Source of the DNA: Marsupella aquatica
Lineage: Eukaryota > Plantae > Marchantiophyta
Direction of reading: 5' to 3'
Assembly: GCA_973895155.1 (NCBI GenBank)
Contig: OZ316899.1
Span: 310,001 to 374,000 of the forward strand
DNA length: 64,000 nt
Below the pieces are notes generated by a model. The model was not told the DNA's origin and ran no database searches. It was given only the letters and a program-made list of their open reading frames with translations. Within the stretch, counting starts at the first letter, position 1, and the number at the start of each line of letters is the position of its first letter. Positions 1 through 64,000 of the stretch are shown piece by piece. The translations under genes and the position numbers were made by a program.

Positions 1-384
1 TGTGGTCTTAACGAATCGGCTATAGTATGTACATCAACTTTTCGTTAGATTTTTTGGTTATTCCGATATTTTTACGGAAAATGCAATAGGAATGAATGCA
101 ACTTAATATCATTGTAGTTACATGCATCATTAACCATTAGGATTTGTTTTCGTTTCCGTCTCCCTCACTTCGATGTACGGTAAGCAATAGTCTCTGGAAA
201 AGTGAACTCAGCCAACAGGGCAAAAACGTCCACCGGAATTCAGTCTAAATACTTTGAGAAAGGTAGGAAATCTACTGAAATCAGCCATGCGCAAGGTCTG
301 CATAGATAAAATCGGGTACAAATCCTCACTTGGGGCTAGGAAAGAAAGTATCAAGTGGCTGTTGTTTGAGCGGGACTGGATAAA

Positions 385-1750
385 CTAGAGATCGGCAAGA
401 ATCCAATCATCCCGAAGTGAACAAACAATATTATATTCCTCAATCTCGTCACTACATGTGGGAGGCACGTTGCGACAACAGGTATCTGGGTCGTGTCAGA
501 GGACAACACGATTAAGATACTCCAATCATTGAGTTCGTACAAATAAGTTTCCGATCAATTTCTTTGCTAAACAAGACTCCGGATAGAATCAGATGAATGG
601 GTACTATAAGTTTTGCAGGTACTAGCTTGACATTGGACATTAAAAGTATCACGCCTCGTCCCAGTAATATATGTCGAGCCCAGTGCTGTAGAGCTTGGCT
701 AGGAGAGGGCTTACCATGAACCCGCTGCATTCCCAGTCTGAGTAAAACCTTCCAGTGAACTTCGATGGTAGAGATATGCAGTCCAAGCAGAGTAGGACTC
801 GTTTCCCACGGTCGGCATTTAATCTTGACAAAAACATAGGTGAGGATTAGAGTTCGTAAGGGCCTGAAACCCGGATGTCCAGCACTACAAAGAAATTTTC
901 ATTTCGGTCGGTATTTGAGAGTTGGCGGAGCATCCTCTGCATCCCCTAGCAAAATTCGGGGCGCGGCTCTTAGGGACAATCTTCCCTGCCTTACACAAAT
1001 TCCATTTAAATTGCGACGTATTCCACTCATGTAGCAGCTTGGAATCTGAGTCCACAGTATACCCACCACTTTCTTCCAGCTGATCTTGTTGCACTCCTGT
1101 TCATGGGAGGGGGGTCAAGGAGAGCGATTTTTTCCTCACACTTCAATGCATTCCCAAAAAGGTAAAACTTGTGAACCAATGCGTTCCAGAGTTTAGTAGT
1201 TCATTATGTAAGGTCGAGTGTCCTTACCAAATCTCTAGTGAGTTCCGCACGATGCATTTCCCTAAATTTTCCGCCATCGAAAAGTATCTCACCCGCAGCA
1301 AACGTCCCGCGTGATTGTAGGATAACTGTGGGGACATTGAGATCACCCACCTTTTCAAACCTATCTACATCCTTTACAAGACTCTTAACAATTAAAATCT
1401 GTGGTTCCTTATCAAAATTCGATATAATTTCAATGAGGTCCTGCTTCAGGACACCTATCTCCGGTCACAGTCCCTAATTCGGGGCCTAGACTTGTTCTCG
1501 AAAGGTATATTCTGCCAGCCGTCCATCATGTTGCTGTTTGAAACAAGAAAGCTGCGCTTGAGCTACATAATCGCACGGTGAGAGATTCCGCTTCCAAAGC
1601 TAACAGTTCCCTTAAAATCATCTAACTATCTCCATACTAAGATCAATGACTGCAACTCTATGCAGTAGTCACATGTATCCCCAAAGCGGACTACGATGCA
1701 TACGTCGCTGTAGGTGTGCACACAGCCAGCAGGTTATTATTCAGGACAGC
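385..1750 (-). CDS. Putative multi-exon gene of unknown function, 5' end not found; exons 1750-1704, 1657-1627, 1533-1492, 1440-1228, 1096-995, 823-715, 621-541, 485-385
   Basis: Manual GT-AG chain of eight phase-compatible exons giving a stop-free peptide (AVLNNNLLAVCTPTATVAVIDLSMEIQHDGRLAEYTFREQDLIEIISNFDKEPQ...CSLRDDWILADL*). Exon 1440-1228 is a clean 71-codon frame with cag/gtaagg borders. Some introns are very short (46, 51, 55 nt), so the model may be over-fitted. No family recognised. Confidence 0.4.
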
Positions 1751-3595
1751 CTGCTAGTTTGTAGTATTGTTGATGGACGTATGAATGTACACGAATTTCT
1801 GTACCACCCAGATCATACATCAGTGGGTCCATGACCCAGATCACAAGTCATGATTAGATGTACAGCAGGTTAGTGATCAGACCACGTCTTTGAATACAGC
1901 TTTGAATGTTCTCGCTAGAACATTCTTACTACAGATCGACAATTCGTTGGCCTACTCATTGGACATCGAACTAAGAAATCCTGGTTTACTATATTATCGA
2001 TCTCGTTAAGATGCTAGCCTCATGGTCGATCGGTGACCATTTTCTGTAGGAATCTCTTGCAGACTTTACTTCTGTGACTGACAAAGGAACACGGAAATAT
2101 GATAGTCAATTCATTCATCCCCTGTTAGCCTCCACAGTCACACCCATCCTTCCGTATGACTAGGAACCTCGAAACTTCCACCAATCCCGCATTTGGCCCG
2201 GTATGAAGGTGAGTCAACTCAGAAGGAGTCTGTTGGTTCCGTTTGGGCCCTCGTTGCAAAACAAGCCTTAGACAGAGGTATGACTTCAGTTTAACTATGT
2301 ATACTTGTTTTCACACTCACTAGGAATTTTGATCCACAACGAAATTCCATCCTCGAGCATCACCTCTGGAAACACTCAGTAGCAGCTTCCCTTGTTAGAA
2401 GGGTAATCAACAGGGTGGAACGGGTCAGGATGCAGGCCTTCAATCTTCCGCTGTACTTGGTCTTAGTCCTGTGTCTGAGTAACGTCTCAAAAGGTCACTG
2501 ACAAATCACTCTGCTTCAAAATATAGGCACTAGGTTTCATCGACAGGAAAGGAATCTGGGCCCCTTCAAGGAGTTTGGTACCTATTACAGGACTCCCTAG
2601 CAATCACCGGTTATGAAAATTAAAATAAGTGTCAACAGCACTCAATGATTTCATATGGGATAAAGCTAATACATGTGCCTAATTAAAACAACACTCCTGC
2701 GGGACTCACTGACAAGCTGCTAAAACGGCGTCGTGAGGACATTACATATTGGATAATCAATATGTGTTGGAGTGAAACCACATAAACTTACCGGAATATA
2801 GTTACGAACAAACCCAACTTGATTTGGATTATGCGGTCCTTACGATGTGTCCATCTGCTTTAACTAGTAAACTTGAGTCCTTAACGCAGTTGTTATTTAG
2901 TTGGACCAACAGCACATCCCACATACACTCTCCTCCCACCTTCAGGCACTTTTACTTTGAAAGCATCTAAACGTACAGAGCATCTCCTTCATTGGTCTCA
3001 TGTGGATTGATTCATCCCTTCCTTCCTTCCTTAGTACATTCACTTCCTCATTCATTCGCCCCCTCTCCCAAGCAAAGATTCACAAGTAAGCCAAGAAATC
3101 CTACCTTTACATTCAAGACCGCAGTTTAGCTATGAATTGGTAACTCCGCACTTCAATACGACTGATTCTTTGGTTGCACTAGACCTTACAAAGACCTTGA
3201 CAAGCAAAAGGTGCCTTCTAAATTCAACCAGCTATCTCTCTTCAACTAAACACTCATCATTTAGAACAGACTTCAAGGTAAGAAATCTCAGAAACTTCAA
3301 ATAAGCGCATGATTTGTTCATAACTGGTTAGAGCCCCCCAGTTGTTCAGTGGGCTCCTGTAAGAGAATCGAACCTCCTCCGTACAAATCACACGTGAGGT
3401 CGTCCGTTCTTCATGACCTTATCTTCATATGGCGGGTAAGCCTTCTTTGTTTTGACACCCTGTAGCAACTCTGGCGCCTAATTCTAAACAAGTCAAAAAT
3501 ATACGAGGACTGCTAGACACTAATGAGGCAATTTGTGAGGATTATCTGTCCATAGCTCGTATTCCATGAAGAGATAGCGTGTAGGGTAATCCAAC

Positions 3596-6268
3596 CTCCA
3601 GATGTCTGACGCCCCAAGTGAAGTGACGATGCTTTTCTCTGGCTGGTTTAGACAATAAGCCCCTGTACTCATGAAGTACTGTTGACGTGTAGACGCAACG
3701 ATTCACCTTAAGGTAGGTCGATTGCAGAGGAACACTTCCACAGGTCACCACCTGAACAAAACCATGTAAAATTGATCAACTGATACACGGAGTTGCTTTG
3801 ACGAGATGAAAAGGACATTGCAAATATTTGGCAATATATGGCTTAACCCTAAACTTTAACCAGCGCCGTGAGCAAGAACAAAAAAAACAACAGTTTGACA
3901 AACCATCCAGTACCAATCCGGTTGGAATCTACCAGACTTACGATCAAGAAAGCTACGAGTTGTCGTCAAACTACATTACTTTTGATGGCACAAATAACAA
4001 ATCCCTTATGTGAACAATGCAGATGCTTGTGCTTCCAATCGTTGTAGGAGTCAATAGGGTTTCTATCTTGGACACAAAAGTTGCATTTCTTCCATAAAAT
4101 TGGAAAGTTTAATAGAACCGCCCAAAAATTAGCTAGGGATGAAAGGGAAGGATTTCACGGTTTGAAAGACGAAGAAAGAAACACCAGTTGAGCGTGGAAG
4201 ACAAGGGAAAACTGGAACTGCTAATCTCCACATCGGTGCACAGAACAGGGCAGCTTGGCACGAAAACGCAGAGTGAGAACGTAGTGAGCCTACCCAAAGG
4301 GAGTTATACAGAACAGTCGCAAACATTGTCCGATAAGTGATCAACCGGCATGCTGTCTAAAGAGAAAGAATACACCAAAACCTAAGCGCACAAAAAACAC
4401 AAGATATGCCATGACAAATATTTCATTGCAGCAATAAACAACTCCACATCAACAGGACCGAATTCTACGACACCTTTCTATAAACAAACCACAGTGATTT
4501 GGACAATTTTACAACCCAAAATAGTGTCTCTCATCAACCTGAAGCCACTGAGGATCAGTGAAAAGAATGCAGGAGTCCAACCAGCATAAACCGAGTATGG
4601 AATGACAGGTGGTGAGCCTTCGCTTTAATAATTTGATGATCGTGACTAAGTCAATACCGACTACTGAACCAAATTAGTCGAATAATACCAACGTCGCACA
4701 CTAAGAGCCAGGTGTAAATGATAACAAAACCCACAGTTAACAAACATCACATACAAATGCTAAGGCATAGCTCTAGAAGCAAAACGTCAGAAATTCCCTT
4801 TTAGAAAGGCTGACACATGACACAGACCCAAGTAAGCGTGAGAAGATTGGCCAGTATGATGTCGAATTTGACTGAATCGCAGAAGATGATCATGACACGT
4901 CGCAAAAACGGCCAAATTCTGAATGGTGAACTCTGAAATTTCGTAAATTGAGTCTTCTCCACGAGAGCGGCCACATACGGATAAATCTACCATTCTAAAG
5001 GCAAGCAGCTGGGGAAGACCGGATCTCAGTATGCTTGTAATTTTAGACTCTGGTTTCAAAATTGTAAATTAACAATACAAAAGTACAAATACAGTAAAAG
5101 GATTTGCCCCCCTTGTATATCGAATTGGCTTCGTCATAGACATAGAGAACCCACCAGTACTATTTAGTCACACGTTTCATTCTTATTTAAAAGATTACAA
5201 TTCAAAAGAACTCACCCCCGTGATTTTCACAAACTGCCCCTCCTTAGCTGATCCCAACTCCGACTCGGGAAACCCAATTAAGAATCCGGTGACACAACTT
5301 CGTCGCCAGAATCTATTCCAGACAAAAAGAGCAGCCAAAACAGCGAAGAGAACCGCCACGATAATCAGTAGTATGGCATTTTTAACTGCCGCGATAATAA
5401 ACACTCCTGCAATAAACCCCATCACGAATAATGGAATCACCGTCCACAATATAACCTTAGGAAATCCTGTACGAAAGGAATATTCCTGATCATGACTCAA
5501 GTTGTTGACGCCTTGACAGTTGCCTCCAAGACCATTTACAGGCTTGGCTGGACCTCCATTCGGCTCCAAAGGTCCGGACGGCCTTTTCTGATAAACTCCT
5601 GTTGACGTGAGAAGACCGGAGGAGAGTGGTCCAGAAGTAATAAGGCCGGTGGCCGGAAGCACTGGGGCTAGCTGGCCTGGTACCTTACTCACGCTACCAA
5701 GTGCTGTACCAGAGCGGGAACGACTTGGAGCGTTGATCAAGGGACCTGTTCCAGGAGAGAACTTTCTTGAACTACTTGGACCGGGTAGATCGCCATCAGA
5801 GCTTCTTGTCAAAGGGCCCGACTTCGAAGCTTGCCTGACAACTGACAACATTGTACCAACCAAAGGACCAGACTTGGAGACATGCAATCCTGATCCGGAA
5901 TTTTGCCACGATATGGTGGAGCCAAATATTCCGGAGGGTAAACCAGCTGGCAGCACACACTCACTGGAAGGAATTGGACCTGAATGTGAGGAAGAAGCCA
6001 CAGATCCGACCCCGTTCAAAGATCCTGCCGTGGAACCAGTCTTTCTCAGGTTTGCCGAGCTCGAGTTATCTACCGCAATGTCGAACATCTTACCTAGCTC
6101 ACCAGATTTCTTGACGTCTCCTCCTGTATACGGCATCTGAGGAACGCTCATAGTAGGACTTTTGTCTTTGTGCTGATCTGGATGACCAGATACGTAGAGA
6201 CCATTGCTAAGCTGATGCGATGGGAATCTCGTGGCAGCAATGCTCGTACTAGCATTAGGTACCCCCAT
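3596..6268 (-). CDS. SHOU4L: SHOU4/SHOU4-like (At1g16860 family) membrane protein; exon 1 6268-5216, exon 2 3751-3596; terminal exon not found in window
   Basis: Family-typical N-terminus FPSHQLSNGLYVSG..PTM..MPYTGGDVKKSGELGKMFDI, repeated SGPL motifs, two hydrophobic helices, then GQFVKITG|VVTCGSVPL...RCVYTST.LHEYRG...HRHFTWG.R.LE. Phase-0 GTGAGT donor at 5215, TTCAG acceptor at 3752, GTTGGA donor at 3595. Confidence 0.88.
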
Positions 6269-6559
6269 TGACCCAGTGGAAAGGATTCACAGAAGCAGAG
6301 AACACAATGACGAGAAAAGGCCGACGAACGCTCCCCCGAACCCGAAGCGTACTGGTTCTAATTCGAGCCAACAATCGGAAATTGTACAACTACCGTTCCC
6401 ACAAGCAGGACGGTGTCGAATGGGTGAAGGGGGCACATAAAACTATGAACGACCGGAGTTTTGCAAACTGCAAACGAACAAAACGCACCCGAAAGACCCA
6501 ATCAAGGGAAGGAACCATGGAGCCCGAAAAGCCTGACACAAAACCTACAAGAAAAAGAG

Positions 6560-7620
6560 GGCTATGAGGGACCTATCGGCAAACTGTAGAGAGAGGAGTG
6601 AAATGCATAGGGGGATCCAGGGACACATGTAGGAAAAGGTCTCGCTCAACACAAAGGGAACCTGACTTGCTTGCGGCCCTAGAACCAACCACTTCAACCC
6701 TACAAAGAATAGTAAATGCCTGAGCCTAAAGTGCAGGCTACATCCACGGGCACAACAAGACAGTGACGACAGGCACAGGTGGGAAAGGCCTCCGTTCAAC
6801 ACAAAGGACCCCACAAGATAATAAGAAGCAATCAAAGGCCGGGTAAAAAACTCCCAAAACCTCCACAGCAAGGGTGATATAGATTGTTGTGGAAGCGACC
6901 TCCTCCCTCAGACGAAGGGCTCTCGCAGCTGTGTGTCTAGGCACATGAGCGGCGACTGCAACATTGGCCCCACTAATAGGGTCCGCAACAACAACATCTC
7001 CAAGGGCCCGGACTCCAGCACGCAAGAAGACAAGGTCAACACGGCGGCGATCAGAGACTCCATCACGTGGTGGCAAAACATGTCGGTGCTCCATGGAAAC
7101 ATGGTAGCCCGAGTCACGAGTGATGGCAACAACCACATCTCAATTGTTGTCATGGGTAGCAGTCCACTCACTACTATGCCCACACCTAAGAATATGAATG
7201 CCTCCCCTGTCCAAAGATGGACCACAAACACAAGTGGGCTGGCCAAGCATGCAGGGGTGGGGGAGACCAAGCCTGAGGTGAATAGATGTAGTGAAGATAA
7301 AGGAACTCATACAAAATAGGGCCCACACTGGACTAACCAAAAGCCAAGCCTGAACCAAATCCGAGCGTGCATCATATAACATGCTAGAAAGGGTGTGTCA
7401 ATGCAGGCAGTCTAGATTGCCTTTTGAACTTTGTCATGACTGTCCAATATAACTCCCTCAAAACCAGGAATCGTGCCCCGCACCTCTTGGGCCAATAGGT
7501 ACCGTGCGTGGCCAAGTTGGGCTTGAAACAATAGAGTTTTGTTCTCCACTTCCATGACATGGTTAGAGAGGATAGGCCAAAGGTCAACAATGAAGCAAGA
7601 AATGATGACAGTGGCCATGA
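6560..7620 (-). mobile_element. 5'-truncated non-LTR retrotransposon with restriction-like endonuclease (RLE; CRE/NeSL-type C-terminus)
   Basis: ORFs 7382-7140 and 7136-6738 are in one frame split by a TGA. They give a zinc knuckle CVCG..LD..G.H.L.C..THD..RD followed by the RLE motif RRVDLVF...GDVVVADP and a LAVE..G motif. Confidence 0.7.
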
Positions 7621-7647
7621 CAAAAGTTAGTTGTTTATTGCAGGCGG

Positions 7648-7728
7648 CCCTAAACCCTCTACCAACAAGAAGGCGGCCCTAAACCCTAAACCCCTAAAAA
7701 CCCTAAATCCTAAACCCTAAACCCTAAA
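7648..7728 (+). repeat. Interstitial degenerate (CCCTAAA)n telomere-like tract
   Basis: Several perfect and variant CCCTAAA units, with two GGCGGCCCTAAACCCT starts, read directly. Confidence 0.85.
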
Positions 7729-7801
7729 AGAACCATCCTCTCCATCAAGGGCTCCAAGGCCAATAAGATGACCAAAGACCCCCGTGACAATAGAATCAAA
7801 C

Positions 7802-8104
7802 TGTTAGGAATTGACTTGAGTCCCCAACTTTAGTTAGTTTGGCCTTTTTAGGGTTAGTTAACCCTTGATTATTTTAATTAGGATAACATCCGCTTAGATT
7901 AGGCTCACACATCTTGGCCCCCCTTGGGATATAGGTTGCAGAGAAAGCATTATCTCCTTCATTCTTTGCATGTATTTTCATATGTTATGGATCTTGCAAG
8001 AGTTTCTCCACTCGTGGTGTCTTGTGTAGTGTCTGATTGAGTGTGCTCTCATGTTTCGCATTTGTTGTCTAGTTTGAGCCGACAATTTCTTACAAGTGGT
8101 ATCA
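7802..8104 (+). mobile_element. Short LTR (about 293 bp) plus tRNA-iMet-type PBS; truncated LTR retrotransposon
   Basis: TGTTAGGAA...TTCTTACA (7802-8094) followed after 2 nt by TGGTATCA (8097-8104). No partner LTR seen. Confidence 0.55.
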
Positions 8105-8499
8105 CAATTTTGTGTTTGAAGTTTGGTAGTCTAGACAGTGGTGAGAGTGTTTCCTTCACTAGAAGAAAACCCTCCTTTCTGAGACCCTTTTAGACATGAC
8201 TCCAGTGAGACTTTTGTTAATTTGTGACTCCGGCCCGGAAGGTGTCATGCTATAAGAATACATTCAACTATAAGAATACAGGTCATGGAAAGACCGGTTA
8301 GTGACTAGTCTAAAAGCCACTTATGTGACTTTTTTGGGTAAGTCATGAAGAAGTCATAAAAGTAGTCTACAAAGTATGTTGCAATTGAGTTCTACACCTA
8401 CCATGAGGAACTCAATGCATCTACTCTAAGGAACTCAATGTCTACTTGAATGAGGTTATTACTTTATTGTGGATTTATGGCTAATTTGGGGCTTTTCTA

Positions 8500-9440
8500 G
8501 TCTTCCTTGAAATTTGTTTTTGCTTTATATATATAAACCGTGGAACCCCACGGATAAGGGGAAACAAGCAACCCGTGAAAGGCACTAGAAGCACAAAAAC
8601 ACAGCAGCCCAGGGCAAAGCCAACCGAGCCAGCAAATACATCACCCAACACCCAAAGGGGAAGGCCCCACAAGCACGGGGGCCAAGATCACCGCCAACCG
8701 GGACTCACAGGCCCACATCAAATATCTACGGTCACAAAACCGCAGCCAACCTCTACTGCTGCAATCTAGTCCTTTGCTGCAAACAAACGTGATTGTTTCC
8801 TACCAGAGGGAAGTCCACGACCCACCGCATACATATTGTCTGCCACCTCAGAGAGTGCAAGCCCGCAATCAAAGGCCCTACCCGAGCCAGCACTAAACAT
8901 GTGCTCATTTTGTGCCCTCCATATCATCCACAAAACCTGATAAATGATGTAAAGCTTGGCACAATGGAAGGGGTCCTTTCCTATTGCATCATCCAGCAGA
9001 GCAATCAATCCAGCACTAACAGGCAGACTGTAATCTTGTAATCCGAATAATTTTGTAATTAAGCCATCCCAAAAGCGCCAGATTAGCCGCCAACATTCGG
9101 GACCACTCCAATTCCGGAGAATTTAATGCCTTGATGAACCACTGCGCTAATAAAGCTTCTGAGTGACTTTTGAACTCTTTGAATCCCAAACCTCCCTCCA
9201 CCTTAGGAAGAGTCATCTTGGACCACGCTACAAGGGGGGTCTTCTTTCCCCCATAAGGGTTATAGCCCAACAGAAAATCCAGGCTGAGAGCAATGAGTTT
9301 CTTAGTGAGCCCAGCTGAAGCCTTACAAATGCATGACATGGTATATTGGAATGGCTTGCAGAACATGCTTGACTAGTAATGAGCCACTAGTGAATGACAT
9401 AAGCTTGTTGGTCCAGAATGACAGACGAGCAGCAACCTTA
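8500..9440 (-). mobile_element. L1-type LINE 3' fragment (post-RT region of ORF2)
   Basis: ORF 9366-9016 contains KKTPLVAWSKMTLPKVEGGLGFKEF..HSEALLAQW, the conserved plant L1 ORF2 post-RT motif. WMIWRAQNEHMF occurs in 9008-8766; A-rich end near 8510-8530. Confidence 0.72.
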
Positions 9441-11456
9441 TCCAGGGGCTTTTATATTCTTAAGAATTCTTAAGGATATTCACATTACATGATGTTTCGG
9501 CCTTTTTTTTTAACTAAATTTTTTTAACTAAAATTTTAATTACCTTTTTAAGTACTGTCCCCATTATGGTCTTATTAGGCCAATATATAGTGTGTCCAAG
9601 TCATATCCCATAAGCCACAATGCATCTAGCTAATTAATTATCATACATCATGGTAATTGGGGCATTGCATGACCCTAAACCCTAGCCTCAAATTAAGATA
9701 AGATGGGAACCAAGTTTGGGTTGCCATATAGGTGGTCGGGTGGGTTTAATTTAATGCCATGCCCCTAACTCCTCCATGTCCCCTTCCATGCATCATTCCA
9801 TGGGTACCTTAAAAAGGTAATAATTGTCGTCACAGGCACAGTTAAGAAGGATCTGATGGTTGGAAACAAATTGGGCAACATTAAACAAGGGTTTAGGGTT
9901 TAATGCATTCCTTCATGCCAAGCATCATTGTGGATTCCTTTTGAGCAGAGCCGTTACTTGATTTGCGCATAGTTTCCTCACCAAAAATGGAAAGTGTTTT
10001 CTCATCAGTCTGACTAGCAGGAACAACAAGGGATTGTGAGTGATTGAGGAGCAAGGTAGAAGCGCACGGGATTTCTGCTATTGAGTTTGCTACTGCTGAT
10101 CGATCCACATTCAATGAGAGTGCACGACTAGTCAATCCATTGAGAGTTCAAGTGAACAGAATAGTGTTGCAGTGGTGTCTGGATTTCTATGCTGATCTGT
10201 TGGGATTTGGACAATACAATCTTGCCATTTTGAAGCTTTGTGGTGATTGCTAGTGGTCTCATCATTTTTTGCTATGGTGTGAAGGCGGCAAAGCTTCTAG
10301 TCTGGCCTTTGAGTGACTCGCGGTGAGCTTCTAGTGTGGCTATTGAGGTTGACTAAGCTGCATTGACCGAGTTGAACTGAACTGCTACATTCAGTTAATA
10401 CTCACTAATCAAGCTACTGAGATGCCATTGGGATTGCTGTACTGCATGTGAGCTGCAATCGACCCAAGCTACGAACTACAACCAATCAGGGAGTGTGCGA
10501 ATGGAGCTCTAGCTTAGTTGCATCCTCAGACTCTGAGATAGTGGACGGATAGCGCTGACATTTATCGAGTGTGTTTCACTACATGAATTTTGTCTGGGCC
10601 CTAACCTCCGAGGCATGTAAGGTGCGTGCCCATCTCTTTGTGCCGCCATCTTTGTATTGTTACCTCCACCTATGCATGGATTTTTTTTCATTTCTAAAAT
10701 GAAGAGGACCAGCTGTCTTCCCATCATTATTTAGACGTCTTGTTCTCTGTGACACGGGCAGTGTGTCACTTAGCATGACGCAAGTGTTGGATTAGGACGT
10801 ATACGGTCATTAGGACCATATCCGTATATGTAGGACGGTATGAGTAGCAGTTTTTGCAATTATGATTAGACTAGGAATAGGTTAGTTAACTTAATGAGTA
10901 CTGATTACAAAGCACATTATTACAATCGCCCGCTATACTATGGCGGCGGTGGAGTAAAATTTTGTTATGGAAAATCACGCTTGGATCGAGACAGTCGACT
11001 TCAATCAGGAGATGGCGACTAACGGCCCTCGATGTCCTCACACCCGAGCTCGCCCATGAGCCCCCATAAGAACCCAGTCAGTGGCGCAACAACCCATTTG
11101 CCACTTTGCGCCTCATTGTTACTTGAGCATCGTCAATTCACTCTTGCGCATCAGCCACACTCTAGATCAAGCTTACTTTTATCAAAGGAAATCAAAGGTT
11201 GTGTGCGCATTGTGGCAAGATTTAGTCAGAGCAGGCACCAACGCAAGCAGTGTTCTTCGCGGGAGATCACAGACCTGCGACACTATGATAGTGAGGGAGC
11301 AAGGGAAGCGGACTCGATCAGTGGACTGCCAAGGTTAGTATGACCCTTACAACTCTTGGATTCTAGACCCTATTTGGGGAGGTAGGCGCTAAGCTCTCAA
11401 AGACTTACTGGTACTCATGTCCCGAGAAGGCTTCCTATGAACAAAGGTGTGCAAAA

Positions 11457-13652
11457 TTGGTGATTAAAGTAGCGCAGATTAACTGCAAGAAGGCTGCACT
11501 CACCAAAGACTCGAACTGCAACGACTTACGGGACTACATTACTGAGTTGTACATCAACAAAGAAGGATTTTGGTCTGTAGCCAAGACGATCCTAGTAGTC
11601 CCCGCAAAGTACTTTAGGCTGAAGGGCGACCAGAGTCTCACTCAGGCGGATTTTGACAAAATTCCAAGTTACATCGACCAGCAGATTGTGGCCGAGAGGC
11701 GGGAGGAGGAGATCAACTGTCCGAGGGAGGCAGTGCAAAATCTAACCTTCCTTGGAGAAAGCTCCAACTTGTTCAACTGGGATATGGCTACTCCGTCGGT
11801 GCCCATGGCCACTTGGCCTATTGTCCCGGCCAAGCGCGTGCCACCAAGCCAGGCCCAGGTACACCTAGTGAACAACGTCAAGTGTTCTTCTTACTTGGGC
11901 AGAAATGTTAGTCTGCGATTAGAGCAACGCTCAAGGAAACGGACTAGGACTATGCAAGGTCTTGAACCGACTAAATATGCGGACTACCCCCGACCCTGTA
12001 CCAAGTACTACCCCCGTCAACCCGCCACCCAGTCCAGGAGAGGACCTACCAGCCAATAGCCGAGCCTGCTACAGATAATCCACATTCTCGAGGTTGTTTG
12101 GATAAGCGATCAAGAACCCGATTCACGCAGACTATCTCAAGGAGCATCAGCTTGACCAATTTTCTCATTTGAATTGGAGGCCTACCGCCGCAAGGGCAAG
12201 GGAGATATACAAGTTTATCGCAAATTTTGACATCGACGAGCCGGCCACCAAGGTATTGGGGCAGACTCTATACCTCACAGAGTACCGGTTGGCCTAGATC
12301 TTATGCCTACCAACCGCTCTCATGTCCATTGAACTCTGTATCCGGGATAAGGAGTATACGCCCCAACACTTCAAATCGGAGGGTAAAACAGATAACGGGT
12401 ACAAGCAAGGTTTGTGCACCAACCTAGCCTGTATGGAACGCCTAAACTTCGTACGGACTACCCTGCACATGATCAAACCGCGCTCCAAGATCTCCCTTTG
12501 CACAATTATGCAGGTAGAGCATTGCAAACGGCGGAATTGGGCCCAATTCTTTAGCCACCGGTTCTTGGGAGAACTTAGGCGGGCTAAGGCAGGATTGCCT
12601 ATTGGGGGGGAAACCTACCTGGGAAGTCATATAGCGATCATTCTAGGTTGGTACAAACAACGTTGCTAGGCCCGAGGAAAGAATATGGCCACCTCGGCCC
12701 CAACAAACACCAACACCGCCCCCAATGGTGGTACCAATGCCCCGGCAACCGCAGCTCAAGTAAACCCCAACCCCACTCCGTTGCAACCTGCACCCCCGCC
12801 ATCTACTCCGCTTGGAAACCTTACAAGCCATGGACCACCCCCACCACCATCAGCTCCAATTCCCCCATCGCCTGAGGAATCCACCCCTTCTCCAGTGCGG
12901 ACTACGGAGGATGCGACCACCCCAGCCGTGGATGCGCCCTTGCCCAAGACCGTGGAGAAGTACTAGGTAGTTCCTGGTACCTTAGCATACAATCTGGTCC
13001 AAACGTTTAGCCAGGACCTATCAGGAGACCTGGCAACATACATCGGGCAACAGGTCGCTAATTATTTTTGCCCGGCCTTTTTATGGTAGACCATCACCCG
13101 CGGCTTGTAACCCGTTTGGAGGATGAGCTTATGGCCAAGGGGAATGTAATTGGGGACCTCCAAATGATTGTGGAGCAATTGGAAACGGCAGCCGCCACTC
13201 ACCACGAGGAGTTAGTCCGAGTCTCAGACCAACGGGACAAACTAAACCAAGAGCTACTTGAGGTCAAGGAAGACCTTAAGAAACTTGAGGTAGTTGTAAC
13301 TCAGCTTGAGGGGAAGTCTACGGCTTGGGTTAAACACTTGACCGATCTAAACAACCAGTTTCTACAAGCCGTCCAGTAGGCAACCTCTGTCGCTGCCGAT
13401 TGGGATAAGTGTTTGGCACAGAACCAGGCTGACCGCAACATGATCAACCTGCTCAATGCGGAAGTGGCCCATCTGCAAGCAAAAGTGGATGAAGTCTCCA
13501 ACAAAGCAGAGGAAGCAGCACGGGACAACAAGACCCTACAAGAACAAGTTATGTTGTTGGTGAGCCAACGGAGTAGGGCGAGAGATGCCTCTGACCCGGG
13601 CGGGTTGAGGCCCCAAACTGATAAGGGGACCAACCCTAGGCCAACAACATGA
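11457..13652 (+). pseudogene. Decayed homologue of the 56241-58619 extra ORF (N-domain, PMD/Athila-ORF1-like domain, Pro-rich linker, coiled coil)
   Basis: GFWSVAKTILVVPAKYFRLKGDQSLTQADFDKIP aligns to GFWEALLRLPDEVFNIPGTIDLQQHHFDHIP. FKSEGKTDNGYKQGLC...ERLNF...LHMIKPR...RRNWAQFF...IGGETYLGSHIAIILGWY aligns to FPSEGVVDNGFVMKTC...ERLEF...LHMMEPR...RRWASYF...IGGKAYFASHIEIILEWY. Several stops and frameshifts. Confidence 0.8.
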
Positions 13653-14671
13653 CATGCAAAAGGGGTGGTTAGCGGAGGGGGCGGTCAAATAGCCGCACAA
13701 CATAGCCAAGGGACAGGAGCATCTTTTGAGTTAACCGTAGTGACAGAATAACTATCATTAGGCGTCAATTAGCGACATGGTAGATAGATTAGGACAAAAT
13801 CAGTTAGTACCTTAGGCATAGGATAGATGTCAGCTAACAAGTTAGAACTGGTTGACAATAAGACCAAGGAATTAGCATCACCGTCAATGACCCCAGCCAC
13901 TGATGGTCAACGAGGTTAGTAGGTTGTCGGTCAACCGCATTAATAGGTAGTTAGTCAGAGGTTTTCCGGGGAAGGTAGCATCTCCCCGGCCCTTGGCAAA
14001 TAGTATTTAGGTTCCCCCTTCCGTTTAGGTGGGGGGAGGCTTATGTTTTAGTTCAGTGAGATAAGCTTGTAGGGTGCCTGGGGAGTCCCAGCCTGAGTAA
14101 GATTAGAGAGCATTGAGGGGCAAGAGCCAGAGTCGAGCCTGCTGGGCAAGTGCGAGGCAGGGTCTCATAGAGACTAGGCATTGACTGTCGTAGGCCTACT
14201 GATTGCTTGGAAGTCGAGTCAACTATGTACATGCAACTTTCTCTCTGAGTAAAACTTACCAGTCTTTCCCTCTGATCTTTGCAAATGTTCTATGTATGAG
14301 GCATAACTGGTCCTTGACAAAGGCACTATTTCAAGGGACATACCAGGTGAGGACTAATGGTTGGGATTGTAAGAAAGTGTATGCTGATTACGTTGCAAGT
14401 TCTGGTCGTGGCAATGGCTTGAAAGTCCACAAGCCGGGAGTTAGTCTGAGTCATTAACTATGGGTGTGTTCCAGTGATGGAAACCAAATATACCTATGAT
14501 GTCCGTAAATACATAATATTTTGCTGATATATATAGTCCAACTTAGGCTAAAACCGGGGCCACTACACCCCTCCTTGCCCCTCACCCTTACTGGTGGTTG
14601 TGCGTACGCCAATGAGTTAACTCGGATTTAAGGCCCGGGTTATTGGTGCGACATATAGGCCCCCGGTTTTT

Positions 14672-14690
14672 TGGCGCTAGATGGAGGGGG
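14672..14690 (+). promoter_or_regulatory. Primer-binding site, probably tRNA-Asn(GUU)
   Basis: TGGCGCTAGATGGAGGGGG is near-complementary to the plant tRNA-Asn 3' end (...CCCCUCCUUCUAGCGCCA, recalled from memory). Confidence 0.7.
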
Positions 14691-15688
14691 CACTCATTTT
14701 GCCTTACAAGTGGAGCAGTGCAGTGATTTATTAACATATAGTTGTGTATTGTGCGGTATGGAAGGGGGCATGCCCCTTACCCGCTTGCGATCTGCATATT
14801 TACATCGTACAGAATGAGCGTCAAGTTCAGAAGGGGGCAACGCCTTATCGAAAGCAGGGAGCAAAGCCGCCCCCAAGGGAGTGAATAAGTGGTGGACCTT
14901 GCCACCCAACACCCTCACCTATCACAGCACGCACGCCTAAGTGCCCTTGGTGCCCGAATGCCTCCACAAAATACCTCGAGCAAGCAACTTAGTGCCCCTT
15001 GGACCACCAGCGGCCCCTCCCATACAAAGCCGCACTTGCCCTCTAACACGACCGCTACTCAACAGTCCTCACTGTCTGCACAAGCAACCAAGCGTCTTGA
15101 TAAGTAACCATTCAGGATCTAGATCTCCCAAGTCTAGCATCCTAACTCAAGCTCAACAAACATTGGTAAGTAGGTTAGCGATAGGTCCTCCCGATGCCAT
15201 AAGCCGGAACCAGAACCAACACCCACTGTTCATCCATAACTACTCCTTCCTTGGGCGCAGCCCCGAGTTGCCCCTTGTACCTATCCATCACCAACCGATT
15301 GTCGTGCCTCCAGGACATGCTCATGGCCCAAATAGCGTAGCTTGTCCTAAAGCTCATCCCAAGCTTGTCCCTACACGTTGGGACTAGGATGGCCCTGACT
15401 TTAGCAACCAAATCCCGGTTCTTGCCCCACTGATGGTCTAGGGGCCAAGTACCCTTGGAACTCAACCTCCATGCCTACTTGGCATTGCCTCCCCAATGCA
15501 AGCTCCTCTGAACGCGGCTTGGCTGCTATTTTGGCAGGATTTGGCAAGCGGGCGAGATAGCACCCTCAAACCTCCCACGGACCTATCTGAGCTCGGGATG
15601 ATGTAGCCCTTCTCAAGATATTTCCAACGCACCCAAAAAGTCCCCCAATGGACTTCTTATTGGGAAGTTATCGTCGTTTTCGTTTGGC

Positions 15689-15732
15689 GTTTAGGGTTTA
15701 GGGTTTAGGGTCCTAAACCCTAAACCCTAAAC
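15689..15732. repeat. Perfect head-to-head telomeric inverted repeat
   Basis: GTTTAGGGTTTAGGGTTTAGG-GT-CCTAAACCCTAAACCCTAAAC: 21-bp arms, 2-nt loop. Confidence 0.95.
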
Positions 15733-16343
15733 TCCCCTCATATATGCTTTTGGAGTCCTGCCACCCCCGGACCAACTTTGGTCCCCAAACATTTGGCCCC
15801 CAACCTGGACCCTATCTTGCATGTCTGGGCGCGCCACCAACTAGCAACGCCCATAACTTCTCAGTTAGGCGTCCGCAAGCGGAGTGCTTTAGCCCATTGC
15901 GATCGGGCCGGCCCAGTGCTTGGGCCCTCAGATCTCATTGCCACTTGGGGCCCCCAATTGGTCAAACCCGGATCGGGCCATAACTCGTACCCAAACGTTG
16001 TCGCGAGGACTTAAAGTTAGGGGCTCCTCGGGCAAACTGTGCATTTCTGGCTGCGATTGGGACAGGCGACAAGCACTTTTCAGAGCAAACTCTCACTCCT
16101 TTATTTTTTTTACTTTTCTCACAAAGGTTACAATGGGCGCCCTCGAGTAAGCTTGGCCGCAAGAGTCTGGTAGCTGGCCCTACGGCGGGCAGCTACCTCT
16201 AACTTGTCAAGCTGAACTCCTCAAGTGACTATCTACTCAAAATCTGACGGAAAAACTCTCCTCCTTAGCTCACAAAACCAAAACTTGACTAGCTACTCCA
16301 GTAGTCTAAAACAACTCTCACGGAACTCGGGTCTGGACCAACG

Positions 16344-16489
16344 AGGCTCCAAACTTGAGAAATCCCCGCCTGGATCGATAAGGCTCCAAACTTGAGAAAT
16401 CCCCGCCTGGATTGATGAGGCTCCAAACTTGAGAAATCCCCGCCTGGATCGACGAGGCTCCAAACTTGAGAAATCCCCGCCTGGATCGA
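16344..16489. repeat. 37-bp tandem repeat, 4 copies
   Basis: AGGCTCCAAACTTGAGAAATCCCCGCCTGGAT starts at 16344, 16381, 16418 and 16455. Confidence 0.95.
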
Positions 16490-17119
16490 AAACTCCACAC
16501 CTGGATCTAACACTCGCACAGAACTCCAAAACCGCCGCACAACACTCGAGTTCCGCAGAACGGAGCGAAACTCACAAAACAAAACTCAACAGATCTCAAT
16601 AGACAATTGCTAACCTCAATGAGCCGAGGCTCAAGTCTTAAGTAGCATCGGAAACCCAACCATCCAGCCTGAGCCAGCTGCCATCAGCAAGGCTCATCCA
16701 AACTCCAAGTCTGGTGACTCACCCAAACACCAAACCTGGTGATGACAAGTCACCCAGTCACCAAACCTCAATCCATCCAACCAAGCAGCCCCTCCAAGTC
16801 AGCAAGCACGCAACCCAACCGGGAGGTCTCGCCCATCATTCCCTATAAAAGCCATTCCTGAGCCGAAATCTTTCGGCACGACAGCATCCGTTGCCCATGG
16901 CTTCAACTCCATTGGCCTTGGGCCCAAGAGGAGCTCTCACTCAAGCCCTCATAACTCAAAGTTTGTCTGGGGGTCCAAACGGTTGAGCCCAGCCCTTTTC
17001 CCCTTGACCCGACGAGCCCTCAGGTAGTCTAAGTCCTAATTGCCTGACACCAGCCTGGTGCCTTGCCTTTGCCTGTTGGTATCGAGTCCCAAGCCTTGTC
17101 AAAGATAGGACGAATGCAT

Positions 17120-17700
17120 ATGGGTAAGCATGACTCACTTCACAAATTCTTGCAGAGATTTCAAAAGGTTGCGGCCAAGATTTGACCTAAGCCCGACAAC
17201 TTGTTGTTGAGGAAATGGTTCATCAACGCACTACCTCAAAGGATGGCATTTTCAGTTATGGATAAGAAGACCACTACCTTGCACCAAGCAATCAATAGTG
17301 AAAAATCCTTCCAAGAATCACACTATGCCTCTCAGCTTAACCGCGGGACAAAGAGTAAGAAGAGCAGGAGATATCAAACCTTCAACAATTCAGACTCGGA
17401 GTACGACAAGAAGAAGAAGAAGAAGAAGAATAGAAGGAAGCAATGCAAGAAGAAAGGGAAGACGAGTTCCTCCTTGGACTCCAATTTGGAGTCTAGCAAA
17501 TCATCTCCCAACAATCCGACCACGTCTAGCTTGTCTTCTAGCGATACCAATTTAGACTCTCGATCCTTACGGAAGAAGAGGGACTCTTGAATGGGCGCAG
17601 TTAAACTTAGACCACAAGTGAAAGCCACCCTTGTCTATCCCAAGGCTGCAGAGGTGGAGAAATTGAACAAGATTATGGATCGGCAACTTGAGACTGATGA
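17120..17700 (+). pseudogene. Degenerate gypsy gag remnant
   Basis: SLHKFLQRFQKVAAKI*PKPDNLLLRKWFINALP (gag helical-domain motif) followed by a K/S-rich low-complexity tract. Confidence 0.5.
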
Positions 17701-18780
17701 AGCTGAAGAAGGTGGAAGAACTGACGGAGCTTGGTGATGGAGGTTTCCGGGTGTGTGGATGAATTTTCTTGCGTATGAGCGGCTGTTGAGCGCGTTGGTT
17801 CTCTTTTCCTGGGTGGAAAGAGCTTCTACCACATTTTGACATAGGCCAAGCTATTCCTCGACTTGGTTTCATATTGAAGGAAACTTTGAACATGTTGAGG
17901 GCGGGGAAGCTCTTCTTGATCCTGGATTTAGATCCCTATTTAAGTTGTTAAGTTACCTTGCATTTTGCGATATCTCACGTTACTGTTAGAAGCCCTATCT
18001 TTTGCACCAGAGCTAAACTAGCTAGGATTTAGTAAAGATTGTGCTTCTTGTATTGCGCCGTTACTTTTGATCGCGAGCTGATGCTATGGCGTGGTGGTTC
18101 TCTGACTTGTTTCTTTGGTGGGTTAATATGTGGTGCGCTCTATACTTTGGAGTCTTTGCTGCTACCCTTTAGCTGGACTCCCTAAATCTGTGGTGCCCGC
18201 GGAGAATAATCTATGCCTTGAAGTTTGGACTGCTCTTACGACTAACTTTGGCCTTCACTTCTTTGACACCTTATGGTGTACGTTTCATGAAGGGGCTCTC
18301 TATTTGGATGGACAATGCATGTCACTGTTGCACCTCTTGAATCACGGTCTTTGGGGAATAGTCTCTCCTCCCTCATCTGAGGTCCTCTCTATTTACTTGG
18401 TCAGTCTCTTTGACCTGAGACCCAGTAACTTTTGCTTGCTCATTTCCCAGTGGTGGATCTATGCATTTTTACAACCACGGTAGTCTCTAAGTTTTTGTCT
18501 GCATTCACCACAAGATTTCCCACGATCTTCTTGTCTCTGTACCTATGGCTGGAAGTTGTGATCTCGCACGCTCTGGCGGTTGTGGTGCGCTCATTGCTGG
18601 CTCAAGTTTGCTCAGAGACAGTTTGGTTGGACATGATGATGCCAATCGGAGGGATGCTGAGGGAGGATCGGGTCACTGGGCTTCCATGGACCCTCTTTTG
18701 GTGTCTTCTTGTGGTGAACAGCCCTCCACGCTTTTGAGCATTCCTGGCTCTGATTCTAGGGCCTGTTTTCTGGCCAGGAT

Positions 18781-19542
18781 GTGCATTCTTCATCCCTAGA
18801 CCCTTATCATTCCAGGCCACCTAGCTCTCATATTAGACCCTGGATTGAACAGAATGATAATAGGTGGTTTGGTCTTAAACCCTCCCAAGCTGGAGCAGCT
18901 GGATTTGTGAGGAGTGTTGAGATTCCTTTGGGGGATTGTATCTCCATGGATGCCCTGGAGGATCATGTGGCGACACCTTTTGAGAACCACTTTCGTGAGG
19001 ATATCGGGGACCGGAGGGAGTTGGACCCAATGAACATTGAGGATAATTTGAATAGTCAAGAATCGGGAACACTTAAGCCAAGCTCTGACACTGTGAAGAA
19101 GAAGGGATGCGTGAAGGCTCACTTGGGTGATTTGTCTAGTGAAAACCGGGCTGGCGATGTTGTTGCGGAGGTGTGTATTCCTCTGCTACATAGGATTGCA
19201 AACCTCTCAGTGGAAGATTGGCCTTCCCAATTACATACTACAATCGAATGGTCCTTAGAGGAGGCAGCTGAAATGGTCCAGGAACTTTTCAATTGCTCGA
19301 TGATGTGTTACTTTACTGATAGACCTCCTTTGCTACCTACATTCAGATTTTGGGTCAACAAGACCTTTGTCGAGGAGATGGAATGGCTTGTGACGCAAAT
19401 TAAGTTTGTAGGAAAGAAATTTTACATGGTGGTCTTCAAGCATCCTGAGCATTGGGATTTTGCACTTGCCAATGCCCCTTGGTTTGTGGACTGCAAATTT
19501 GTCTTTACATTTCCGTGGGACCCCTCTTTTGACATCAGGAAT
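18781..19542 (+). pseudogene. LINE ORF1 (DUF4283-like), split by the CACTA insertion; resumes at 30413
   Basis: KFVGKKFYMVVF...ALANAPWFV...FPWDPSFD motif before the insertion. After the right TSD the sequence gives PVWIKIP (one frameshift), the motif expected next in L1 ORF1. Confidence 0.78.
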
Positions 19543-19559
19543 CACTACAACACTATGCA

Positions 19560-20090
19560 CCTCTTTTGCGAACCACCACCCTTCGCATCATACAAAGGAA
19601 ACAAAATCCAAAATACCCAATTTGCGAACTTACTCGCATCGCAACGTCTTCGCTACTTCCCATCTCAAATTCTTCGCAAACGGCCCTTCGCAACTACTTC
19701 GCAACTTGCGATTCTAAATACGTCGCAACATCTCTGCAACGTTGCAACGGCACTGTCCTTGCAAATATTGAGAAACGACACATTTCATTATTTTGCGAGA
19801 ACAAATGAATCGCTCGCGTTGCGATAACATTTACATCGCAATTTCCGATGTTAAATTTCTCTATAACTTGCGATGCAAACAAACTCGTAAGATTGCGAGA
19901 AGCGGATGACCGCTTTGTTGCGAAGGCATTTAACTCGCAAACGTGTGGAGAGGAAGTCTTCGCTAGGGTTGTGATTTAGACAACATCGCAAGTGTTGCGA
20001 TGCGTTTCTCCTCGGAATGGTTGCGATACGTTCACCGTGGCTCTTTGAGATGGGGGTTGGTTCTCAAAAGCTTCGCAAAATGTATATTTC
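19560..20090. repeat. Left subterminal TTCGCA/TCGCAA motif array of CACTA-1
   Basis: Dense direct and inverted TTCGCA/TGCGAA/TCGCAA copies. Confidence 0.85.
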
Positions 20091-20320
20091 ATGGGTTTTT
20101 GTGTATTTGGGTTAGGGTGAGGGTGAGGGAGACCATTCATGGGTTTTGAAGGAGGGAGGAAAGTGATGTTGACCTAGTCTGCCGCAATTAAAATGGCATT
20201 ACTGAAAAAGTACAAAAGTTACAAAATGGAAGGGTAAAAACCCTTAGGTAAAGTGCCACGGCCATGCATGCTGATCGCTATACATGTGAACTCGATGTAA
20301 GTGCTCTAGCTACAACCTGT

Positions 20321-22503
20321 CTACATCGAGCTAGAAAGGAGTGTTCCTGCCCCTCCTTGCCTTCTTCCCCTTGGCCTTCTCCTTGCCCTTGTGTGCTCTT
20401 GGGGGGGTGCAACCTGGACTTCCTCCTCCTCTTGGTCATCCTCGGGGTCACCCTCCTCCTCATCCTCATCCTCATCCCCACCTCCACCGCCCTGGCTTGC
20501 CGCGCTACCACCCCCAGCACCACTGGAACGTGCTGATGCAAATGACTGGTCTCCAGTGCTAGTTGGCCTGGCTTGAGTAGCAGGAGCTGTGCTCCCCTCC
20601 CCTGTCCCCTCCACATCCTCATCACTACTATCGGTGCCACCCTCTGTATGGGAGTCACCATCCTCCCCTCCCTACTTCCATTAGCAAACCAGGGTGTCTG
20701 TTAGTCTCATATTCTTTACAAGTGTGAACAAAAGAGATATTCATTCAAAATTGCAATGAATGTAATAACCTAAAAATTCTCACCAATAATTCATCAACTT
20801 GCTGAAAGAGATGCTCCTTCCCATGTTTCTGGCCCACCTCCATCTCAGTCGCCGTAATCTTCCTCTTGTACCTCTTGTACTAAGCCAAAACAAAACCAGC
20901 ACAATTGGGTTAACACCAACCCATAACCCGATTCACATGGCTTCTAAAAATTAGGGGGTTTGTTGGGGCTGGTGGGGTGGTGCATCAAGGTTTTGGGGTT
21001 ATGGAGGGTGGCATATATGGGGAAGACCCTCAAAGAACACTTAAACGATCGGAAAATTTAAAAATTCAAATTTTTGAAATTTTGCGAAGGCGCCAGCTTC
21101 GCAATCATAAGGACAATTACGTTTGCGAAGCTGGTTGCGATGCAAACGTCTTCGCAACGCCTTCGCAAACGTAAGCAAAAAAAGGGCATAATAAGGTTTG
21201 CGAAGGATTTGCGAAGCTACCCTCATCGCAAATGTATCGCAAACTCTGTCATGGCAAAAACCCGAGAGGGAAGCAACTGTACGTGACCTAATCTGACACA
21301 ACAAGTCTAATTGTAACTACTTGGTGGAAATGCAAGAAAGAGTTGGCTCATTGCAGGTGTGTTGGAATAGGAATTGGAGTAGCAAGAAGTCAAGGGAGGA
21401 GAGGGAGGTGCACTCACGAATGCTGCTTTGAGGCCGGGGAGGCCACCTTGACCCAGCCTGTGGGTGATGTTGGGCTTGTCTCGGACTCGCTCAGCTGCCT
21501 TCAGGAACTTGTTGGGTGGATCGCCTACTTCTGCTACAACCTGCTGGAGCTGGGCTACCTTCTGCTCCATCACCTTCAGGTCCCAGACAGACTTCCCGGC
21601 CTCCTTTGCCCTTCGAGCCTTTGCCAACTTCTCTGTGAAATCATTGAGGAGCCTGGCTGCTTTCAACTTCACCTCTGTCTGGTAGAAGGCCTGCCAGATA
21701 TCTTCTGAGAATTGCAGCGGCCTCTGCAAATTCCTATACTCCTCCAAATCTCTAAGGTGAGACCTGATCTTCATTCTATCATGGTATCTAGCTTGTGACA
21801 TGGAGTTTGAAATTTTGTCAGCAAGCCACTGTGAATCCATCTCTCCTCCATTTTGAAATGCATCTTTCACCTGATTGATGACTCGCTTCTGCTCTGCCTT
21901 TGAGCGAGTGCCCCACTCGACTCCTCTTGCAAAATTTGTGGATACAATGTGCCTGATTGTGCTCTTGGCCCCATTGTAAGCAAGCTCGGTGGGAATCCCC
22001 TCATCCTCTAAAGTAATCAGAGGCAGCTTCCTCCTTGCTGCCTCCTTCTTTCTTTGCTCCTCCCTCTGTTTCCTGATCAGGTCTCTCTCATCTTTCCTCC
22101 TCTTCTTTTCCAATGCTTGAGGCGAGAGCACTCCAGCCTGAGCTCTCTCGTCCCTCTTTTGCTTCCTCTCAGCAGCCGCCTGCTCTGCTGCCTTCCTTGC
22201 ATCCTCCTCCACTGCTGCTTGCCTTGCAGTGAGACCTGCTTGCAAGGCTTGGCCCAGAAGGGCACTCAATGATGCCACCCCTGCTGGACTGGTGAAATCA
22301 ATTTGACTCAACTGTGCAACCAAAAAATGCTCATCCACAATCGCCTTCAATCGATCTCCCCCCCCTCGGTTGCCTCCGCTGCTGCCAGAAGCTCCTCCAT
22401 CACCACCAGTCCCCTCTCCGCTTGCCATCGCTCCGCCCTTGCCCTCGTTGCTCTCCTCAGGCCTGAATGAACTGAATCCGCCTTGTCCGCGCTCGGCAAT
22501 CAT
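20321..22503 (-). CDS. Intact TnpA-like second CACTA gene, 510 aa; exons 22503-21418, 20879-20784, 20671-20321
   Basis: Phase-0 GTGAGT, GTGAGA and TAG/AG junctions give 1533 nt without a stop. Coiled-coil N-terminus, WGTRSKAEQ...W..FY...ITHRLGQGG..GL..F|YKRYKRKIT segment resembling Transposase_24/TnpA, acidic tail. Family call by motif only. Confidence 0.72.
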
Positions 22504-23160
22504 AAGGATTCAAAATATTGGGCTTTGCGATTCGTTTTGCATCGCAGTTTGCGATGCATTGGCCTTCGCAAAAAGCTTCGCAAATTCTATCTTTGCGAAG
22601 CTTCAAGATTCGCAAAAGCCTTCGCTATTTGGTTTTGCCATAACCCCCGTCTCGCATGCGTATTTGATGTGTTGTTAGGGATACTAAGGGGGCTTATGAA
22701 CATTAAATGGGGTAGATGTAGAGGATTATGTTGCATTTTAGTGGGATGTGATGAGATAAGGATTGGGGGGGTTAGAAAATTGAAGGAGTTATATTGCAGG
22801 GTAAGAGGAGGGGGTTTGGCCTGGTTAGGGGAGGGTTTCTTTTGTGAAGGTTGGGCTTAGATTGGCTTAGATACGAGGGGTTTTATGTTTTGGGTTTGTA
22901 GGGGGGTTTTATTTATGAAGGTTGGGGTTATATGTATTGGAGGGTAAGAGCTAGGAGGGGTTTTATGTTTTGGGTTTTGGGGTTTAGGCCAACTTAGGAG
23001 GGTTTGAAAGAGAGGTTTCAGTTTTATAGTATCTTGGGTTACTTTTATGGTATCTTAGGAGGGTAACCAAGAGGGGTGGCATATAATTATGGTAGAGAGA
23101 AGCATAGGATGGTTGAAGGGAATTGACCATTTAGGTTTTTGCTAACTTCATTGGCTTATG

Positions 23161-24210
23161 CTTTAGAGTTCCCCAAGGGTCTATGGTGGGTTTTTATTGC
23201 ATGACACTCACCTTTCACTTGAAGCGGGATGAGGTTTTGGTTTTTATGCTAACAATTGAGGGAAATCCCATGTAATCATGATCCAGTGCAGGACCATCAC
23301 TGCTTCCTCAACTTTTGTCTAATGCATATGCATTGTGGGAACCCGGACATCTAAAAGGTATATTTAAACATGTATGTTAGCAGGGTTTGATAAAGAGATT
23401 GTTCATAAACCTTGCCCTTCTTTGTTGTGCAAGAATATCTATATGCACATGTTTGGGGGTCTACAACTTGAGAGAAGCTAATGGCTATCCAAACTTACTT
23501 TTTTGTTTCCAGTATTTTCCTCGTGCTTCTAGATTCAACTCATGTTCAATGAGCCACACGACCTACAGGCACTATTGAGTCCGGATCTCATTCAGGTAAT
23601 TATTGTCCAACTTCATTCTGGGCTTAGGCCTTTAGAGTTTTCCCAGGGGTCTAGGGTGGGTTTTTATTGCATGACACTCACCTTTCACTCGAGGGGGGAT
23701 AAGGGTTTAGGGTTTAGGGTTTTATGCTAACAATTGAGGGGAAAACCCATGTAATCATGATACAACGCAGGGCCAACACTACTACCTCAACTTTTGTCTA
23801 ATGCATATGCATTGTGGGAACCCGGGCATCTAAAAGGTATAACATCATGTATACAGTCAATGTTGTTAGTACAGATTTTTATGCTTGCCCTTCTTTGTTG
23901 TGCCATGATATATGTGGGTAAATGTCTAAGATTCCACAACTTGACGGCTGCTAATTACCATCCAAACTTACATTTTGTTTCCAGTATTTTCCTCCTACTT
24001 CTAGATTTGGCAAATGTTCCAAAGCCACGTGACCTATAGGCATTGTTGAGCCCGGGTCTCATTCAGGTAATAATCTAACCTCACTTAGGACATAGGGTAT
24101 TACAATTTTCCCAAAGGTTATAATGTGGTTTCTTCTTGCATGACACTCACCTTAATTTGGGTTTCATGCTAACAAATATAAAAGGGTAATAAAACCCCAT
24201 GTATAAACCA
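23161..24210. repeat. About 470-bp tandem duplication (2 copies plus partial third) between the divergent CACTA-1 genes
   Basis: CTTTAGAGTT..GGTGGGTTTTTATTGCATGACACTCACC at 23161 and 23630; CTCAACTTTTGTCTAATGCATATGCATTGTGGGAACCCGG in both; TCTCATTCAGGTAAT at about 23585 and 24056. Confidence 0.88.
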
Positions 24211-24276
24211 ACCTAATTGTTTTTTGAGTTCATTTTTTTTAAAATCGCTTTATATATGGCCTAATTTTTCCTAATC

Positions 24277-25476
24277 ATGCCCTACATGCAATGTAATGTG
24301 GCAGTGGATATGTCCTCTTCCTCTGAACTATCCAGTAGTGAGTACTCCTCCGATGACGATATACCCCCTCCTCCTCAGCCCGAGGTTACCGGTCCTCGTG
24401 GTCCACCCCGAAGACTTTGTGACTGCACCAGATGTGTGGGCCAAATTTCTCAAAAATCTTATGTGTGTGCTCAACATATTGAGAGATATGGACGTCATAG
24501 AGGTCTTACTCCCGGGGCTTCTTCATCCCATATGGTAAGTTTGTTTCAATTGATTGCCGTTCTTTACTGTTATTTTTAGAGGTGAATCAATGTTTACACA
24601 TATGGTTTACACATTTGGTTGTTTGTGGGTGTTTGCATGGAATAGGGATCCAGTATGCGTAGATTGGTGACACCACCACCCTATGTCCCATCACAAGGAG
24701 TTTTAGATGCTATAGGCAATGCACTTTCACAAGCCTTGGGTTTGGGAATTAGTACCAGTCATGGGACAGAAGGGGAACACCCTCATGTGCCCACTGAGAC
24801 ACGAAGACCCCGGTCCAGGCCCCAATCCAACAGGAGGCCACGAGCACCCAATGACCCATCCAAAACACTAGTTCAGGGTAGGTAGGGTGTTTGTTCATTC
24901 ACTGGCAAGTGTGCCTCTATCATCAAGGATTGGGAACCTATCACTCTTGGCTTGCCTTATTTTACAGATTTTGATGAGGAGATTGTGGTTTGGGGTAGAC
25001 GTTGGATTGTGAAAACTTCCACACTTGGAGAGAGACATGGATATGGAGTATTTGCTTGTGAGGATATCATCATGGATGAGGAGGGTGGGTCAAGTGTTCG
25101 TGGTAGAGAGGGTCCTACTTTGTTCCCATACGGTGGACCCATCTACAAGAGAAGACATTGGAACATGATCCTTGCACAACATCCTGAGTGGAAAACATAT
25201 GCTCTAGAGATGGATACTTTTGATGGTAGCACTAGAAGGTATAGTGAGCAGCGGGTGATAGATGGTGATCCCATACGTAATGGGAATATTGCTGGTTTCA
25301 TAAATAGTACTGTGGGGACTCGGCCCAAGCGTAGGGCCAATTGTGAGTGGGTTTTTACTGATGGTCCAATGCCGGCACCATATGGCACGACATATCATAA
25401 GGACCATTGCTTAGTTCTTGCTACTAGGACCATTAGAGCAGGAGATGAGTTATTCACACACTATGAGTGGGATTAG
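24277..25476 (+). CDS. CACTA-encoded SET-domain protein (SET-1); exon 24277-24534, then 24646-25476 with an in-frame TAG at 24883-24885, or a 90-nt intron 24878-24967 (332-aa product)
   Basis: SET motifs in order: GYGVFA, LFPYGG, TY, IDG, GNIAGFINS...ANC, LVLATRTIRAGDELFTHY. GTAAGT donor at 24535 and TAG acceptor at 24645 are phase 0. N-terminal CDCTRC-x11-QHIERYG motif. Confidence 0.82.
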
Positions 25477-25708
25477 GAAATCATGTCCTTTATCCTCTTG
25501 CACCTATTTTGGACTTCCCATTTACTATTATATATATGGCCTTTGGGCTCATTTTGGAGTAATAAGGTTTTAGCCCATGCATTTACTTTAATTCTTAATG
25601 TCTTGAATGAATGGTGTTAAGTCTATTTTAATTTGTTGTACTTGGTCAAATATACATGAGGAGGTTTTTTGGTTGTAATGTGCATAGAATGCGCAACCAT
25701 CTCAACAA

Positions 25709-28700
25709 ATGTTACCACGAAGGTTGAGAGCAACATATCGGGAGATGGGTATGCCAGAAGAGGGAGAACCATCAGAGGGTGATTCCTCATCAAGTAATGA
25801 TGTAGGTGGTGCTGATGAGGAAGCCGCACCTCGGACTGATGACCAGGTCATGCATGATCAAGATAGAGCCATGGATGACTTCATGGTTGATTGGTTTGGT
25901 GCCGATGTTGAGGATGATGTGCCTCACATTGGTGATGAGGTTGGCCCTTCAAATGACCCACGGCCACAACATACTCCAGAGGGACAACAACAATGGAAAG
26001 AGGCAGAGGAACATGCTCGAACACCTATTTTTGAGGGTGCTCGGTTGAGCCGTCTTTCTGCCATATTGGGGCTCTTGAACATTCAAGCCAAACACAAGAC
26101 AAGCAATTCTATGTTATCAGACATATTTGAATATTGTCATGACTTGATGTTACCCTCGGAGAATGTGTTGCCAGGGACCTGGAAGGATGCAAAGAAGGTT
26201 CTCTCATCCATTGGCATGGATTACCATATTATTCATGCCTGTGTGAATGATTGCATGTTATTTCACGGGGATACAGCCCATATCACAGAATGCACAGTGT
26301 GTCATGAGCCACGGTATGAGCCAAACATGCTAACCCAGAAGGTACCAAGGAAAGCAGTTCGTTGGTTCCCCATAATTCCTCGCTTGTTGCACATGTATAG
26401 ATGTTCTGACTTGGCCGAGTTGATGGTATGGCACAAGAAACATCGTTCGGAGCCCCGTGTCATGCAATTACCAGTTGACTCTCCTGCTCATAAACATGTG
26501 GAATCAACATGGCCAGATTTTGAGCGTGACCCTCGGCATGTGCGACTGGGGTTGGCATCAGATGGAGTTAGCCCTCATTCACTTGGAGGGAAGGGGAGAC
26601 CTACATCGGTCTGGCCTGTGGTTCTCATGAATTACAACCTTCCACCATGGTTGTCCATGAAAAAGGGTTTTTTGTTGCTATCTTTGATTATCCCAGGGCC
26701 AAAGAAGGTGAAGAACATGGACACCTATTTGACATTACTGGTTCAGGAACTCCAGAAATTATGGGAAGGAGTATGGGCATATGATGGTCGAAAGACTACA
26801 GGGGGTACCCCACGGGTTTTCAAACTCAGAGGGGTTTGTATGTGGACCATGCATGACTACCCAGGTAAGAACTTTGTTGTTTAAATGCATCATATTCTAA
26901 TGCATGGTATCCCCTCATTTCCATGTGCTAATCCTAACATAATGTGTGTTTATATGACCAGGATTTGGCTTTGTGAGTGGGTTGCAAACCCAAGGCTACA
27001 AGGCTTGCTCCACTTGTGGCCCAAGCCTTGGTGATGTAGCCAAGTATTCATCACATCTTTGCAAGATTGTTTATCTTGGGCATACAAAGTTTCTTCCAAT
27101 GGGACATCAGGTGAGGCGTGACCCACTACTATTTTCCTCTATTGATATGCCCTTTGGTGACGAGCGTGATGTACCTGAGCCAACAACTTTTACACACTGG
27201 AAAGACATGGCTGCAAGAGTGGCAGACCCAGAGGATCCCATGCAATTTGACGGTAGTGGCTTGACAAGGTGGAGTATATTAACCACTTTGCCCTATTGGG
27301 GTGAGTTGAAGATCCGCCATCTATTAGACCCCATGCACATTGAGGGAAATGTGGGAAAGGCTTTGATAAAGGCTTTCTATGGAGAGAAAGACACTAACTT
27401 CAGGGAGGCTTGTGAGGATCTTGAGATGCATCCAGACGTGTGGGTCATAAGTGATCCTATCACAGGGATCGAGCATCGACCTTCAGCTCCATGGGTGCTT
27501 CCTATTGGCCAGAGAAGAGAGTTTCGGAATCGCATAGGAGACATGCAGTTTCCTACTGGTTATGGTGCCAATCTCCGAAAGGCCTTTGGGATGGAGGACA
27601 ATCATAAGTGGCCAAGGTATCTCAAGACACATGACTACCATAGGTTATTGCAGCACATATTGCCTGTGGCCATAATAGGTTTGGCAAGTGAAGAAGTGCA
27701 AGATGCCCTTTGGTCATTGGGAAAACTATTGAGATGGGTATGCTCTAAGGAGATATATACTGATGAGATCCCTGGGATGGAGGTTTTGGCAGCAGAGGTG
27801 GTATGCAAGTTGGAGAAGGCCCTTCCTCCTTCCTTTTTTGACTGTCAAGTGCATTTACTTGTTCATCTTGTTCATGAGGTGGCCATTGCAGGTCCTGTGC
27901 ATTGTCGGTGGATGTATTGGCTAGAACGATACATGGCAGTGTTAAAAGGTTATGTACGTAACCGTGCACGGGTTGAGGGAAGCATGGCTACAGGATACTT
28001 AGCAGCTGAGAGTATGTTCTATTGTAGTAACATATTGGCCACAATTGATTGTACCTCTCCCCGTACTTGGGTAGAGGAGAGGGAAGATGAAGAGGATCGT
28101 TTAACAGGTGCTAGGAAAACTCGCATGTTGACACCAGTGGAGGTGAAACAACTGACCACATTCATGTTGAGTAACAACACTATCATGGAAGAATGGAGGG
28201 ATTTCTATGAGGATGCCAAAAGTAACAGCACAAGTACCTTGACTATATGAAGGAGAAGTTAGTTGAGGTGGATGACATGGTGGTCAGGGGAGAGAGTGTA
28301 TTACATTTTCTGGCTATCACAGATGATGTTCGTACCATTGTTCATGGTCCCTTGAGAGTGGTTACAACAAGGACAGCAATGTGGACACAAGGAAGACATT
28401 TCAGGTGATCTCCATCTACCTTAGTAACCTTTGATTTGAATCACTTGGTTTAATTTAATTCATTTGTAATACAAGCACGTATATTGAAGAGGCAGATTCT
28501 TGGTGTGTTCAATTAACTGGAATATGTTTGTGTCTATTTTTGTGTAACATATCCTTATGGTTTGATGGATTTTAGGATTTCTTCCCTTGATGAGAAGAGG
28601 GGTCGTACCTTTGATTGTGGAGTTCAAGGACAATTCTCTCAAGATTCCCGCAGCAGTCGCCATGACACAAATATTATTCGAGATGTTGTGCCACATTATG

Positions 28701-29062
28701 GAAAGGTAGAAGAGATTCTAGTGATATCTTATGATGCACAATCAAAGTTTGAAGAGTATGTCTTCAAGTGCAAGTGGTTCAAAGTGAACCTTGCAGGTAA
28801 CAATCCTACTGTGGTTCAAGATGAGTGTGGATTTACACGACTGAAGACGTCTGCCACTAGTTTCCAGCCATCTCATTGGCAAACATCAGAGCCGTTCACT
28901 TTTCCAAGTCATGTGGAACAATGTTTCTATATTCCATACCCCCCAAACCCAGAGGAATGGTCACTTGTCATCACATATGTGCCACGGTCTCGTTCAATCG
29001 TTGGGGAAAAGCCTGATATTCTGGTTGTGTCCCAACCTGAAGATGATGAGGACCAAGTTTGA
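25709..29062 (+). pseudogene. CACTA transposase (TnpD: Transposase_21 + DUF4218 + DUF4216); introns 26865-26961 and 28405-28575; frameshift near 28230
   Basis: IHACVNDCMLF, CTVCHEPRY, WFPIIPRL, RHVRLGLASDGVSP, WPVVLMNYNLPPW, IIPGPK, HDYPG|FGFVSG, LDPMHIEGNV, LKTHDYHRLLQ, HLLVHLVHEV...GPVHCRWMYWLER, EPFTFPSHVEQCFY. Confidence 0.93.
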
Positions 29063-29859
29063 GGGGTCTGTGTTTGTGGATATATAGCTACACGGATATA
29101 TAGTTAGATTTGATGATATGAAGATTTCTCTTCTTGGTAGAATGGAGAAATATGTGCTTCTCAATTATCAATAAACTTATGTTTTGTAAGTATATCATTT
29201 TCAAATGTTGTTTTCTATATCTCCCATCCCTACCCCACACTCACCACACCTTTTGGTAGACTTTATGCAAAGAAAACTCATGTTGCTTGTAGTCCTCTAT
29301 CCTCCATGCTTTCCTAATCCCCCCCTAGCCGTTCTCCTTATTACTTGTACCCACCTCCCTCCTCCTTTCTTTCATTGTCTGTCCCTCTTATTAAACCCTT
29401 CTTCCTCCTTCCTCTCCTTGTCCCAACCCCTTTCTATTTCAACCCTATACTTTCCTTACTTTCCACCCCTGTCCCCCACTCTTACCTATACAACCTAGCT
29501 TCTCTCCTCCCTCCTAAACCTATACCCTTAAACCTCCCTCATTTCCTTGTCCCTCTCTAAACCAATACCCTCCCTCCTTTCCTTGTCCCTCTCTAAACCC
29601 TAAACTCCCTCCTTTTTATTTTCACTCCCTAAATCCAAACCCTCCCTAAAACTATATCTACATACCCTTCCTCCTCCCTCATTTCCTTGTGCCCCCTAAA
29701 CCTGTATCCTCCCTCTTGGATCCCTCCGTTCCTTGTCCCTCCTAGCCCCATTCCCTTCCTCCTCCTTTTCATTGTCCCTCCCTAAAAATTACATGTATCC
29801 ACCCTCCTTTACCCTCCCTCCCCAATCCCATTCCTTTTCCACCTCTTTGAAGCGCTCAT

Positions 29860-30400
29860 AATATTTTGCGAAACATCTTGCGAAACCCCTACACCCGCAA
29901 ACTCATCGCTACATTTGCGATACTTAACTGCTCCCTAATTGCCATCATCCCCTCATCGCAAACTTCCGAAGATACCACCATCTCAAAGTTGCAAAACCAA
30001 AACATTCACAAAATGAGACCCTAGACAGGCACAGGATTTGCGAGCCTATTACTATCGCAAGTTAGCCATTCCACAAACATCGCTCATTTGCGAGACAATA
30101 AGACTCGCAAAATATTTTGAGATGCTTAAATATTCGCAACTATTTAGTTTTCCTGCGCATCTCAATGAATTTGCGAAGCGGTAAAGATCGCTAACTTGTT
30201 CAATGGTAATTGCTTCGGAAATGTTTTGCGATACGTGAAGTGTCATAAAATGTTGCGATGGTCTAAGTTTCGCAATTATGTGTTGCGATGTGTGTAGATT
30301 TGCTAAGTGCGATGCGTATCGTATCGCAAGTTTAGCGATGAGATTAATCTTGCAAAGCTTTCTTCCTCTTGTAAAATGCCTTCGCAAAATTGGCAAATAT
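29860..30400. repeat. Right subterminal TTCGCA/TGCGAA motif array of CACTA-1
   Basis: Same motif as the left array, in both orientations; preceded by a C/T-rich tract at about 29340-29860. Confidence 0.85.
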
Positions 30401-30559
30401 GTAGTAGTGAATGAAAGCTACACATGCTACCTGTTTGGATCAAAATCCCATTCAGAGCATTATGTAGTTTGCTATGAAGAACCAAAATACATTTAAAGGT
30501 CTTCAAACTCAGTATTTGTTCCCATAAAGAACAAGATGGGGTTGGTTTGATAGATTTAA

Positions 30560-32440
30560 ACAACAATAATAGACTTAAGATGTTTTCCACACATAGTGAT
30601 CAAGTTTGATTACTTTACTAAGGTATTTTGAAGATCGCTCCACAGCGGTAAGAAGTTTTCAATGATAACTTAGCATCATGTAACCATCAAATAATAAAAA
30701 TGGAATGATTAACAAAACACACCAAAATATCTTAAAGTATGCTAAGGGAGTCTGGCATGTGCCAAGGTTACTTCTTAAACATAAGTCAAAATGAAAAGAT
30801 TTAGAAGATTGAAATCCATATTGCTTTTCAGGTCTAATGTGCTTACTAGAGTTCTCTTTTAAAGTGTCATCAACACGTCTTGCCTTTTCTTTCTAAGTGG
30901 TACTCAGACAAGATCTAGAAGGGTGACGTACTACTTCAACATTTAGATGGTACTAAGCAACATGAAAGAAAATCCATCAATTTCAATAAGACTTAAATTC
31001 AATGAGTTAACTTCAAGAACTTATATAGGAAATTGCAATAAGTCACCAAAAAGGAATTTGTCATTACAACACCCAAAGATTTTGTACAAATGGATTTTAC
31101 TTCCAGTGTTTATAAACAGAGGTGCAAACACAAGAAGGAGGTAAGACTCTCCTGTTGTTAAACCTGATCTTGAACTCATAGATTCATGATCAATTGGTTT
31201 AACACAAAGAAGAGGCAAAAATGCAAAACTTAACCATCCTGGTACACTAGTGGTAGAGGGGTCTTATAGTGAAAATCTACAGGGTGGAGGTCATAAGGTC
31301 GAAGAGACATGCCTTTTCATACCCCTCAAAAAGTTAAAATGGCCAATCAATAAGTGAAAAGCCGGAAAACTGGCTAAATGTAAACCGTAAACTAGTAAAC
31401 TCGTAAAAGCTTAAGTCGTAACTCGTAACTCATAATTGCGGTATAACTAAAAACTTATCAAATTTAACTATTTTTAACTTCCTAAATATAAGTCAAAAAA
31501 CTCTGAGATTTTGCCAGCAGGCTTTCCTAAGTACAGACTATATGCTGAAGAAGTATGACAGGTTTTAAAGCTCTAGAACACATTTATAAAAATCAGACAA
31601 GATGCACTACTCCTAAAACTAACTAGAAACACTTAGACCCTACCTTAGTCTTGTTGCCAAATGTCATGTGGTTCGAGAAGCTTCACAAATGCAACAGTCC
31701 CTGATTGGGTAACCTCCATGAGCTCGGCTTGACGTGGTGATCCTCAAGAATAGGGCAAGCATCTTAGTTGTCTCTCAGGATACATCAAAGGCATTCTCTT
31801 CATTAAGTAACATGAATCTATACAAAGCGCCTCTCGGTAAATTCCAATCACATCATAGTGATTGCAGGTAGCAGCATAAACCTGAGGATAGTGAGACATG
31901 AAATCTTCGGTCTTCATCTTCTTGAATAGAATGGACGAAGTCTCCGAGTAACATCCTTAAAGTACCGGTTGAACTTGGCTAGGGTCTAAGTGGTGACATT
32001 ATTCCATATCCTTTGCTTCTCGGCTAAAGTGCTAGTTGAGACCAACTCAACCTTTGGTTCTTGAGGGATGTAGTTGTTCTGACAAGAAGTAGACTTCTTA
32101 CTCTCCATGAGAAAAGAAATCACAAAATCCAAGGCATAGGCTGCAAAATTTCCAAAGTATGGCAAGACTAAATCAGGATCCTCCACTTCTATATCACCTT
32201 GTAGCAGCATCAAAGCCAGTATGGGTCGGAAGTAAACAGAGTCGGTCCAAAACTCATCAAACCGTGCCATCTCCACTCTGGAAGTACTATGACACCTAAG
32301 ATCAAAAATGTAGCCCGCCTCAGTCGTCTTCAGGTAAATCAATACTTTCTCTAACTCTGGAATATTATAGTCCACTTGGAATTTTGATAGTGTACTTTTG
32401 GAAAATTGAATGTTACTTTTTAGAAATTTGAAAACATACT
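30560..32440 (-). mobile_element. Degenerate fragment related to the 40435-45854 insert, including ORF 32375-31986
   Basis: FDEFWTDSVYFRPILALMLLQG.I.VE..DL.L.YFGN..AY.L.F.I.FL...QRIWNNVT aligns with MDEIWTKAKYFCPILAVMILVG...YFGNLPAYVLEFIINFL...QRIWNNIT (43994-43401). Confidence 0.6.
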
Positions 32441-34189
32441 TTTTGAGTTTTAAATAAGGGTTCTAAACAATTCCAATTTTCTTCCGGATACTTCAGCACC
32501 AATTTTGGAAACTTCAAGTTGTGATTTGGTACAAACTTTTGAGACATAACATAAGAAAAGGGGCTTAGGTTCACACGTTGTTAACTTCATCCCAATGAAT
32601 TTTTTAATAGATAGAGACCAGCCACGAAAAGCCACACGACAAGGGGGAACAAGCAGCCTCACACACAACAAAGAACATGCACAACATACCCCTAAAAGCC
32701 CCAAAAAGAAGAGGGCCAGAGAGTTGCACAAGAGTAAAGAGTAAAAGCTCAACAACAAGAGTCGCCCTGACACCTAAGGGGCACGACGGAACAAAAGGTG
32801 CACTCAAAGCTTCAATGAAGAGTAAGATACTTGAGATGACTACTTATGATCATAAAAAGTGGGCGGGACCAAGTGTAACAGTCCAGAGGAGCATATAGTT
32901 TAGCAAGCAGTTTTGCAAGCTTTATCGATGCCTAGAATGATGCATACATGAATTCTACATGTCTTGTTGTGAGGGAGGAGTATGATAGACGGAGGACTTT
33001 GCACAAGCCGTTCATCCGCAATCGAGCACGAGCCACTCTCCTCCACCAACACATGCAATAGGAGAAGGCATCATGAGAATAAAGGCTCCTCTATACTCTC
33101 TCCTCCCATCCCACACGCAGAGGGAGAAGCGTCGTGTGAAAAGAGGCTCCTCTCTGCCGAAGACCAAGTCGCTCCAGAAATAGAAGGGCAAAGAACAAGG
33201 GGATTGCAAATGAAAGAGCACCAACATCAAATTTGCATAACAAAACAACATTCCACATTTGTACACATAAAGATAAGCTTGGTATATTCATAGGAAACAT
33301 ATGTGCCTAACAAAAATTCTGGTTGATGTCGGCGTAGGCATCCCTGAAATCAACCTCCCAGGCTCAGAAACACCCAAGCCTCCCAAGCGGAAAACACTAA
33401 GGCGGAAAACGCAAGCACTTTCTGTTCACACCTAAACACGATGCACGATCAACTAACAAATTCCTACGCGATGATTGCATCCGCACAAAAAACAGCTCCA
33501 AAACACCTCCCGAGAGCTGACTCCAGAATGCCTCATTCAATCGTTCCAGGATGATGGCATCCACTCGTCGAAGTCTGCATTATCGCTATCTAGAAATTCT
33601 TCCCTTGCCCATTCCTTTAGACTTCTCTCGGAGCTTCGTTTCTTCTTCAAAGGTCCGTAATACTCAGCCAAATGCTCCCTCTTCCAACGACGCCTCATCT
33701 TTCGACATTCCTCCCGACGGATCCTCTTTTGTTGCCCCTCCGCGGCCTTTGTTGGCTTCTTCTCTTTCATCCGGTAGTTTCGACTCCTCCTCCACCTCAT
33801 CTGCAACAGGTGCCTGGTTGTTCGTCTTGTCATGACTAACCACAATTTGGTTGCCAAGAGGAGGAATGGTTTATGTTCTTGCAGCAACTCTAGAGTCAAA
33901 ACTATCGTATGGCTCCGAGCACACAGAGAAGTTGGACCGCTCCTCATTCGCATTCTCTGCCTGTAATGCTCTAGAACTCTTCTCCGTATGTAATGTCAAA
34001 GAACTCCTCAATCGTCTCCCAGGTGCCATTATGAAAGTTAAGGAAAATCACCACGATCCAAAATGGTTGTCAAACGCTCAATTTGGAAAAGGAAGATTTG
34101 ATCAGAAGGAGAGAGATGTTGGAGACTGAGCCAGAAGTTCATCACAAAGCATAACTTGAAGGAGAGAAACAAGCCTCTCGAATAAAGGT

Positions 34190-35270
34190 GTGTGTGATGA
34201 GATCCGGGATTTGCAAGTCATAAGTTCATTATGACATCCTACGCGAGCCACGTATGGCACAATTATGATACTAAAACCCGTGACCCGGCACCACACCATC
34301 ATTGTGGCCACAACGGACCCGAGCCATAGGTCGACATGCGCGCCATTGCAGTGAAAGTGACATTCAGTACAAGTACACACCTTTCACTTTCCGAAGGTCA
34401 TAATGATCCTAGAGCTGAGTAGTCCGGCCTACACGAGCCTCGTGCGGAAAGTGACTGGAACCAACCAACTCCAACCTCGCCTGTTGTTCTCCCACAGTCC
34501 TCAACCCGACAATTAGTACATGCCGTGTGAATATGGGTGTCTGTGATGAGATCCGGGATTTGCAAGTCATAAGTTGATTATGACATCCTACGCGAGCCTC
34601 GTGTAGCACAATTATGATACAAAAGCACCTGTCAATTTAACCTCAATAACGGAGGAAATTGAGCTCATCCCACCCAAATCTCGTGATCCGGCACCAAACC
34701 ATCATTGTGGCCACAACGGACACGAGCTAAAGGTCGACATGCACGCCATTGCAGTGAATATGACATTGAGTACAAGTACACACCTTTCACTTTCCGAAAA
34801 TGATCCTCGAGCTAAGTAATCCGACCTACACAAGCCTCGTGCGAAAAGTGACTGGAACCAACCAACTCCAACCTCGCCTATTGTTCTCCCACAGTCCTCA
34901 ACCCGACAATTAATACATGTCGTGTGAATATGGGTGTCTGTGATGAGATCCGAGATTTGCAAGTCATAAGTTGATTATGACATCCTACGCGAGCCTTGTG
35001 TAGCACAATTATGATACAAAAGCACCTGTCAATTTAACCTCAATAACGGAGGAAATTGAGCTCATCCCACCCAAATCTCGTAATCCGGCACCAAACCATT
35101 TTCACTTTCCAAAAATGATCCTCGAGCTAAGTAATCCGGCCTACACGAGCCTCATGCGGAAAGTGACTGGAACAAACCAGCTCCAACCTCGCCTATTGTT
35201 CTCCCACAATCCTGACCCCGACAATTAGGACATGCCGTGCATCACCAAGTGTCTTCCACGCGAGTCTCGC
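34190..35270. repeat. About 350-400 bp tandem units (about 3 copies) 3' of the Sola-type ORF
   Basis: TGTGATGAGATCCG..ATTTGCAAGTCATAAGTT.ATTATGACATCCTACGCGAGCC recurs at about 34193, 34542 and 34940. Contains CTAC(A/G)CGAGCCTCGTG palindromes. Confidence 0.9.
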
Positions 35271-35284
35271 ATCGAGAAAGGATT

Positions 35285-38200
35285 TTAGTTCTCCTCAATC
35301 GTTTCTATAATGTAAACTTTCACACTTTCCAAAACTCTCGCTGGAACTTTTACCTTTGCTTTTGCTTTTGATGTCCATCCGGTGATGGTTGAAGTTGCTA
35401 GGATCCAATCATTCGTGACTGGGGGAATGAGGTAATTGGGATCCCTTTCCCACGTTTGCTTTGAATTAAAGTAGTCCCGATATCTTTCTGATTCGGTTGC
35501 CAAACTCTTGCGATTAAGAGGGCGCCACCATTCAACTTGGAACTCTCCAACATGCGCATCGTTGGGATCTTTTACGACACAATTGATTGCTTTTGCAAGC
35601 CAAAATCGTTGCGGAATTCTGGTTTCAAATTCATCGGTGGGTCGAATAATAACAAATGTATTCTTTTTAATATCTTCTAGAGGACTAAATCTTGACCTCT
35701 CACACTCAGAAGGGTGTCCGACAAAGATTGTTTGCCTCTCTTCTTCATCTTCTTGAAGCTCTCTTTCCAGATTATGCATCACCCCATTGTCTTCGCTTGG
35801 GCTGGTATCCACGTTCTGACCATCCTGACGATACCCAATTCCATGGTTCGTTCGAGGCCAGAATCCATCAAGTAATGGATAATCTACCCCTGCTAGCGAA
35901 GGAGAGCAAAGTGTGTCCTGAAACACAGAAACAATGTTTTCCCAGTATTGAATCTCTGGACTTTGGAGACGATATCCCTCTGATGTAACATCCTTCCATG
36001 CAGTCTTCAGCCATGAGATATAATGGATCAAGTATTCCAAAATGTCATTCGCCTGCTTGTGAGAAGGCTCCATCCGCTTGGAATAAGGACTTCCAATTGG
36101 AAATTTGTATTGGTTTCTCTCTAAGTCAAACAACCAAATTGTTTGACCCTTTGTCGGTAGCCAAGGCGTATCAATTTTCTCTCGATATTGGTAGACTGGG
36201 ACATTCTCCTTCATTGAGAACAAGAATTGAACAGGGTTTAGGGTTTAAACTTCGCGGATGAACCTTGGAACCGGATGTTTCTTCTTGCACTCCCAAACCT
36301 CCGCCATCAAACCAAAAAATGTGGTAAGCTCTCGACTGTAGATCCTTATCCCGACTCTAGAGAAGAAGGCATCCACATCCTCATGAGTGTGCCCCACCAT
36401 CAAAAAGGAAAGAGTTATTGACTCAAACACTCCTCTTAGAACAAGCTCGCTACAGAAAGCCAGAACTGTCTGGTTCTTGTTATCCTTTCCCAAGTTATCA
36501 AGTTGAAGGTGGAGGTGTCGAGGAAGCGCCTTGAAGGGTAGCAATGTTGAAGGCTCTACGCGACTCTCGTGTGGCGCATTATCACCAAGCCCTGCAAAGT
36601 GAGCGAGAGAGATCTTTTTGGTTTCGAGGTATCCTACCTCAAAGGCACACCGATCCAAGAGGGATACAAAGATTGGATCTATGACATCAGAGGTGTTGAG
36701 AGCTAGATCGCCGGTCTTATCTCCCACAAATGATTCGAGATCACGAAATAACTTTGCAAGCGAAGCGACTGTAAAATCAGGATCGCTTGCCCACAAACCA
36801 GAAAGGGCAAAATGTGCATAAATTCCAGGCTCTCGTCCATATGTTAACATCCCCGTCAGCGTCATTGGTAGCGGGATTGATTTGCCTCCTTGGCTCTTGA
36901 GTGTAGAAGTCATTTTAGGGATTCCGGTCTTGGCTTGATCCATTTTATCGTGAATCACAGACAAATATTTGTCGGGCTCTTGGTCCGCCGCAAGTTTTGC
37001 TGCATAGTACATACTCCTGCATGATTGTTGTTCCAACATATGCCGTTTGTGCTTTGCCTTGATTTCTAAAATCTTATCCACCCGTTTCTCCCCCCGAAGT
37101 GTTTCTTTAATGGTCGTGCAGAGATCGCATTTTGCAAAGTTGCTCCGATCTTGGAATTGGAAATTGGGGAAATATTTATCCAAAAGCTTGTAGAAGGTTG
37201 TGAGAGAGGGCGAGTGAATACCCAGGTTTTTGTTAAGCTCGCAAGCCTCTTCAAAAACATCTTTTCTCCCGAAACTTATTGGTACCCTGAAAACAACTTC
37301 CTGCTTGCCTGAAACACCAATTTTGTGAAGATGTGGCATTGGTTTTGCACATTTCTGCAGGATACTTCGAATTGATTCTGTGAACAACACAACGTAGTCT
37401 TTGGTCTTGATGGTCCCTTCATCCCATGAACACCAACTTTTGCCCCCTCCATGTATCGTGAATACATTGTGTAAAATGTTCCTCGAGAAAATCCATGAAT
37501 ATTCCAGAAAGCTTCCTTGCAGATCCTGCTTCCCTTGAATACAATCATGCCTAAGGCGATGGTTTCATCATCACGACAGTGAAGATGATTGAGCACGTAA
37601 GTATGTTGCTCAACATGAGATAGAGCATAGTACTCTTCCCTAATGTCAGTGACAGTCTCACGGAATTTTCGTCGACAACAACTCTGTGAGCAACAATCAA
37701 CCCGATAAAGAGTATCTATGGACACCCGAGACATCTTTTGATTGCGTCTTTTCTCAAGTCATTTTCTCTCCTTCTGGTTTGAATCTTGAGGATTTCTTTG
37801 TTGATTGTTATAGCCACTTTTTGGCTTGATATATGAGAGAATTCTAACTCCCTCATCGTTACCATCATTCCAATCTAAAAGATCACTCAGACATTCCATT
37901 CCAGGCTCAATCCTAGTTTTGTTGATTGGCCATCGAACTGTGCATGGTGATCCATCAACAAATTGAGGGAACAAAACTTTTCCCAAGCCAGCTTCAATAG
38001 CTAGACTCAAAATGTTCACACCAACATGATCTTCCCCAACTCGCTCGTTGTTAATGGACGCGAGAGGATGTGGGTTTATGATGCAACCTCTTGCGAGCAA
38101 GGTTTCTCCATCATCCGCATAGAGAAGGGCAAACTTTTTGAACCATGTGCTACAATCTTTCAGATCCTCCGCAAAAACCTCTGTCCCCTCCAGTCCGGTG

Positions 38201-38550
38201 GCTGATTCAAAATTACCTTGAATATTGTCAACTGGGTCATCAATGACATAAGCTGACTCTGTTTGACCTCCAAGATTCATGTCATTTGCATGGCGGACAT
38301 CTTGCCGACCCCACAAAACAACGGAGTTCACCGACTCTCCTACTAGATCAGCTCCCGGATGTGGATACGGCAGCTGTGCGAGGTGAAAGAAAGCATTGTC
38401 CACCGCCACACTTATCCGTTCTGCTCCAAGCAACATAGAGTGGCAGGTGTCGGAAGGTAGAACACAAAAAACCTTTCCACCAGCAACTGGTTGTTCATTG
38501 ATAAGCAGGTGAACGACTTCTCCAGGTAGAAGTTGCGTTCTTGAAGCCAT
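35285..38550 (-). pseudogene. Sola-type (DUF7869-like DDE) transposase, about 1090 aa, with two N-terminal DUF8039/Tnp1-like domains; one TGA (37759), a frameshift (about 37400), and a TAA in a telomere-like insert (36245)
   Basis: FAKCDLC, HKRH, SVIHDKMDQ, HLHLQLDNLGKDNKNQ.V..F...LV..GVF..I...FLMVGHTHEDVDAFFS motifs. ORFs 38550-37759 and 37734-37276 are in frame; 37390-36245 and 36223-35285 are in frame. Element ends not resolved. Confidence 0.8.
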
Positions 38551-38746
38551 TTTGGATCTGAGGAAAAAAATTGCAACAAAAACATCTTTTAAAACATCCT
38601 ACACGAGGCTCGTGTGAAAAACTCTAACTCTAATCTAAGCAAATATCATAGAACTGAAAATTCAAATCCAGTTTAAACAAACAATGAAGACAGTCATCTA
38701 AAAAGTTGAATGTTCTTTCATTAAAGAGAAAATTCTATTGTATCTT

Positions 38747-39520
38747 AGACGAGGGGAACAACACGAGACTCGTGTAGACAATCAAAAGTCCAATATTCAA
38801 TAGAGATTACGACTGAATCCACACTAGTAGGCTCTTAAACCTTCTATACAGAGATGGATATTTTGAAATGAGTATTCTTCTTAGAGGAACTTTCTATTGA
38901 ACGTTGTATTTGGATAGACGAGGGGAACAACACGAGGCTCGTGTAGACAATCCAAAGTCCAATATTCAATACAGGTTACAACTGAATCCACACTAGTAGG
39001 CTCTTAAACCTTCTATACAGAGATGGATATTTTGAAATGAGTATTCTTCTTAGAGGAACTTTCTATTGAACGTTGTATTTGGATAGACGAGGGGAACAAC
39101 ACGAGACTCGTGTAGACAATCAAAAGTCCAAAATTCAATAGAGATTACTACTGAATACACACTAGTAGGCTCTTAAAACTACTATAGAGAGGTGGATATT
39201 TTGAAATGAGTATTCTTCTTAGAGGAACTTTCTATTGAACGTTGTATTTGGATAGACGAGGGGAACAACACGAGGCTCGTGTAGACATTCAAAAGTCCAA
39301 AATTCAATAGAGATTACTACTGAATACACACTAGTAGGCTCTTAAAACTTCTATAGAGAGATGGATATTCTGAAATGAGTATTCTTCTTAGAGGAACTTT
39401 CTATTGAATGTTGTATTTAGATAGACGAGGGGAACAACACGAGACTCGTGTAGCAAATCAAAAGTCCAAAATTCAATAGAGATTACTACTGAATATACAT
39501 TAGTAGGCTCTTAAAACTTG
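38747..39520. repeat. 169-bp tandem repeat, about 4.6 copies, upstream of the Sola-type ORF
   Basis: AGACGAGGGGAACAACACGAG(A/G)CTCGTGTAG starts at 38747, 38916, 39085, 39254 and 39423. Confidence 0.96.
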
Positions 39521-42500
39521 TATAGTTAAACCACATCCCAATGGGAAAGACTCAAGCTTGCACATACATTCACATACTAACACAATCACTAAAACAAAAT
39601 TGAAAATGACAGGAGAAAAACTGTACAAGAAACTGTACCGATGCAGTACCTGAAACAACAGAGCACGCTTTAACGACAGCCCCACCTCGGACTGAAGGCA
39701 CGAATGAGTCAGGTCTCAAACAATGACTTGGACGAAGTGGTCTGTCACGTTATATAGTGAGTGGGGGTGCGAGAATTTCAGACTAGCTTTCAACTCTACC
39801 AGATTGTCGTGTAGTACTTTTTTGTGGCGGCGTGGTGTGTGGTGAGCCTATGGACCGCTTGAGAGACATTGCATATCGTGCACTCGCACCACTCGTCCAT
39901 CCATCCGATTTTCCAGCCACATTGAGGGAGATAGACCGTGTATTTTGTAGGAGGAGGAGAGTGTTGAGGATGCACCCTATTGAGAGGGGAGTAGTGGTGA
40001 CCACTAGACCCCAATCGATTGACTCCCGTCCACCTAGGATTGTTCCGCCCCAATGCCCTTTTCTTGATGCATCGTTCCCGGGGCACCAAGACAGTTGCGA
40101 GGGAGAGCCTTGGACATCTTAAAGGACTCCTTCCCAACACAGTTTGGACTCCCTATGGACCTCCCGCTTCAAGAGCCTATTATAGTTTAGGACCGCCCAT
40201 GGGTCATCCTCCCCTCCACATTGGGGACTCATGTAGGACTTGGAGTATTTGCTCTTGTGGATATCGTGGTCCCTACCGGTTGTGCACCCAATGTTTGCCT
40301 CAGTTGTTTCCATTCTATGGGCCCAAGTATTTGGAGGCGAGATGGCGCATCTTGTCCCGATAGTGCCCAACCTTTAGTCGATATGACATGTCACTAAACT
40401 TGGACCCTAGGTATGCTCAAATTGATGGTTACCCTGTAGTATCACACTATGGACATAAATAAACATTTAAAATCCAAAACTTGGTATTCGTTCCCATGGA
40501 AGAACATGTAAGAAATGATTTTCTATGATTTAGTACTTATGAATGACTTAAGTAATAAAACACAAAGGTTGAGCCTTTTACTATGGTTTCTCAGCAAGGC
40601 ATAGTTTTAAATGTTTGCTTAACATTGTAATTAATCCGTGGACCCCCATGTTCATCCAGGAATGTGTGTTTGATGAAGTGAATTCAATTTTCAACAAGGC
40701 GGTAATCGACGGTTTTGAGTCTCCCGATGGTCTTGGTGTGTGCTCGTACAAAAGAAAACGCCCAAAATATAGAGGAGATTTATCAATGGAAGGTTGAATA
40801 TGGAGGAATTGAGTTTTTTGACGATTTTTGCTTACACATTGGAGAAATCGTGTTTCTATCATTCATGATTGATCGTTTGTGAGTTACATTGAGCATTATC
40901 GTCACAAGACAGACTGGAGAACAACACTTAGCTATTGGCAAAAGAGCGCTTGTCGATTCGGTGGGAAGAACACACAAAACAAACGAATCATCGCTTCACA
41001 TGAAGGATTTGTAGTTTTTTTATTTAAGAAAGCTATGGTGTGAGAGGGAGACCAACGATTGTAACTTTGACATAGAGGCTGCATTTGGCGTCAATCTGTG
41101 TTCAGAGTGAGCTAGCTTCAGTTGAAGACTAGAGGAATGCGAACAATTCAAGCCGGGAAGCAAGCATTATGGACAAGGGATGGCGACATAATCAAAGAAA
41201 TCAATTTTCAACGACTAAGTTTGTGACGGTGATGAGATTGTGATATCTCTTAATCGAGAAAGGGTTTCCAATGAGCCTCAGATTGACAAATTTTGTCAAG
41301 TTCCAAATGAGTTTTTGAATTTCTTTGCCTTTCCAATGAGTGTGAGTAAAAGAAATATTGATCATGAGTCCATGAATTCTTTTAGCTTTCCAACATTGAG
41401 TCCGACATTGACAAATTGTATGTCAGATTTTGTCACGATACTAAAGAGATCATGAGGTTTTCAATCTCTGCAGCTTTCTAATGTGTGGTCAACATTGAGA
41501 TTATTCGTCAAGAATTAGAGAGATCATGAGTATCTGAATTTCTCTAGCTTTCCAATGAACCTAACATTGATAGATTTTGTCAAGTACTAAGGAGATGATG
41601 AGTTTTTAATTTTACTTTAACTTTCCTTGAGTGTGACATTGAGAGATTTTATCAAGACAATACTAAAGAGGTCACGAGATTCTAAATCTTGATCTTGAGT
41701 TTTCCAATGAATCAAACATTAACAGATTTTATCAAGTACTAAGGAGATTGATTATTTAGTTTTACAATGTGAAGCCAAATGGGTTTTAACTATGTACATT
41801 TCTATTGGTTGGTTACTTTTTTCAAGCTTGCAAACAATTAAAAAATACAAGCATTTTGATATAAAACATTGATATATCTTTGACAAACATCAAAATGGTA
41901 ACTTTATTTTACTAAATGACATATCTCCCTTTGTACTTTGGTTTTTTTACGTTCAATATTTACGGCATGGCGTCCCAAAAATTACGTTGCTTTTGCCACA
42001 AAGAATGTGCACGTTTGTTATTGTTAAAAGTAGGATCATTCCTATTTGTGGCTGGTTGTGGTGATGTGGTGCAACCTCGTGACAGGGAATTTGCAAGAGA
42101 CCTCTCATGGGGGTCCGTAAAGAAAATTAACAAATGAAAACAATTAATAAAATACAATAAAATCTTGAGGTATGGTGAGGGAGTCTGGAAAATACCAAGG
42201 TAACTTCTCAACATCACTTAATTTGAGATGATTTAAAGTGAAGAATCCGCAAGGACATTTCTGGAATGAAATGCTTTACTAGGATGGTTAATTAAAGTGC
42301 TGTCAACACATCTCAACCTTTCCATCCAAGGTACTAAGTTAGGATTAACAACCAATCACTTCAGCATCCAATCGGTATTTTGAGTCACGAATATCAAGCA
42401 CCATCATCAACAACTTAAAGTCGTAGATAATTGGGTGATAATATTCTTTGCACCTCGTGCACAAGCAATGTTATGCCAAAAATATATGCATCAAGAACTC

Positions 42501-43400
42501 AAGAATGTATAGCCTTCACCAATTAAGGAATCTATCTCCACACATCCAAAAGATTCATCAATCACAAAGTTTTACTTCTCTGGTCTGAAATCTCAACATT
42601 CAAACACAAGGAAGGGGAAGAAATCCTCTGTATATTGTACTCATCAACAATATAGAGTACTTGCTACAAATGGAGGTAACAAAGTTACAATCTTGCAACT
42701 GAGCGCTCATGAAATTTCTTCACACAAGAAATGACATGAAAACTACTACTTATATGCTAGCAGGAACTAAAGGGAAAAGAGATAATGAAAGGACATACCC
42801 TTTCATATCTTAAGGGTCATAAACTAAAGTAAAAAATATGAAAATATGATATAAGAGTACTCAAGGTTCACTAGAATGTTCATGGAATGAAAAACTAACC
42901 AAAAGTTATCCCTAATGTAAACTGGAGTAAAAGTGTTTTTGCACTTTTGTGACAAAACTAATAAATATCAACTTTGTCTGAATTTTAATTTCTAACATAA
43001 AGGTCAGAATGAGGTGAAACGTTTTTAGGTGGAAGAATTCCATACATGCTACATGCTGGAAAAATTTCAGACTTTTTTGAGATGTCTAAGTGCCTTAATA
43101 AAATAGGTGAAAAGTGTTGTTGGATAAAAAATACACTTTTTTCGGAAAATTTTCTAAGTGTCGGAAGCGCCTTTGCGCTTTGGCATAGTAGCGCCGTTGC
43201 GCCTTTGCGCTTTTACGCTTAAGCAAAACTAAAAATGCTATAACTTCTAAATTACATGTTGGTTTAAGCCGATATTTTCAGGGTATGGTCTGCTACATAA
43301 GGGCTATCTCTTGAAAAAGTATGAAACTTTTCTAACTACTTTAACTATTTAACAAAAAATGGTGGAGATTGACTAATCCTGAGTTGAAGGATGGAGTAGG

Positions 43401-43994
43401 TCAATCCTCCTGAAGTAGTGCTGACTGGTCCGGTTGTTGAAAACTCCTGAATGTCTCAGTTTGAATCACATCTCGAAGGAAATCCATAACCTGTGTATCA
43501 TGTCGATCAAATGGAAGAGATCTGATTTGTCGTTCAGCATTGAGAATGTTCACCTTGCTAGCTTGCATATAGATGCCGACTAGATCATAACTACAACAAG
43601 TGGTATGATAGTTGCGTGGAAACTTGTTGATGAAGGTGTCAGAGTCCTTGGCAAGTGACAGAAGTGGAGTGACACTAGGTAACAGTTCCCGCCACTTTAG
43701 GGTGTAATGAGCCAACCGCTGGGAAGTGATGTTGTTCCAGATTCTCTGGCTCTCAGCAACTGGTGTGATAAATTGTTGAACAAGAAAAGGTTCCTCTGGT
43801 AGGACACCATGGTCGACTTGATATCGTTTGTTGGTTTGTCTCAAAAAGTTGATGATGAATTCCAAGACATAGGCAGGTAAATTCCCGAAGTATGCCAGGG
43901 CTAGATCTCCATTCTCTAGTACAATGTGTCCAACCAAGATCATGACAGCAAGAATAGGACAAAAATATTTAGCCTTTGTCCAGATCTCATCCAT
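43401..43994 (-). CDS. Unknown protein, second coding block of the insert; homologue at 31986-32375
   Basis: 197-aa ORF with a clear by-eye alignment to the second copy; homology extends upstream across a stop. Confidence 0.55.
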   Translation of the reverse strand: MDEIWTKAKYFCPILAVMILVGHIVLENGDLALAYFGNLPAYVLEFIINFLRQTNKRYQVDHGVLPEEPFLVQQFITPVAESQRIWNNITSQRLAHYTLKWRELLPSVTPLLSLAKDSDTFINKFPRNYHTTCCSYDLVGIYMQASKVNILNAERQIRSLPFDRHDTQVMDFLRDVIQTETFRSFQQPDQSALLQED

Positions 43995-44450
43995 CTCTGC
44001 TATCTCTAGGCGGGTGACATCCTTTAGATGAAGCTTCAGGATATAGAGACATTCAACTCTCTTTTTATGATAGTACTGCCAAAATTCTAAAATGGGAGGA
44101 GTTCTAAGGTTTGAAACTTTGACAAACTCAGCAAATTGTGTAATATTCTCCTTAGGGGTTTTAGGGTCAATATGGAGTGTAGGAATGAAATGGACTAGGT
44201 TCAGGCAGAGTTACAGAGGCTGCTCTTAACCTCTCAATAGAGTCAACTATCTCCTCAGGTTCATAGATCAATAAGTTGCTTAACTTATCAATAATTTGCT
44301 GATTAGATTCTACTCTCAGTTCATCAGCCGTTGGTTTGCTGAACATGAAGGGTCTCTTATGGGATCTCATAGAAGGGGTCAAGCTATCTCTAGATAAATT
44401 TTGAGTTGGGACTGTAGGTGATCAAAGAGTAATAGGGACAGATATGTCAA

Positions 44451-45413
44451 CTACAGATACAGGAGGTGGGGGAACCTCTGGTTCGGATGTATACTCATCG
44501 AGATTGGAATTGAGGGGGGTGTAAAGTCTTCTATCCTGATTGAGATCTTCAAAAGGGGATAGAGGGTTATCAGGAATTGGTGAAGAGGTACTTCTGGGTT
44601 CCACAAGTGGTTCTCTATGGGTAAGAGGGGTAACCTCTGAACAGATAGGGGGAACCTCTGGTTGAACTTCATCAGCATCTTCTCCTTCAGTATCCTTGTT
44701 TCCTGATTCACTAAGATCAAATTCATCAAGCAATCTGATCGCTCCTCTTGTTTGCCTGGAAGTAAGCAATTCCCATGAAAGTACAACTGGCAAAGATAAG
44801 CAGGGAGAGTAGTGAACTCATCCGTTTTCACCTTCTTTACTTGAGATAAAGTAACCTGTCTTAGCAACAAGGCCCAATTTATCTGAGCAACTCCCTTCCA
44901 ACTTGCCACAATAGTATTGGCAAGTGACACAGGTATCATATGTGGTCGAATAGGATGGAGAATTGGAATCAAAAACTCTAAAATGATTTTAAGAGTATAA
45001 TCGGTGCACTGGTCCATTTTCCATCCATGGCGAACGTTTCGAGTTCCAGAAAAATAAGGTTTCGCAGTCTCTCCTTGTCGTGAGTGTAGGTTGTCTCCTT
45101 CGGCGGGACAGCCAAAAGCATCAGCAACAAATTGCATAGTCCAGAATTCTGGATTCGCCCAAGCAGTTCCCACCATACCAACTTCGATTCGTGCCCCATC
45201 ACTGAAATCCTTCAGAAAACTCAATGAAGTTACGGACCAAGGCAGAGTGAGTAATTTACTCAGGTGCATGACCGCCAATGCTTCCTTCAAAACGTGCAAG
45301 CTTCTTTTCATCATAGGGTATGTCACAGGGACGGCCCTAGGTAAAGGAACTCCTCTTGCAGTCATCTCTCCCCCTTCGTCTGCCATAGTAATAAGCCCGG
45401 TAATAAGGAACAA
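44451..45413 (-). CDS. PMD/Athila-ORF1-like retrotransposon extra ORF (frameshifted 3' end)
   Basis: LLTLPW, VADAFGCPAEGD, YF.G...GW...C...LEFL.PIL.P, INWA motifs, distantly matching the central domain of 56241-58619. Confidence 0.65.
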   Translation of the reverse strand: MFLITGLITMADEGGEMTARGVPLPRAVPVTYPMMKRSLHVLKEALAVMHLSKLLTLPWSVTSLSFLKDFSDGARIEVGMVGTAWANPEFWTMQFVADAFGCPAEGDNLHSRQGETAKPYFSGTRNVRHGWKMDQCTDYTLKIILEFLIPILHPIRPHMIPVSLANTIVASWKGVAQINWALLLRQVTLSQVKKVKTDEFTTLPAYLCQLYFHGNCLLPGKQEERSDCLMNLILVNQETRILKEKMLMKFNQRFPLSVQRLPLLPIENHLWNPEVPLHQFLITLYPLLKISIRIEDFTPPSIPISMSIHPNQRFPHLLYL

Positions 45414-47520
45414 GGCGTTATCACCAACTATCGATCCAAAGAGATCAATGCCAAGTGATCCGCCGTTGCGCTCTTACTCTGTTGCGCCCTCACACCTTTG
45501 CTCTGAAATGTTGTTGCGCGGTTGCGCTGTTGCACTTTTCCCCCAAAATGCCGTTGTGCTTTTTCTCCAAAGCGCCGTTGCGCTTTTACGCTCAAAACGC
45601 TCTGTGTAACGCACGGTCAAACTTGGTAGCACCAATCCTCCTTTTGTGCTTTGAGAACATCGATAGTAGTTTCTTTTGGCTCGTCTCACCCCTACCTAAT
45701 TACTCAGGGTATTATCCATTAATCTGCCTAACTTAAGTCTTAACCTTACTTATATCTAAAAGTAGATTAATTGGCTATGTTTAATCTATTTTTAACTACA
45801 AAAAATTTTAAATTTTTCATTATTTCTAAGTTTCTAATTTAGACGGCTATTACATACCCACCTTGCACGGGGAACTTGTTGGGTTACATCAACAACACTA
45901 TTGGTTCTCGACGTTTAGGGTTTAGGCCAAACGTTGAGTGGCACGAGTTCCATGACCAGAGTCACCCTTGTTTGCCTGTAGCATGCACACATTACATCTT
46001 GACACATGCTACCGGCACCATTAGAGTAGGGGCAGAGATTCTCATAGATTATGATTGGCATTGATGTTTACATGTGTACATGACATATTCATTATGGGTG
46101 ACCCTTGCATTTTTCATTATTGATGTTTCATTGTAAGCTTTATCACGGAAACCCTTCTCTAATTGTGATCTGTCATTGCATATTGAAAACTCTAGGATAG
46201 TGTACATATTACTCCCACACCTCACCCATCAATGATGACTACATCAGCCCGTGCCTTTCACGTACGTGCCACCTTACATTTCTCAGATGAGGAGGATGCT
46301 GAGGGTCAGCCCCTTGACCATGATGAGATGGACGATGAGGATGAGGAGTACCATGATGCATATGATGGAGAGTTGGATGATGATGTTGATGATGAGGGAG
46401 ATGAGGGAGATGACCCTATCCTTGAAGAAGATGCCTTTGCCCACCTTGTTGATGTTCACTTTGGACCTCATGCACCTGACGCCGAGCACCCTATCATGGA
46501 AGTGGATCAAGAAGATTGGGATCACTTGGAGACTGAAGCCAGAACACCACTATTTGAGGGATCTCCATCCTCACGGTAAGGTTGTCCTAAAATTATCACA
46601 ACTCTGGAATTTCATCCAGTGAATATTGGGCAGTCTAAGTTGTAGTGCCAGGCATGCCATCTAGCTACTTGGACTAACTGCAAAAAGTCTGGTGTGTGTG
46701 GTTTTGCAAATCCAGGGTGGGTGCAACTTTGTTGATGTTGAATTTGCAAGGAGTTTTCAATGGTTCGGATGTCCATACAGATGCACTCTTCCAATTGTTC
46801 CACGACAAACTCTTGCCCCAACCAAACACTCTCCCTGGATGTGTGAGGGAGGCTAAGAAGTTGTTAGCCTCAATTGGATTGGCTTTAGAGACTATCCACA
46901 TGTGCCCAGGTGGGTGCATCTTGTATAGAGGGGTGTACAAGGATCACACTCACTGCCCAGAGGAACACTGTATGCTTCCACGGTATCGACCAGACACCAT
47001 TGGAGACAAGATTGCAGAAAAGGTAATGTTTTCCTCAACACAATGTGAGAACTGTTAGACGATGGTTATAATTCATACACCAACAACATAAGAATAATCT
47101 TTTCATGAGCCAATGTGGCTTATAAGGTGTTACACATTGGATGGTTATAACTACCTTCTCCTAGTCTCATGGCTCTCTATATCTAGTCCCTATATACCCC
47201 TTTGTATCATTCTATGAGTTAGGGTTAAGTGTATTCTAACACTCCCCCTTGGTTACTTTAATAGAAAGTAACCATTCTATAGAATAGAGTTAATCCTAAT
47301 TCAGGGTATATTAGAACTTATAAACGACATGATCTCATTAAAAACCCCCTGCTTTCTTCTTTGGGGTAAAAAGAGTATCACTGTCTTACATGTAATAAGT
47401 TCGTTAAGTTGAGGGGACTGAGTATATGCTAAGTAGTAATGTGTCATTCTACCAGGTATTACGGGTTTAGGGTGATCGTAATAATAATGCCTGAAATGAG
47501 TAGTCGAGGGCATTTAGGTA

Positions 47521-50500
47521 CTAGGGAAAATCCGAGAGTTTGCGTAGGCCGATTCCTGTCGAGTGTGCTTCGTGCAGGACACGAGGTAAGGGCTTCGTGA
47601 ATAGGTCGGCGCGATTGTCTTTGGAAGGTATCCATTGAACGTTAATCTGATCGCCATGCTGTTCATGTGTATGGAAGAATTTAGGTGCTATGTGCTTAAT
47701 TCGATCTCCCTTGATAAATCCTTTAGCAATTTGGTCAACGTAGGGTCTGTTATCTTCGTAGATGATTGTTGGTTTGGTGAGGACTTCTTGACCGGTGGAG
47801 ACGTGGATATGGTTGATAAGTTGGCGAAGCCATAAGCATTCGCGACTAGCTTTGTATAGGGCGATTATTTCCGCATGGTTGGAGGAAGTTGTTGTCAGTG
47901 TCTGCTTAGTACTTTTCCAGGATATTGCCGTGGATCCTTGCAGGAAGACATAGCCCGTCTGGGACTTGGCATCATCGGGATCGGAGAGGTAACCTGCGTC
48001 AGCGAAACCAATCAGTTCATTAGGCATATCTTTAGGAAAGTAGAGGCCAGTGTCAATCGTACCTTGGAGGTAGCACAAAATTCTCTTGATACCGTTCCAA
48101 TGTCTTATCGTTGGCTGAGAGTTGTGGCGAGCCAACAAGTTGACAGCGAAGGAGATATCCGGGCGTGTCTGGCTTGCCAGGTACATCAAGGCGCCTATAG
48201 CTGAGAGGTAAGGTTTCTCTGGGCCCAAGATCGGTTCTTGTTCAGTTCTGCGCTTGTACATATCTTTGGATGAATCTAAGGAGCGAAGTTCCATAGGTGT
48301 TGTGATAGGGTATGACTTGTCCATATTAAATTGTTTTAACATCTTCCTGGTATATGTGGATTGGTGAATCAGAACGCCATTAGGTAAGTGTTCGAATTGA
48401 ATGCCAAGGCAGGAAAGGGGTGTCCCAATATCCTTCATTGCGAAGATGCCTTTGAGTGTTGTAATTGTTTGTTCCATAAGAAGCTTAGTGCCCATAAGAT
48501 TTATATCATCTACATAGATTGCTATGATAATAAATTCAGTTCCAGCTCGTTTTATGAATAGGCAGGGAGCGATGTCCTCATTCACGAAACCAAGTGCTAT
48601 CATCTCAGCACGGAAGCGCTTGTACCAAATACGGCCACTCTGTTTTAAGCCATAAATGGATCGAAGAACCTGTACAGCAAATGCTTTCGCTGGTTTTTGA
48701 GGTTTAGGTATCCTCTGATGAATGAGGTTTACCTCTATGGGTAAACCCAGGGAATTCAATGAAGAATTCGTTTGATGTTCACCATGAGCAATTTGCTTTT
48801 CATGTACATTCTGATCCTCTGATAAGTGTTCAGTTATTTGTTCAGGTACCAGTGGGCCTGATTGAACAAGGTAATCCTTAAGTTCCTGTGTAGGAACAAT
48901 CTTATCAATACCCGACTGTATGTCCGGGGATAGAGTAGTTTGATGCTCCCCCTTAATGTGGAAGGTTACTCTTTGAATTAGCTCGGGTGGAGCTTTCATA
49001 TGGATATCAGTGTCGAGTATGCCATAAAGGTAAGCGGTAACAACGTCCATAAGGTGCATTAGGAGTTTGTGTGTAAGAGTGAAGGCAATCAAGAATCTGT
49101 AAGTGATAGAGTCCATAACCGGGGAATGAGTCAAGTCATAGTCTTTTCCATAGATTTGCGTATAGCCTCTAGCAACGAGTCGGGCTTTGTAGCGGACTAC
49201 TTCGCCTGCTGCATTTCGTTTACGTACTAGTGTAATTCTGTATCCTGTGAGATGTTGTTCAGCAGGTACAATTTGAATCTGTCCAAATACTTGGCGGCTT
49301 ATGAGTGAGTCGAGCTCGGAGTTAATGGCAGAGTCCCATTTAGGCCAATCGGGACGTTGTTGAGCTTCTTTAATATTCCGGGGATCTGGTAAGTCACTGG
49401 ATATATCTTGGGAGATAAGAAAGGCAAAATGTTCGTCAGGTTCAGTTATATCTCTAGGCCATAAGTGCCCGGTATGCATGTAATGTATTGATATTTCTTC
49501 GTTATCGACCAGTGTAGTTCCTGGTGAACGTAAGTAGAGCTGTGTTGATACAGGTTTCTTTTGTCGTGATCTGGGGTCTTTGGATCCAGGGGGTCTGCCT
49601 CTCTTTGCCTTGGGGGCATGGTCTGTGGCTCGGGTATCGGGCATGGAAATTCTGGCAGGGACGTTAGCTGCTTCTATATGGGATTTCATGGCAGCAGTAG
49701 CATCATTAAAGGCGTCTGGTATTTTTTCCATGATTCGGTGAAGATTTAGGATGCACTTTACTTCGTCATTTCTGAGTTGTGTACGGGGGTCATTCCATAA
49801 TGGGTCCTTAGTTGTCCATTCTAACGTAGGGGTTAGAGTGTTCTGTTTGTAGAGTTGTGCAGGGGTAAGGAGTGGGGGAAAAATATCCTCACAGAATTTA
49901 CAATCCTGGTATCTAGCTCGGAACACATCAGCTGTAGTTGGTTTGAGGTACCTGACGATTGAAGGAGAGTCGAATCCCACATAGATGCCGCGTTGCCGCT
50001 GTGGTCCCATTTTAGTATGTTTAGGGCCTAGAATTGGGACGAGAACAAGACAACCAAACATTTTCAGGTGTGTAACGTCTGGTGTAGATCCATATGCTAG
50101 CTGATGTGGTGTGTAAGTGTTGAAGGCCGATGGTCTGTACCTTAATAATGCGGCACCGTGGAGTACAGCATGTCCCCAAGCTGTAAGTGGCAATTGTGTC
50201 TGTAGTAATATAGGTCTTGAGATAAGTTGTATACGTTTGATCATTGCTTCTGCAGCGCCATTTTGGAAATGTACATATGGTACCGAGTATTGAATGGTGA
50301 TACCCAGGGCTTGGCAGAAATCGTCGAAGGCAGGTGATGTGAATTCACCAGCATTGTCGATTCTTATTGTCTTGGTAGCTGAGTCAGGGAATTGAGTTCT
50401 TAGGCGTATAATCTGAGTTAGTAGGCGAGCAAATACCAGGTTTCGGGTGGAGATTAGTGAGACCGAGGACCATTTCGTGGATGAGCATATCATCACTAGA

Positions 50501-50640
50501 AAGAACCGAAATGGTCCACTTGGTGGGTCTATTGGGCCGCAGACATCCACGTTTATCTGTGAGAGGAAATCAGGTATGTGGTAGGTGTTTTTAGTGGTGG
50601 CAGGCATTGTAATCAATTTGCCTTGTGCACATGGGATCAT
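47521..50640 (-). CDS. Copia integrase-RT-RNase H, separated from gag-PR by a 1-nt frameshift
   Basis: DVCGP, IRIDNAGEF, QNGAAE, YKARLVARG, MDVVTAYLYG, YGLKQSGR, YVDDI, GFADAGY, IYEDN, ADLFTKPL. Confidence 0.93.
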   Translation of the reverse strand: MIPCAQGKLITMPATTKNTYHIPDFLSQINVDVCGPIDPPSGPFRFFLVMICSSTKWSSVSLISTRNLVFARLLTQIIRLRTQFPDSATKTIRIDNAGEFTSPAFDDFCQALGITIQYSVPYVHFQNGAAEAMIKRIQLISRPILLQTQLPLTAWGHAVLHGAALLRYRPSAFNTYTPHQLAYGSTPDVTHLKMFGCLVLVPILGPKHTKMGPQRQRGIYVGFDSPSIVRYLKPTTADVFRARYQDCKFCEDIFPPLLTPAQLYKQNTLTPTLEWTTKDPLWNDPRTQLRNDEVKCILNLHRIMEKIPDAFNDATAAMKSHIEAANVPARISMPDTRATDHAPKAKRGRPPGSKDPRSRQKKPVSTQLYLRSPGTTLVDNEEISIHYMHTGHLWPRDITEPDEHFAFLISQDISSDLPDPRNIKEAQQRPDWPKWDSAINSELDSLISRQVFGQIQIVPAEQHLTGYRITLVRKRNAAGEVVRYKARLVARGYTQIYGKDYDLTHSPVMDSITYRFLIAFTLTHKLLMHLMDVVTAYLYGILDTDIHMKAPPELIQRVTFHIKGEHQTTLSPDIQSGIDKIVPTQELKDYLVQSGPLVPEQITEHLSEDQNVHEKQIAHGEHQTNSSLNSLGLPIEVNLIHQRIPKPQKPAKAFAVQVLRSIYGLKQSGRIWYKRFRAEMIALGFVNEDIAPCLFIKRAGTEFIIIAIYVDDINLMGTKLLMEQTITTLKGIFAMKDIGTPLSCLGIQFEHLPNGVLIHQSTYTRKMLKQFNMDKSYPITTPMELRSLDSSKDMYKRRTEQEPILGPEKPYLSAIGALMYLASQTRPDISFAVNLLARHNSQPTIRHWNGIKRILCYLQGTIDTGLYFPKDMPNELIGFADAGYLSDPDDAKSQTGYVFLQGSTAISWKSTKQTLTTTSSNHAEIIALYKASRECLWLRQLINHIHVSTGQEVLTKPTIIYEDNRPYVDQIAKGFIKGDRIKHIAPKFFHTHEQHGDQINVQWIPSKDNRADLFTKPLPRVLHEAHSTGIGLRKLSDFP

Positions 50641-52190
50641 GTCTCATGTTTAGATGATGGATGGACTCCTTGGGGGATGCCCGTGGTGTTCTTGAGGATT
50701 TTGTGGTACATTCCTGGGCCAGGGTGGCCAAGGCGGAAGTGCCATAGTTCTGTGGGTGATAAGGGTTGTCGTTGGGAATTGTAAGACATGATCTTAGTGA
50801 CATAAACGCCGGGGGGATGGAGTGGTAATGTCTCTAGTGTGATGGGGCCATTATCAGTTTCTCGAAAAATCTGTAGAGAGTTTATGTGGTTGTCGGGTGC
50901 CGAGCGTATATGGAGATTGTTTTGGCGGACATCATGGAAACTTAGTAAGTTCCGTGTCACGAGTGGGGCATATATGGCAGATGCAATTTTAATGGTTGTG
51001 CCTTGAGGAAGGGTAAGTTGGGCAGGTCCATGGCCTTCCTCTAATTGGTTTATACCTGTGATAGTAGTCACAGGTCTATTTGATGGGTATATGTGCTGGA
51101 AATAACATTTATCTTTTAGGATTGAGTGAGAAGTGCCGCTGTCAAGAATGCAAATATCAGCACTGGCGAGAGATGTGTCATTTACTTCATGTGATATTAT
51201 GTGAACCTCTGGTGGGGGAGGTGCAAGCGTGTATTTGGAGAGATCATCATCAATCTCCAAGTGATGTGCGGCTGTTAAGGTGTTGGATGTTGTGAGGGAG
51301 GCCTGGTATAGTTTGACTAGGTGAGCTTGAACTCTGCAGTTCTTTTGGATATGCCCTGTCCCACCGCAACGGAAACACTTGGGCTGATTATTTGTGGGAT
51401 AATTCTGTGCAAGTTTATTTGGCATATGGTTGGGGTTACGATACCAAGAATTCATGGGAGGCTTGAAGTTTTTGCCTTTGTCTGTGCAAAATTGTTGTCT
51501 CTTGTGGAATTTATTAAAACGACTTGGATTGCCTTTAAATTGGCCACGAGGTCGATTGTGAGAGGAATTACCTCTATTGGTATTCGTGAATTGTATTTCC
51601 GGTTTAGGAAGCGTGCCTGGTGGTCGCTCGCGAGAGTTCCTCAAAAGGAGGAGGTCATTCTTTTCAGCCAGGAGCATGACTGCAATCAAATCTGAGAATT
51701 GGGTGAAATGGCATTGTCTATAAATCTGCGATAACTGCATGTTCGCTGCCGAGAATGTAGAAAGAGTCTTTTCAATCTTTGCTGCTTCATCGATTGGTTC
51801 GCCGCAGACTGCTAGCTGAGCAGTTATCCGAAATAAGGCGCTATTGAATTTGGCAATTGTAGGGTAGTCTAGAACTCGTAAATGAATCCATTCATTTCGT
51901 GCAGCTGGTAGGGAAATTAGACGCAGATGGTTGAACCTCAATTTGAGAGCGTCCCATAGGGCTCGGGGATTAAACTCTATACGGTATTCAAGTTGTAGTT
52001 CGGCAGCGAGGTGATGGCGAATGATGTACAGTGCCTGAGCCTTTTGTTGTAATGTGCCATTGATATCTGCTAAGATAATGTCGCCGAGGCCTTTCATGTT
52101 GAGAACAATTTCTGTATTCTGTGCCCAAGATAAATAATTGTCGCCATCTGTTGCGAGCAATGGGAATTGGAGCTTCTCCAATGTTGTCAT
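50637..52190 (-). CDS. Copia gag-protease (to the start of the integrase zinc finger)
   Basis: CFRCGGTGHIQKNC knuckle, ILDSGTSHSI protease, LWHFRLGHPG. Confidence 0.92.
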   Translation of the reverse strand: MTTLEKLQFPLLATDGDNYLSWAQNTEIVLNMKGLGDIILADINGTLQQKAQALYIIRHHLAAELQLEYRIEFNPRALWDALKLRFNHLRLISLPAARNEWIHLRVLDYPTIAKFNSALFRITAQLAVCGEPIDEAAKIEKTLSTFSAANMQLSQIYRQCHFTQFSDLIAVMLLAEKNDLLLLRNSRERPPGTLPKPEIQFTNTNRGNSSHNRPRGQFKGNPSRFNKFHKRQQFCTDKGKNFKPPMNSWYRNPNHMPNKLAQNYPTNNQPKCFRCGGTGHIQKNCRVQAHLVKLYQASLTTSNTLTAAHHLEIDDDLSKYTLAPPPPEVHIISHEVNDTSLASADICILDSGTSHSILKDKCYFQHIYPSNRPVTTITGINQLEEGHGPAQLTLPQGTTIKIASAIYAPLVTRNLLSFHDVRQNNLHIRSAPDNHINSLQIFRETDNGPITLETLPLHPPGVYVTKIMSYNSQRQPLSPTELWHFRLGHPGPGMYHKILKNTTGIPQGVHPSSKHET

Positions 52191-55100
52191 AGTCGATGAA
52201 AATTTTGTGGTGTACTTGGCGGAAAAAATAAATTAAAAAATGTGTCTTGGGGAATGTCGTTCGATGCTTCGTTCACAGGAATACGAAAAAATTCACAAGA
52301 GGCCTATGAGTAGCTCGAGAGTTGTTGGAGGAGCAAAATCATGTGCTGATAACGTGTTAGACGATGGTTATAATTCATACACCAACAACATAAGAATAAT
52401 CTTTTCATGAGCCAATGTGGCTTATAAGGTGTTACACATTGGATGGTTATAACTACCTTCTCCTAGTCTCATGGCTCTCTATATCTAGTCCCTATATACC
52501 CCTTTGTATCATTCTATGAGTTAGAGTTAAGTGTATTCTAACAAGAACAAGAAAAAAAATTCCAAAAAAAAATGTGAGAACAAGAAAGTCTGACTTTTAA
52601 TGTTGCATTCTTTCAAACAACGTCGTATATGACTATGTTACTTGGTTACTTTACGTCGTCCATCTCACTTTACGTCTTTCTACCTGAGGTTTTTTTGTTT
52701 TTACGTCGTATGGGATGCAGTAACTAACGTTGCATGGTACATCGTATGTAAGAAACGTCGTCTTCCACGATGTTCGTGTTACTAATACGTAGTGTGGAAG
52801 GACGTTTAGTGTGATTGTCGTCAAATTGACGACGTTGCATTGGATCTGGCAGGTTTTTCGTTATTTCTCAATCACTCCCCGACTTCAGCATCTCTACCGG
52901 CAAAAGCACTTATCCACACTACAGACTTGGCATGTGGAGAACAAATCCCCACCAGGGATAATGCAATACCACCAAGATAGTCTAGCCTGGAAGTACATTG
53001 ATGCCACTTGGCCAAATTTTGCCCAGGAGCCAAGAAATGTTTGTTTGGGGTTGGCAATCGATGGAGTGAACCCATATAAACAATGACGGAAGCCTAAGTC
53101 CATCTGGCCTGTTCTTTTGATAATTCAGAACATCCCTCCATGGTTGGCAATGAAGAAGGGTCATGTGCTTCTATTAGCTATAATTCCTGGACCCAAGGCC
53201 TGTAAGAATCCTGATATCTGTTTGGCTCCAGCTTATGAAGAGCTACATAATCTGTGGGAGGTTGGAGCAGTGACAACAGATGTCACTCCTGAAGCAGACA
53301 ATGGCAGGACCTTCAATATGAGGGTAATGATCACTCATTGCACCACAGATGGTCAAGGTAATTCATTGGGCAACCCAATGGCTATTGGTTGCACAATGTC
53401 ATGTACAATGCAAGTGTTGGGGTTATTTGTGGTCTGAACATGGTTCAATGAAATGGCAGGTATGGGGACAATATCTGGCCTGAAGGTGGCAGGTTTTCAG
53501 CTTGCCCTTCATGTGGCCCAAAGTTGCGTGGGAGGTACTCAAGACTACTGCACAAAACCACATATGAGGGCAACAGGGTCCGGTTGGCAATGGATGACCA
53601 CTTGCGACAAAACACAACACATTGGACAGAGACTGAATTGCAACCATGTCCTAATGGCCCTTCAGCTGAAGGACAAATTCAAATGGCAGAGAAGGTGGAA
53701 GCAAAGTTACTGAAACCCAAGGATTGTGGAGTAAACCGACGCGCAGCTATGTGGGACTTGCCTTATTGGAGGGTAAGTGATAGAAGTGCATGGTTCCTTT
53801 ACAGCAAATTAGACCAATAAAATGCTTAATTTAGAGATTGCAACTGATTCAATATGCTGCTTCAATTTCCAGAGTTTCCAAGTTCGATGCTTGTTGGACC
53901 CCATGCACATTGGAGTGAATGTTGCTAAGAACTTGGTGAAGCACATTTATGGGACAAATGACACTCGTGGAGTCCGAGAGGATGCTGAGAGGGTTGGAAT
54001 AGTGAAGAGTTGTTGGATAACACGTACTGGGGAGAAACCTCCTGGTCCTTGGATTTTGCCAAGAGAGGTTTTGAAGGACATGAATGGGATGATAAGCAAG
54101 ATGAAGTTCCCTAGCCATTACGGAGCTAGTTTTTGTGGGTGCACTACAAGGAATGATCACATACCCCCAATAGGGTTGAAGGCTCATGATTATCACAAGT
54201 TGATACAACATGTGCTACCAGCAGTCTTGCGTTGTTGTGATGATTCCCAGGAGCGTCGTTTACTCTGATATGAGATGTGCTCCATTTTCAGGTTAGTATG
54301 ATAACGTACCCTCTCTTCCATTGCTCTCTTGCAAGTTCTTGTTACCGCTGCAGGAGCTCTGTAATTCAACAAGTATTTCAAACTCATTTTTCTATGGCCC
54401 TATGTGGATCTGATATACAAAATCTTTGATGGTTTTGAGGAGGAACATAGGTGGGTATGCGCTAAGGAGATAAAGGAGTCTGAGATTCCTTTGATGAGGG
54501 AGAGGTCAGCTCACGTGATGTGCAATATGGAGAAGGTGTTTCCCCCATGCATATTTGACACGCAATTGCATTTACTATGTCACTTGGTGGATGAGGTCGC
54601 GATTGCTGGTCCTGTCCATGCACGTTGGATGTATTGGGTAGAGCGCTTCATGAAAGTGCTCAAGTCCATGGTGCGTCAACCAGCTCGACCAGAGGGAAGT
54701 ATGGCAACGGGGTATATCATGTCGGAGTGCCTCTTTTATTCCGGAGGGATGATAGGGAGTTTGGACGCAGAAGCTCCCACAGCTTGGGAAGAGGCACAAG
54801 ATGATGACAATGGTGGGTTACGTTTGATGGGTGCATCAAAAAAGCGTTCACTACATGACGACATACTTCGACTACAGATCCACAATTATGTGTTGGGAAA
54901 TCGCCCAGAGATGTCTCAGTGGAGGTAGTTGTATAGGTACATATATGCAACTCTATATATTGTGGGTTCAAGGAGCACTTCTTTGGATTGTGCAATATTC
55001 TCGTGGATCCATACATTTTTTGTAGTGCATTCTTTGAGCAGCAACCCATAGTTCCACGACGGTATGCATTATTTTGCGTATGGGCATTGGAGCACATGGA

Positions 55101-55868
55101 TAGGCTCCTTGCAGAGCATGGACCCTTATCCATTCCCATTGATGTACAAAACATCATTAGGGGACCAGGGTTGTGGGCAACAACCCATACACACATGTAT
55201 GAGTCAGGGCACCACTTTCGCACTTGGAGGACAGATCACATGAAGAAGAGTACATGTAACTCAGGAGTGTTCATGTTGACAGACCCAGGTGATGTTGAGA
55301 TTCCCTATTGTGGCACTGTATTGGATATTTTAGACGTTCACTTTGGGTCATTTACTGCTACTGTGTTAGAGGTGCGGTGGCACAAATCCATCACGTCACC
55401 TCCACATAGAGCCACCATGGTGAAAGATGAGTGTGGGTTCTATTGGGTAGACACGACTCGTGTAGCACCATCCGGGATTGAGGTTAGTGACACTATGTGT
55501 ATTTCCTAGTGTGACGCCGCCGGTACGGCGGTTAATGAGTGATTCGGTCTAACTGCGCTCGGCACGTGCGTTAGGAGTGTCTTAGGCCGCTATTATTAGC
55601 ATAACGACAATATTTAGGTAATCATTATGGGTAGGATATCATTAGGCAATAAGGGGGAATTCAGGTTCGGACTGGCGGCTGGTCGCTATTCGCACACCCG
55701 GGTTACGAGCGTGGAGGGGCCCCTCCCTCGGGTCCGTATAACGAACTTAAGGAAGTGGCCACTGACACGCGCTGACTCAGACTGGCGGAGTGGCCGACAC
55801 ACCACAAGCGTGAGCGGTTCAGCCTATGGGCGTCGAGGGGACGTCGGGGGATCGACAAGCCCTCAAGG

Positions 55869-55876
55869 TATAAAAG
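55869..55876 (+). promoter_or_regulatory. TATA box of putative LTR promoter
   Basis: TATAAAAG about 360 bp inside the element start and upstream of the extra ORF. Confidence 0.5.
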
Positions 55877-56240
55877 GGGAGCCAACCCTTTGTAGTGCAC
55901 CAGTCCATCAGTCCACGCGCCAGCTTCGACCCTAGCTCTCTCGTTCGCTCTAAGTTGCCACTACTATCTCCTCTGAATGTTGCACACGATCCTCTCCAGC
56001 TCAACCATTCGATTCTGGACGCAGTTCCTATCTACCGGAAGGCACTTGGCCGACTCATTGAAACACGCCAACCCGCGCCGATACAAAATCGAACGCGAGT
56101 ACGAGAGAGCCATCCGCCTAGCAGGACGACACCACTACATCCTTAACTTTGACTACCCGTCTCAGAGTGAGCTTTATTGACCAGCAGAGGTATCCGGGTA
56201 CTTCTTCAACGGAGACAAATATATCGGGTTCTGGGAAGCA

Positions 56241-58619
56241 TTGCTTCGGCTTCCGGACGAGGTCTTCAATATCCCGGGTACGATCGACTTGCAACAACAT
56301 CACTTTGACCACATCCCTGCTCAGGTTCGGGCTATCATCAACAGCAAGTCCAGCACTACCCGTTCGACAAGGTCGTCTGCACTCACTTTGGAGAACTTCT
56401 ACCAGCACCTACAGAGCTTCATAGGAACTCGGCCAGCAACCAACATGACCAACTCAGTCGTACCCGTACCCGTACCCGTACCCATACAACCTCAGGCTCA
56501 GCTTCAGCTTCAGCCTCAGCCGCAGCCTAGCCAAACCCCACCACCGATCGCCCAGCCAACACAAGTACGCTCCATCATCAACGCTGTGGATCTTAGCGAT
56601 GACGACGAGGCTACCCTACCCTTGACCAGGCGGCCCAGAGGAACAAGCGCTCAGGGGGCCGACACTATATCGTCCCCACCCCCTGCTCTGACCCTAGGAG
56701 CGGCCCCGGTAGACAACATGGTGACTGTGGCCGACCCGGGCCCGTTACTAACGGCAGTGGCACTACCCAGGCCCGATCGGGAGGATGGGGAGGTGTCACC
56801 TTCCCCGAGCCAGTCACGGGGGAAGAAGAGGAAGGAATCCGCCACTGCATCCGGGTTACCGTTGGCCACGGTAGCCGTGGCCAAGGTGACGATGCACCGC
56901 ATGGGGGAAAACGTTCACAAAAACATCCTCCATCCCAAGCATGCGGTGTACCTGAAGACTCAGGGATTCGAGCACCTCGCCTCCCTCCCCTGGAACACTT
57001 GCAGGTACTACGGGGAGGACATGACGGAGTTCGTCAGGAATTATGACGACGCGCGTCAACATACTCGGCTACGGGGAAGGAGTATGTCCCTCACGGAAGA
57101 ACGGCTCAGGATGATCTTCGGGTTACCCGAAGGTGACCATCGAGTCGAATCACGGGCTCCCGGGGGCAAGGGAGCCAAGTACCAATCTTCAAGTTTTCCC
57201 TCAGAGGGAGTAGTGGACAACGGGTTCGTGATGAAGACCTGCCTCATCCCCGAGATAGCTGAGCGACTGGAGTTCCAGAGGTACGCCCTCCACATGATGG
57301 AACCCCGGGGGGAGATCTCCGCCGCCCAGGTTATCCAGGTCGAGAACTATCGACCTAGGAGGTGGGCGTCGTACTTCGCTAAGAAATTCCATGAAGAGAT
57401 GGAGCGGCGAAGGAAGACGCTGTACATTGGCGGGAAGGCGTATTTCGCTAGCCACATCGAGATCATTCTTGAGTGGTACGCCCGGTTTGATCGACGAACC
57501 CTTCCCCGTGTCAACGTTACAAAGCTGGTCCCAGCTAGGTGGGTTTTCCCGGCCTTGGAGAGACGGCCCCAACCCGAGGCCCAAAGTCCAGCGGACACGC
57601 CAGCTTCACCCACCCCACCTCCACAAGTAGCTGTAGTCGTAACCAAAGAGGTACCGGATGGGTCGGTCGTCGCAACTGTTGATGCGACCCAACAAGTCGG
57701 GCTAAGTACAGAAGTCGGTACGACGGAGGTCTTACCCGAGCCAGGGTCTCCCAAAGACCCACCGGTGGCTATTCCGGAGAACCGGACATTGCTGCAGGAG
57801 GACACTCCAGCCCCTTCCAACGTTACGTCCCCAGGGCTGGACGTCACTGCCCCGGCCCCCGCGCGTGTTGATGTCTGCCCGTGCCCAACTCCGGACAGGC
57901 ACAACCTGGACCACCCGGAACTCTTCGTACCGGGTACATTTCTGAACGGGCTTCTGGGAGATTTCTCTCATCAAATTTCCCGGGATACCGGGGAGTTCAT
58001 GGCCCGGAAGGTAGCCTGTTTCTTCAATCAGGAGTTGGTTGCCGCAGTAAAGGCAGGTCGGGCCCAGTCAGAGGCCCTTCAGAGGATAGAGCGGTACCGG
58101 GTGGAGTCCATGTACCTAAAGAATGAAGTTGCGGCTCAAGAGGCTGAGCTTCTGCAACTACGACTCAAGGTTGCAGCCGCCGATGAGTTGTTAGCAAAGG
58201 CGCACGCTCTTACCGCCCTAGCCGAACAGGCCAAAGCTGGGAACGAGGCCGAGATTACACGACTCCGGAACCAGATTGACAGTTTGAAGAATCAAACTGT
58301 CACCTGGCAGAAAGACCTGGAGGAGGCCGAGGAACGGGCCCAACGGGACACGGCGGAGATAGCCACGCTGCAGGCCGAGGTGGTGCGGCTCCAAACCGAG
58401 GCCGAGAAGCAGGACCAGCTGGCGGGTAAACTGACAAGTGACGCCCAGCAGCTGGAGGAGGCTTGTCAAGAGGCAGCAGAGGAGACGGACGCGGCGAGGC
58501 GAGAGAACGAATCTCTGTTGGACCAGGTCCAGCTCCTCAAGGCGGACAATGACAGGCTTCAAAGGCAGCGGGATGGCCGCTCCCATTCGGGCGGCTCTGG
58601 CAAGCGTGCCAGGCATTAG
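56241..58619 (+). CDS. 792-aa extra ORF (probably about 880 aa from 55977 with a TGA at 56178): N-domain, Pro/Gln linker, PMD/Athila-ORF1-like domain, Pro-rich linker, long coiled coil
   Basis: Long open frame with a homologue at 11457-13652; the frame continues upstream to ORF 55977-56180 across a single stop. Confidence 0.8.
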   Translation: MLRLPDEVFNIPGTIDLQQHHFDHIPAQVRAIINSKSSTTRSTRSSALTLENFYQHLQSFIGTRPATNMTNSVVPVPVPVPIQPQAQLQLQPQPQPSQTPPPIAQPTQVRSIINAVDLSDDDEATLPLTRRPRGTSAQGADTISSPPPALTLGAAPVDNMVTVADPGPLLTAVALPRPDREDGEVSPSPSQSRGKKRKESATASGLPLATVAVAKVTMHRMGENVHKNILHPKHAVYLKTQGFEHLASLPWNTCRYYGEDMTEFVRNYDDARQHTRLRGRSMSLTEERLRMIFGLPEGDHRVESRAPGGKGAKYQSSSFPSEGVVDNGFVMKTCLIPEIAERLEFQRYALHMMEPRGEISAAQVIQVENYRPRRWASYFAKKFHEEMERRRKTLYIGGKAYFASHIEIILEWYARFDRRTLPRVNVTKLVPARWVFPALERRPQPEAQSPADTPASPTPPPQVAVVVTKEVPDGSVVATVDATQQVGLSTEVGTTEVLPEPGSPKDPPVAIPENRTLLQEDTPAPSNVTSPGLDVTAPAPARVDVCPCPTPDRHNLDHPELFVPGTFLNGLLGDFSHQISRDTGEFMARKVACFFNQELVAAVKAGRAQSEALQRIERYRVESMYLKNEVAAQEAELLQLRLKVAAADELLAKAHALTALAEQAKAGNEAEITRLRNQIDSLKNQTVTWQKDLEEAEERAQRDTAEIATLQAEVVRLQTEAEKQDQLAGKLTSDAQQLEEACQEAAEETDAARRENESLLDQVQLLKADNDRLQRQRDGRSHSGGSGKRARH

Positions 58620-59529
58620 CAGCGGAGTAGGAATAGATTAGGATTAGGACTAGCTTAGTCAGGCTCTTGGGACAGGCACCTGCCTTAGGTACAGCAGCGC
58701 TGCCGTGCTGTCCAGCCTGCGTAGATTAGGATCTTCTAATAAGACACAGCCGTTTTCCGGCCTGACTGTCAGCTTAGTTAGGACCTTAGTCAGCGAATCT
58801 TCGGCGAGAGGACACCCGGTCCCTTGTCCCTTAGTATTTAGTGCACCCCTCGGTAGAGGCAGGGGGGGTTTTTAGTTGCAGAGTTGGGTGTCCGCGGTAT
58901 GTGCGGGGAGTCCTGACCTCTGGGAATGAAAGAGTACCAAGGGGAGGGGGTAGGACTAAGCTCGTCGGGCGAGTGCGGAGCCGGGCTCCGTTGTAGTGTG
59001 CACCCTCGGCCTTGAACCTGTTCATTCTGGGGCTGTCGGGTCAACTAAGTGTACGCATATGTTCCCTTTGTAGTAAAATCCTTTCCCATCATTTTCCTTC
59101 GTGTAAATCGAGATTGTATGTATGTGCGCGTGTATGTGTGTGGGTTTCTCGTATATGGGTGGCAGCGCCAGGCCGAACGCACTACCCGAGATGTGCACAG
59201 GGTGCAGCCTGCGGGTAAGTGGTTGCGAGCACGGGTTGAGGACCTGTATCATCGAATCCGGATTGAAGGCGGACAGCACGAAGGCTTAGAAGCCCTTAAG
59301 CCGGGGTCGATCCTACTATCGACTAAGGTACGTTCCGGCGGTGGAACACAAACCATACCTAGGAGGTGTCCGTATTTAGCAGTATGCGCACTTAGCGCTA
59401 GTTTACGAGAATAAGGTGCATTACGTGCTTCCCTTCCTGCCCGAACCCTCAGATTTACGAGGGATGTGCCCGTCTAAGCTGAAGTCTGAGTTAAGGCCGC
59501 AGCCGATGACGTGACATAGCCTTTGTTTT

Positions 59530-59548
59530 TGGCGCTAGATGGAGGGGG
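59530..59548 (+). promoter_or_regulatory. Primer-binding site, probably tRNA-Asn(GUU)
   Basis: TGGCGCTAGATGGAGGGGG, identical to 14672-14690, about 90 nt before the gag ATG. Confidence 0.72.
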
Positions 59549-59640
59549 CACTCTACATATCATAGAGGGGAGACATGTGCGTATTCACCTAGGCAGGATA
59601 CATCAGGACGTAGTACTAACCATCGCATTTATATGAGTAA

Positions 59641-62600
59641 ATGCCCGTCACTCGTTCTCAAGCAGCTTACTTGAGGAGATTGACCAGCGAACGAGAAAGT
59701 GCAACCACGACAAGTTCCGATTCTTCGGACTCGGAAGACTCGCACTCGCCCCGACGTATGAACATACCCCCGGGACCTTTGGGGTCCGGTTCGACCGGTC
59801 CTCCTGCGGTTCCACTGCCACCACCACCACCACCACCACCTATGGCAGCCGCTCCACCGATGGCCCGCGCTGCTCAAGCTCCTCCACAAATATCGCAACG
59901 ATCGCGATTTCATTATGACCTTTCAAGGGGCGTCATGGGGATGATCTGGATGAATGGTTGGATGAGTTTGAAGCCACTGCTAAAGCTAATGGGGAAGACG
60001 CCATTAAGCTAACCGTCCTCCCGGGAGTGATGCGGGGAGAAGCTCGTCCATGGTATAACTTGTTGCCACCCGGGACTACATGGGCACAATTCCAAGCTGC
60101 ATTGCTGCAGGAGTTTCGTGCCATTGGATCGGAACAACGTTCTCTATTAAAGATTGGCCAGCTTCGCATGGGAAAGAAGGAGTCCCTGCGGAGTTCATTC
60201 AGACGAGTGAAGAAGGAGGGGAAGATCAAACCCCGGGCGCGAAGAACGATGCCAGATCCAAAGGCTGCCAAAGCAGACAAGCTGAACGAAATCACGGATC
60301 GACTCAAAGCACTGTCAGTACATCTTGCGGAAAAGCCGGTGGAGAAGAAGAAGCCATCTGAGATTCGAGCCCATGCGTGGTGTTCAAAGTGCTTCCAATC
60401 CGGCCATGTGGTGCAGGAATGCCCAAGGTGGAAGAATCGAGTTCACCAAGTAGAGCTGGATGATGTTGACAACCCAGGTCCCGAATCGGAGTCCACGGAG
60501 TATTTCTTTGAGGACCCTCCTGATTCCGTGTACCAGATTTCAACAGTAGGTCCGCGTAATTTAGCGGGTAGAACTGCGTACCCCTACCCAAACAATGGCC
60601 GGAGTTTCCAGGTTATCAGTAACCCGAGCATCCCTCCTAAGCCAGGGATTTGGCGATCCCTGGTTTGTTAGAACTGTGAAAAGCCAGGACACTTTGCAAG
60701 GGAATGCACCAAACCAAGACGTCAGGGAGATGGCCGAGGCACCCCACTATGTCAAGTCTGCAAAACGGAGGCTCATTCCATGGCCAACTGTCCGTTGGTA
60801 ATCGCTGCTCGAACGAGCGCAGCTAGACCGGCCCAGGCTGGACCGGCCATGAGCGATGCAGTCGTCCAAATGATTGCTGTAGAATGGCAAGATGACAACA
60901 CCGAGTGGGTGAATTTGGTGGACGTAGCAGAGCACCCTGATCCATTGGATGAGGCCGAGTGCTACCGAGTGTCGACAAGGGCCGAACGGAAGGAAGAGAA
61001 GACGGAGGAGAAACGAAGGAAAAAGCAAGATACTACTCCGGTGCAGCCAGCGATAGATATACCCCCAGAGAAGGACGATGACTACCGACGGGATGACCCG
61101 AAGCTATATTTCCCCCGCATCGAAGAATTGGTAAAGAAACAGCTGGAGGCCTACGAAGCTCGGGAATACCAGAAGGCAATCGATAAGGACATCAAAGCAG
61201 CCGAGACCGCCCGGCGCCAAGAGCAAGAGGAGCAAGAAAAGCAAGAGGAAGCCAAGCTGCAGCCGAAAGAGGATAAAAAGGAGAACTACGATATTAAGGA
61301 AGACGTGAAGAGTTGCCCGGTTACAGCGACGGTGGGGCAACTGCTGCAGAACAACCCACAGTACAGACGGCAACTAAGGGAGTTGCTCATGGGTCGCCAA
61401 AGGAGGAGACTACCCCAAGTTGGGATCGCGGACTGCAACATGATATGCGAGGACCTTGGAGCGCCGGACATCTCGATCGAAATTAATAATTGTACCATCA
61501 AGATGGTTCTTGTAGACGGAGGAGCGGGAGTCAACATCATGACTGAAGAAACGTCAGTCAAGTTAGGATACCTCACGTATCAACCCACAGCCCGAGCTAT
61601 CAGATTAGCAAACGGGGCAAGGGTCCTCCCATTAGGCACGCTCACACGAGTGCTCACTCTGGTGGGAGGGGTGGAGTTCTATCTCAACTTCCTAGTTATG
61701 AGGCCGGTTCGTCCCTCCTCTTACCCGGTTCTTCTGGGCAGGCCATGGCTGTATGGTGGCCGCGTAGTCACGGATTGGGGAAAGAAGGAGCTACGGTTCG
61801 GGGAACCCACCGTACGGGTATCATGGCAATGGATGATTATCAAGGAGAAACCCCACAAGGACCCGAGGAATATGATTCGGAGACCTCGGAGGAAGAGGAA
61901 CTCAATATGATTGAACTCATCTCGTCCCTCTCCGAGGAAGATGTCTTCGGAGTTGAAACAACCCGCGAAACACATCTCCTAAATTACCTGAGGGCTGCCA
62001 TTGAGTCCACCCCAAGCACATCTACTGTCGGGGATGAGGAAACGCACGAACAACTCGTCGAGACGGAGGACACGGCTCCAGCTAAGCAGGGAGCCGAGGC
62101 TGCTTCTACCGTTGCAGAGCCTCGTGACCACGAACCAGCCCAACAACCACCCGAGGCCGAAAACTCGAGACCGAGGCATAAGAAACGAGTCTCATGGGAT
62201 CCGTCCATTCCGCAATTGGAGGAAGAAACTCCAATCCCGAGACCAATCCCGGTTCCACCCATGTACGGAGGAGTTCGGCTAGCTGAGCTTGATGCGAGCC
62301 TGGACCCGAGCCTGCGAAACCAGGTTGAAGTCATCAGGAAGGAGCACTACCGAAAGTACACCATTGGGATGGACAAATCTTTTAACCTGGGCCACGCTCT
62401 GACAGGGGAGGCTGAAAAATCCATCCAAGCTTTGCTCAAGGAATATGAAGATGTGTTTGCATGGAGTCATCATGATTTAACAGGCGTCTCCCCCGAGTTG
62501 GGAGAACACACGATCGATCTGAACCTAGGAGCCCATGCGGTACGGCAGCGACAACGTCGCATGAACCCGAGGTACTCCATCTTAGTGAAGGAGGAAATTG

Positions 62601-64000
62601 ATCGTCTCCTCACCGCCGATATCATCTACCCAGTAATGGCCAGCGACTGGGTCTCTCCCATTGTCATTGTACCAAAGAAGGGAGGTACGGATGGGAAACC
62701 TAAGATTCGTATTTGTCAGGACTACCGTAAGCTGAACGACGCAACCCGAAAAGACCATTACCCATTACCATTCACGGATATGGTTCTAGATATGGTAGCC
62801 TGAAATGAAATCTATACATTTCTTGACGGGTATTCAGGTTATAACCAAATCTGGATTCGCCTCACGGATCAGCTCAAAACAACTTTCACTACGGAGTGGG
62901 GGACTTTTGCATTTCGGAGGATGCCTTTCGGTCTGTGTAATGCCCCGGCCATGTTTCAGCGCCTGATGATGAATATCTTCCACGATTTCCTACGGGAATT
63001 TCTGGAGATATTTATCGATGACTTTGCCATCTTCGGAACCGTTGCCATGCACCCCGAACACCTAAGACGAATGTTGCAACGATGCCGAGATGTTAACCTC
63101 AAACTACATCCCGCCAAATGCTTCTTCGGGGTAGAGGAGGGGGTGTTACTCGGGCATCGTGTGTCCAAACGGGGCATTGAGGTGGACCAAGAGAAAGTTG
63201 CGGCCTGGATGGTAGTGGTGTTCCCCGTGGATCAAAAAGCAGTACGATCCTTCTTGGGCTGCGTAGGGTATTACCGTCGGTCCATTAAAGATTTTGCTAA
63301 AATAGCTTTGCCCCTAACAGAGATGATGAAAAAGGATGCGGTGATCGAGGAGACCCCAAGGAGACGGGTTGCTTTCAAAGAACTCCGTAAAAGACTCACC
63401 ACCGCACCTATCATGGTCACTCCAGACTGGAACAAGGAGTTCCACGTGTATGTCGACGTGTCAGGCTTCTGTATCGGGTCTGTGCTTAGTCAGCTTGATA
63501 CAGACGGACGCGATCACCCCATCTACTTCGCTAGCCGTCAATTATTCACAACCGAAAAAAATTATTCCCCCATGGATCGAGAGGCACTGGGCATAATCTA
63601 CTCATGTAAGAAGTTCCGGCACTATCTGCTCGGCTACAAGGTCATCTTCCACACGAATCATGACAGCCTGAAGTACATGGTCAACAAAGCAGACGTAACG
63701 GGACGGATAGCCCGTTGGGTGCTACTTCTCCAGGAATTTAACTACGAAGTTTGGGTTCGGCCAGGAAAGGCACACCTCAATGTCGACTTCTTTTCATGGT
63801 TGGACGGCGTACCAGTCGATCAGCCAATTGATGATATTTTTCCGGATGAGGAGTTGTTCCACGTAGGGGAGGGGACACCAACGTGGTACGGCTCGATAAT
63901 CACCTTCCTTTTAACAGGCCGCATCCCTGACGGCATCAATCAGGAGGCCGCCGCTGTGTTTTTACGGAAAGCCGGGCCTTACGTCATGATACAGGGTCAC
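59641..64000 (+). pseudogene. Gypsy gag-protease-RT-RNase H (frameshifts near 59920 and 61825; stops at 60669 and 62801)
   Basis: Three zinc knuckles (CSKC..SGH...C, C*NCEKPGHFAREC, CQVC...H...C); VLVDGGAGVN protease; RICQDYRKLN, FLDGYSGYNQI, MPFGLCNAP, FIDD RT; YVDVS..IGSVLSQ, E.EALGI RNase H; DIFPDEELF..WY linker as in Athila-type pol. Confidence 0.93.

Follow-up and report, generated by a model that had tools for sequence, protein, structure and literature searches.

The maize En/Spm element makes TnpA and TnpD by alternative splicing of a single transcription unit, and its TnpA binds the subterminal repeats and counteracts epigenetic silencing. In primate SETMAR, a fusion of SET and mariner, a SET domain and a DNA transposase adjoin and are transcribed together; this is a host gene, formed by a one-time capture of the transposase. 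SET genes have also been described as cargo of mobile elements: in Helitrons; in HarbingerS and in the MuDR elements of Phytophthora, which belong to the PIF/Harbinger and Mutator superfamilies (Kojima and Jurka 2014, as relayed in PMC12730594); and in red-algal Plavaka elements of the EnSpm/CACTA superfamily (bioRxiv 10.1101/2025.02.11.637652). The Plavaka gene, PAG2, combines an N6-adenine DNA methylase with a SET domain, and lies in a three-gene cassette of giant, 17–19 kb elements with Plavaka-type transposases. An accessory protein of another kind, VANC of the Arabidopsis VANDAL elements (Mutator superfamily), acts on the epigenetic state of its element and, as relayed in the citing account, is a non-enzymatic, sequence-specific DNA binder that causes loss of DNA methylation and is without a SET fold (PMC5735166, cited in PMC12730594).

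The SET gene described here lies at 24277–25476 of a 64,000-nucleotide stretch of the liverwort Marsupella aquatica (contig OZ316899.1, positions 310,001 to 374,000, forward strand; hereafter the window), and is an accessory gene integral to a bryophyte CACTA transposon lineage; the explanation developed below is, taken as a whole, likely to be correct. As in other transposon-borne SET accessory genes, the ORF is located within the element ends and is conserved across copies and families. By comparison of published descriptions, it resembles PAG2 in being a long-kept SET accessory gene of elements of the same superfamily, with a proposed role in modulating the chromatin of the element, but differs in combining SET with a zinc motif, with no DNA methylase, and in belonging to elements with land-plant TnpD-type transposases. 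HarbingerS and Phytophthora MuDR, as far as the relayed description goes, are likewise DNA transposons with a SET histone-lysine-methyltransferase cargo gene, but of other superfamilies and in other hosts. Unlike SETMAR, it is here the mobile element that carries SET, in many copies. The window element shares with En/Spm dense subterminal motif clusters and possibly a common first exon, but has no Transposase_24/TnpA homologue, its second product has an enzyme fold, and the alternative splicing is predicted. The initial annotation had suggested SET as an undescribed CACTA cargo; PAG2 contradicts this for the superfamily, and the suggestion survives for land-plant TnpD-type elements, for which we found no report of SET genes in the literature.

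The element spans 19543–30409 (10,867 bp), with CACTAC termini and a 3-bp AAT target-site duplication (19540–19542 on the left, 30410–30412 on the right). Its left end, CACTACAACAC, starts at 19543 and its right end, ...ATGTAGTAGTG, stops at 30409; the 5′ terminal inverted repeat, CACTACAACACTA, occupies 19543–19555 on the plus strand and the 3′ repeat 30397–30409 on the minus strand, nine of the first ten bases being the reverse complement of the right end. The features of CACTA/En-Spm ends are thus present, namely CACTACAAC at 19543 and, inverted, GTAGTAGTG up to 30409, with AAT on either side, and short subterminal repeats in both orientations. These repeats, TTGCGA/TCGCAA, cluster at 19566–20078, where they often form 25-nt TTTGCGA-N11-TCGCAAA palindromes, and at 29866–30387; two internal clusters lie downstream (21082–21242) and upstream (22525–22615) of a minus-strand ORF, and the four clusters hold 51 of the 69 TTGCGA hexamers in the whole window, for which about 22 would be expected by chance. 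Three tandem copies of a repeat unit of about 470 bp (23169–24153) directly precede the SET gene. With its duplication intact and its TnpD blocks open, the insertion is recent-looking.

Within the CACTA ends, the family layout consists of an antisense 398-aa ORF, a gene of two exons that encodes about 360 aa, and TnpD. In the window, TnpD (25709–29062, plus strand) comprises three open blocks (25709–26884, 26973–28250 and 28562–29062) with probable introns between them, and matches Transposase_21 (E 7e-39), DUF4218 (E 3.7e-34) and DUF4216 (E 2.7e-8), the combination found in TnpD-type transposases of CACTA/En-Spm. Beyond TnpD and SET, no ORF of the element had a Pfam match of any kind at E ≤ 10, Transposase_24 (the TnpA-type second protein) included. 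The 398-aa ORF (21307–22503, minus strand), the third conserved gene of the element family, belongs to no Pfam family and had no match in a protein atlas lookup. It has 207 relatives, with 62–77% identity in six Sphagnum species, a dN/dS of 0.17, and an upstream, antisense position in seven of the eight related contigs with sufficient flank; judged by sequence, it is a conserved family unrelated to TnpA. It bears no similarity to the genes that lie antisense in front of SET in Riccia. The idea that this ORF and its flanking motif clusters form a nested element was rejected, no CACTA termini being present around the ORF.

The SET gene lies on the plus strand. Exon 1 (24277–24534) encodes an acidic, serine-rich start followed by a zinc motif, C-x-C-x2-C...H...YGRH (24415–24498), the core of the Transposase-associated domain, and closes with the phase-0 donor ATG|GTAAGT. 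The probable intron 1 (24535–24645; 111 nt, GTAAGT...AG, phase 0) contains an in-frame stop; a phase-0 donor occurs at the matching place in six lineages, and related contigs have a gap of 110–130 nt where the window has this intron. Exon 2 (24646–25476) encodes a basic linker, a conserved pre-SET stretch and the SET domain proper (25039–25464, as delimited by Pfam, fold and motif columns), and ends with the stop codon. The linker is also NLS-like, a property compatible with a chromatin or a non-chromatin substrate. The ORF pieces starting at 24277, 24655 and 24952 are all in one frame, broken by an in-frame TAG at 24883–24885 where relatives have TGG (Trp). Four public runs aligned to the stretch give G at 24884 in every contig; these runs behave like DNA in having flat depth over introns and spacer and no splice joints, and a search confined to RNA-Seq libraries listed no run. 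With TAG in the window and TGG in both relatives and public reads, the window gene is a pseudogene, inactivated by one TGG-to-TAG change, in a family that is itself live. A second intron at 24878–24967, which would give a clean 332-aa protein, was considered and dropped: in P0001 and every other relative this stretch is conserved and coding throughout, and the frame is broken by that one codon change. The gene stops at 25474–25476 and TnpD starts with the ATG at 25709, leaving a spacer of 232 bp with both genes on the same strand. The initial annotation had described a compact SET domain, without pre- or post-SET cysteine clusters, about 230 bp upstream of and co-oriented with TnpD in a CACTA element bounded by a target-site duplication, and each part of this description holds.

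The ORF at 24952–25476 matches the Pfam SET family PF00856 with 29.1 bits (E 1.4e-6; cut-off 22.4); at E ≤ 0.01 the profile recognizes 29 of the 32 family members, the best of them at 2.9e-9. The structural check proposed with the annotation points the same way: the AlphaFold2 model of the domain (pLDDT 89.8, pTM 0.84) has 156 Foldseek matches in the PDB at E ≤ 0.001, with probability 1.0 and TM-scores of 0.54–0.60 to SETD8, LegAS4, MLL1/3 and NSD1, and probability 1.0 also to KMT5A, SET1, ASHR3 and ATX3/4. SETD8 is the best fold match (E 3e-7), while LegAS4 combines a TM-score of 0.60 and 26% identity with the best sequence match by family profile (E 0.001); a phmmer search of PDB sequences with the window SET alone gave nothing meaningful, and the family profile was required. 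Like SETD8/KMT5A and LegAS4, its best structural matches, the family has a compact SET domain, but it shares only 16–26% identity with them, has distinct N-terminal flanks and is a member of neither subfamily. The SAM-binding GxG motif can be read in GYGVFA (25039–25056), the Y-x-G motif in LFPYGG (25120–25137), the altered NHS motif in GFINS (25294–25308, INS from 25297) and the catalytic tyrosine in ELFTHY (25447–25464, within GDELFTHY at 25441–25464). In a 32-sequence alignment spanning 27–75% identity, G24 of GxG is nearly invariant and G26 invariant; G56 and Y59 of LFPY-G are invariant; and in the E-L-x-(F/Y)-x-Y motif E160 is invariant and the catalytic Y165 present in at least 90% of members, the columns of Asn-x-Glu-Trp and Glu...Tyr being invariant or nearly so. 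In this family, a further 7–20 residues are inserted between INS and the Asn-x-Glu-Trp strand. Cysteine clusters are absent on both sides of the domain, and the ORF ends three codons past the catalytic tyrosine.

In place of N-H-S/x-C, the family has (Y/F)-I-N-S. The reading of INS for NHS, noted as atypical from the outset, has proved to be a family trait, the His position being an invariant Ser and the Cys absent, and in one Riccia clade (4 of 32 members) the Asn is replaced by Gln. Catalysis is not assured given these substitutions and the missing post-SET region, which would close the lysine channel, and the domain could be a fold without catalytic activity, retained to bind or scaffold (its partner perhaps a histone tail or one of the host's methyltransferases) or as a decoy that diverts the host's silencing machinery, a reading to which the marginal similarity to any solved SET sequence (best profile E 0.001) also lends itself. 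Against it, the GxG, Y-x-G and Glu...catalytic Tyr columns have been preserved, and the closest solved relative, LegAS4, has itself lost the NHS histidine, with Phe at that position (YINFS against YINS). The structure of LegAS4 is known in complex with a histone H3 peptide, and the protein actively methylates histones; minimal SET domains without a post-SET cluster, such as SETD8, are active too. We therefore consider a dead fold rather unlikely, and lean towards the intact protein being an active SAM-dependent lysine methyltransferase, as predicted from its motifs and modelled fold.

In the accessory protein, a short zinc motif is followed by a basic linker, then by the conserved pre-SET stretch and a minimal SET domain without post-SET. 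The Pfam profile of the Transposase-associated domain (PF13963) does not match window exon 1, but the homologous exon of L009 scores 22.7 bits (E 1.1e-4), below the cut-off of 27.7, and that of P0016 reaches E 0.12, with only profile positions 28–61 of 74 covered. An hhalign comparison of nine exon-1 sequences with twelve angiosperm TnpD N-termini gave 79% (E 1.6e-5) over 31 columns, and exon 1 contains the C-P-C-x2-C ... H-L ... G core of the TnpD N-terminus. Exon 1 therefore encodes the zinc motif that usually heads CACTA transposases, and the protein is a transposase-type zinc module joined to SET. The two are found within a single 423-aa ORF in L008, and a SET-less transposase, P0149, opens its one 1135-aa ORF with the matching short zinc motif. 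By Pfam, no Transposase-associated domain is present in the window TnpD blocks, and the TnpD blocks of SET-bearing elements are without the zinc motif.

This distribution suggests, tentatively, that the SET exon sits between the ancestral first exon of the transposase and its body, one promoter and one exon 1 donor serving two acceptors; such an arrangement is at most as likely as not. Joining the donor to the SET acceptor would give Zn-SET, and joining it to the candidate phase-0 acceptor TGCATAG|AAT (25681–25690, plus strand; junction 25687/25688), 21 nt 5′ of the TnpD ATG, would give Zn-TnpD, the canonical transposase architecture. TGCATAG|AAT is the sole conserved island of the SET–TnpD spacer (10-nt identity), and an in-frame TAG lies 21–33 nt ahead of the conserved TnpD start, LPRRLR, in five of eight lineages, a frequency weakly above chance. 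In the window's subfamily, the conserved start of TnpD carries an ATG, so TnpD could just as well be transcribed, or translated, separately.

A shared zinc module would bring the methyltransferase to the DNA or the partners of the transposase, where it would modify the element's chromatin; a permissive mark that counters host silencing would be the most plausible kind. Recruitment and marking together are a doubtful proposition, the target and the direction of the effect being conjecture. Alternatively, the enzyme might act on a protein involved in transposition, whether TnpD, the product of the antisense ORF or a host factor, and would then tune transposition and not silencing. Many SET enzymes methylate non-histone proteins; the best fold match, SETD8/KMT5A, is named as an N-lysine methyltransferase, and a zinc module could mediate contact with protein as easily as with DNA. 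The structural neighbours, however, are all histone methyltransferases, and we regard a non-chromatin substrate as unlikely.

Zn-SET as a separate product also has to be weighed against a SET–TnpD fusion, in which SET would be a domain of the transposase itself. Three Riccia gene models (P0041, P0133 and P0142) do join SET and Transposase_21, and the two ORFs are co-oriented, 165–1400 bp apart and possibly served by a common promoter and first exon; but the three models have three different junctions, two of which fall inside SET and remove its catalytic end, and we have set them aside as predictor artefacts. A stop occurs within about 3–30 codons past the catalytic tyrosine in the aligned transposon-borne members, the spacer has stops in every frame, and no in-phase donor precedes the SET stop in the window, all of which makes a fused protein very unlikely.

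The linkage of SET to CACTA transposases that the initial annotation had proposed to check elsewhere is found in the window's genome, in peat and moss metagenomes and in the liverwort Riccia. A phmmer search of 1.84 billion representatives returned 89 matches, all of one family, of which most members are metagenome or read-assembly contigs, the host range being drawn from Riccia and Calypogeia and, indirectly, for Sphagnum. SET lies directly upstream of and co-oriented with TnpD in both window copies, in Riccia (L001, L002, L003 and L007) and in contigs L004 and L008–L011, and the arrangement recurs in all 13 of the related metagenome contigs that extend 300 bp or more downstream, with a spacer of about 165–210 bp; the distance is 165–230 bp in the window's subfamily and 200–1,400 bp in distant elements. 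The second window copy is badly degraded: the first part of its SET gene (40095–40435, plus strand), a divergent member of the IDGYP subfamily, contains two stops with a frameshift between them, and is separated by a 5.4-kb insertion from the last part (45867–46061, plus strand; GYINN ... LIDYDWH, stop). Its TnpD (46232–55509), directly 3′ and co-oriented, is split by a copia-type insertion on the minus strand (47521–52190).

Between subfamilies, the dN/dS of SET is 0.21–0.33 at dS 0.42–0.72, and so does not approach the value near 1 that the annotation had raised against its own reading; these estimates come from the closer metagenome copies, distant pairs being saturated (pS about 0.7). The corresponding values are 0.06–0.17 for TnpD, 0.12 for exon 1 and 0.24 for the linker, and the youngest group gives 0.83 for SET, as expected of neutral decay after insertion. 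SET-domain segments (exon 2b) are stop-free in 8 of 12 compared, and SET and TnpD divergences are correlated (Mantel r 0.70, p 0.003). By these sequence comparisons, the SET gene has been maintained by purifying selection across a long divergence. A passive, Pack-CACTA-style capture of a host SET fragment with no function for the element, for which the known capture of host fragments by CACTA elements (PMC6379663) and a stand-alone relative in Calypogeia as a conceivable source could be cited, is largely refuted and highly improbable, since the complete domain is retained with its own start, intron and stop, its position and orientation are fixed across elements differing by 40–65% in protein sequence, it is constrained where the intron and the SET–TnpD spacer are unalignable between subfamilies, it co-diverges with TnpD, and no host SDG class is close, the fold matches being 16–20% identical.

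The Calypogeia relative is a stand-alone gene between host genes and under selection. A search with its protein for named orthologues in hosts retrieved nothing but the gene's own duplicate, and a tree gave no supported placement for the Calypogeia genes. The fullest version of the proposal would be that the SET exon is an alternative cassette in the first intron of the transposase, from which one promoter and zinc exon yield Zn-TnpD or Zn-SET; that the zinc module targets the TTTGCGA-N11-TCGCAAA repeats; that SET writes a histone mark protecting against silencing; and that the Calypogeia gene is a host domestication. That all of these hold jointly is unlikely.

To our knowledge, land-plant transposons resist silencing by DNA-binding proteins (VANC, TnpA), and none is known with a histone-modifying enzyme of its own. 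The SET-CACTA family is high-copy, constrained and found in bryophytes, probably including the peat-moss genus with its ecological importance, and lends itself to studying in nature whether a mobile element can set its own chromatin state. It comes with built-in controls, in the form of intact, stop-codon and SET-deleted copies in one genome and of SET-less relatives with the zinc motif fused to the transposase. Members of the family have been deposited as host 'SET domain-containing proteins', or in Riccia as fused SET-transposase models, and so inflate counts of host chromatin genes. The selected, stand-alone Calypogeia copy may be a host chromatin gene born of a transposon, or the reverse. 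If the cassette and targeting reading is true, Zn-SET would be the enzymatic counterpart of En/Spm TnpA and VANDAL VANC.

The SET-domain gene lies within a complete 10,867-bp CACTA element at 19543-30409, which starts with CACTACAACAC, ends with ATGTAGTAGTG and is flanked by AAT on either side. Its gene content is three: an antisense ORF of 398 aa with no Pfam family (21307-22503, minus strand), the SET gene (24277-25476, plus), and TnpD (25709-29062, plus), whose three open blocks contain Transposase_21, DUF4218 and DUF4216. The initial annotation, which had placed the gene in a TSD-bounded element about 230 bp upstream of a co-oriented TnpD, is thus borne out, the spacing being 232 bp. TTGCGA/TCGCAA hexamers are dense in both subterminal regions, frequently as 25-nt TTTGCGA-N11-TCGCAAA palindromes, and form two more clusters, one either side of the antisense ORF; together the four clusters hold 51 of the 69 hexamers in the window, for the whole of which ~22 are expected. 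Three copies of a ~470-bp tandem repeat (83-93% alike, 23169-24153) occupy the gap from the antisense ORF's upstream motif cluster to the SET gene ATG, and could be promoter or regulatory repeats. Short interstitial plant-type telomere repeats (TTTAGGG/CCCTAAA) occur at 15682-15739 and 23691-23722, one site being a head-to-head palindrome and the other lying inside the tandem repeat 5' of the SET gene.

The three ORF pieces of the SET gene share one common frame. From its sequence, the break at 24535-24645 does look like an intron, with a phase-0 GTAAGT donor whose position and phase are conserved across six lineages, and a gap of 110-130 nt at this position in related contigs. Splicing of 24878-24967 was rejected, as relatives encode conserved protein straight across it. 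At 24883-24885 the window copy has TAG where relatives have Trp, and position 24884 is G, giving TGG, in all contigs of four public runs over the region, so the window copy has a nonsense mutation. The intact protein would comprise ~360 residues.

The last ORF piece (24952-25476) passes the Pfam SET cut-off (29.1 bits against 22.4). An AlphaFold2 model of the domain, built from 32 relatives (mean pLDDT 89.8, pTM 0.84), is matched by Foldseek at probability 1.0 to SETD8/KMT5A, to Legionella LegAS4 (26% identity, TM 0.60), to MLL1/3, NSD1 and ATXR5, and, among reviewed proteins, to KMT5A, SET1, ASHR3 and ATX3/4 at 16-20% identity. Given these matches and their low identities, the predicted SET fold is not in doubt and, as far as the model can be compared, none of the host SDG classes is close. 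Invariant or nearly invariant columns of the family alignment comprise the GxG glycines, the LFPY-G-x2-Y block, IDG, the Ser of INS, the Asn-x-Glu-Trp strand, and the Glu and Tyr of (D/E)EL-x3-Y. The INS noted initially as an atypical form of NHS is a family character, with an invariant Ser at the histidine position; the Asn is replaced by Gln in one clade (4/32 members).

A phmmer search of 1.84 billion representatives returned 89 proteins, every one of the same SET family; the named members belong to two liverworts, Riccia sorocarpa and Calypogeia fissa. The SET gene is co-oriented with, and directly 5' of, TnpD in four Riccia loci (L001, L002, L003 and L007), one metagenome contig (L004) and four read-assembly contigs (L008-L011). 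Scanning JGI metagenomes for loci related to the window SET domain gave 25, at 42-91% identity over the best segment; wherever 300 bp or more of downstream sequence is available (13 loci), TnpD begins ~165-210 bp after SET, and the antisense ORF is present in 7/8 with enough upstream sequence. Three truncated copies in the metagenome sample are without TnpD. The linkage to CACTA transposases elsewhere, whose absence would have counted against the initial annotation, is therefore found, and the SET gene is a trait of the transposon family, not a capture. Riccia protein models P0041, P0133 and P0142, deposited as 'SET domain-containing protein' or 'Transposase', are fusions of SET ORF and transposase, each with a different junction; they are probably annotation artefacts, inflating host SDG counts. 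At L002, where TnpD is truncated, the opposite strand carries a Peptidase_C48 (Ulp-like protease) gene of 977 aa (16473-19574), a few kb 3' of the pair. Plant DNA transposons often carry Ulp-like protease cargo.

A second, divergent and degraded element in the window also has a SET remnant directly preceding its own TnpD (40095-40435 and 45867-46061). The remnant is split between IDGYP and TGNL by a 5.4-kb insertion (40436-45866) with minus-strand ORFs of 197-320 aa, and the TnpD contains a minus-strand copia-type retrotransposon (47521-52190) whose gag (517 aa) and pol (1039 aa) ORFs are open. Elsewhere, four minus-strand ORFs in a row (263, 152, 381 and 312 aa; 35285-38550), the 381-aa one with a GHTHEDVD-like motif, are possibly another DNA transposon.

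Between subfamilies, dN/dS of the SET domain is 0.21-0.33 (dS 0.42-0.72), far from the value near 1 that had been considered at the outset; only within the youngest group does it reach 0.83. This combination is, at the level of sequence, characteristic of a transposon gene that is functional but decays in its copies once they have inserted. Ratios are 0.06-0.17 for TnpD, 0.12 for exon 1, 0.24 for the linker and 0.17 for the antisense ORF, and the intron and spacer permit no alignment at all. Of 12 SET-domain segments (exon 2b) compared, 8 are stop-free. SET and TnpD distances are correlated (Mantel r 0.70, p 0.003), and the two trees share one supported Riccia clade.

Exon 1 encodes a zinc motif, C-x-C-x2-C...H...YGRH. 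The homologous exon of L009 matches PF13963, the Transposase-associated domain, at E 1.1e-4, under the Pfam threshold, and a nine-exon profile matches the N-termini of twelve angiosperm TnpDs over their C-P-C-x2-C...H-L...G core (probability 79%, E 1.6e-5). PF13963 stands at the start of angiosperm TnpDs; a Pfam search did not find it in the TnpD blocks of SET-bearing elements. Zinc motif and SET form a single unbroken 423-aa ORF in L008, while the same short motif starts the 1135-aa transposase of a SET-less relative (P0149). On the simplest reading, the SET exon would lie downstream of the transposase's ancestral first exon and upstream of the transposase body. Exon 1 might then be joined either to the SET exon or, by skipping it, to TnpD. 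The sole conserved island of the otherwise unalignable spacer, TGCATAG|AAT, lies 21 nt 5' of the TnpD ATG, and in 5/8 lineages the conserved LPRRLR start is preceded, at a distance of 21-33 nt, by an in-frame TAG that follows a U-rich tract and is in phase 0, the phase of the exon 1 donor. Against such alternative splicing stand weak statistics and the retention of TnpD's own ATG in this subfamily, and we give it even odds at best.

The antisense ORF (also at L013:10055-11008) is one member of a very large family that lacks annotation, with a Gly/Ser-rich start, a Lys/Glu/Arg coiled-coil-like middle and a conserved C-half, and may be the TnpA counterpart of this lineage. More than 200 relatives (62-77% identity) occur in Sphagnum troendelagicum, S. 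jensenii, S. compactum, S. fallax, S. balticum and S. tenellum; one S. fallax copy has neither SET nor TnpD within 10 kb. The closest SET copies are on JGI metagenome contigs, which are taken to derive from peat and moss. With Sphagnum represented through the antisense ORF, and Riccia, the transposon family would span mosses and liverworts. Calypogeia relatives of the antisense ORF (P0279, P0329) are 57-67% identical to the window copy, as similar as the Sphagnum relatives; for a moss-liverwort pair, this would point to horizontal transfer of the element or to foreign DNA in an assembly. C. fissa also has a single-exon gene of 503-506 aa with the same SET subtype, standing alone between mitochondrial mL59 and FtsH protease genes in two collinear regions (L005:10001-11512, L006:10001-11521), whose flanks share 88-97% identity. 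The ORF is intact in each region (pN 0.015, pS 0.05, ratio 0.30), and the gene may be the host source of the SET cargo or a domesticated transposon gene.

SET cargo has been described in HarbingerS and Phytophthora MuDR elements (Kojima and Jurka 2014, as cited in PMC12730594) and reported in Helitrons, and PAG2 of red-algal Plavaka, within the EnSpm superfamily, is an adenine DNA methylase joined to SET (bioRxiv 10.1101/2025.02.11.637652). The initial impression that SET was undescribed as CACTA cargo holds for land plants, for which a literature search found no report, but is qualified by PAG2. The present family differs in its bryophyte hosts, its TnpD-type transposase, and a new architecture of transposase zinc motif plus SET within the transposase unit.

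The transposon family thus encodes a conserved, selected protein combining a SET fold with a transposase-type zinc module. In a family profile search the best solved relative is LegAS4 (E 0.001), itself an active enzyme; its YINFS aligns with the family YINS, so that a SET enzyme which binds histones could do without the histidine. The intact protein is, by a small measure, probably an active lysine methyltransferase. More tentatively, the zinc module might recruit the protein to the transposition complex or to the element. There, in a role that is doubtful at present, it would mark chromatin of the element, a mark that would most plausibly counter silencing; the main rival readings are a non-histone substrate and a pseudo-enzyme role.

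Follow-up and report, generated by a model that had tools for sequence, protein, structure and literature searches.

Two CACTA elements in the window

The window analysed here, a stretch of 64,000 nucleotides from the liverwort Marsupella aquatica (contig OZ316899.1, positions 310,001 to 374,000), carries two CACTA elements, each combining a SET-domain gene with a transposase gene (TnpD) further downstream on the same strand. The following features were identified, with positions given relative to the window:

19543–30409, plus strand: CACTA-1, complete element with CACTA ends and a 3-bp duplication
24310–24534, plus strand: SET-1 gene exon 1, acidic/Ser-rich, with a CxCxxC...H zinc finger resembling Transpos_assoc, ending at a GTAAGT splice donor
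24646–25476, plus strand: SET-1 gene exon 2, linker and SET domain
25709–29062, plus strand: TnpD-1 transposase, in three open stretches (25709–26884, 26973–28250 and 28562–29062)
40086–40434, plus strand: SET-2 5' part (pseudogene), ending ...IDGYP at the TACCC site
40435–45854, no strand assigned: insertion splitting SET-2, 5,420 bp, with TGTAG...TTACA ends
45855–46064, plus strand: SET-2 3' part, second TACCC copy, then PPCTGNLLGYINNTIG...GAEILIDYDWH and stop
46232–47052, plus strand: TnpD-2 N-terminal exons (46232–46575 and 46716–47052), cut at 47052 by the copia element
47053–52543, minus strand: nested Ty1/copia LTR retrotransposon with gag, integrase and RT reading frames
52793–55506, plus strand: TnpD-2 remainder (Transposase_21 at 52793–53434, DUF4218 at 54365–54925)

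CACTA-1 begins with CACTACAACAC at 19543 and ends with GTAGTAGTG at 30409; it is flanked by an AAT target duplication (19540–19542 and 30410–30412), displays subterminal TTGCGAA-type repeats at both ends, and shares homology with a copy from Sphagnum jensenii (L001) over 20779–29016. Within these boundaries lies SET-1, whose reading frame is open over 24886–25473 and which scores above the Pfam cut-off for SET (28.6 against 22.4 bits), followed by a transposase with Transposase_21 (7e-39, 133.7 bits), DUF4218 (3.7e-34) and DUF4216 (2.7e-08). Upstream of the SET domain, the gene carries a premature TAG at 24883–24885, at a position where all relatives (P0002 and others) show the Trp of GRWG. 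In an element whose structure is complete, this Trp-to-stop change truncates the zinc finger-SET protein.

CACTA-2 is interrupted by three nested insertions. As originally predicted, its transposase follows SET-2 after about 170 bp, the first Met at 46232 lying 168 bp past the SET-2 stop codon (46062–46064), and the two transposases do differ in intron content, with a frame-preserving GT-AG intron at 46576–46715 of TnpD-2 where TnpD-1 is continuous. TnpD-2 scored above the Pfam cut-offs for Transposase_21 (43.2 and 66.7 bits) and DUF4218 (104.3 bits), contains an in-frame stop within Transposase_21 at 53084–53086, and has a coding tail reaching 55506, where GC-rich LTR-like DNA starts. The copia element within it has 189-bp LTRs that are 99% identical and is bordered by a 5-bp duplication, AGAAC. 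No zinc-finger exon was found upstream of SET-2. Inverted-repeat searches between 30–40 kb and 54.9–58 kb gave nothing convincing as ends, so that CACTA-2 is classed as an element by its transposase. It is an old wreck, with a broken SET gene, a transposase bearing a stop and a young copia insertion, and unrecognisable ends.

Reconstruction of SET-2 and the nature of its interruption

A tblastn search of the whole window with SET-1 (24886–25473) revealed three collinear SET-2 pieces, at 40101–40271 (42% identity), 40298–40438 (30%) and 45858–46058 (40%), with E-values of 3e-11 (first and second piece, linked) and 3e-07 (third piece), while the next-best match in the window reached only E = 0.46. 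The alignment on which the original prediction depended is thus significant, and excising 40435–45854 together with one TACCC indeed restores a SET frame collinear with both SET-1 and P0053, the closest intact relative. Residues 151–196 of P0053 match SET-2 up to ...IDGYP at 40435, and residues 195–267 resume with YPPxTGN at 45855, the two-residue overlap at the join being due to the duplicated TACCC. SET-2 keeps the GxG motif as GLGVFA and the catalytic tyrosine as EILIDY; its pieces alone reached no Pfam threshold.

The gene is more heavily damaged than first described, with two in-frame stops (TAG at 40188–40190, Trp in relatives, and TAG at 40361–40363, Gln in P0053) and a frameshift between 40272 and 40297. 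SET-1 and SET-2 are about 41–43% identical, as are the transposases. Their dN/dS, proposed at the outset as a check, could be computed (ratio 0.37, dS 1.70) but is uninformative, because dS is saturated and SET-2 is a pseudogene.

TACCC stands on both sides of the 5.4-kb interruption (40430–40434 and 45855–45859) as a 5-bp duplication, which together with the TG...CA ends constitutes the marks of an LTR retrotransposon. Searches within 40435–45854 for an LTR pair or direct repeats, even with 7-nt words, gave none, and neither did those for Pfam domains or gag/pol coding; its 319-residue reading frame has no protein relatives and no Pfam match. The insertion probably represents either a solo LTR or an LTR-type element that is non-autonomous. 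That it might instead be a large intron is extremely improbable, even though a GT follows the Pro codon at 40436, a pyrimidine-rich tract and AG end at 45842, and splicing between these positions would keep the frame. Such splicing would add TAITYP, with a duplicated Tyr-Pro seen in no relative, whereas the direct repeat and TG...CA ends fit a target-site duplication; moreover, SET-1 and all nine other lineages are uninterrupted here, an intron at this site is absent from every other family member, and SET-2 is broken anyway by its stops and frameshift. SET-2 is very likely a decayed copy of an accessory gene that forms part of the gene complement ancestral to a bryophyte CACTA (En/Spm, tnp2-type) clade.

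Recurrence and co-divergence of the SET-transposase module

Beyond the two elements of the window, the order zinc-finger exon, SET, tnp2-type transposase was found on one strand at nine independent loci (L001, L002, L003, L004, L007, L010, L012, L013 and L014; L005 and L006 are near-identical repeats of L004, and L008 and L009 of L007, and were left out of this count). They derive from Sphagnum jensenii, the liverwort Riccia sorocarpa (one locus) and metagenome or read-assembly contigs (Logan, ENA), with L003 coming from a Calypogeia fissa assembly. At all nine the downstream gene is of the Transposase_21/DUF4218 type, on the same strand as SET, and the SETs are 34–78% identical to SET-1. The layout of the clade, from 5' to 3', comprises the element end, the CxCxxC...H finger exon, a linker, SET, a spacer (about 0.2 kb, but 1.4 kb in Riccia) and TnpD with Transposase_21, DUF4218 and DUF4216. 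Riccia gene models even fuse SET-family residues and Transposase_21 in one predicted protein, and in Sphagnum the family is multi-copy, forming clusters of up to 360 member sequences in five species.

Trees of SET and TnpD from 10 loci both contain the clades {win1, L001, L003}, {L012, L013} and {L004, L014}, with L007 coming next in either tree. They are separated by a Robinson-Foulds distance of 4 out of a possible 14, and pairwise identities of the two genes correlate with r = 0.85. Tested on the TnpD data, the SET tree is not rejected (AU p = 0.20); tested on the SET data, the TnpD topology is marginally disfavoured (AU p = 0.039, KH p = 0.075). Support for deep nodes is weak in both trees (46–87%). 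The shared clades, the low distance and the correlation are evidence against independent recent captures, for which paired trees had been named beforehand as the check. Between close copies, dN/dS is 0.24–0.28 for SET (bootstrap upper bounds 0.40–0.49) and 0.13–0.16 for TnpD, while the non-coding spacer between the two genes is no longer alignable. SET has thus remained under purifying selection in lineages that went on transposing, and SET and transposase, judged from their trees, have diverged together since one early acquisition, with deep branches weakly resolved.

Plant CACTA elements pick up host gene fragments, and two relatives of SET in Calypogeia stand alone amid host genes, so one could imagine that two CACTA families recently and independently captured the same host gene and that the linkage is convergent. 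We consider this very improbable: SET-1 and SET-2 are as divergent as their transposases, the same position, orientation and upstream zinc-finger exon recur at the nine further loci, and the two trees hold most clades in common. No close host SET gene was found in a search of 1.84 billion proteins, among which only 152 clusters match the family at all. Given the two stand-alone Calypogeia genes, SET may have had a host origin or been domesticated later; a search for relatives of one of them, P0111, returned P0111 only. Two bacterial-looking profile matches, P0165 and P0192, were treated as spurious, consisting of multiple short matches in proteins with unrelated domains.

It is somewhat more conceivable, though in our view still doubtful, that the distribution over mosses and liverworts reflects horizontal transposon transfer or assembly contamination instead of age. 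Calypogeia grows with Sphagnum, and the copy from the Calypogeia fissa assembly differs from the window copy by a dS of 0.44, that from S. jensenii by 0.59. The Riccia copies, on the other hand, are deeply diverged (43% SET identity) and lie, with different spacing, on several chromosome-scale sequences. With a difference of about 60% between lineages in each of the two proteins, and with dS saturated, the module is old in sequence terms by whatever route it spread. The original view of the linkage as an old, conserved module of a CACTA clade, and not a one-off capture, is borne out by the nine further loci and the congruent trees, where "old" refers to sequence divergence and presence in two bryophyte divisions, not to a dated tree.

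Motifs, fold and predicted activity of the SET protein

In the clade, the SET domain comprises about 195 residues and stops two or three residues past the catalytic tyrosine. Across 11 intact members with 40–84% identity to each other, G52, G54, N140, E188 and Y193 do not vary. The canonical NHSC motif is not kept, as the Asn is invariant but Ser, Asn or Ala stands in place of the His (INST, INNT, INSC, INAA), and the post-SET or C-terminal flank is absent, most members ending Y-x-W-x-stop. Since Asn and Tyr do not vary among intact members, IN(S/N)T and Y-x-W can be read, as first proposed, as family signatures and not as decay. Both copies in the window are nonetheless defective, by stops, frameshift or insertion.

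The AlphaFold model of the SET protein (pLDDT 74, pTM 0.70) gave 255 Foldseek matches in the PDB at E <= 0.001, of which the best 50 were all SET-domain methyltransferases with probability 1.00; the top matches include LegAS4 with H3 peptide (3e-07), SETD8 and MLL1. A sequence profile search of solved structures gave a non-significant best E of 0.14. YINFS of LegAS4 aligns with YINST of the family, so that the His of NHS is missing from the closest solved structure as well. The best match, Legionella LegAS4/RomA (PDB 8swi, 5czy; TM-score 0.52 on the query), resembles the family in this YIN-x-S variant and in its ...L-x-x-Y catalytic end; it differs in sharing only 22–24% identity, its sequence E-value being the non-significant 0.14, and in running on into ankyrin repeats where the CACTA family stops directly after the Tyr. 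We claim no evolutionary link.

Taken from motifs and predicted fold, the SET protein is a probable lysine methyltransferase. If active, it would most likely modify histone tails. Through it the element would mark the chromatin of its own copies, or chromatin close to them, whether to resist host silencing or to ready chromatin for transposition. The post-SET or C-terminal flank normally helps to close the lysine channel, and with both this flank missing and NHSC altered the protein could be inactive or need a partner. It might then be catalytically dead and retained to bind histone tails or proteins, or to act on host methyltransferases as a decoy or inhibitor, and purifying selection would fit any such conserved function as well as catalysis. 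We regard this as unlikely, as no intact member departs from GxG, the Asn or the catalytic Tyr, and LegAS4, with YINFS for NHS, was crystallised with its histone substrate and is reported to be an active enzyme.

The zinc-finger exon

In five other lineages the homologous exon has PF13963 (Transpos_assoc) as its top Pfam match, in each case across profile positions 33–63. The scores (12.9–22.7 bits, E between 1e-4 and 0.13) stay under the gathering score of 27.7 bits throughout; the exon of the window itself showed no PF13963 match. In Riccia, finger and SET lie in a single open frame. The finger may steer the SET protein to the subterminal repeats of its own element. A bolder reading, which we offer as speculative and rate as improbable, is that zinc finger-SET and transposase form one transcription unit and have in common an N-terminal DNA-binding finger of Transpos_assoc type. 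Maize En/Spm makes TnpA and TnpD by alternative splicing or termination, and two proteins could arise here in a like manner; a histone methyltransferase encoded by the element would then be directed to that element's subterminal repeats, writing the element's own chromatin mark as a self-targeted epigenetic writer, and the stand-alone, intron-bearing Calypogeia relatives would be domesticated descendants.

Comparison with known transposons

CACTA-1 has CACTA ends, a 3-bp duplication and subterminal repeats in common with land-plant CACTA/En-Spm elements, and both elements of the window carry the same transposase set (Transposase_21, DUF4218 and DUF4216). In those land-plant elements the transposase comes with an N-terminal Transpos_assoc zinc finger, for which the transposase frame itself gives no match here; a SET gene follows a first exon resembling Transpos_assoc and precedes the body of the transposase. 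We found no published description of a SET gene in land-plant CACTA elements.

SET genes on transposons as such are already known, from HarbingerS, MuDR, Helitrons and red-algal Plavaka (10.1101/2025.02.11.637652; PMC12730594). Plavaka of the red alga Bostrychia belongs to the CACTA/EnSpm superfamily, and its accessory gene PAG2 contains a SET domain as here (10.1101/2025.02.11.637652). By description, the level at which they are compared, PAG2 combines a DNA methylase with SET and is one of three accessory genes in 17–19-kb elements, unlike the small zinc finger-SET gene adjoining a tnp2-type transposase. HarbingerS and Phytophthora MuDR encode SET histone methyltransferases (Kojima and Jurka 2014, as cited in PMC12730594); in HarbingerS, MuDR and Helitrons SET is likewise a stable accessory of a DNA transposon, although these belong, by the descriptions on which the comparison is based, to other superfamilies and hosts. 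That the bryophyte SET gene is borne by the transposon follows from the position of SET-1 inside CACTA-1, the hundreds of Sphagnum copies and the nine further loci. VANC anti-silencing proteins of Arabidopsis VANDAL (MuDR) elements are alike in concept, being transposon factors that act on their own chromatin state; they are unrelated to the SET protein, for which such action would be hypothetical.

Transposons with their own chromatin enzymes are rare and show how mobile DNA fights or exploits host silencing; a bryophyte CACTA clade that has kept a selected and probably active SET would offer a concrete experimental handle. CACTA is the most abundant classified repeat class in Sphagnum, with 6.8% of the genome (PMC9946827). 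Were the one-unit reading true, a self-targeted epigenetic writer would reside in a family making up several per cent of the Sphagnum genome. For annotation, hundreds of Sphagnum and Riccia "SET domain-containing proteins" are transposon genes and not host chromatin regulators.

Linkage of SET and Transposase Genes

The original prediction had taken the linkage between a SET gene and the transposase gene TnpD, seen in both CACTA transposons of the window (CACTA-1 and CACTA-2), to be a conserved module. After fetching the genomic context of SET members chosen across the diversity of the family, we recovered a SET gene followed by a transposase on the same strand at nine further independent loci, and together with the congruent clades of the two gene trees this bears the claim out.

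Loci outside the window with a SET gene followed by TnpD (locus; source; SET identity to SET-1; TnpD identity to TnpD-1)
L001; S. jensenii; 78%; 74-80%
L003; Calypogeia fissa assembly contig; 78%; 78-81%
L004 (repeated by L005-6); Logan read assemblies; 47%; 55-57%
L007 (repeated by L008-9); Logan read assemblies; 50%; 41-44%
L002; Logan read assembly; 39%; contig holds the N-terminus only
L010; Riccia sorocarpa; 43%; 35-68%
L012; ENA metagenome contig; 34%; 38-50%
L013; ENA metagenome contig; 34%; 32-48%
L014; JGI metagenome contig; 45%; 54-61%

At L002, about 180 bp lead from SET to the transposase N-terminus, and the Riccia gene models P0103, P0132, and P0136 have SET-family residues fused with the transposase domain Transposase_21.

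Maximum likelihood trees of SET and TnpD from ten loci agreed in most clades, both revealing {win1, L001, L003}, with win1 being the CACTA-1 pair of the window, as well as {L012, L013} and {L004, L014}, with L007 next in both, at a Robinson-Foulds distance of 4 (maximum 14). The SET tree was compatible with the TnpD data (AU p = 0.20), and the SET data spoke marginally against the TnpD tree (AU p = 0.039, KH p = 0.075); the conflicts were confined to weakly supported nodes, and the deep nodes were weak. Pairwise identities of the two genes were correlated (r = 0.85). This agreement of trees and identities is the prediction of co-inheritance, not of independent recent captures. Three close copies displayed a dN/dS of 0.24-0.28 for SET (bootstrap upper bounds 0.40-0.49) and of 0.13-0.16 for TnpD. 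The non-coding spacer between the two genes was unalignable between copies.

The CACTA copy of L003 lies on contig CBCUJL010000043.1 of the Calypogeia fissa assembly GCA_965154635.1. Its SET has a dS of 0.44 to the window, with the S. jensenii copy farther away at 0.59; its origin may be Sphagnum cobiont DNA that entered the liverwort assembly, or horizontal transfer in recent times.

CACTA-1 and SET-1

19543-30409: CACTA-1, complete, with ends CACTAC... and ...GTAGTG
24310-24534: SET-1 exon 1, followed by a GT-AG intron
24646-25476: SET-1 exon 2, 3' of this intron

CACTA-1 is bordered on both sides by an AAT duplication, has subterminal repeats of the TTGCGAA type, and carries SET-1 and, 232 bp downstream, TnpD-1 with the domains Transposase_21, DUF4218, and DUF4216. 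The proteins closest to SET-1 (62-82% identity) belong to Sphagnum jensenii, S. balticum, S. magellanicum, S. troendelagicum, and S. tenellum, in clusters of up to 360 member sequences, and the window was accordingly taken as peat-moss nuclear DNA. Its open frame at 24886-25473 matched Pfam SET with 28.6 bits (cut-off 22.4). SET-1 is not intact either: a premature TAG at 24883-24885 occupies the position of the Trp of GRWG found in all relatives, so that this supposedly intact copy is unable to make the full zinc finger-SET protein.

In the interior of the element (21080-22618), a minus-strand reading frame of 398 residues (21307-22503), which gave no Pfam match, is flanked by two additional clusters of TTGCGAA subterminal-type repeats. 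The region is 75% identical at the nucleotide level to that of the S. jensenii copy and could be another gene of the element or a derivative nested in it.

CACTA-2 and SET-2

A tblastn search of the window with SET-1 revealed SET-2 as three collinear pieces at 40101-40271, 40298-40438, and 45858-46058 (E = 3e-11 and 3e-07), the next match having E = 0.46. The interruption spans exactly 40435-45854, with TACCC at 40430-40434 and again at 45855-45859. An alignment with P0053, the closest intact relative, runs up to ...IDGYP at 40435 and restarts with YPPxTGN at 45855, overlapping across the gap by two duplicated codons only, and neither SET-1 nor any other lineage examined has an interruption at this site. 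The predicted reconstruction, in which this segment is removed with one TACCC, was thus correct in its join, as evidenced by the tblastn pieces, the duplication, and P0053, but incomplete, having missed two stops and a frameshift: a TAG at 40188-40190 (Trp in relatives), a frameshift between 40272 and 40297, and a TAG at 40361-40363 (Gln in P0053). The first of these stops and the Trp-to-TAG change at 24883-24885 of SET-1 are both G-to-A transitions, the kind of change that deamination is expected to leave in repeats that are methylated and silenced.

The 5.4-kb insertion ends in TG...CA and is flanked by a 5-bp duplication. Searches revealed no LTR pair, domains, or protein relatives in it; it is probably a solo LTR or else a non-autonomous element of LTR type. 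Directly upstream of the SET-2 region, a 169-bp tandem repeat at 38746-39524 (4.6 copies, 95% identity) contains CACTAGTAGGCTC in each unit.

TnpD-2 starts 168 bp past the SET-2 stop, in line with the predicted distance of about 170 bp. The two transposases do differ in intron content, as had been proposed: TnpD-1 runs on uninterrupted where TnpD-2 has a GT-AG intron (46576-46715) that preserves the frame. At 47052, TnpD-2 is broken by a young copia element.

47053-52543, minus strand: Ty1/copia element with 189-bp LTRs (99% identical) and an AGAAC duplication
52793-53434: Transposase_21 of TnpD-2, after the copia element, with an in-frame stop at 53084
54365-54925: DUF4218 of TnpD-2, after Transposase_21

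The copia element within the TnpD-2 coding sequence is apparently intact, with long gag and pol frames. TnpD-2 shares 37-47% identity with TnpD-1, and SET-1 and SET-2 are diverged to a matching level (about 41-43% identity).

No recognisable ends of CACTA-2 were found within the window; the element meets GC-rich LTR-like DNA at about 55510. This DNA (55510-64000, 51-58% GC) begins with TGTGACG right after the last TnpD-2 coding piece, carries a coiled-coil reading frame of 792 residues and a gag-type aspartyl protease frame (60780-61907), and is probably an LTR retrotransposon truncating CACTA-2. In the stretches 35285-38550 (minus strand) and 34279-35099, between CACTA-1 and CACTA-2, long minus-strand reading frames, one with DUF7869 (2.5e-32), adjoin a 397-bp tandem repeat (2.1 copies), and this is probably another transposon.

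Motifs, Fold, and First Exon of the SET Family

Eleven intact family members, 40-84% identical, share 33 invariant columns, including G52 and G54 of the GxG motif, N140, E188, and Y193. In IN(S/N)T, a variant of NHS found across the family, the Asn is constant and the His has been lost, and most members have Y-x-W or Y-x-F directly before the stop. With the Asn invariant in all 11 members and the ending common to most, the reading of IN(S/N)T and the terminal Y-x-W as signatures rather than decay is upheld. An AlphaFold model displayed a SET fold (pLDDT 74), with LegAS4 with H3 peptide, SETD8, and MLL1 as best PDB matches; YINFS of LegAS4 aligns with YINST of the transposon family. Methyltransferase activity is putative, since the family is without any post-SET segment.

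Exon 1 of SET genes encodes CxCxxCxG...H(I/L)xxxG(R/Q)H in all lineages, and in five of them its top Pfam match is the zinc finger Transpos_assoc, at the same core positions and below the family cut-off. As a domain search found no Transpos_assoc in the transposase frame itself, SET lies between what is apparently the usual N-terminal finger of the transposase and the transposase body. In Riccia, finger and SET share one open frame. Judged from sequence, the arrangement suggests a shared first exon with alternative products for SET and transposase.

Family Breadth and Known Systems

Transposon-carried SET genes have been reported from HarbingerS, Phytophthora MuDR, Helitrons, and Plavaka of red algae. 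Plavaka is a lineage of the CACTA superfamily, and its PAG2 gene combines a DNA methylase with SET. In our literature search, with Repbase reports outside its scope, land-plant CACTA elements with a SET gene turned up in no paper.

When 1.84 billion representative proteins were searched with the family profile, only 152 clusters matched at E <= 0.001, 42 of these at E <= 1e-30, the named members being from Sphagnum, Riccia sorocarpa, and Calypogeia fissa; ordinary cellular SET proteins did not score. Weak relatives from Adiantum nelumboides (P0174-P0187) and Ginkgo biloba (P0153), with E from 3e-8 to 2e-4, have the C-terminal ...ELF-x-NYEF end as in the family. The SET part of the Adiantum copies shows 92-99% identity, and their N-termini differ, a pattern that suggests a repeated element there as well.

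Two Calypogeia fissa relatives stand alone:
L011:10001-11512: stand-alone SET relative, about 30% identity
L015:10001-13589: stand-alone SET relative, about 30% identity

Their neighbours in the fetched genomic context are host genes (mL59 and FtsH; Clp protease and PaO), and no transposase lies close by. One is a single exon and the other has introns; for each, a further contig carries a second copy of high similarity (P0222, 96% identical; P0235, in the same 90% cluster). They may be domesticated copies or the ancestral source.
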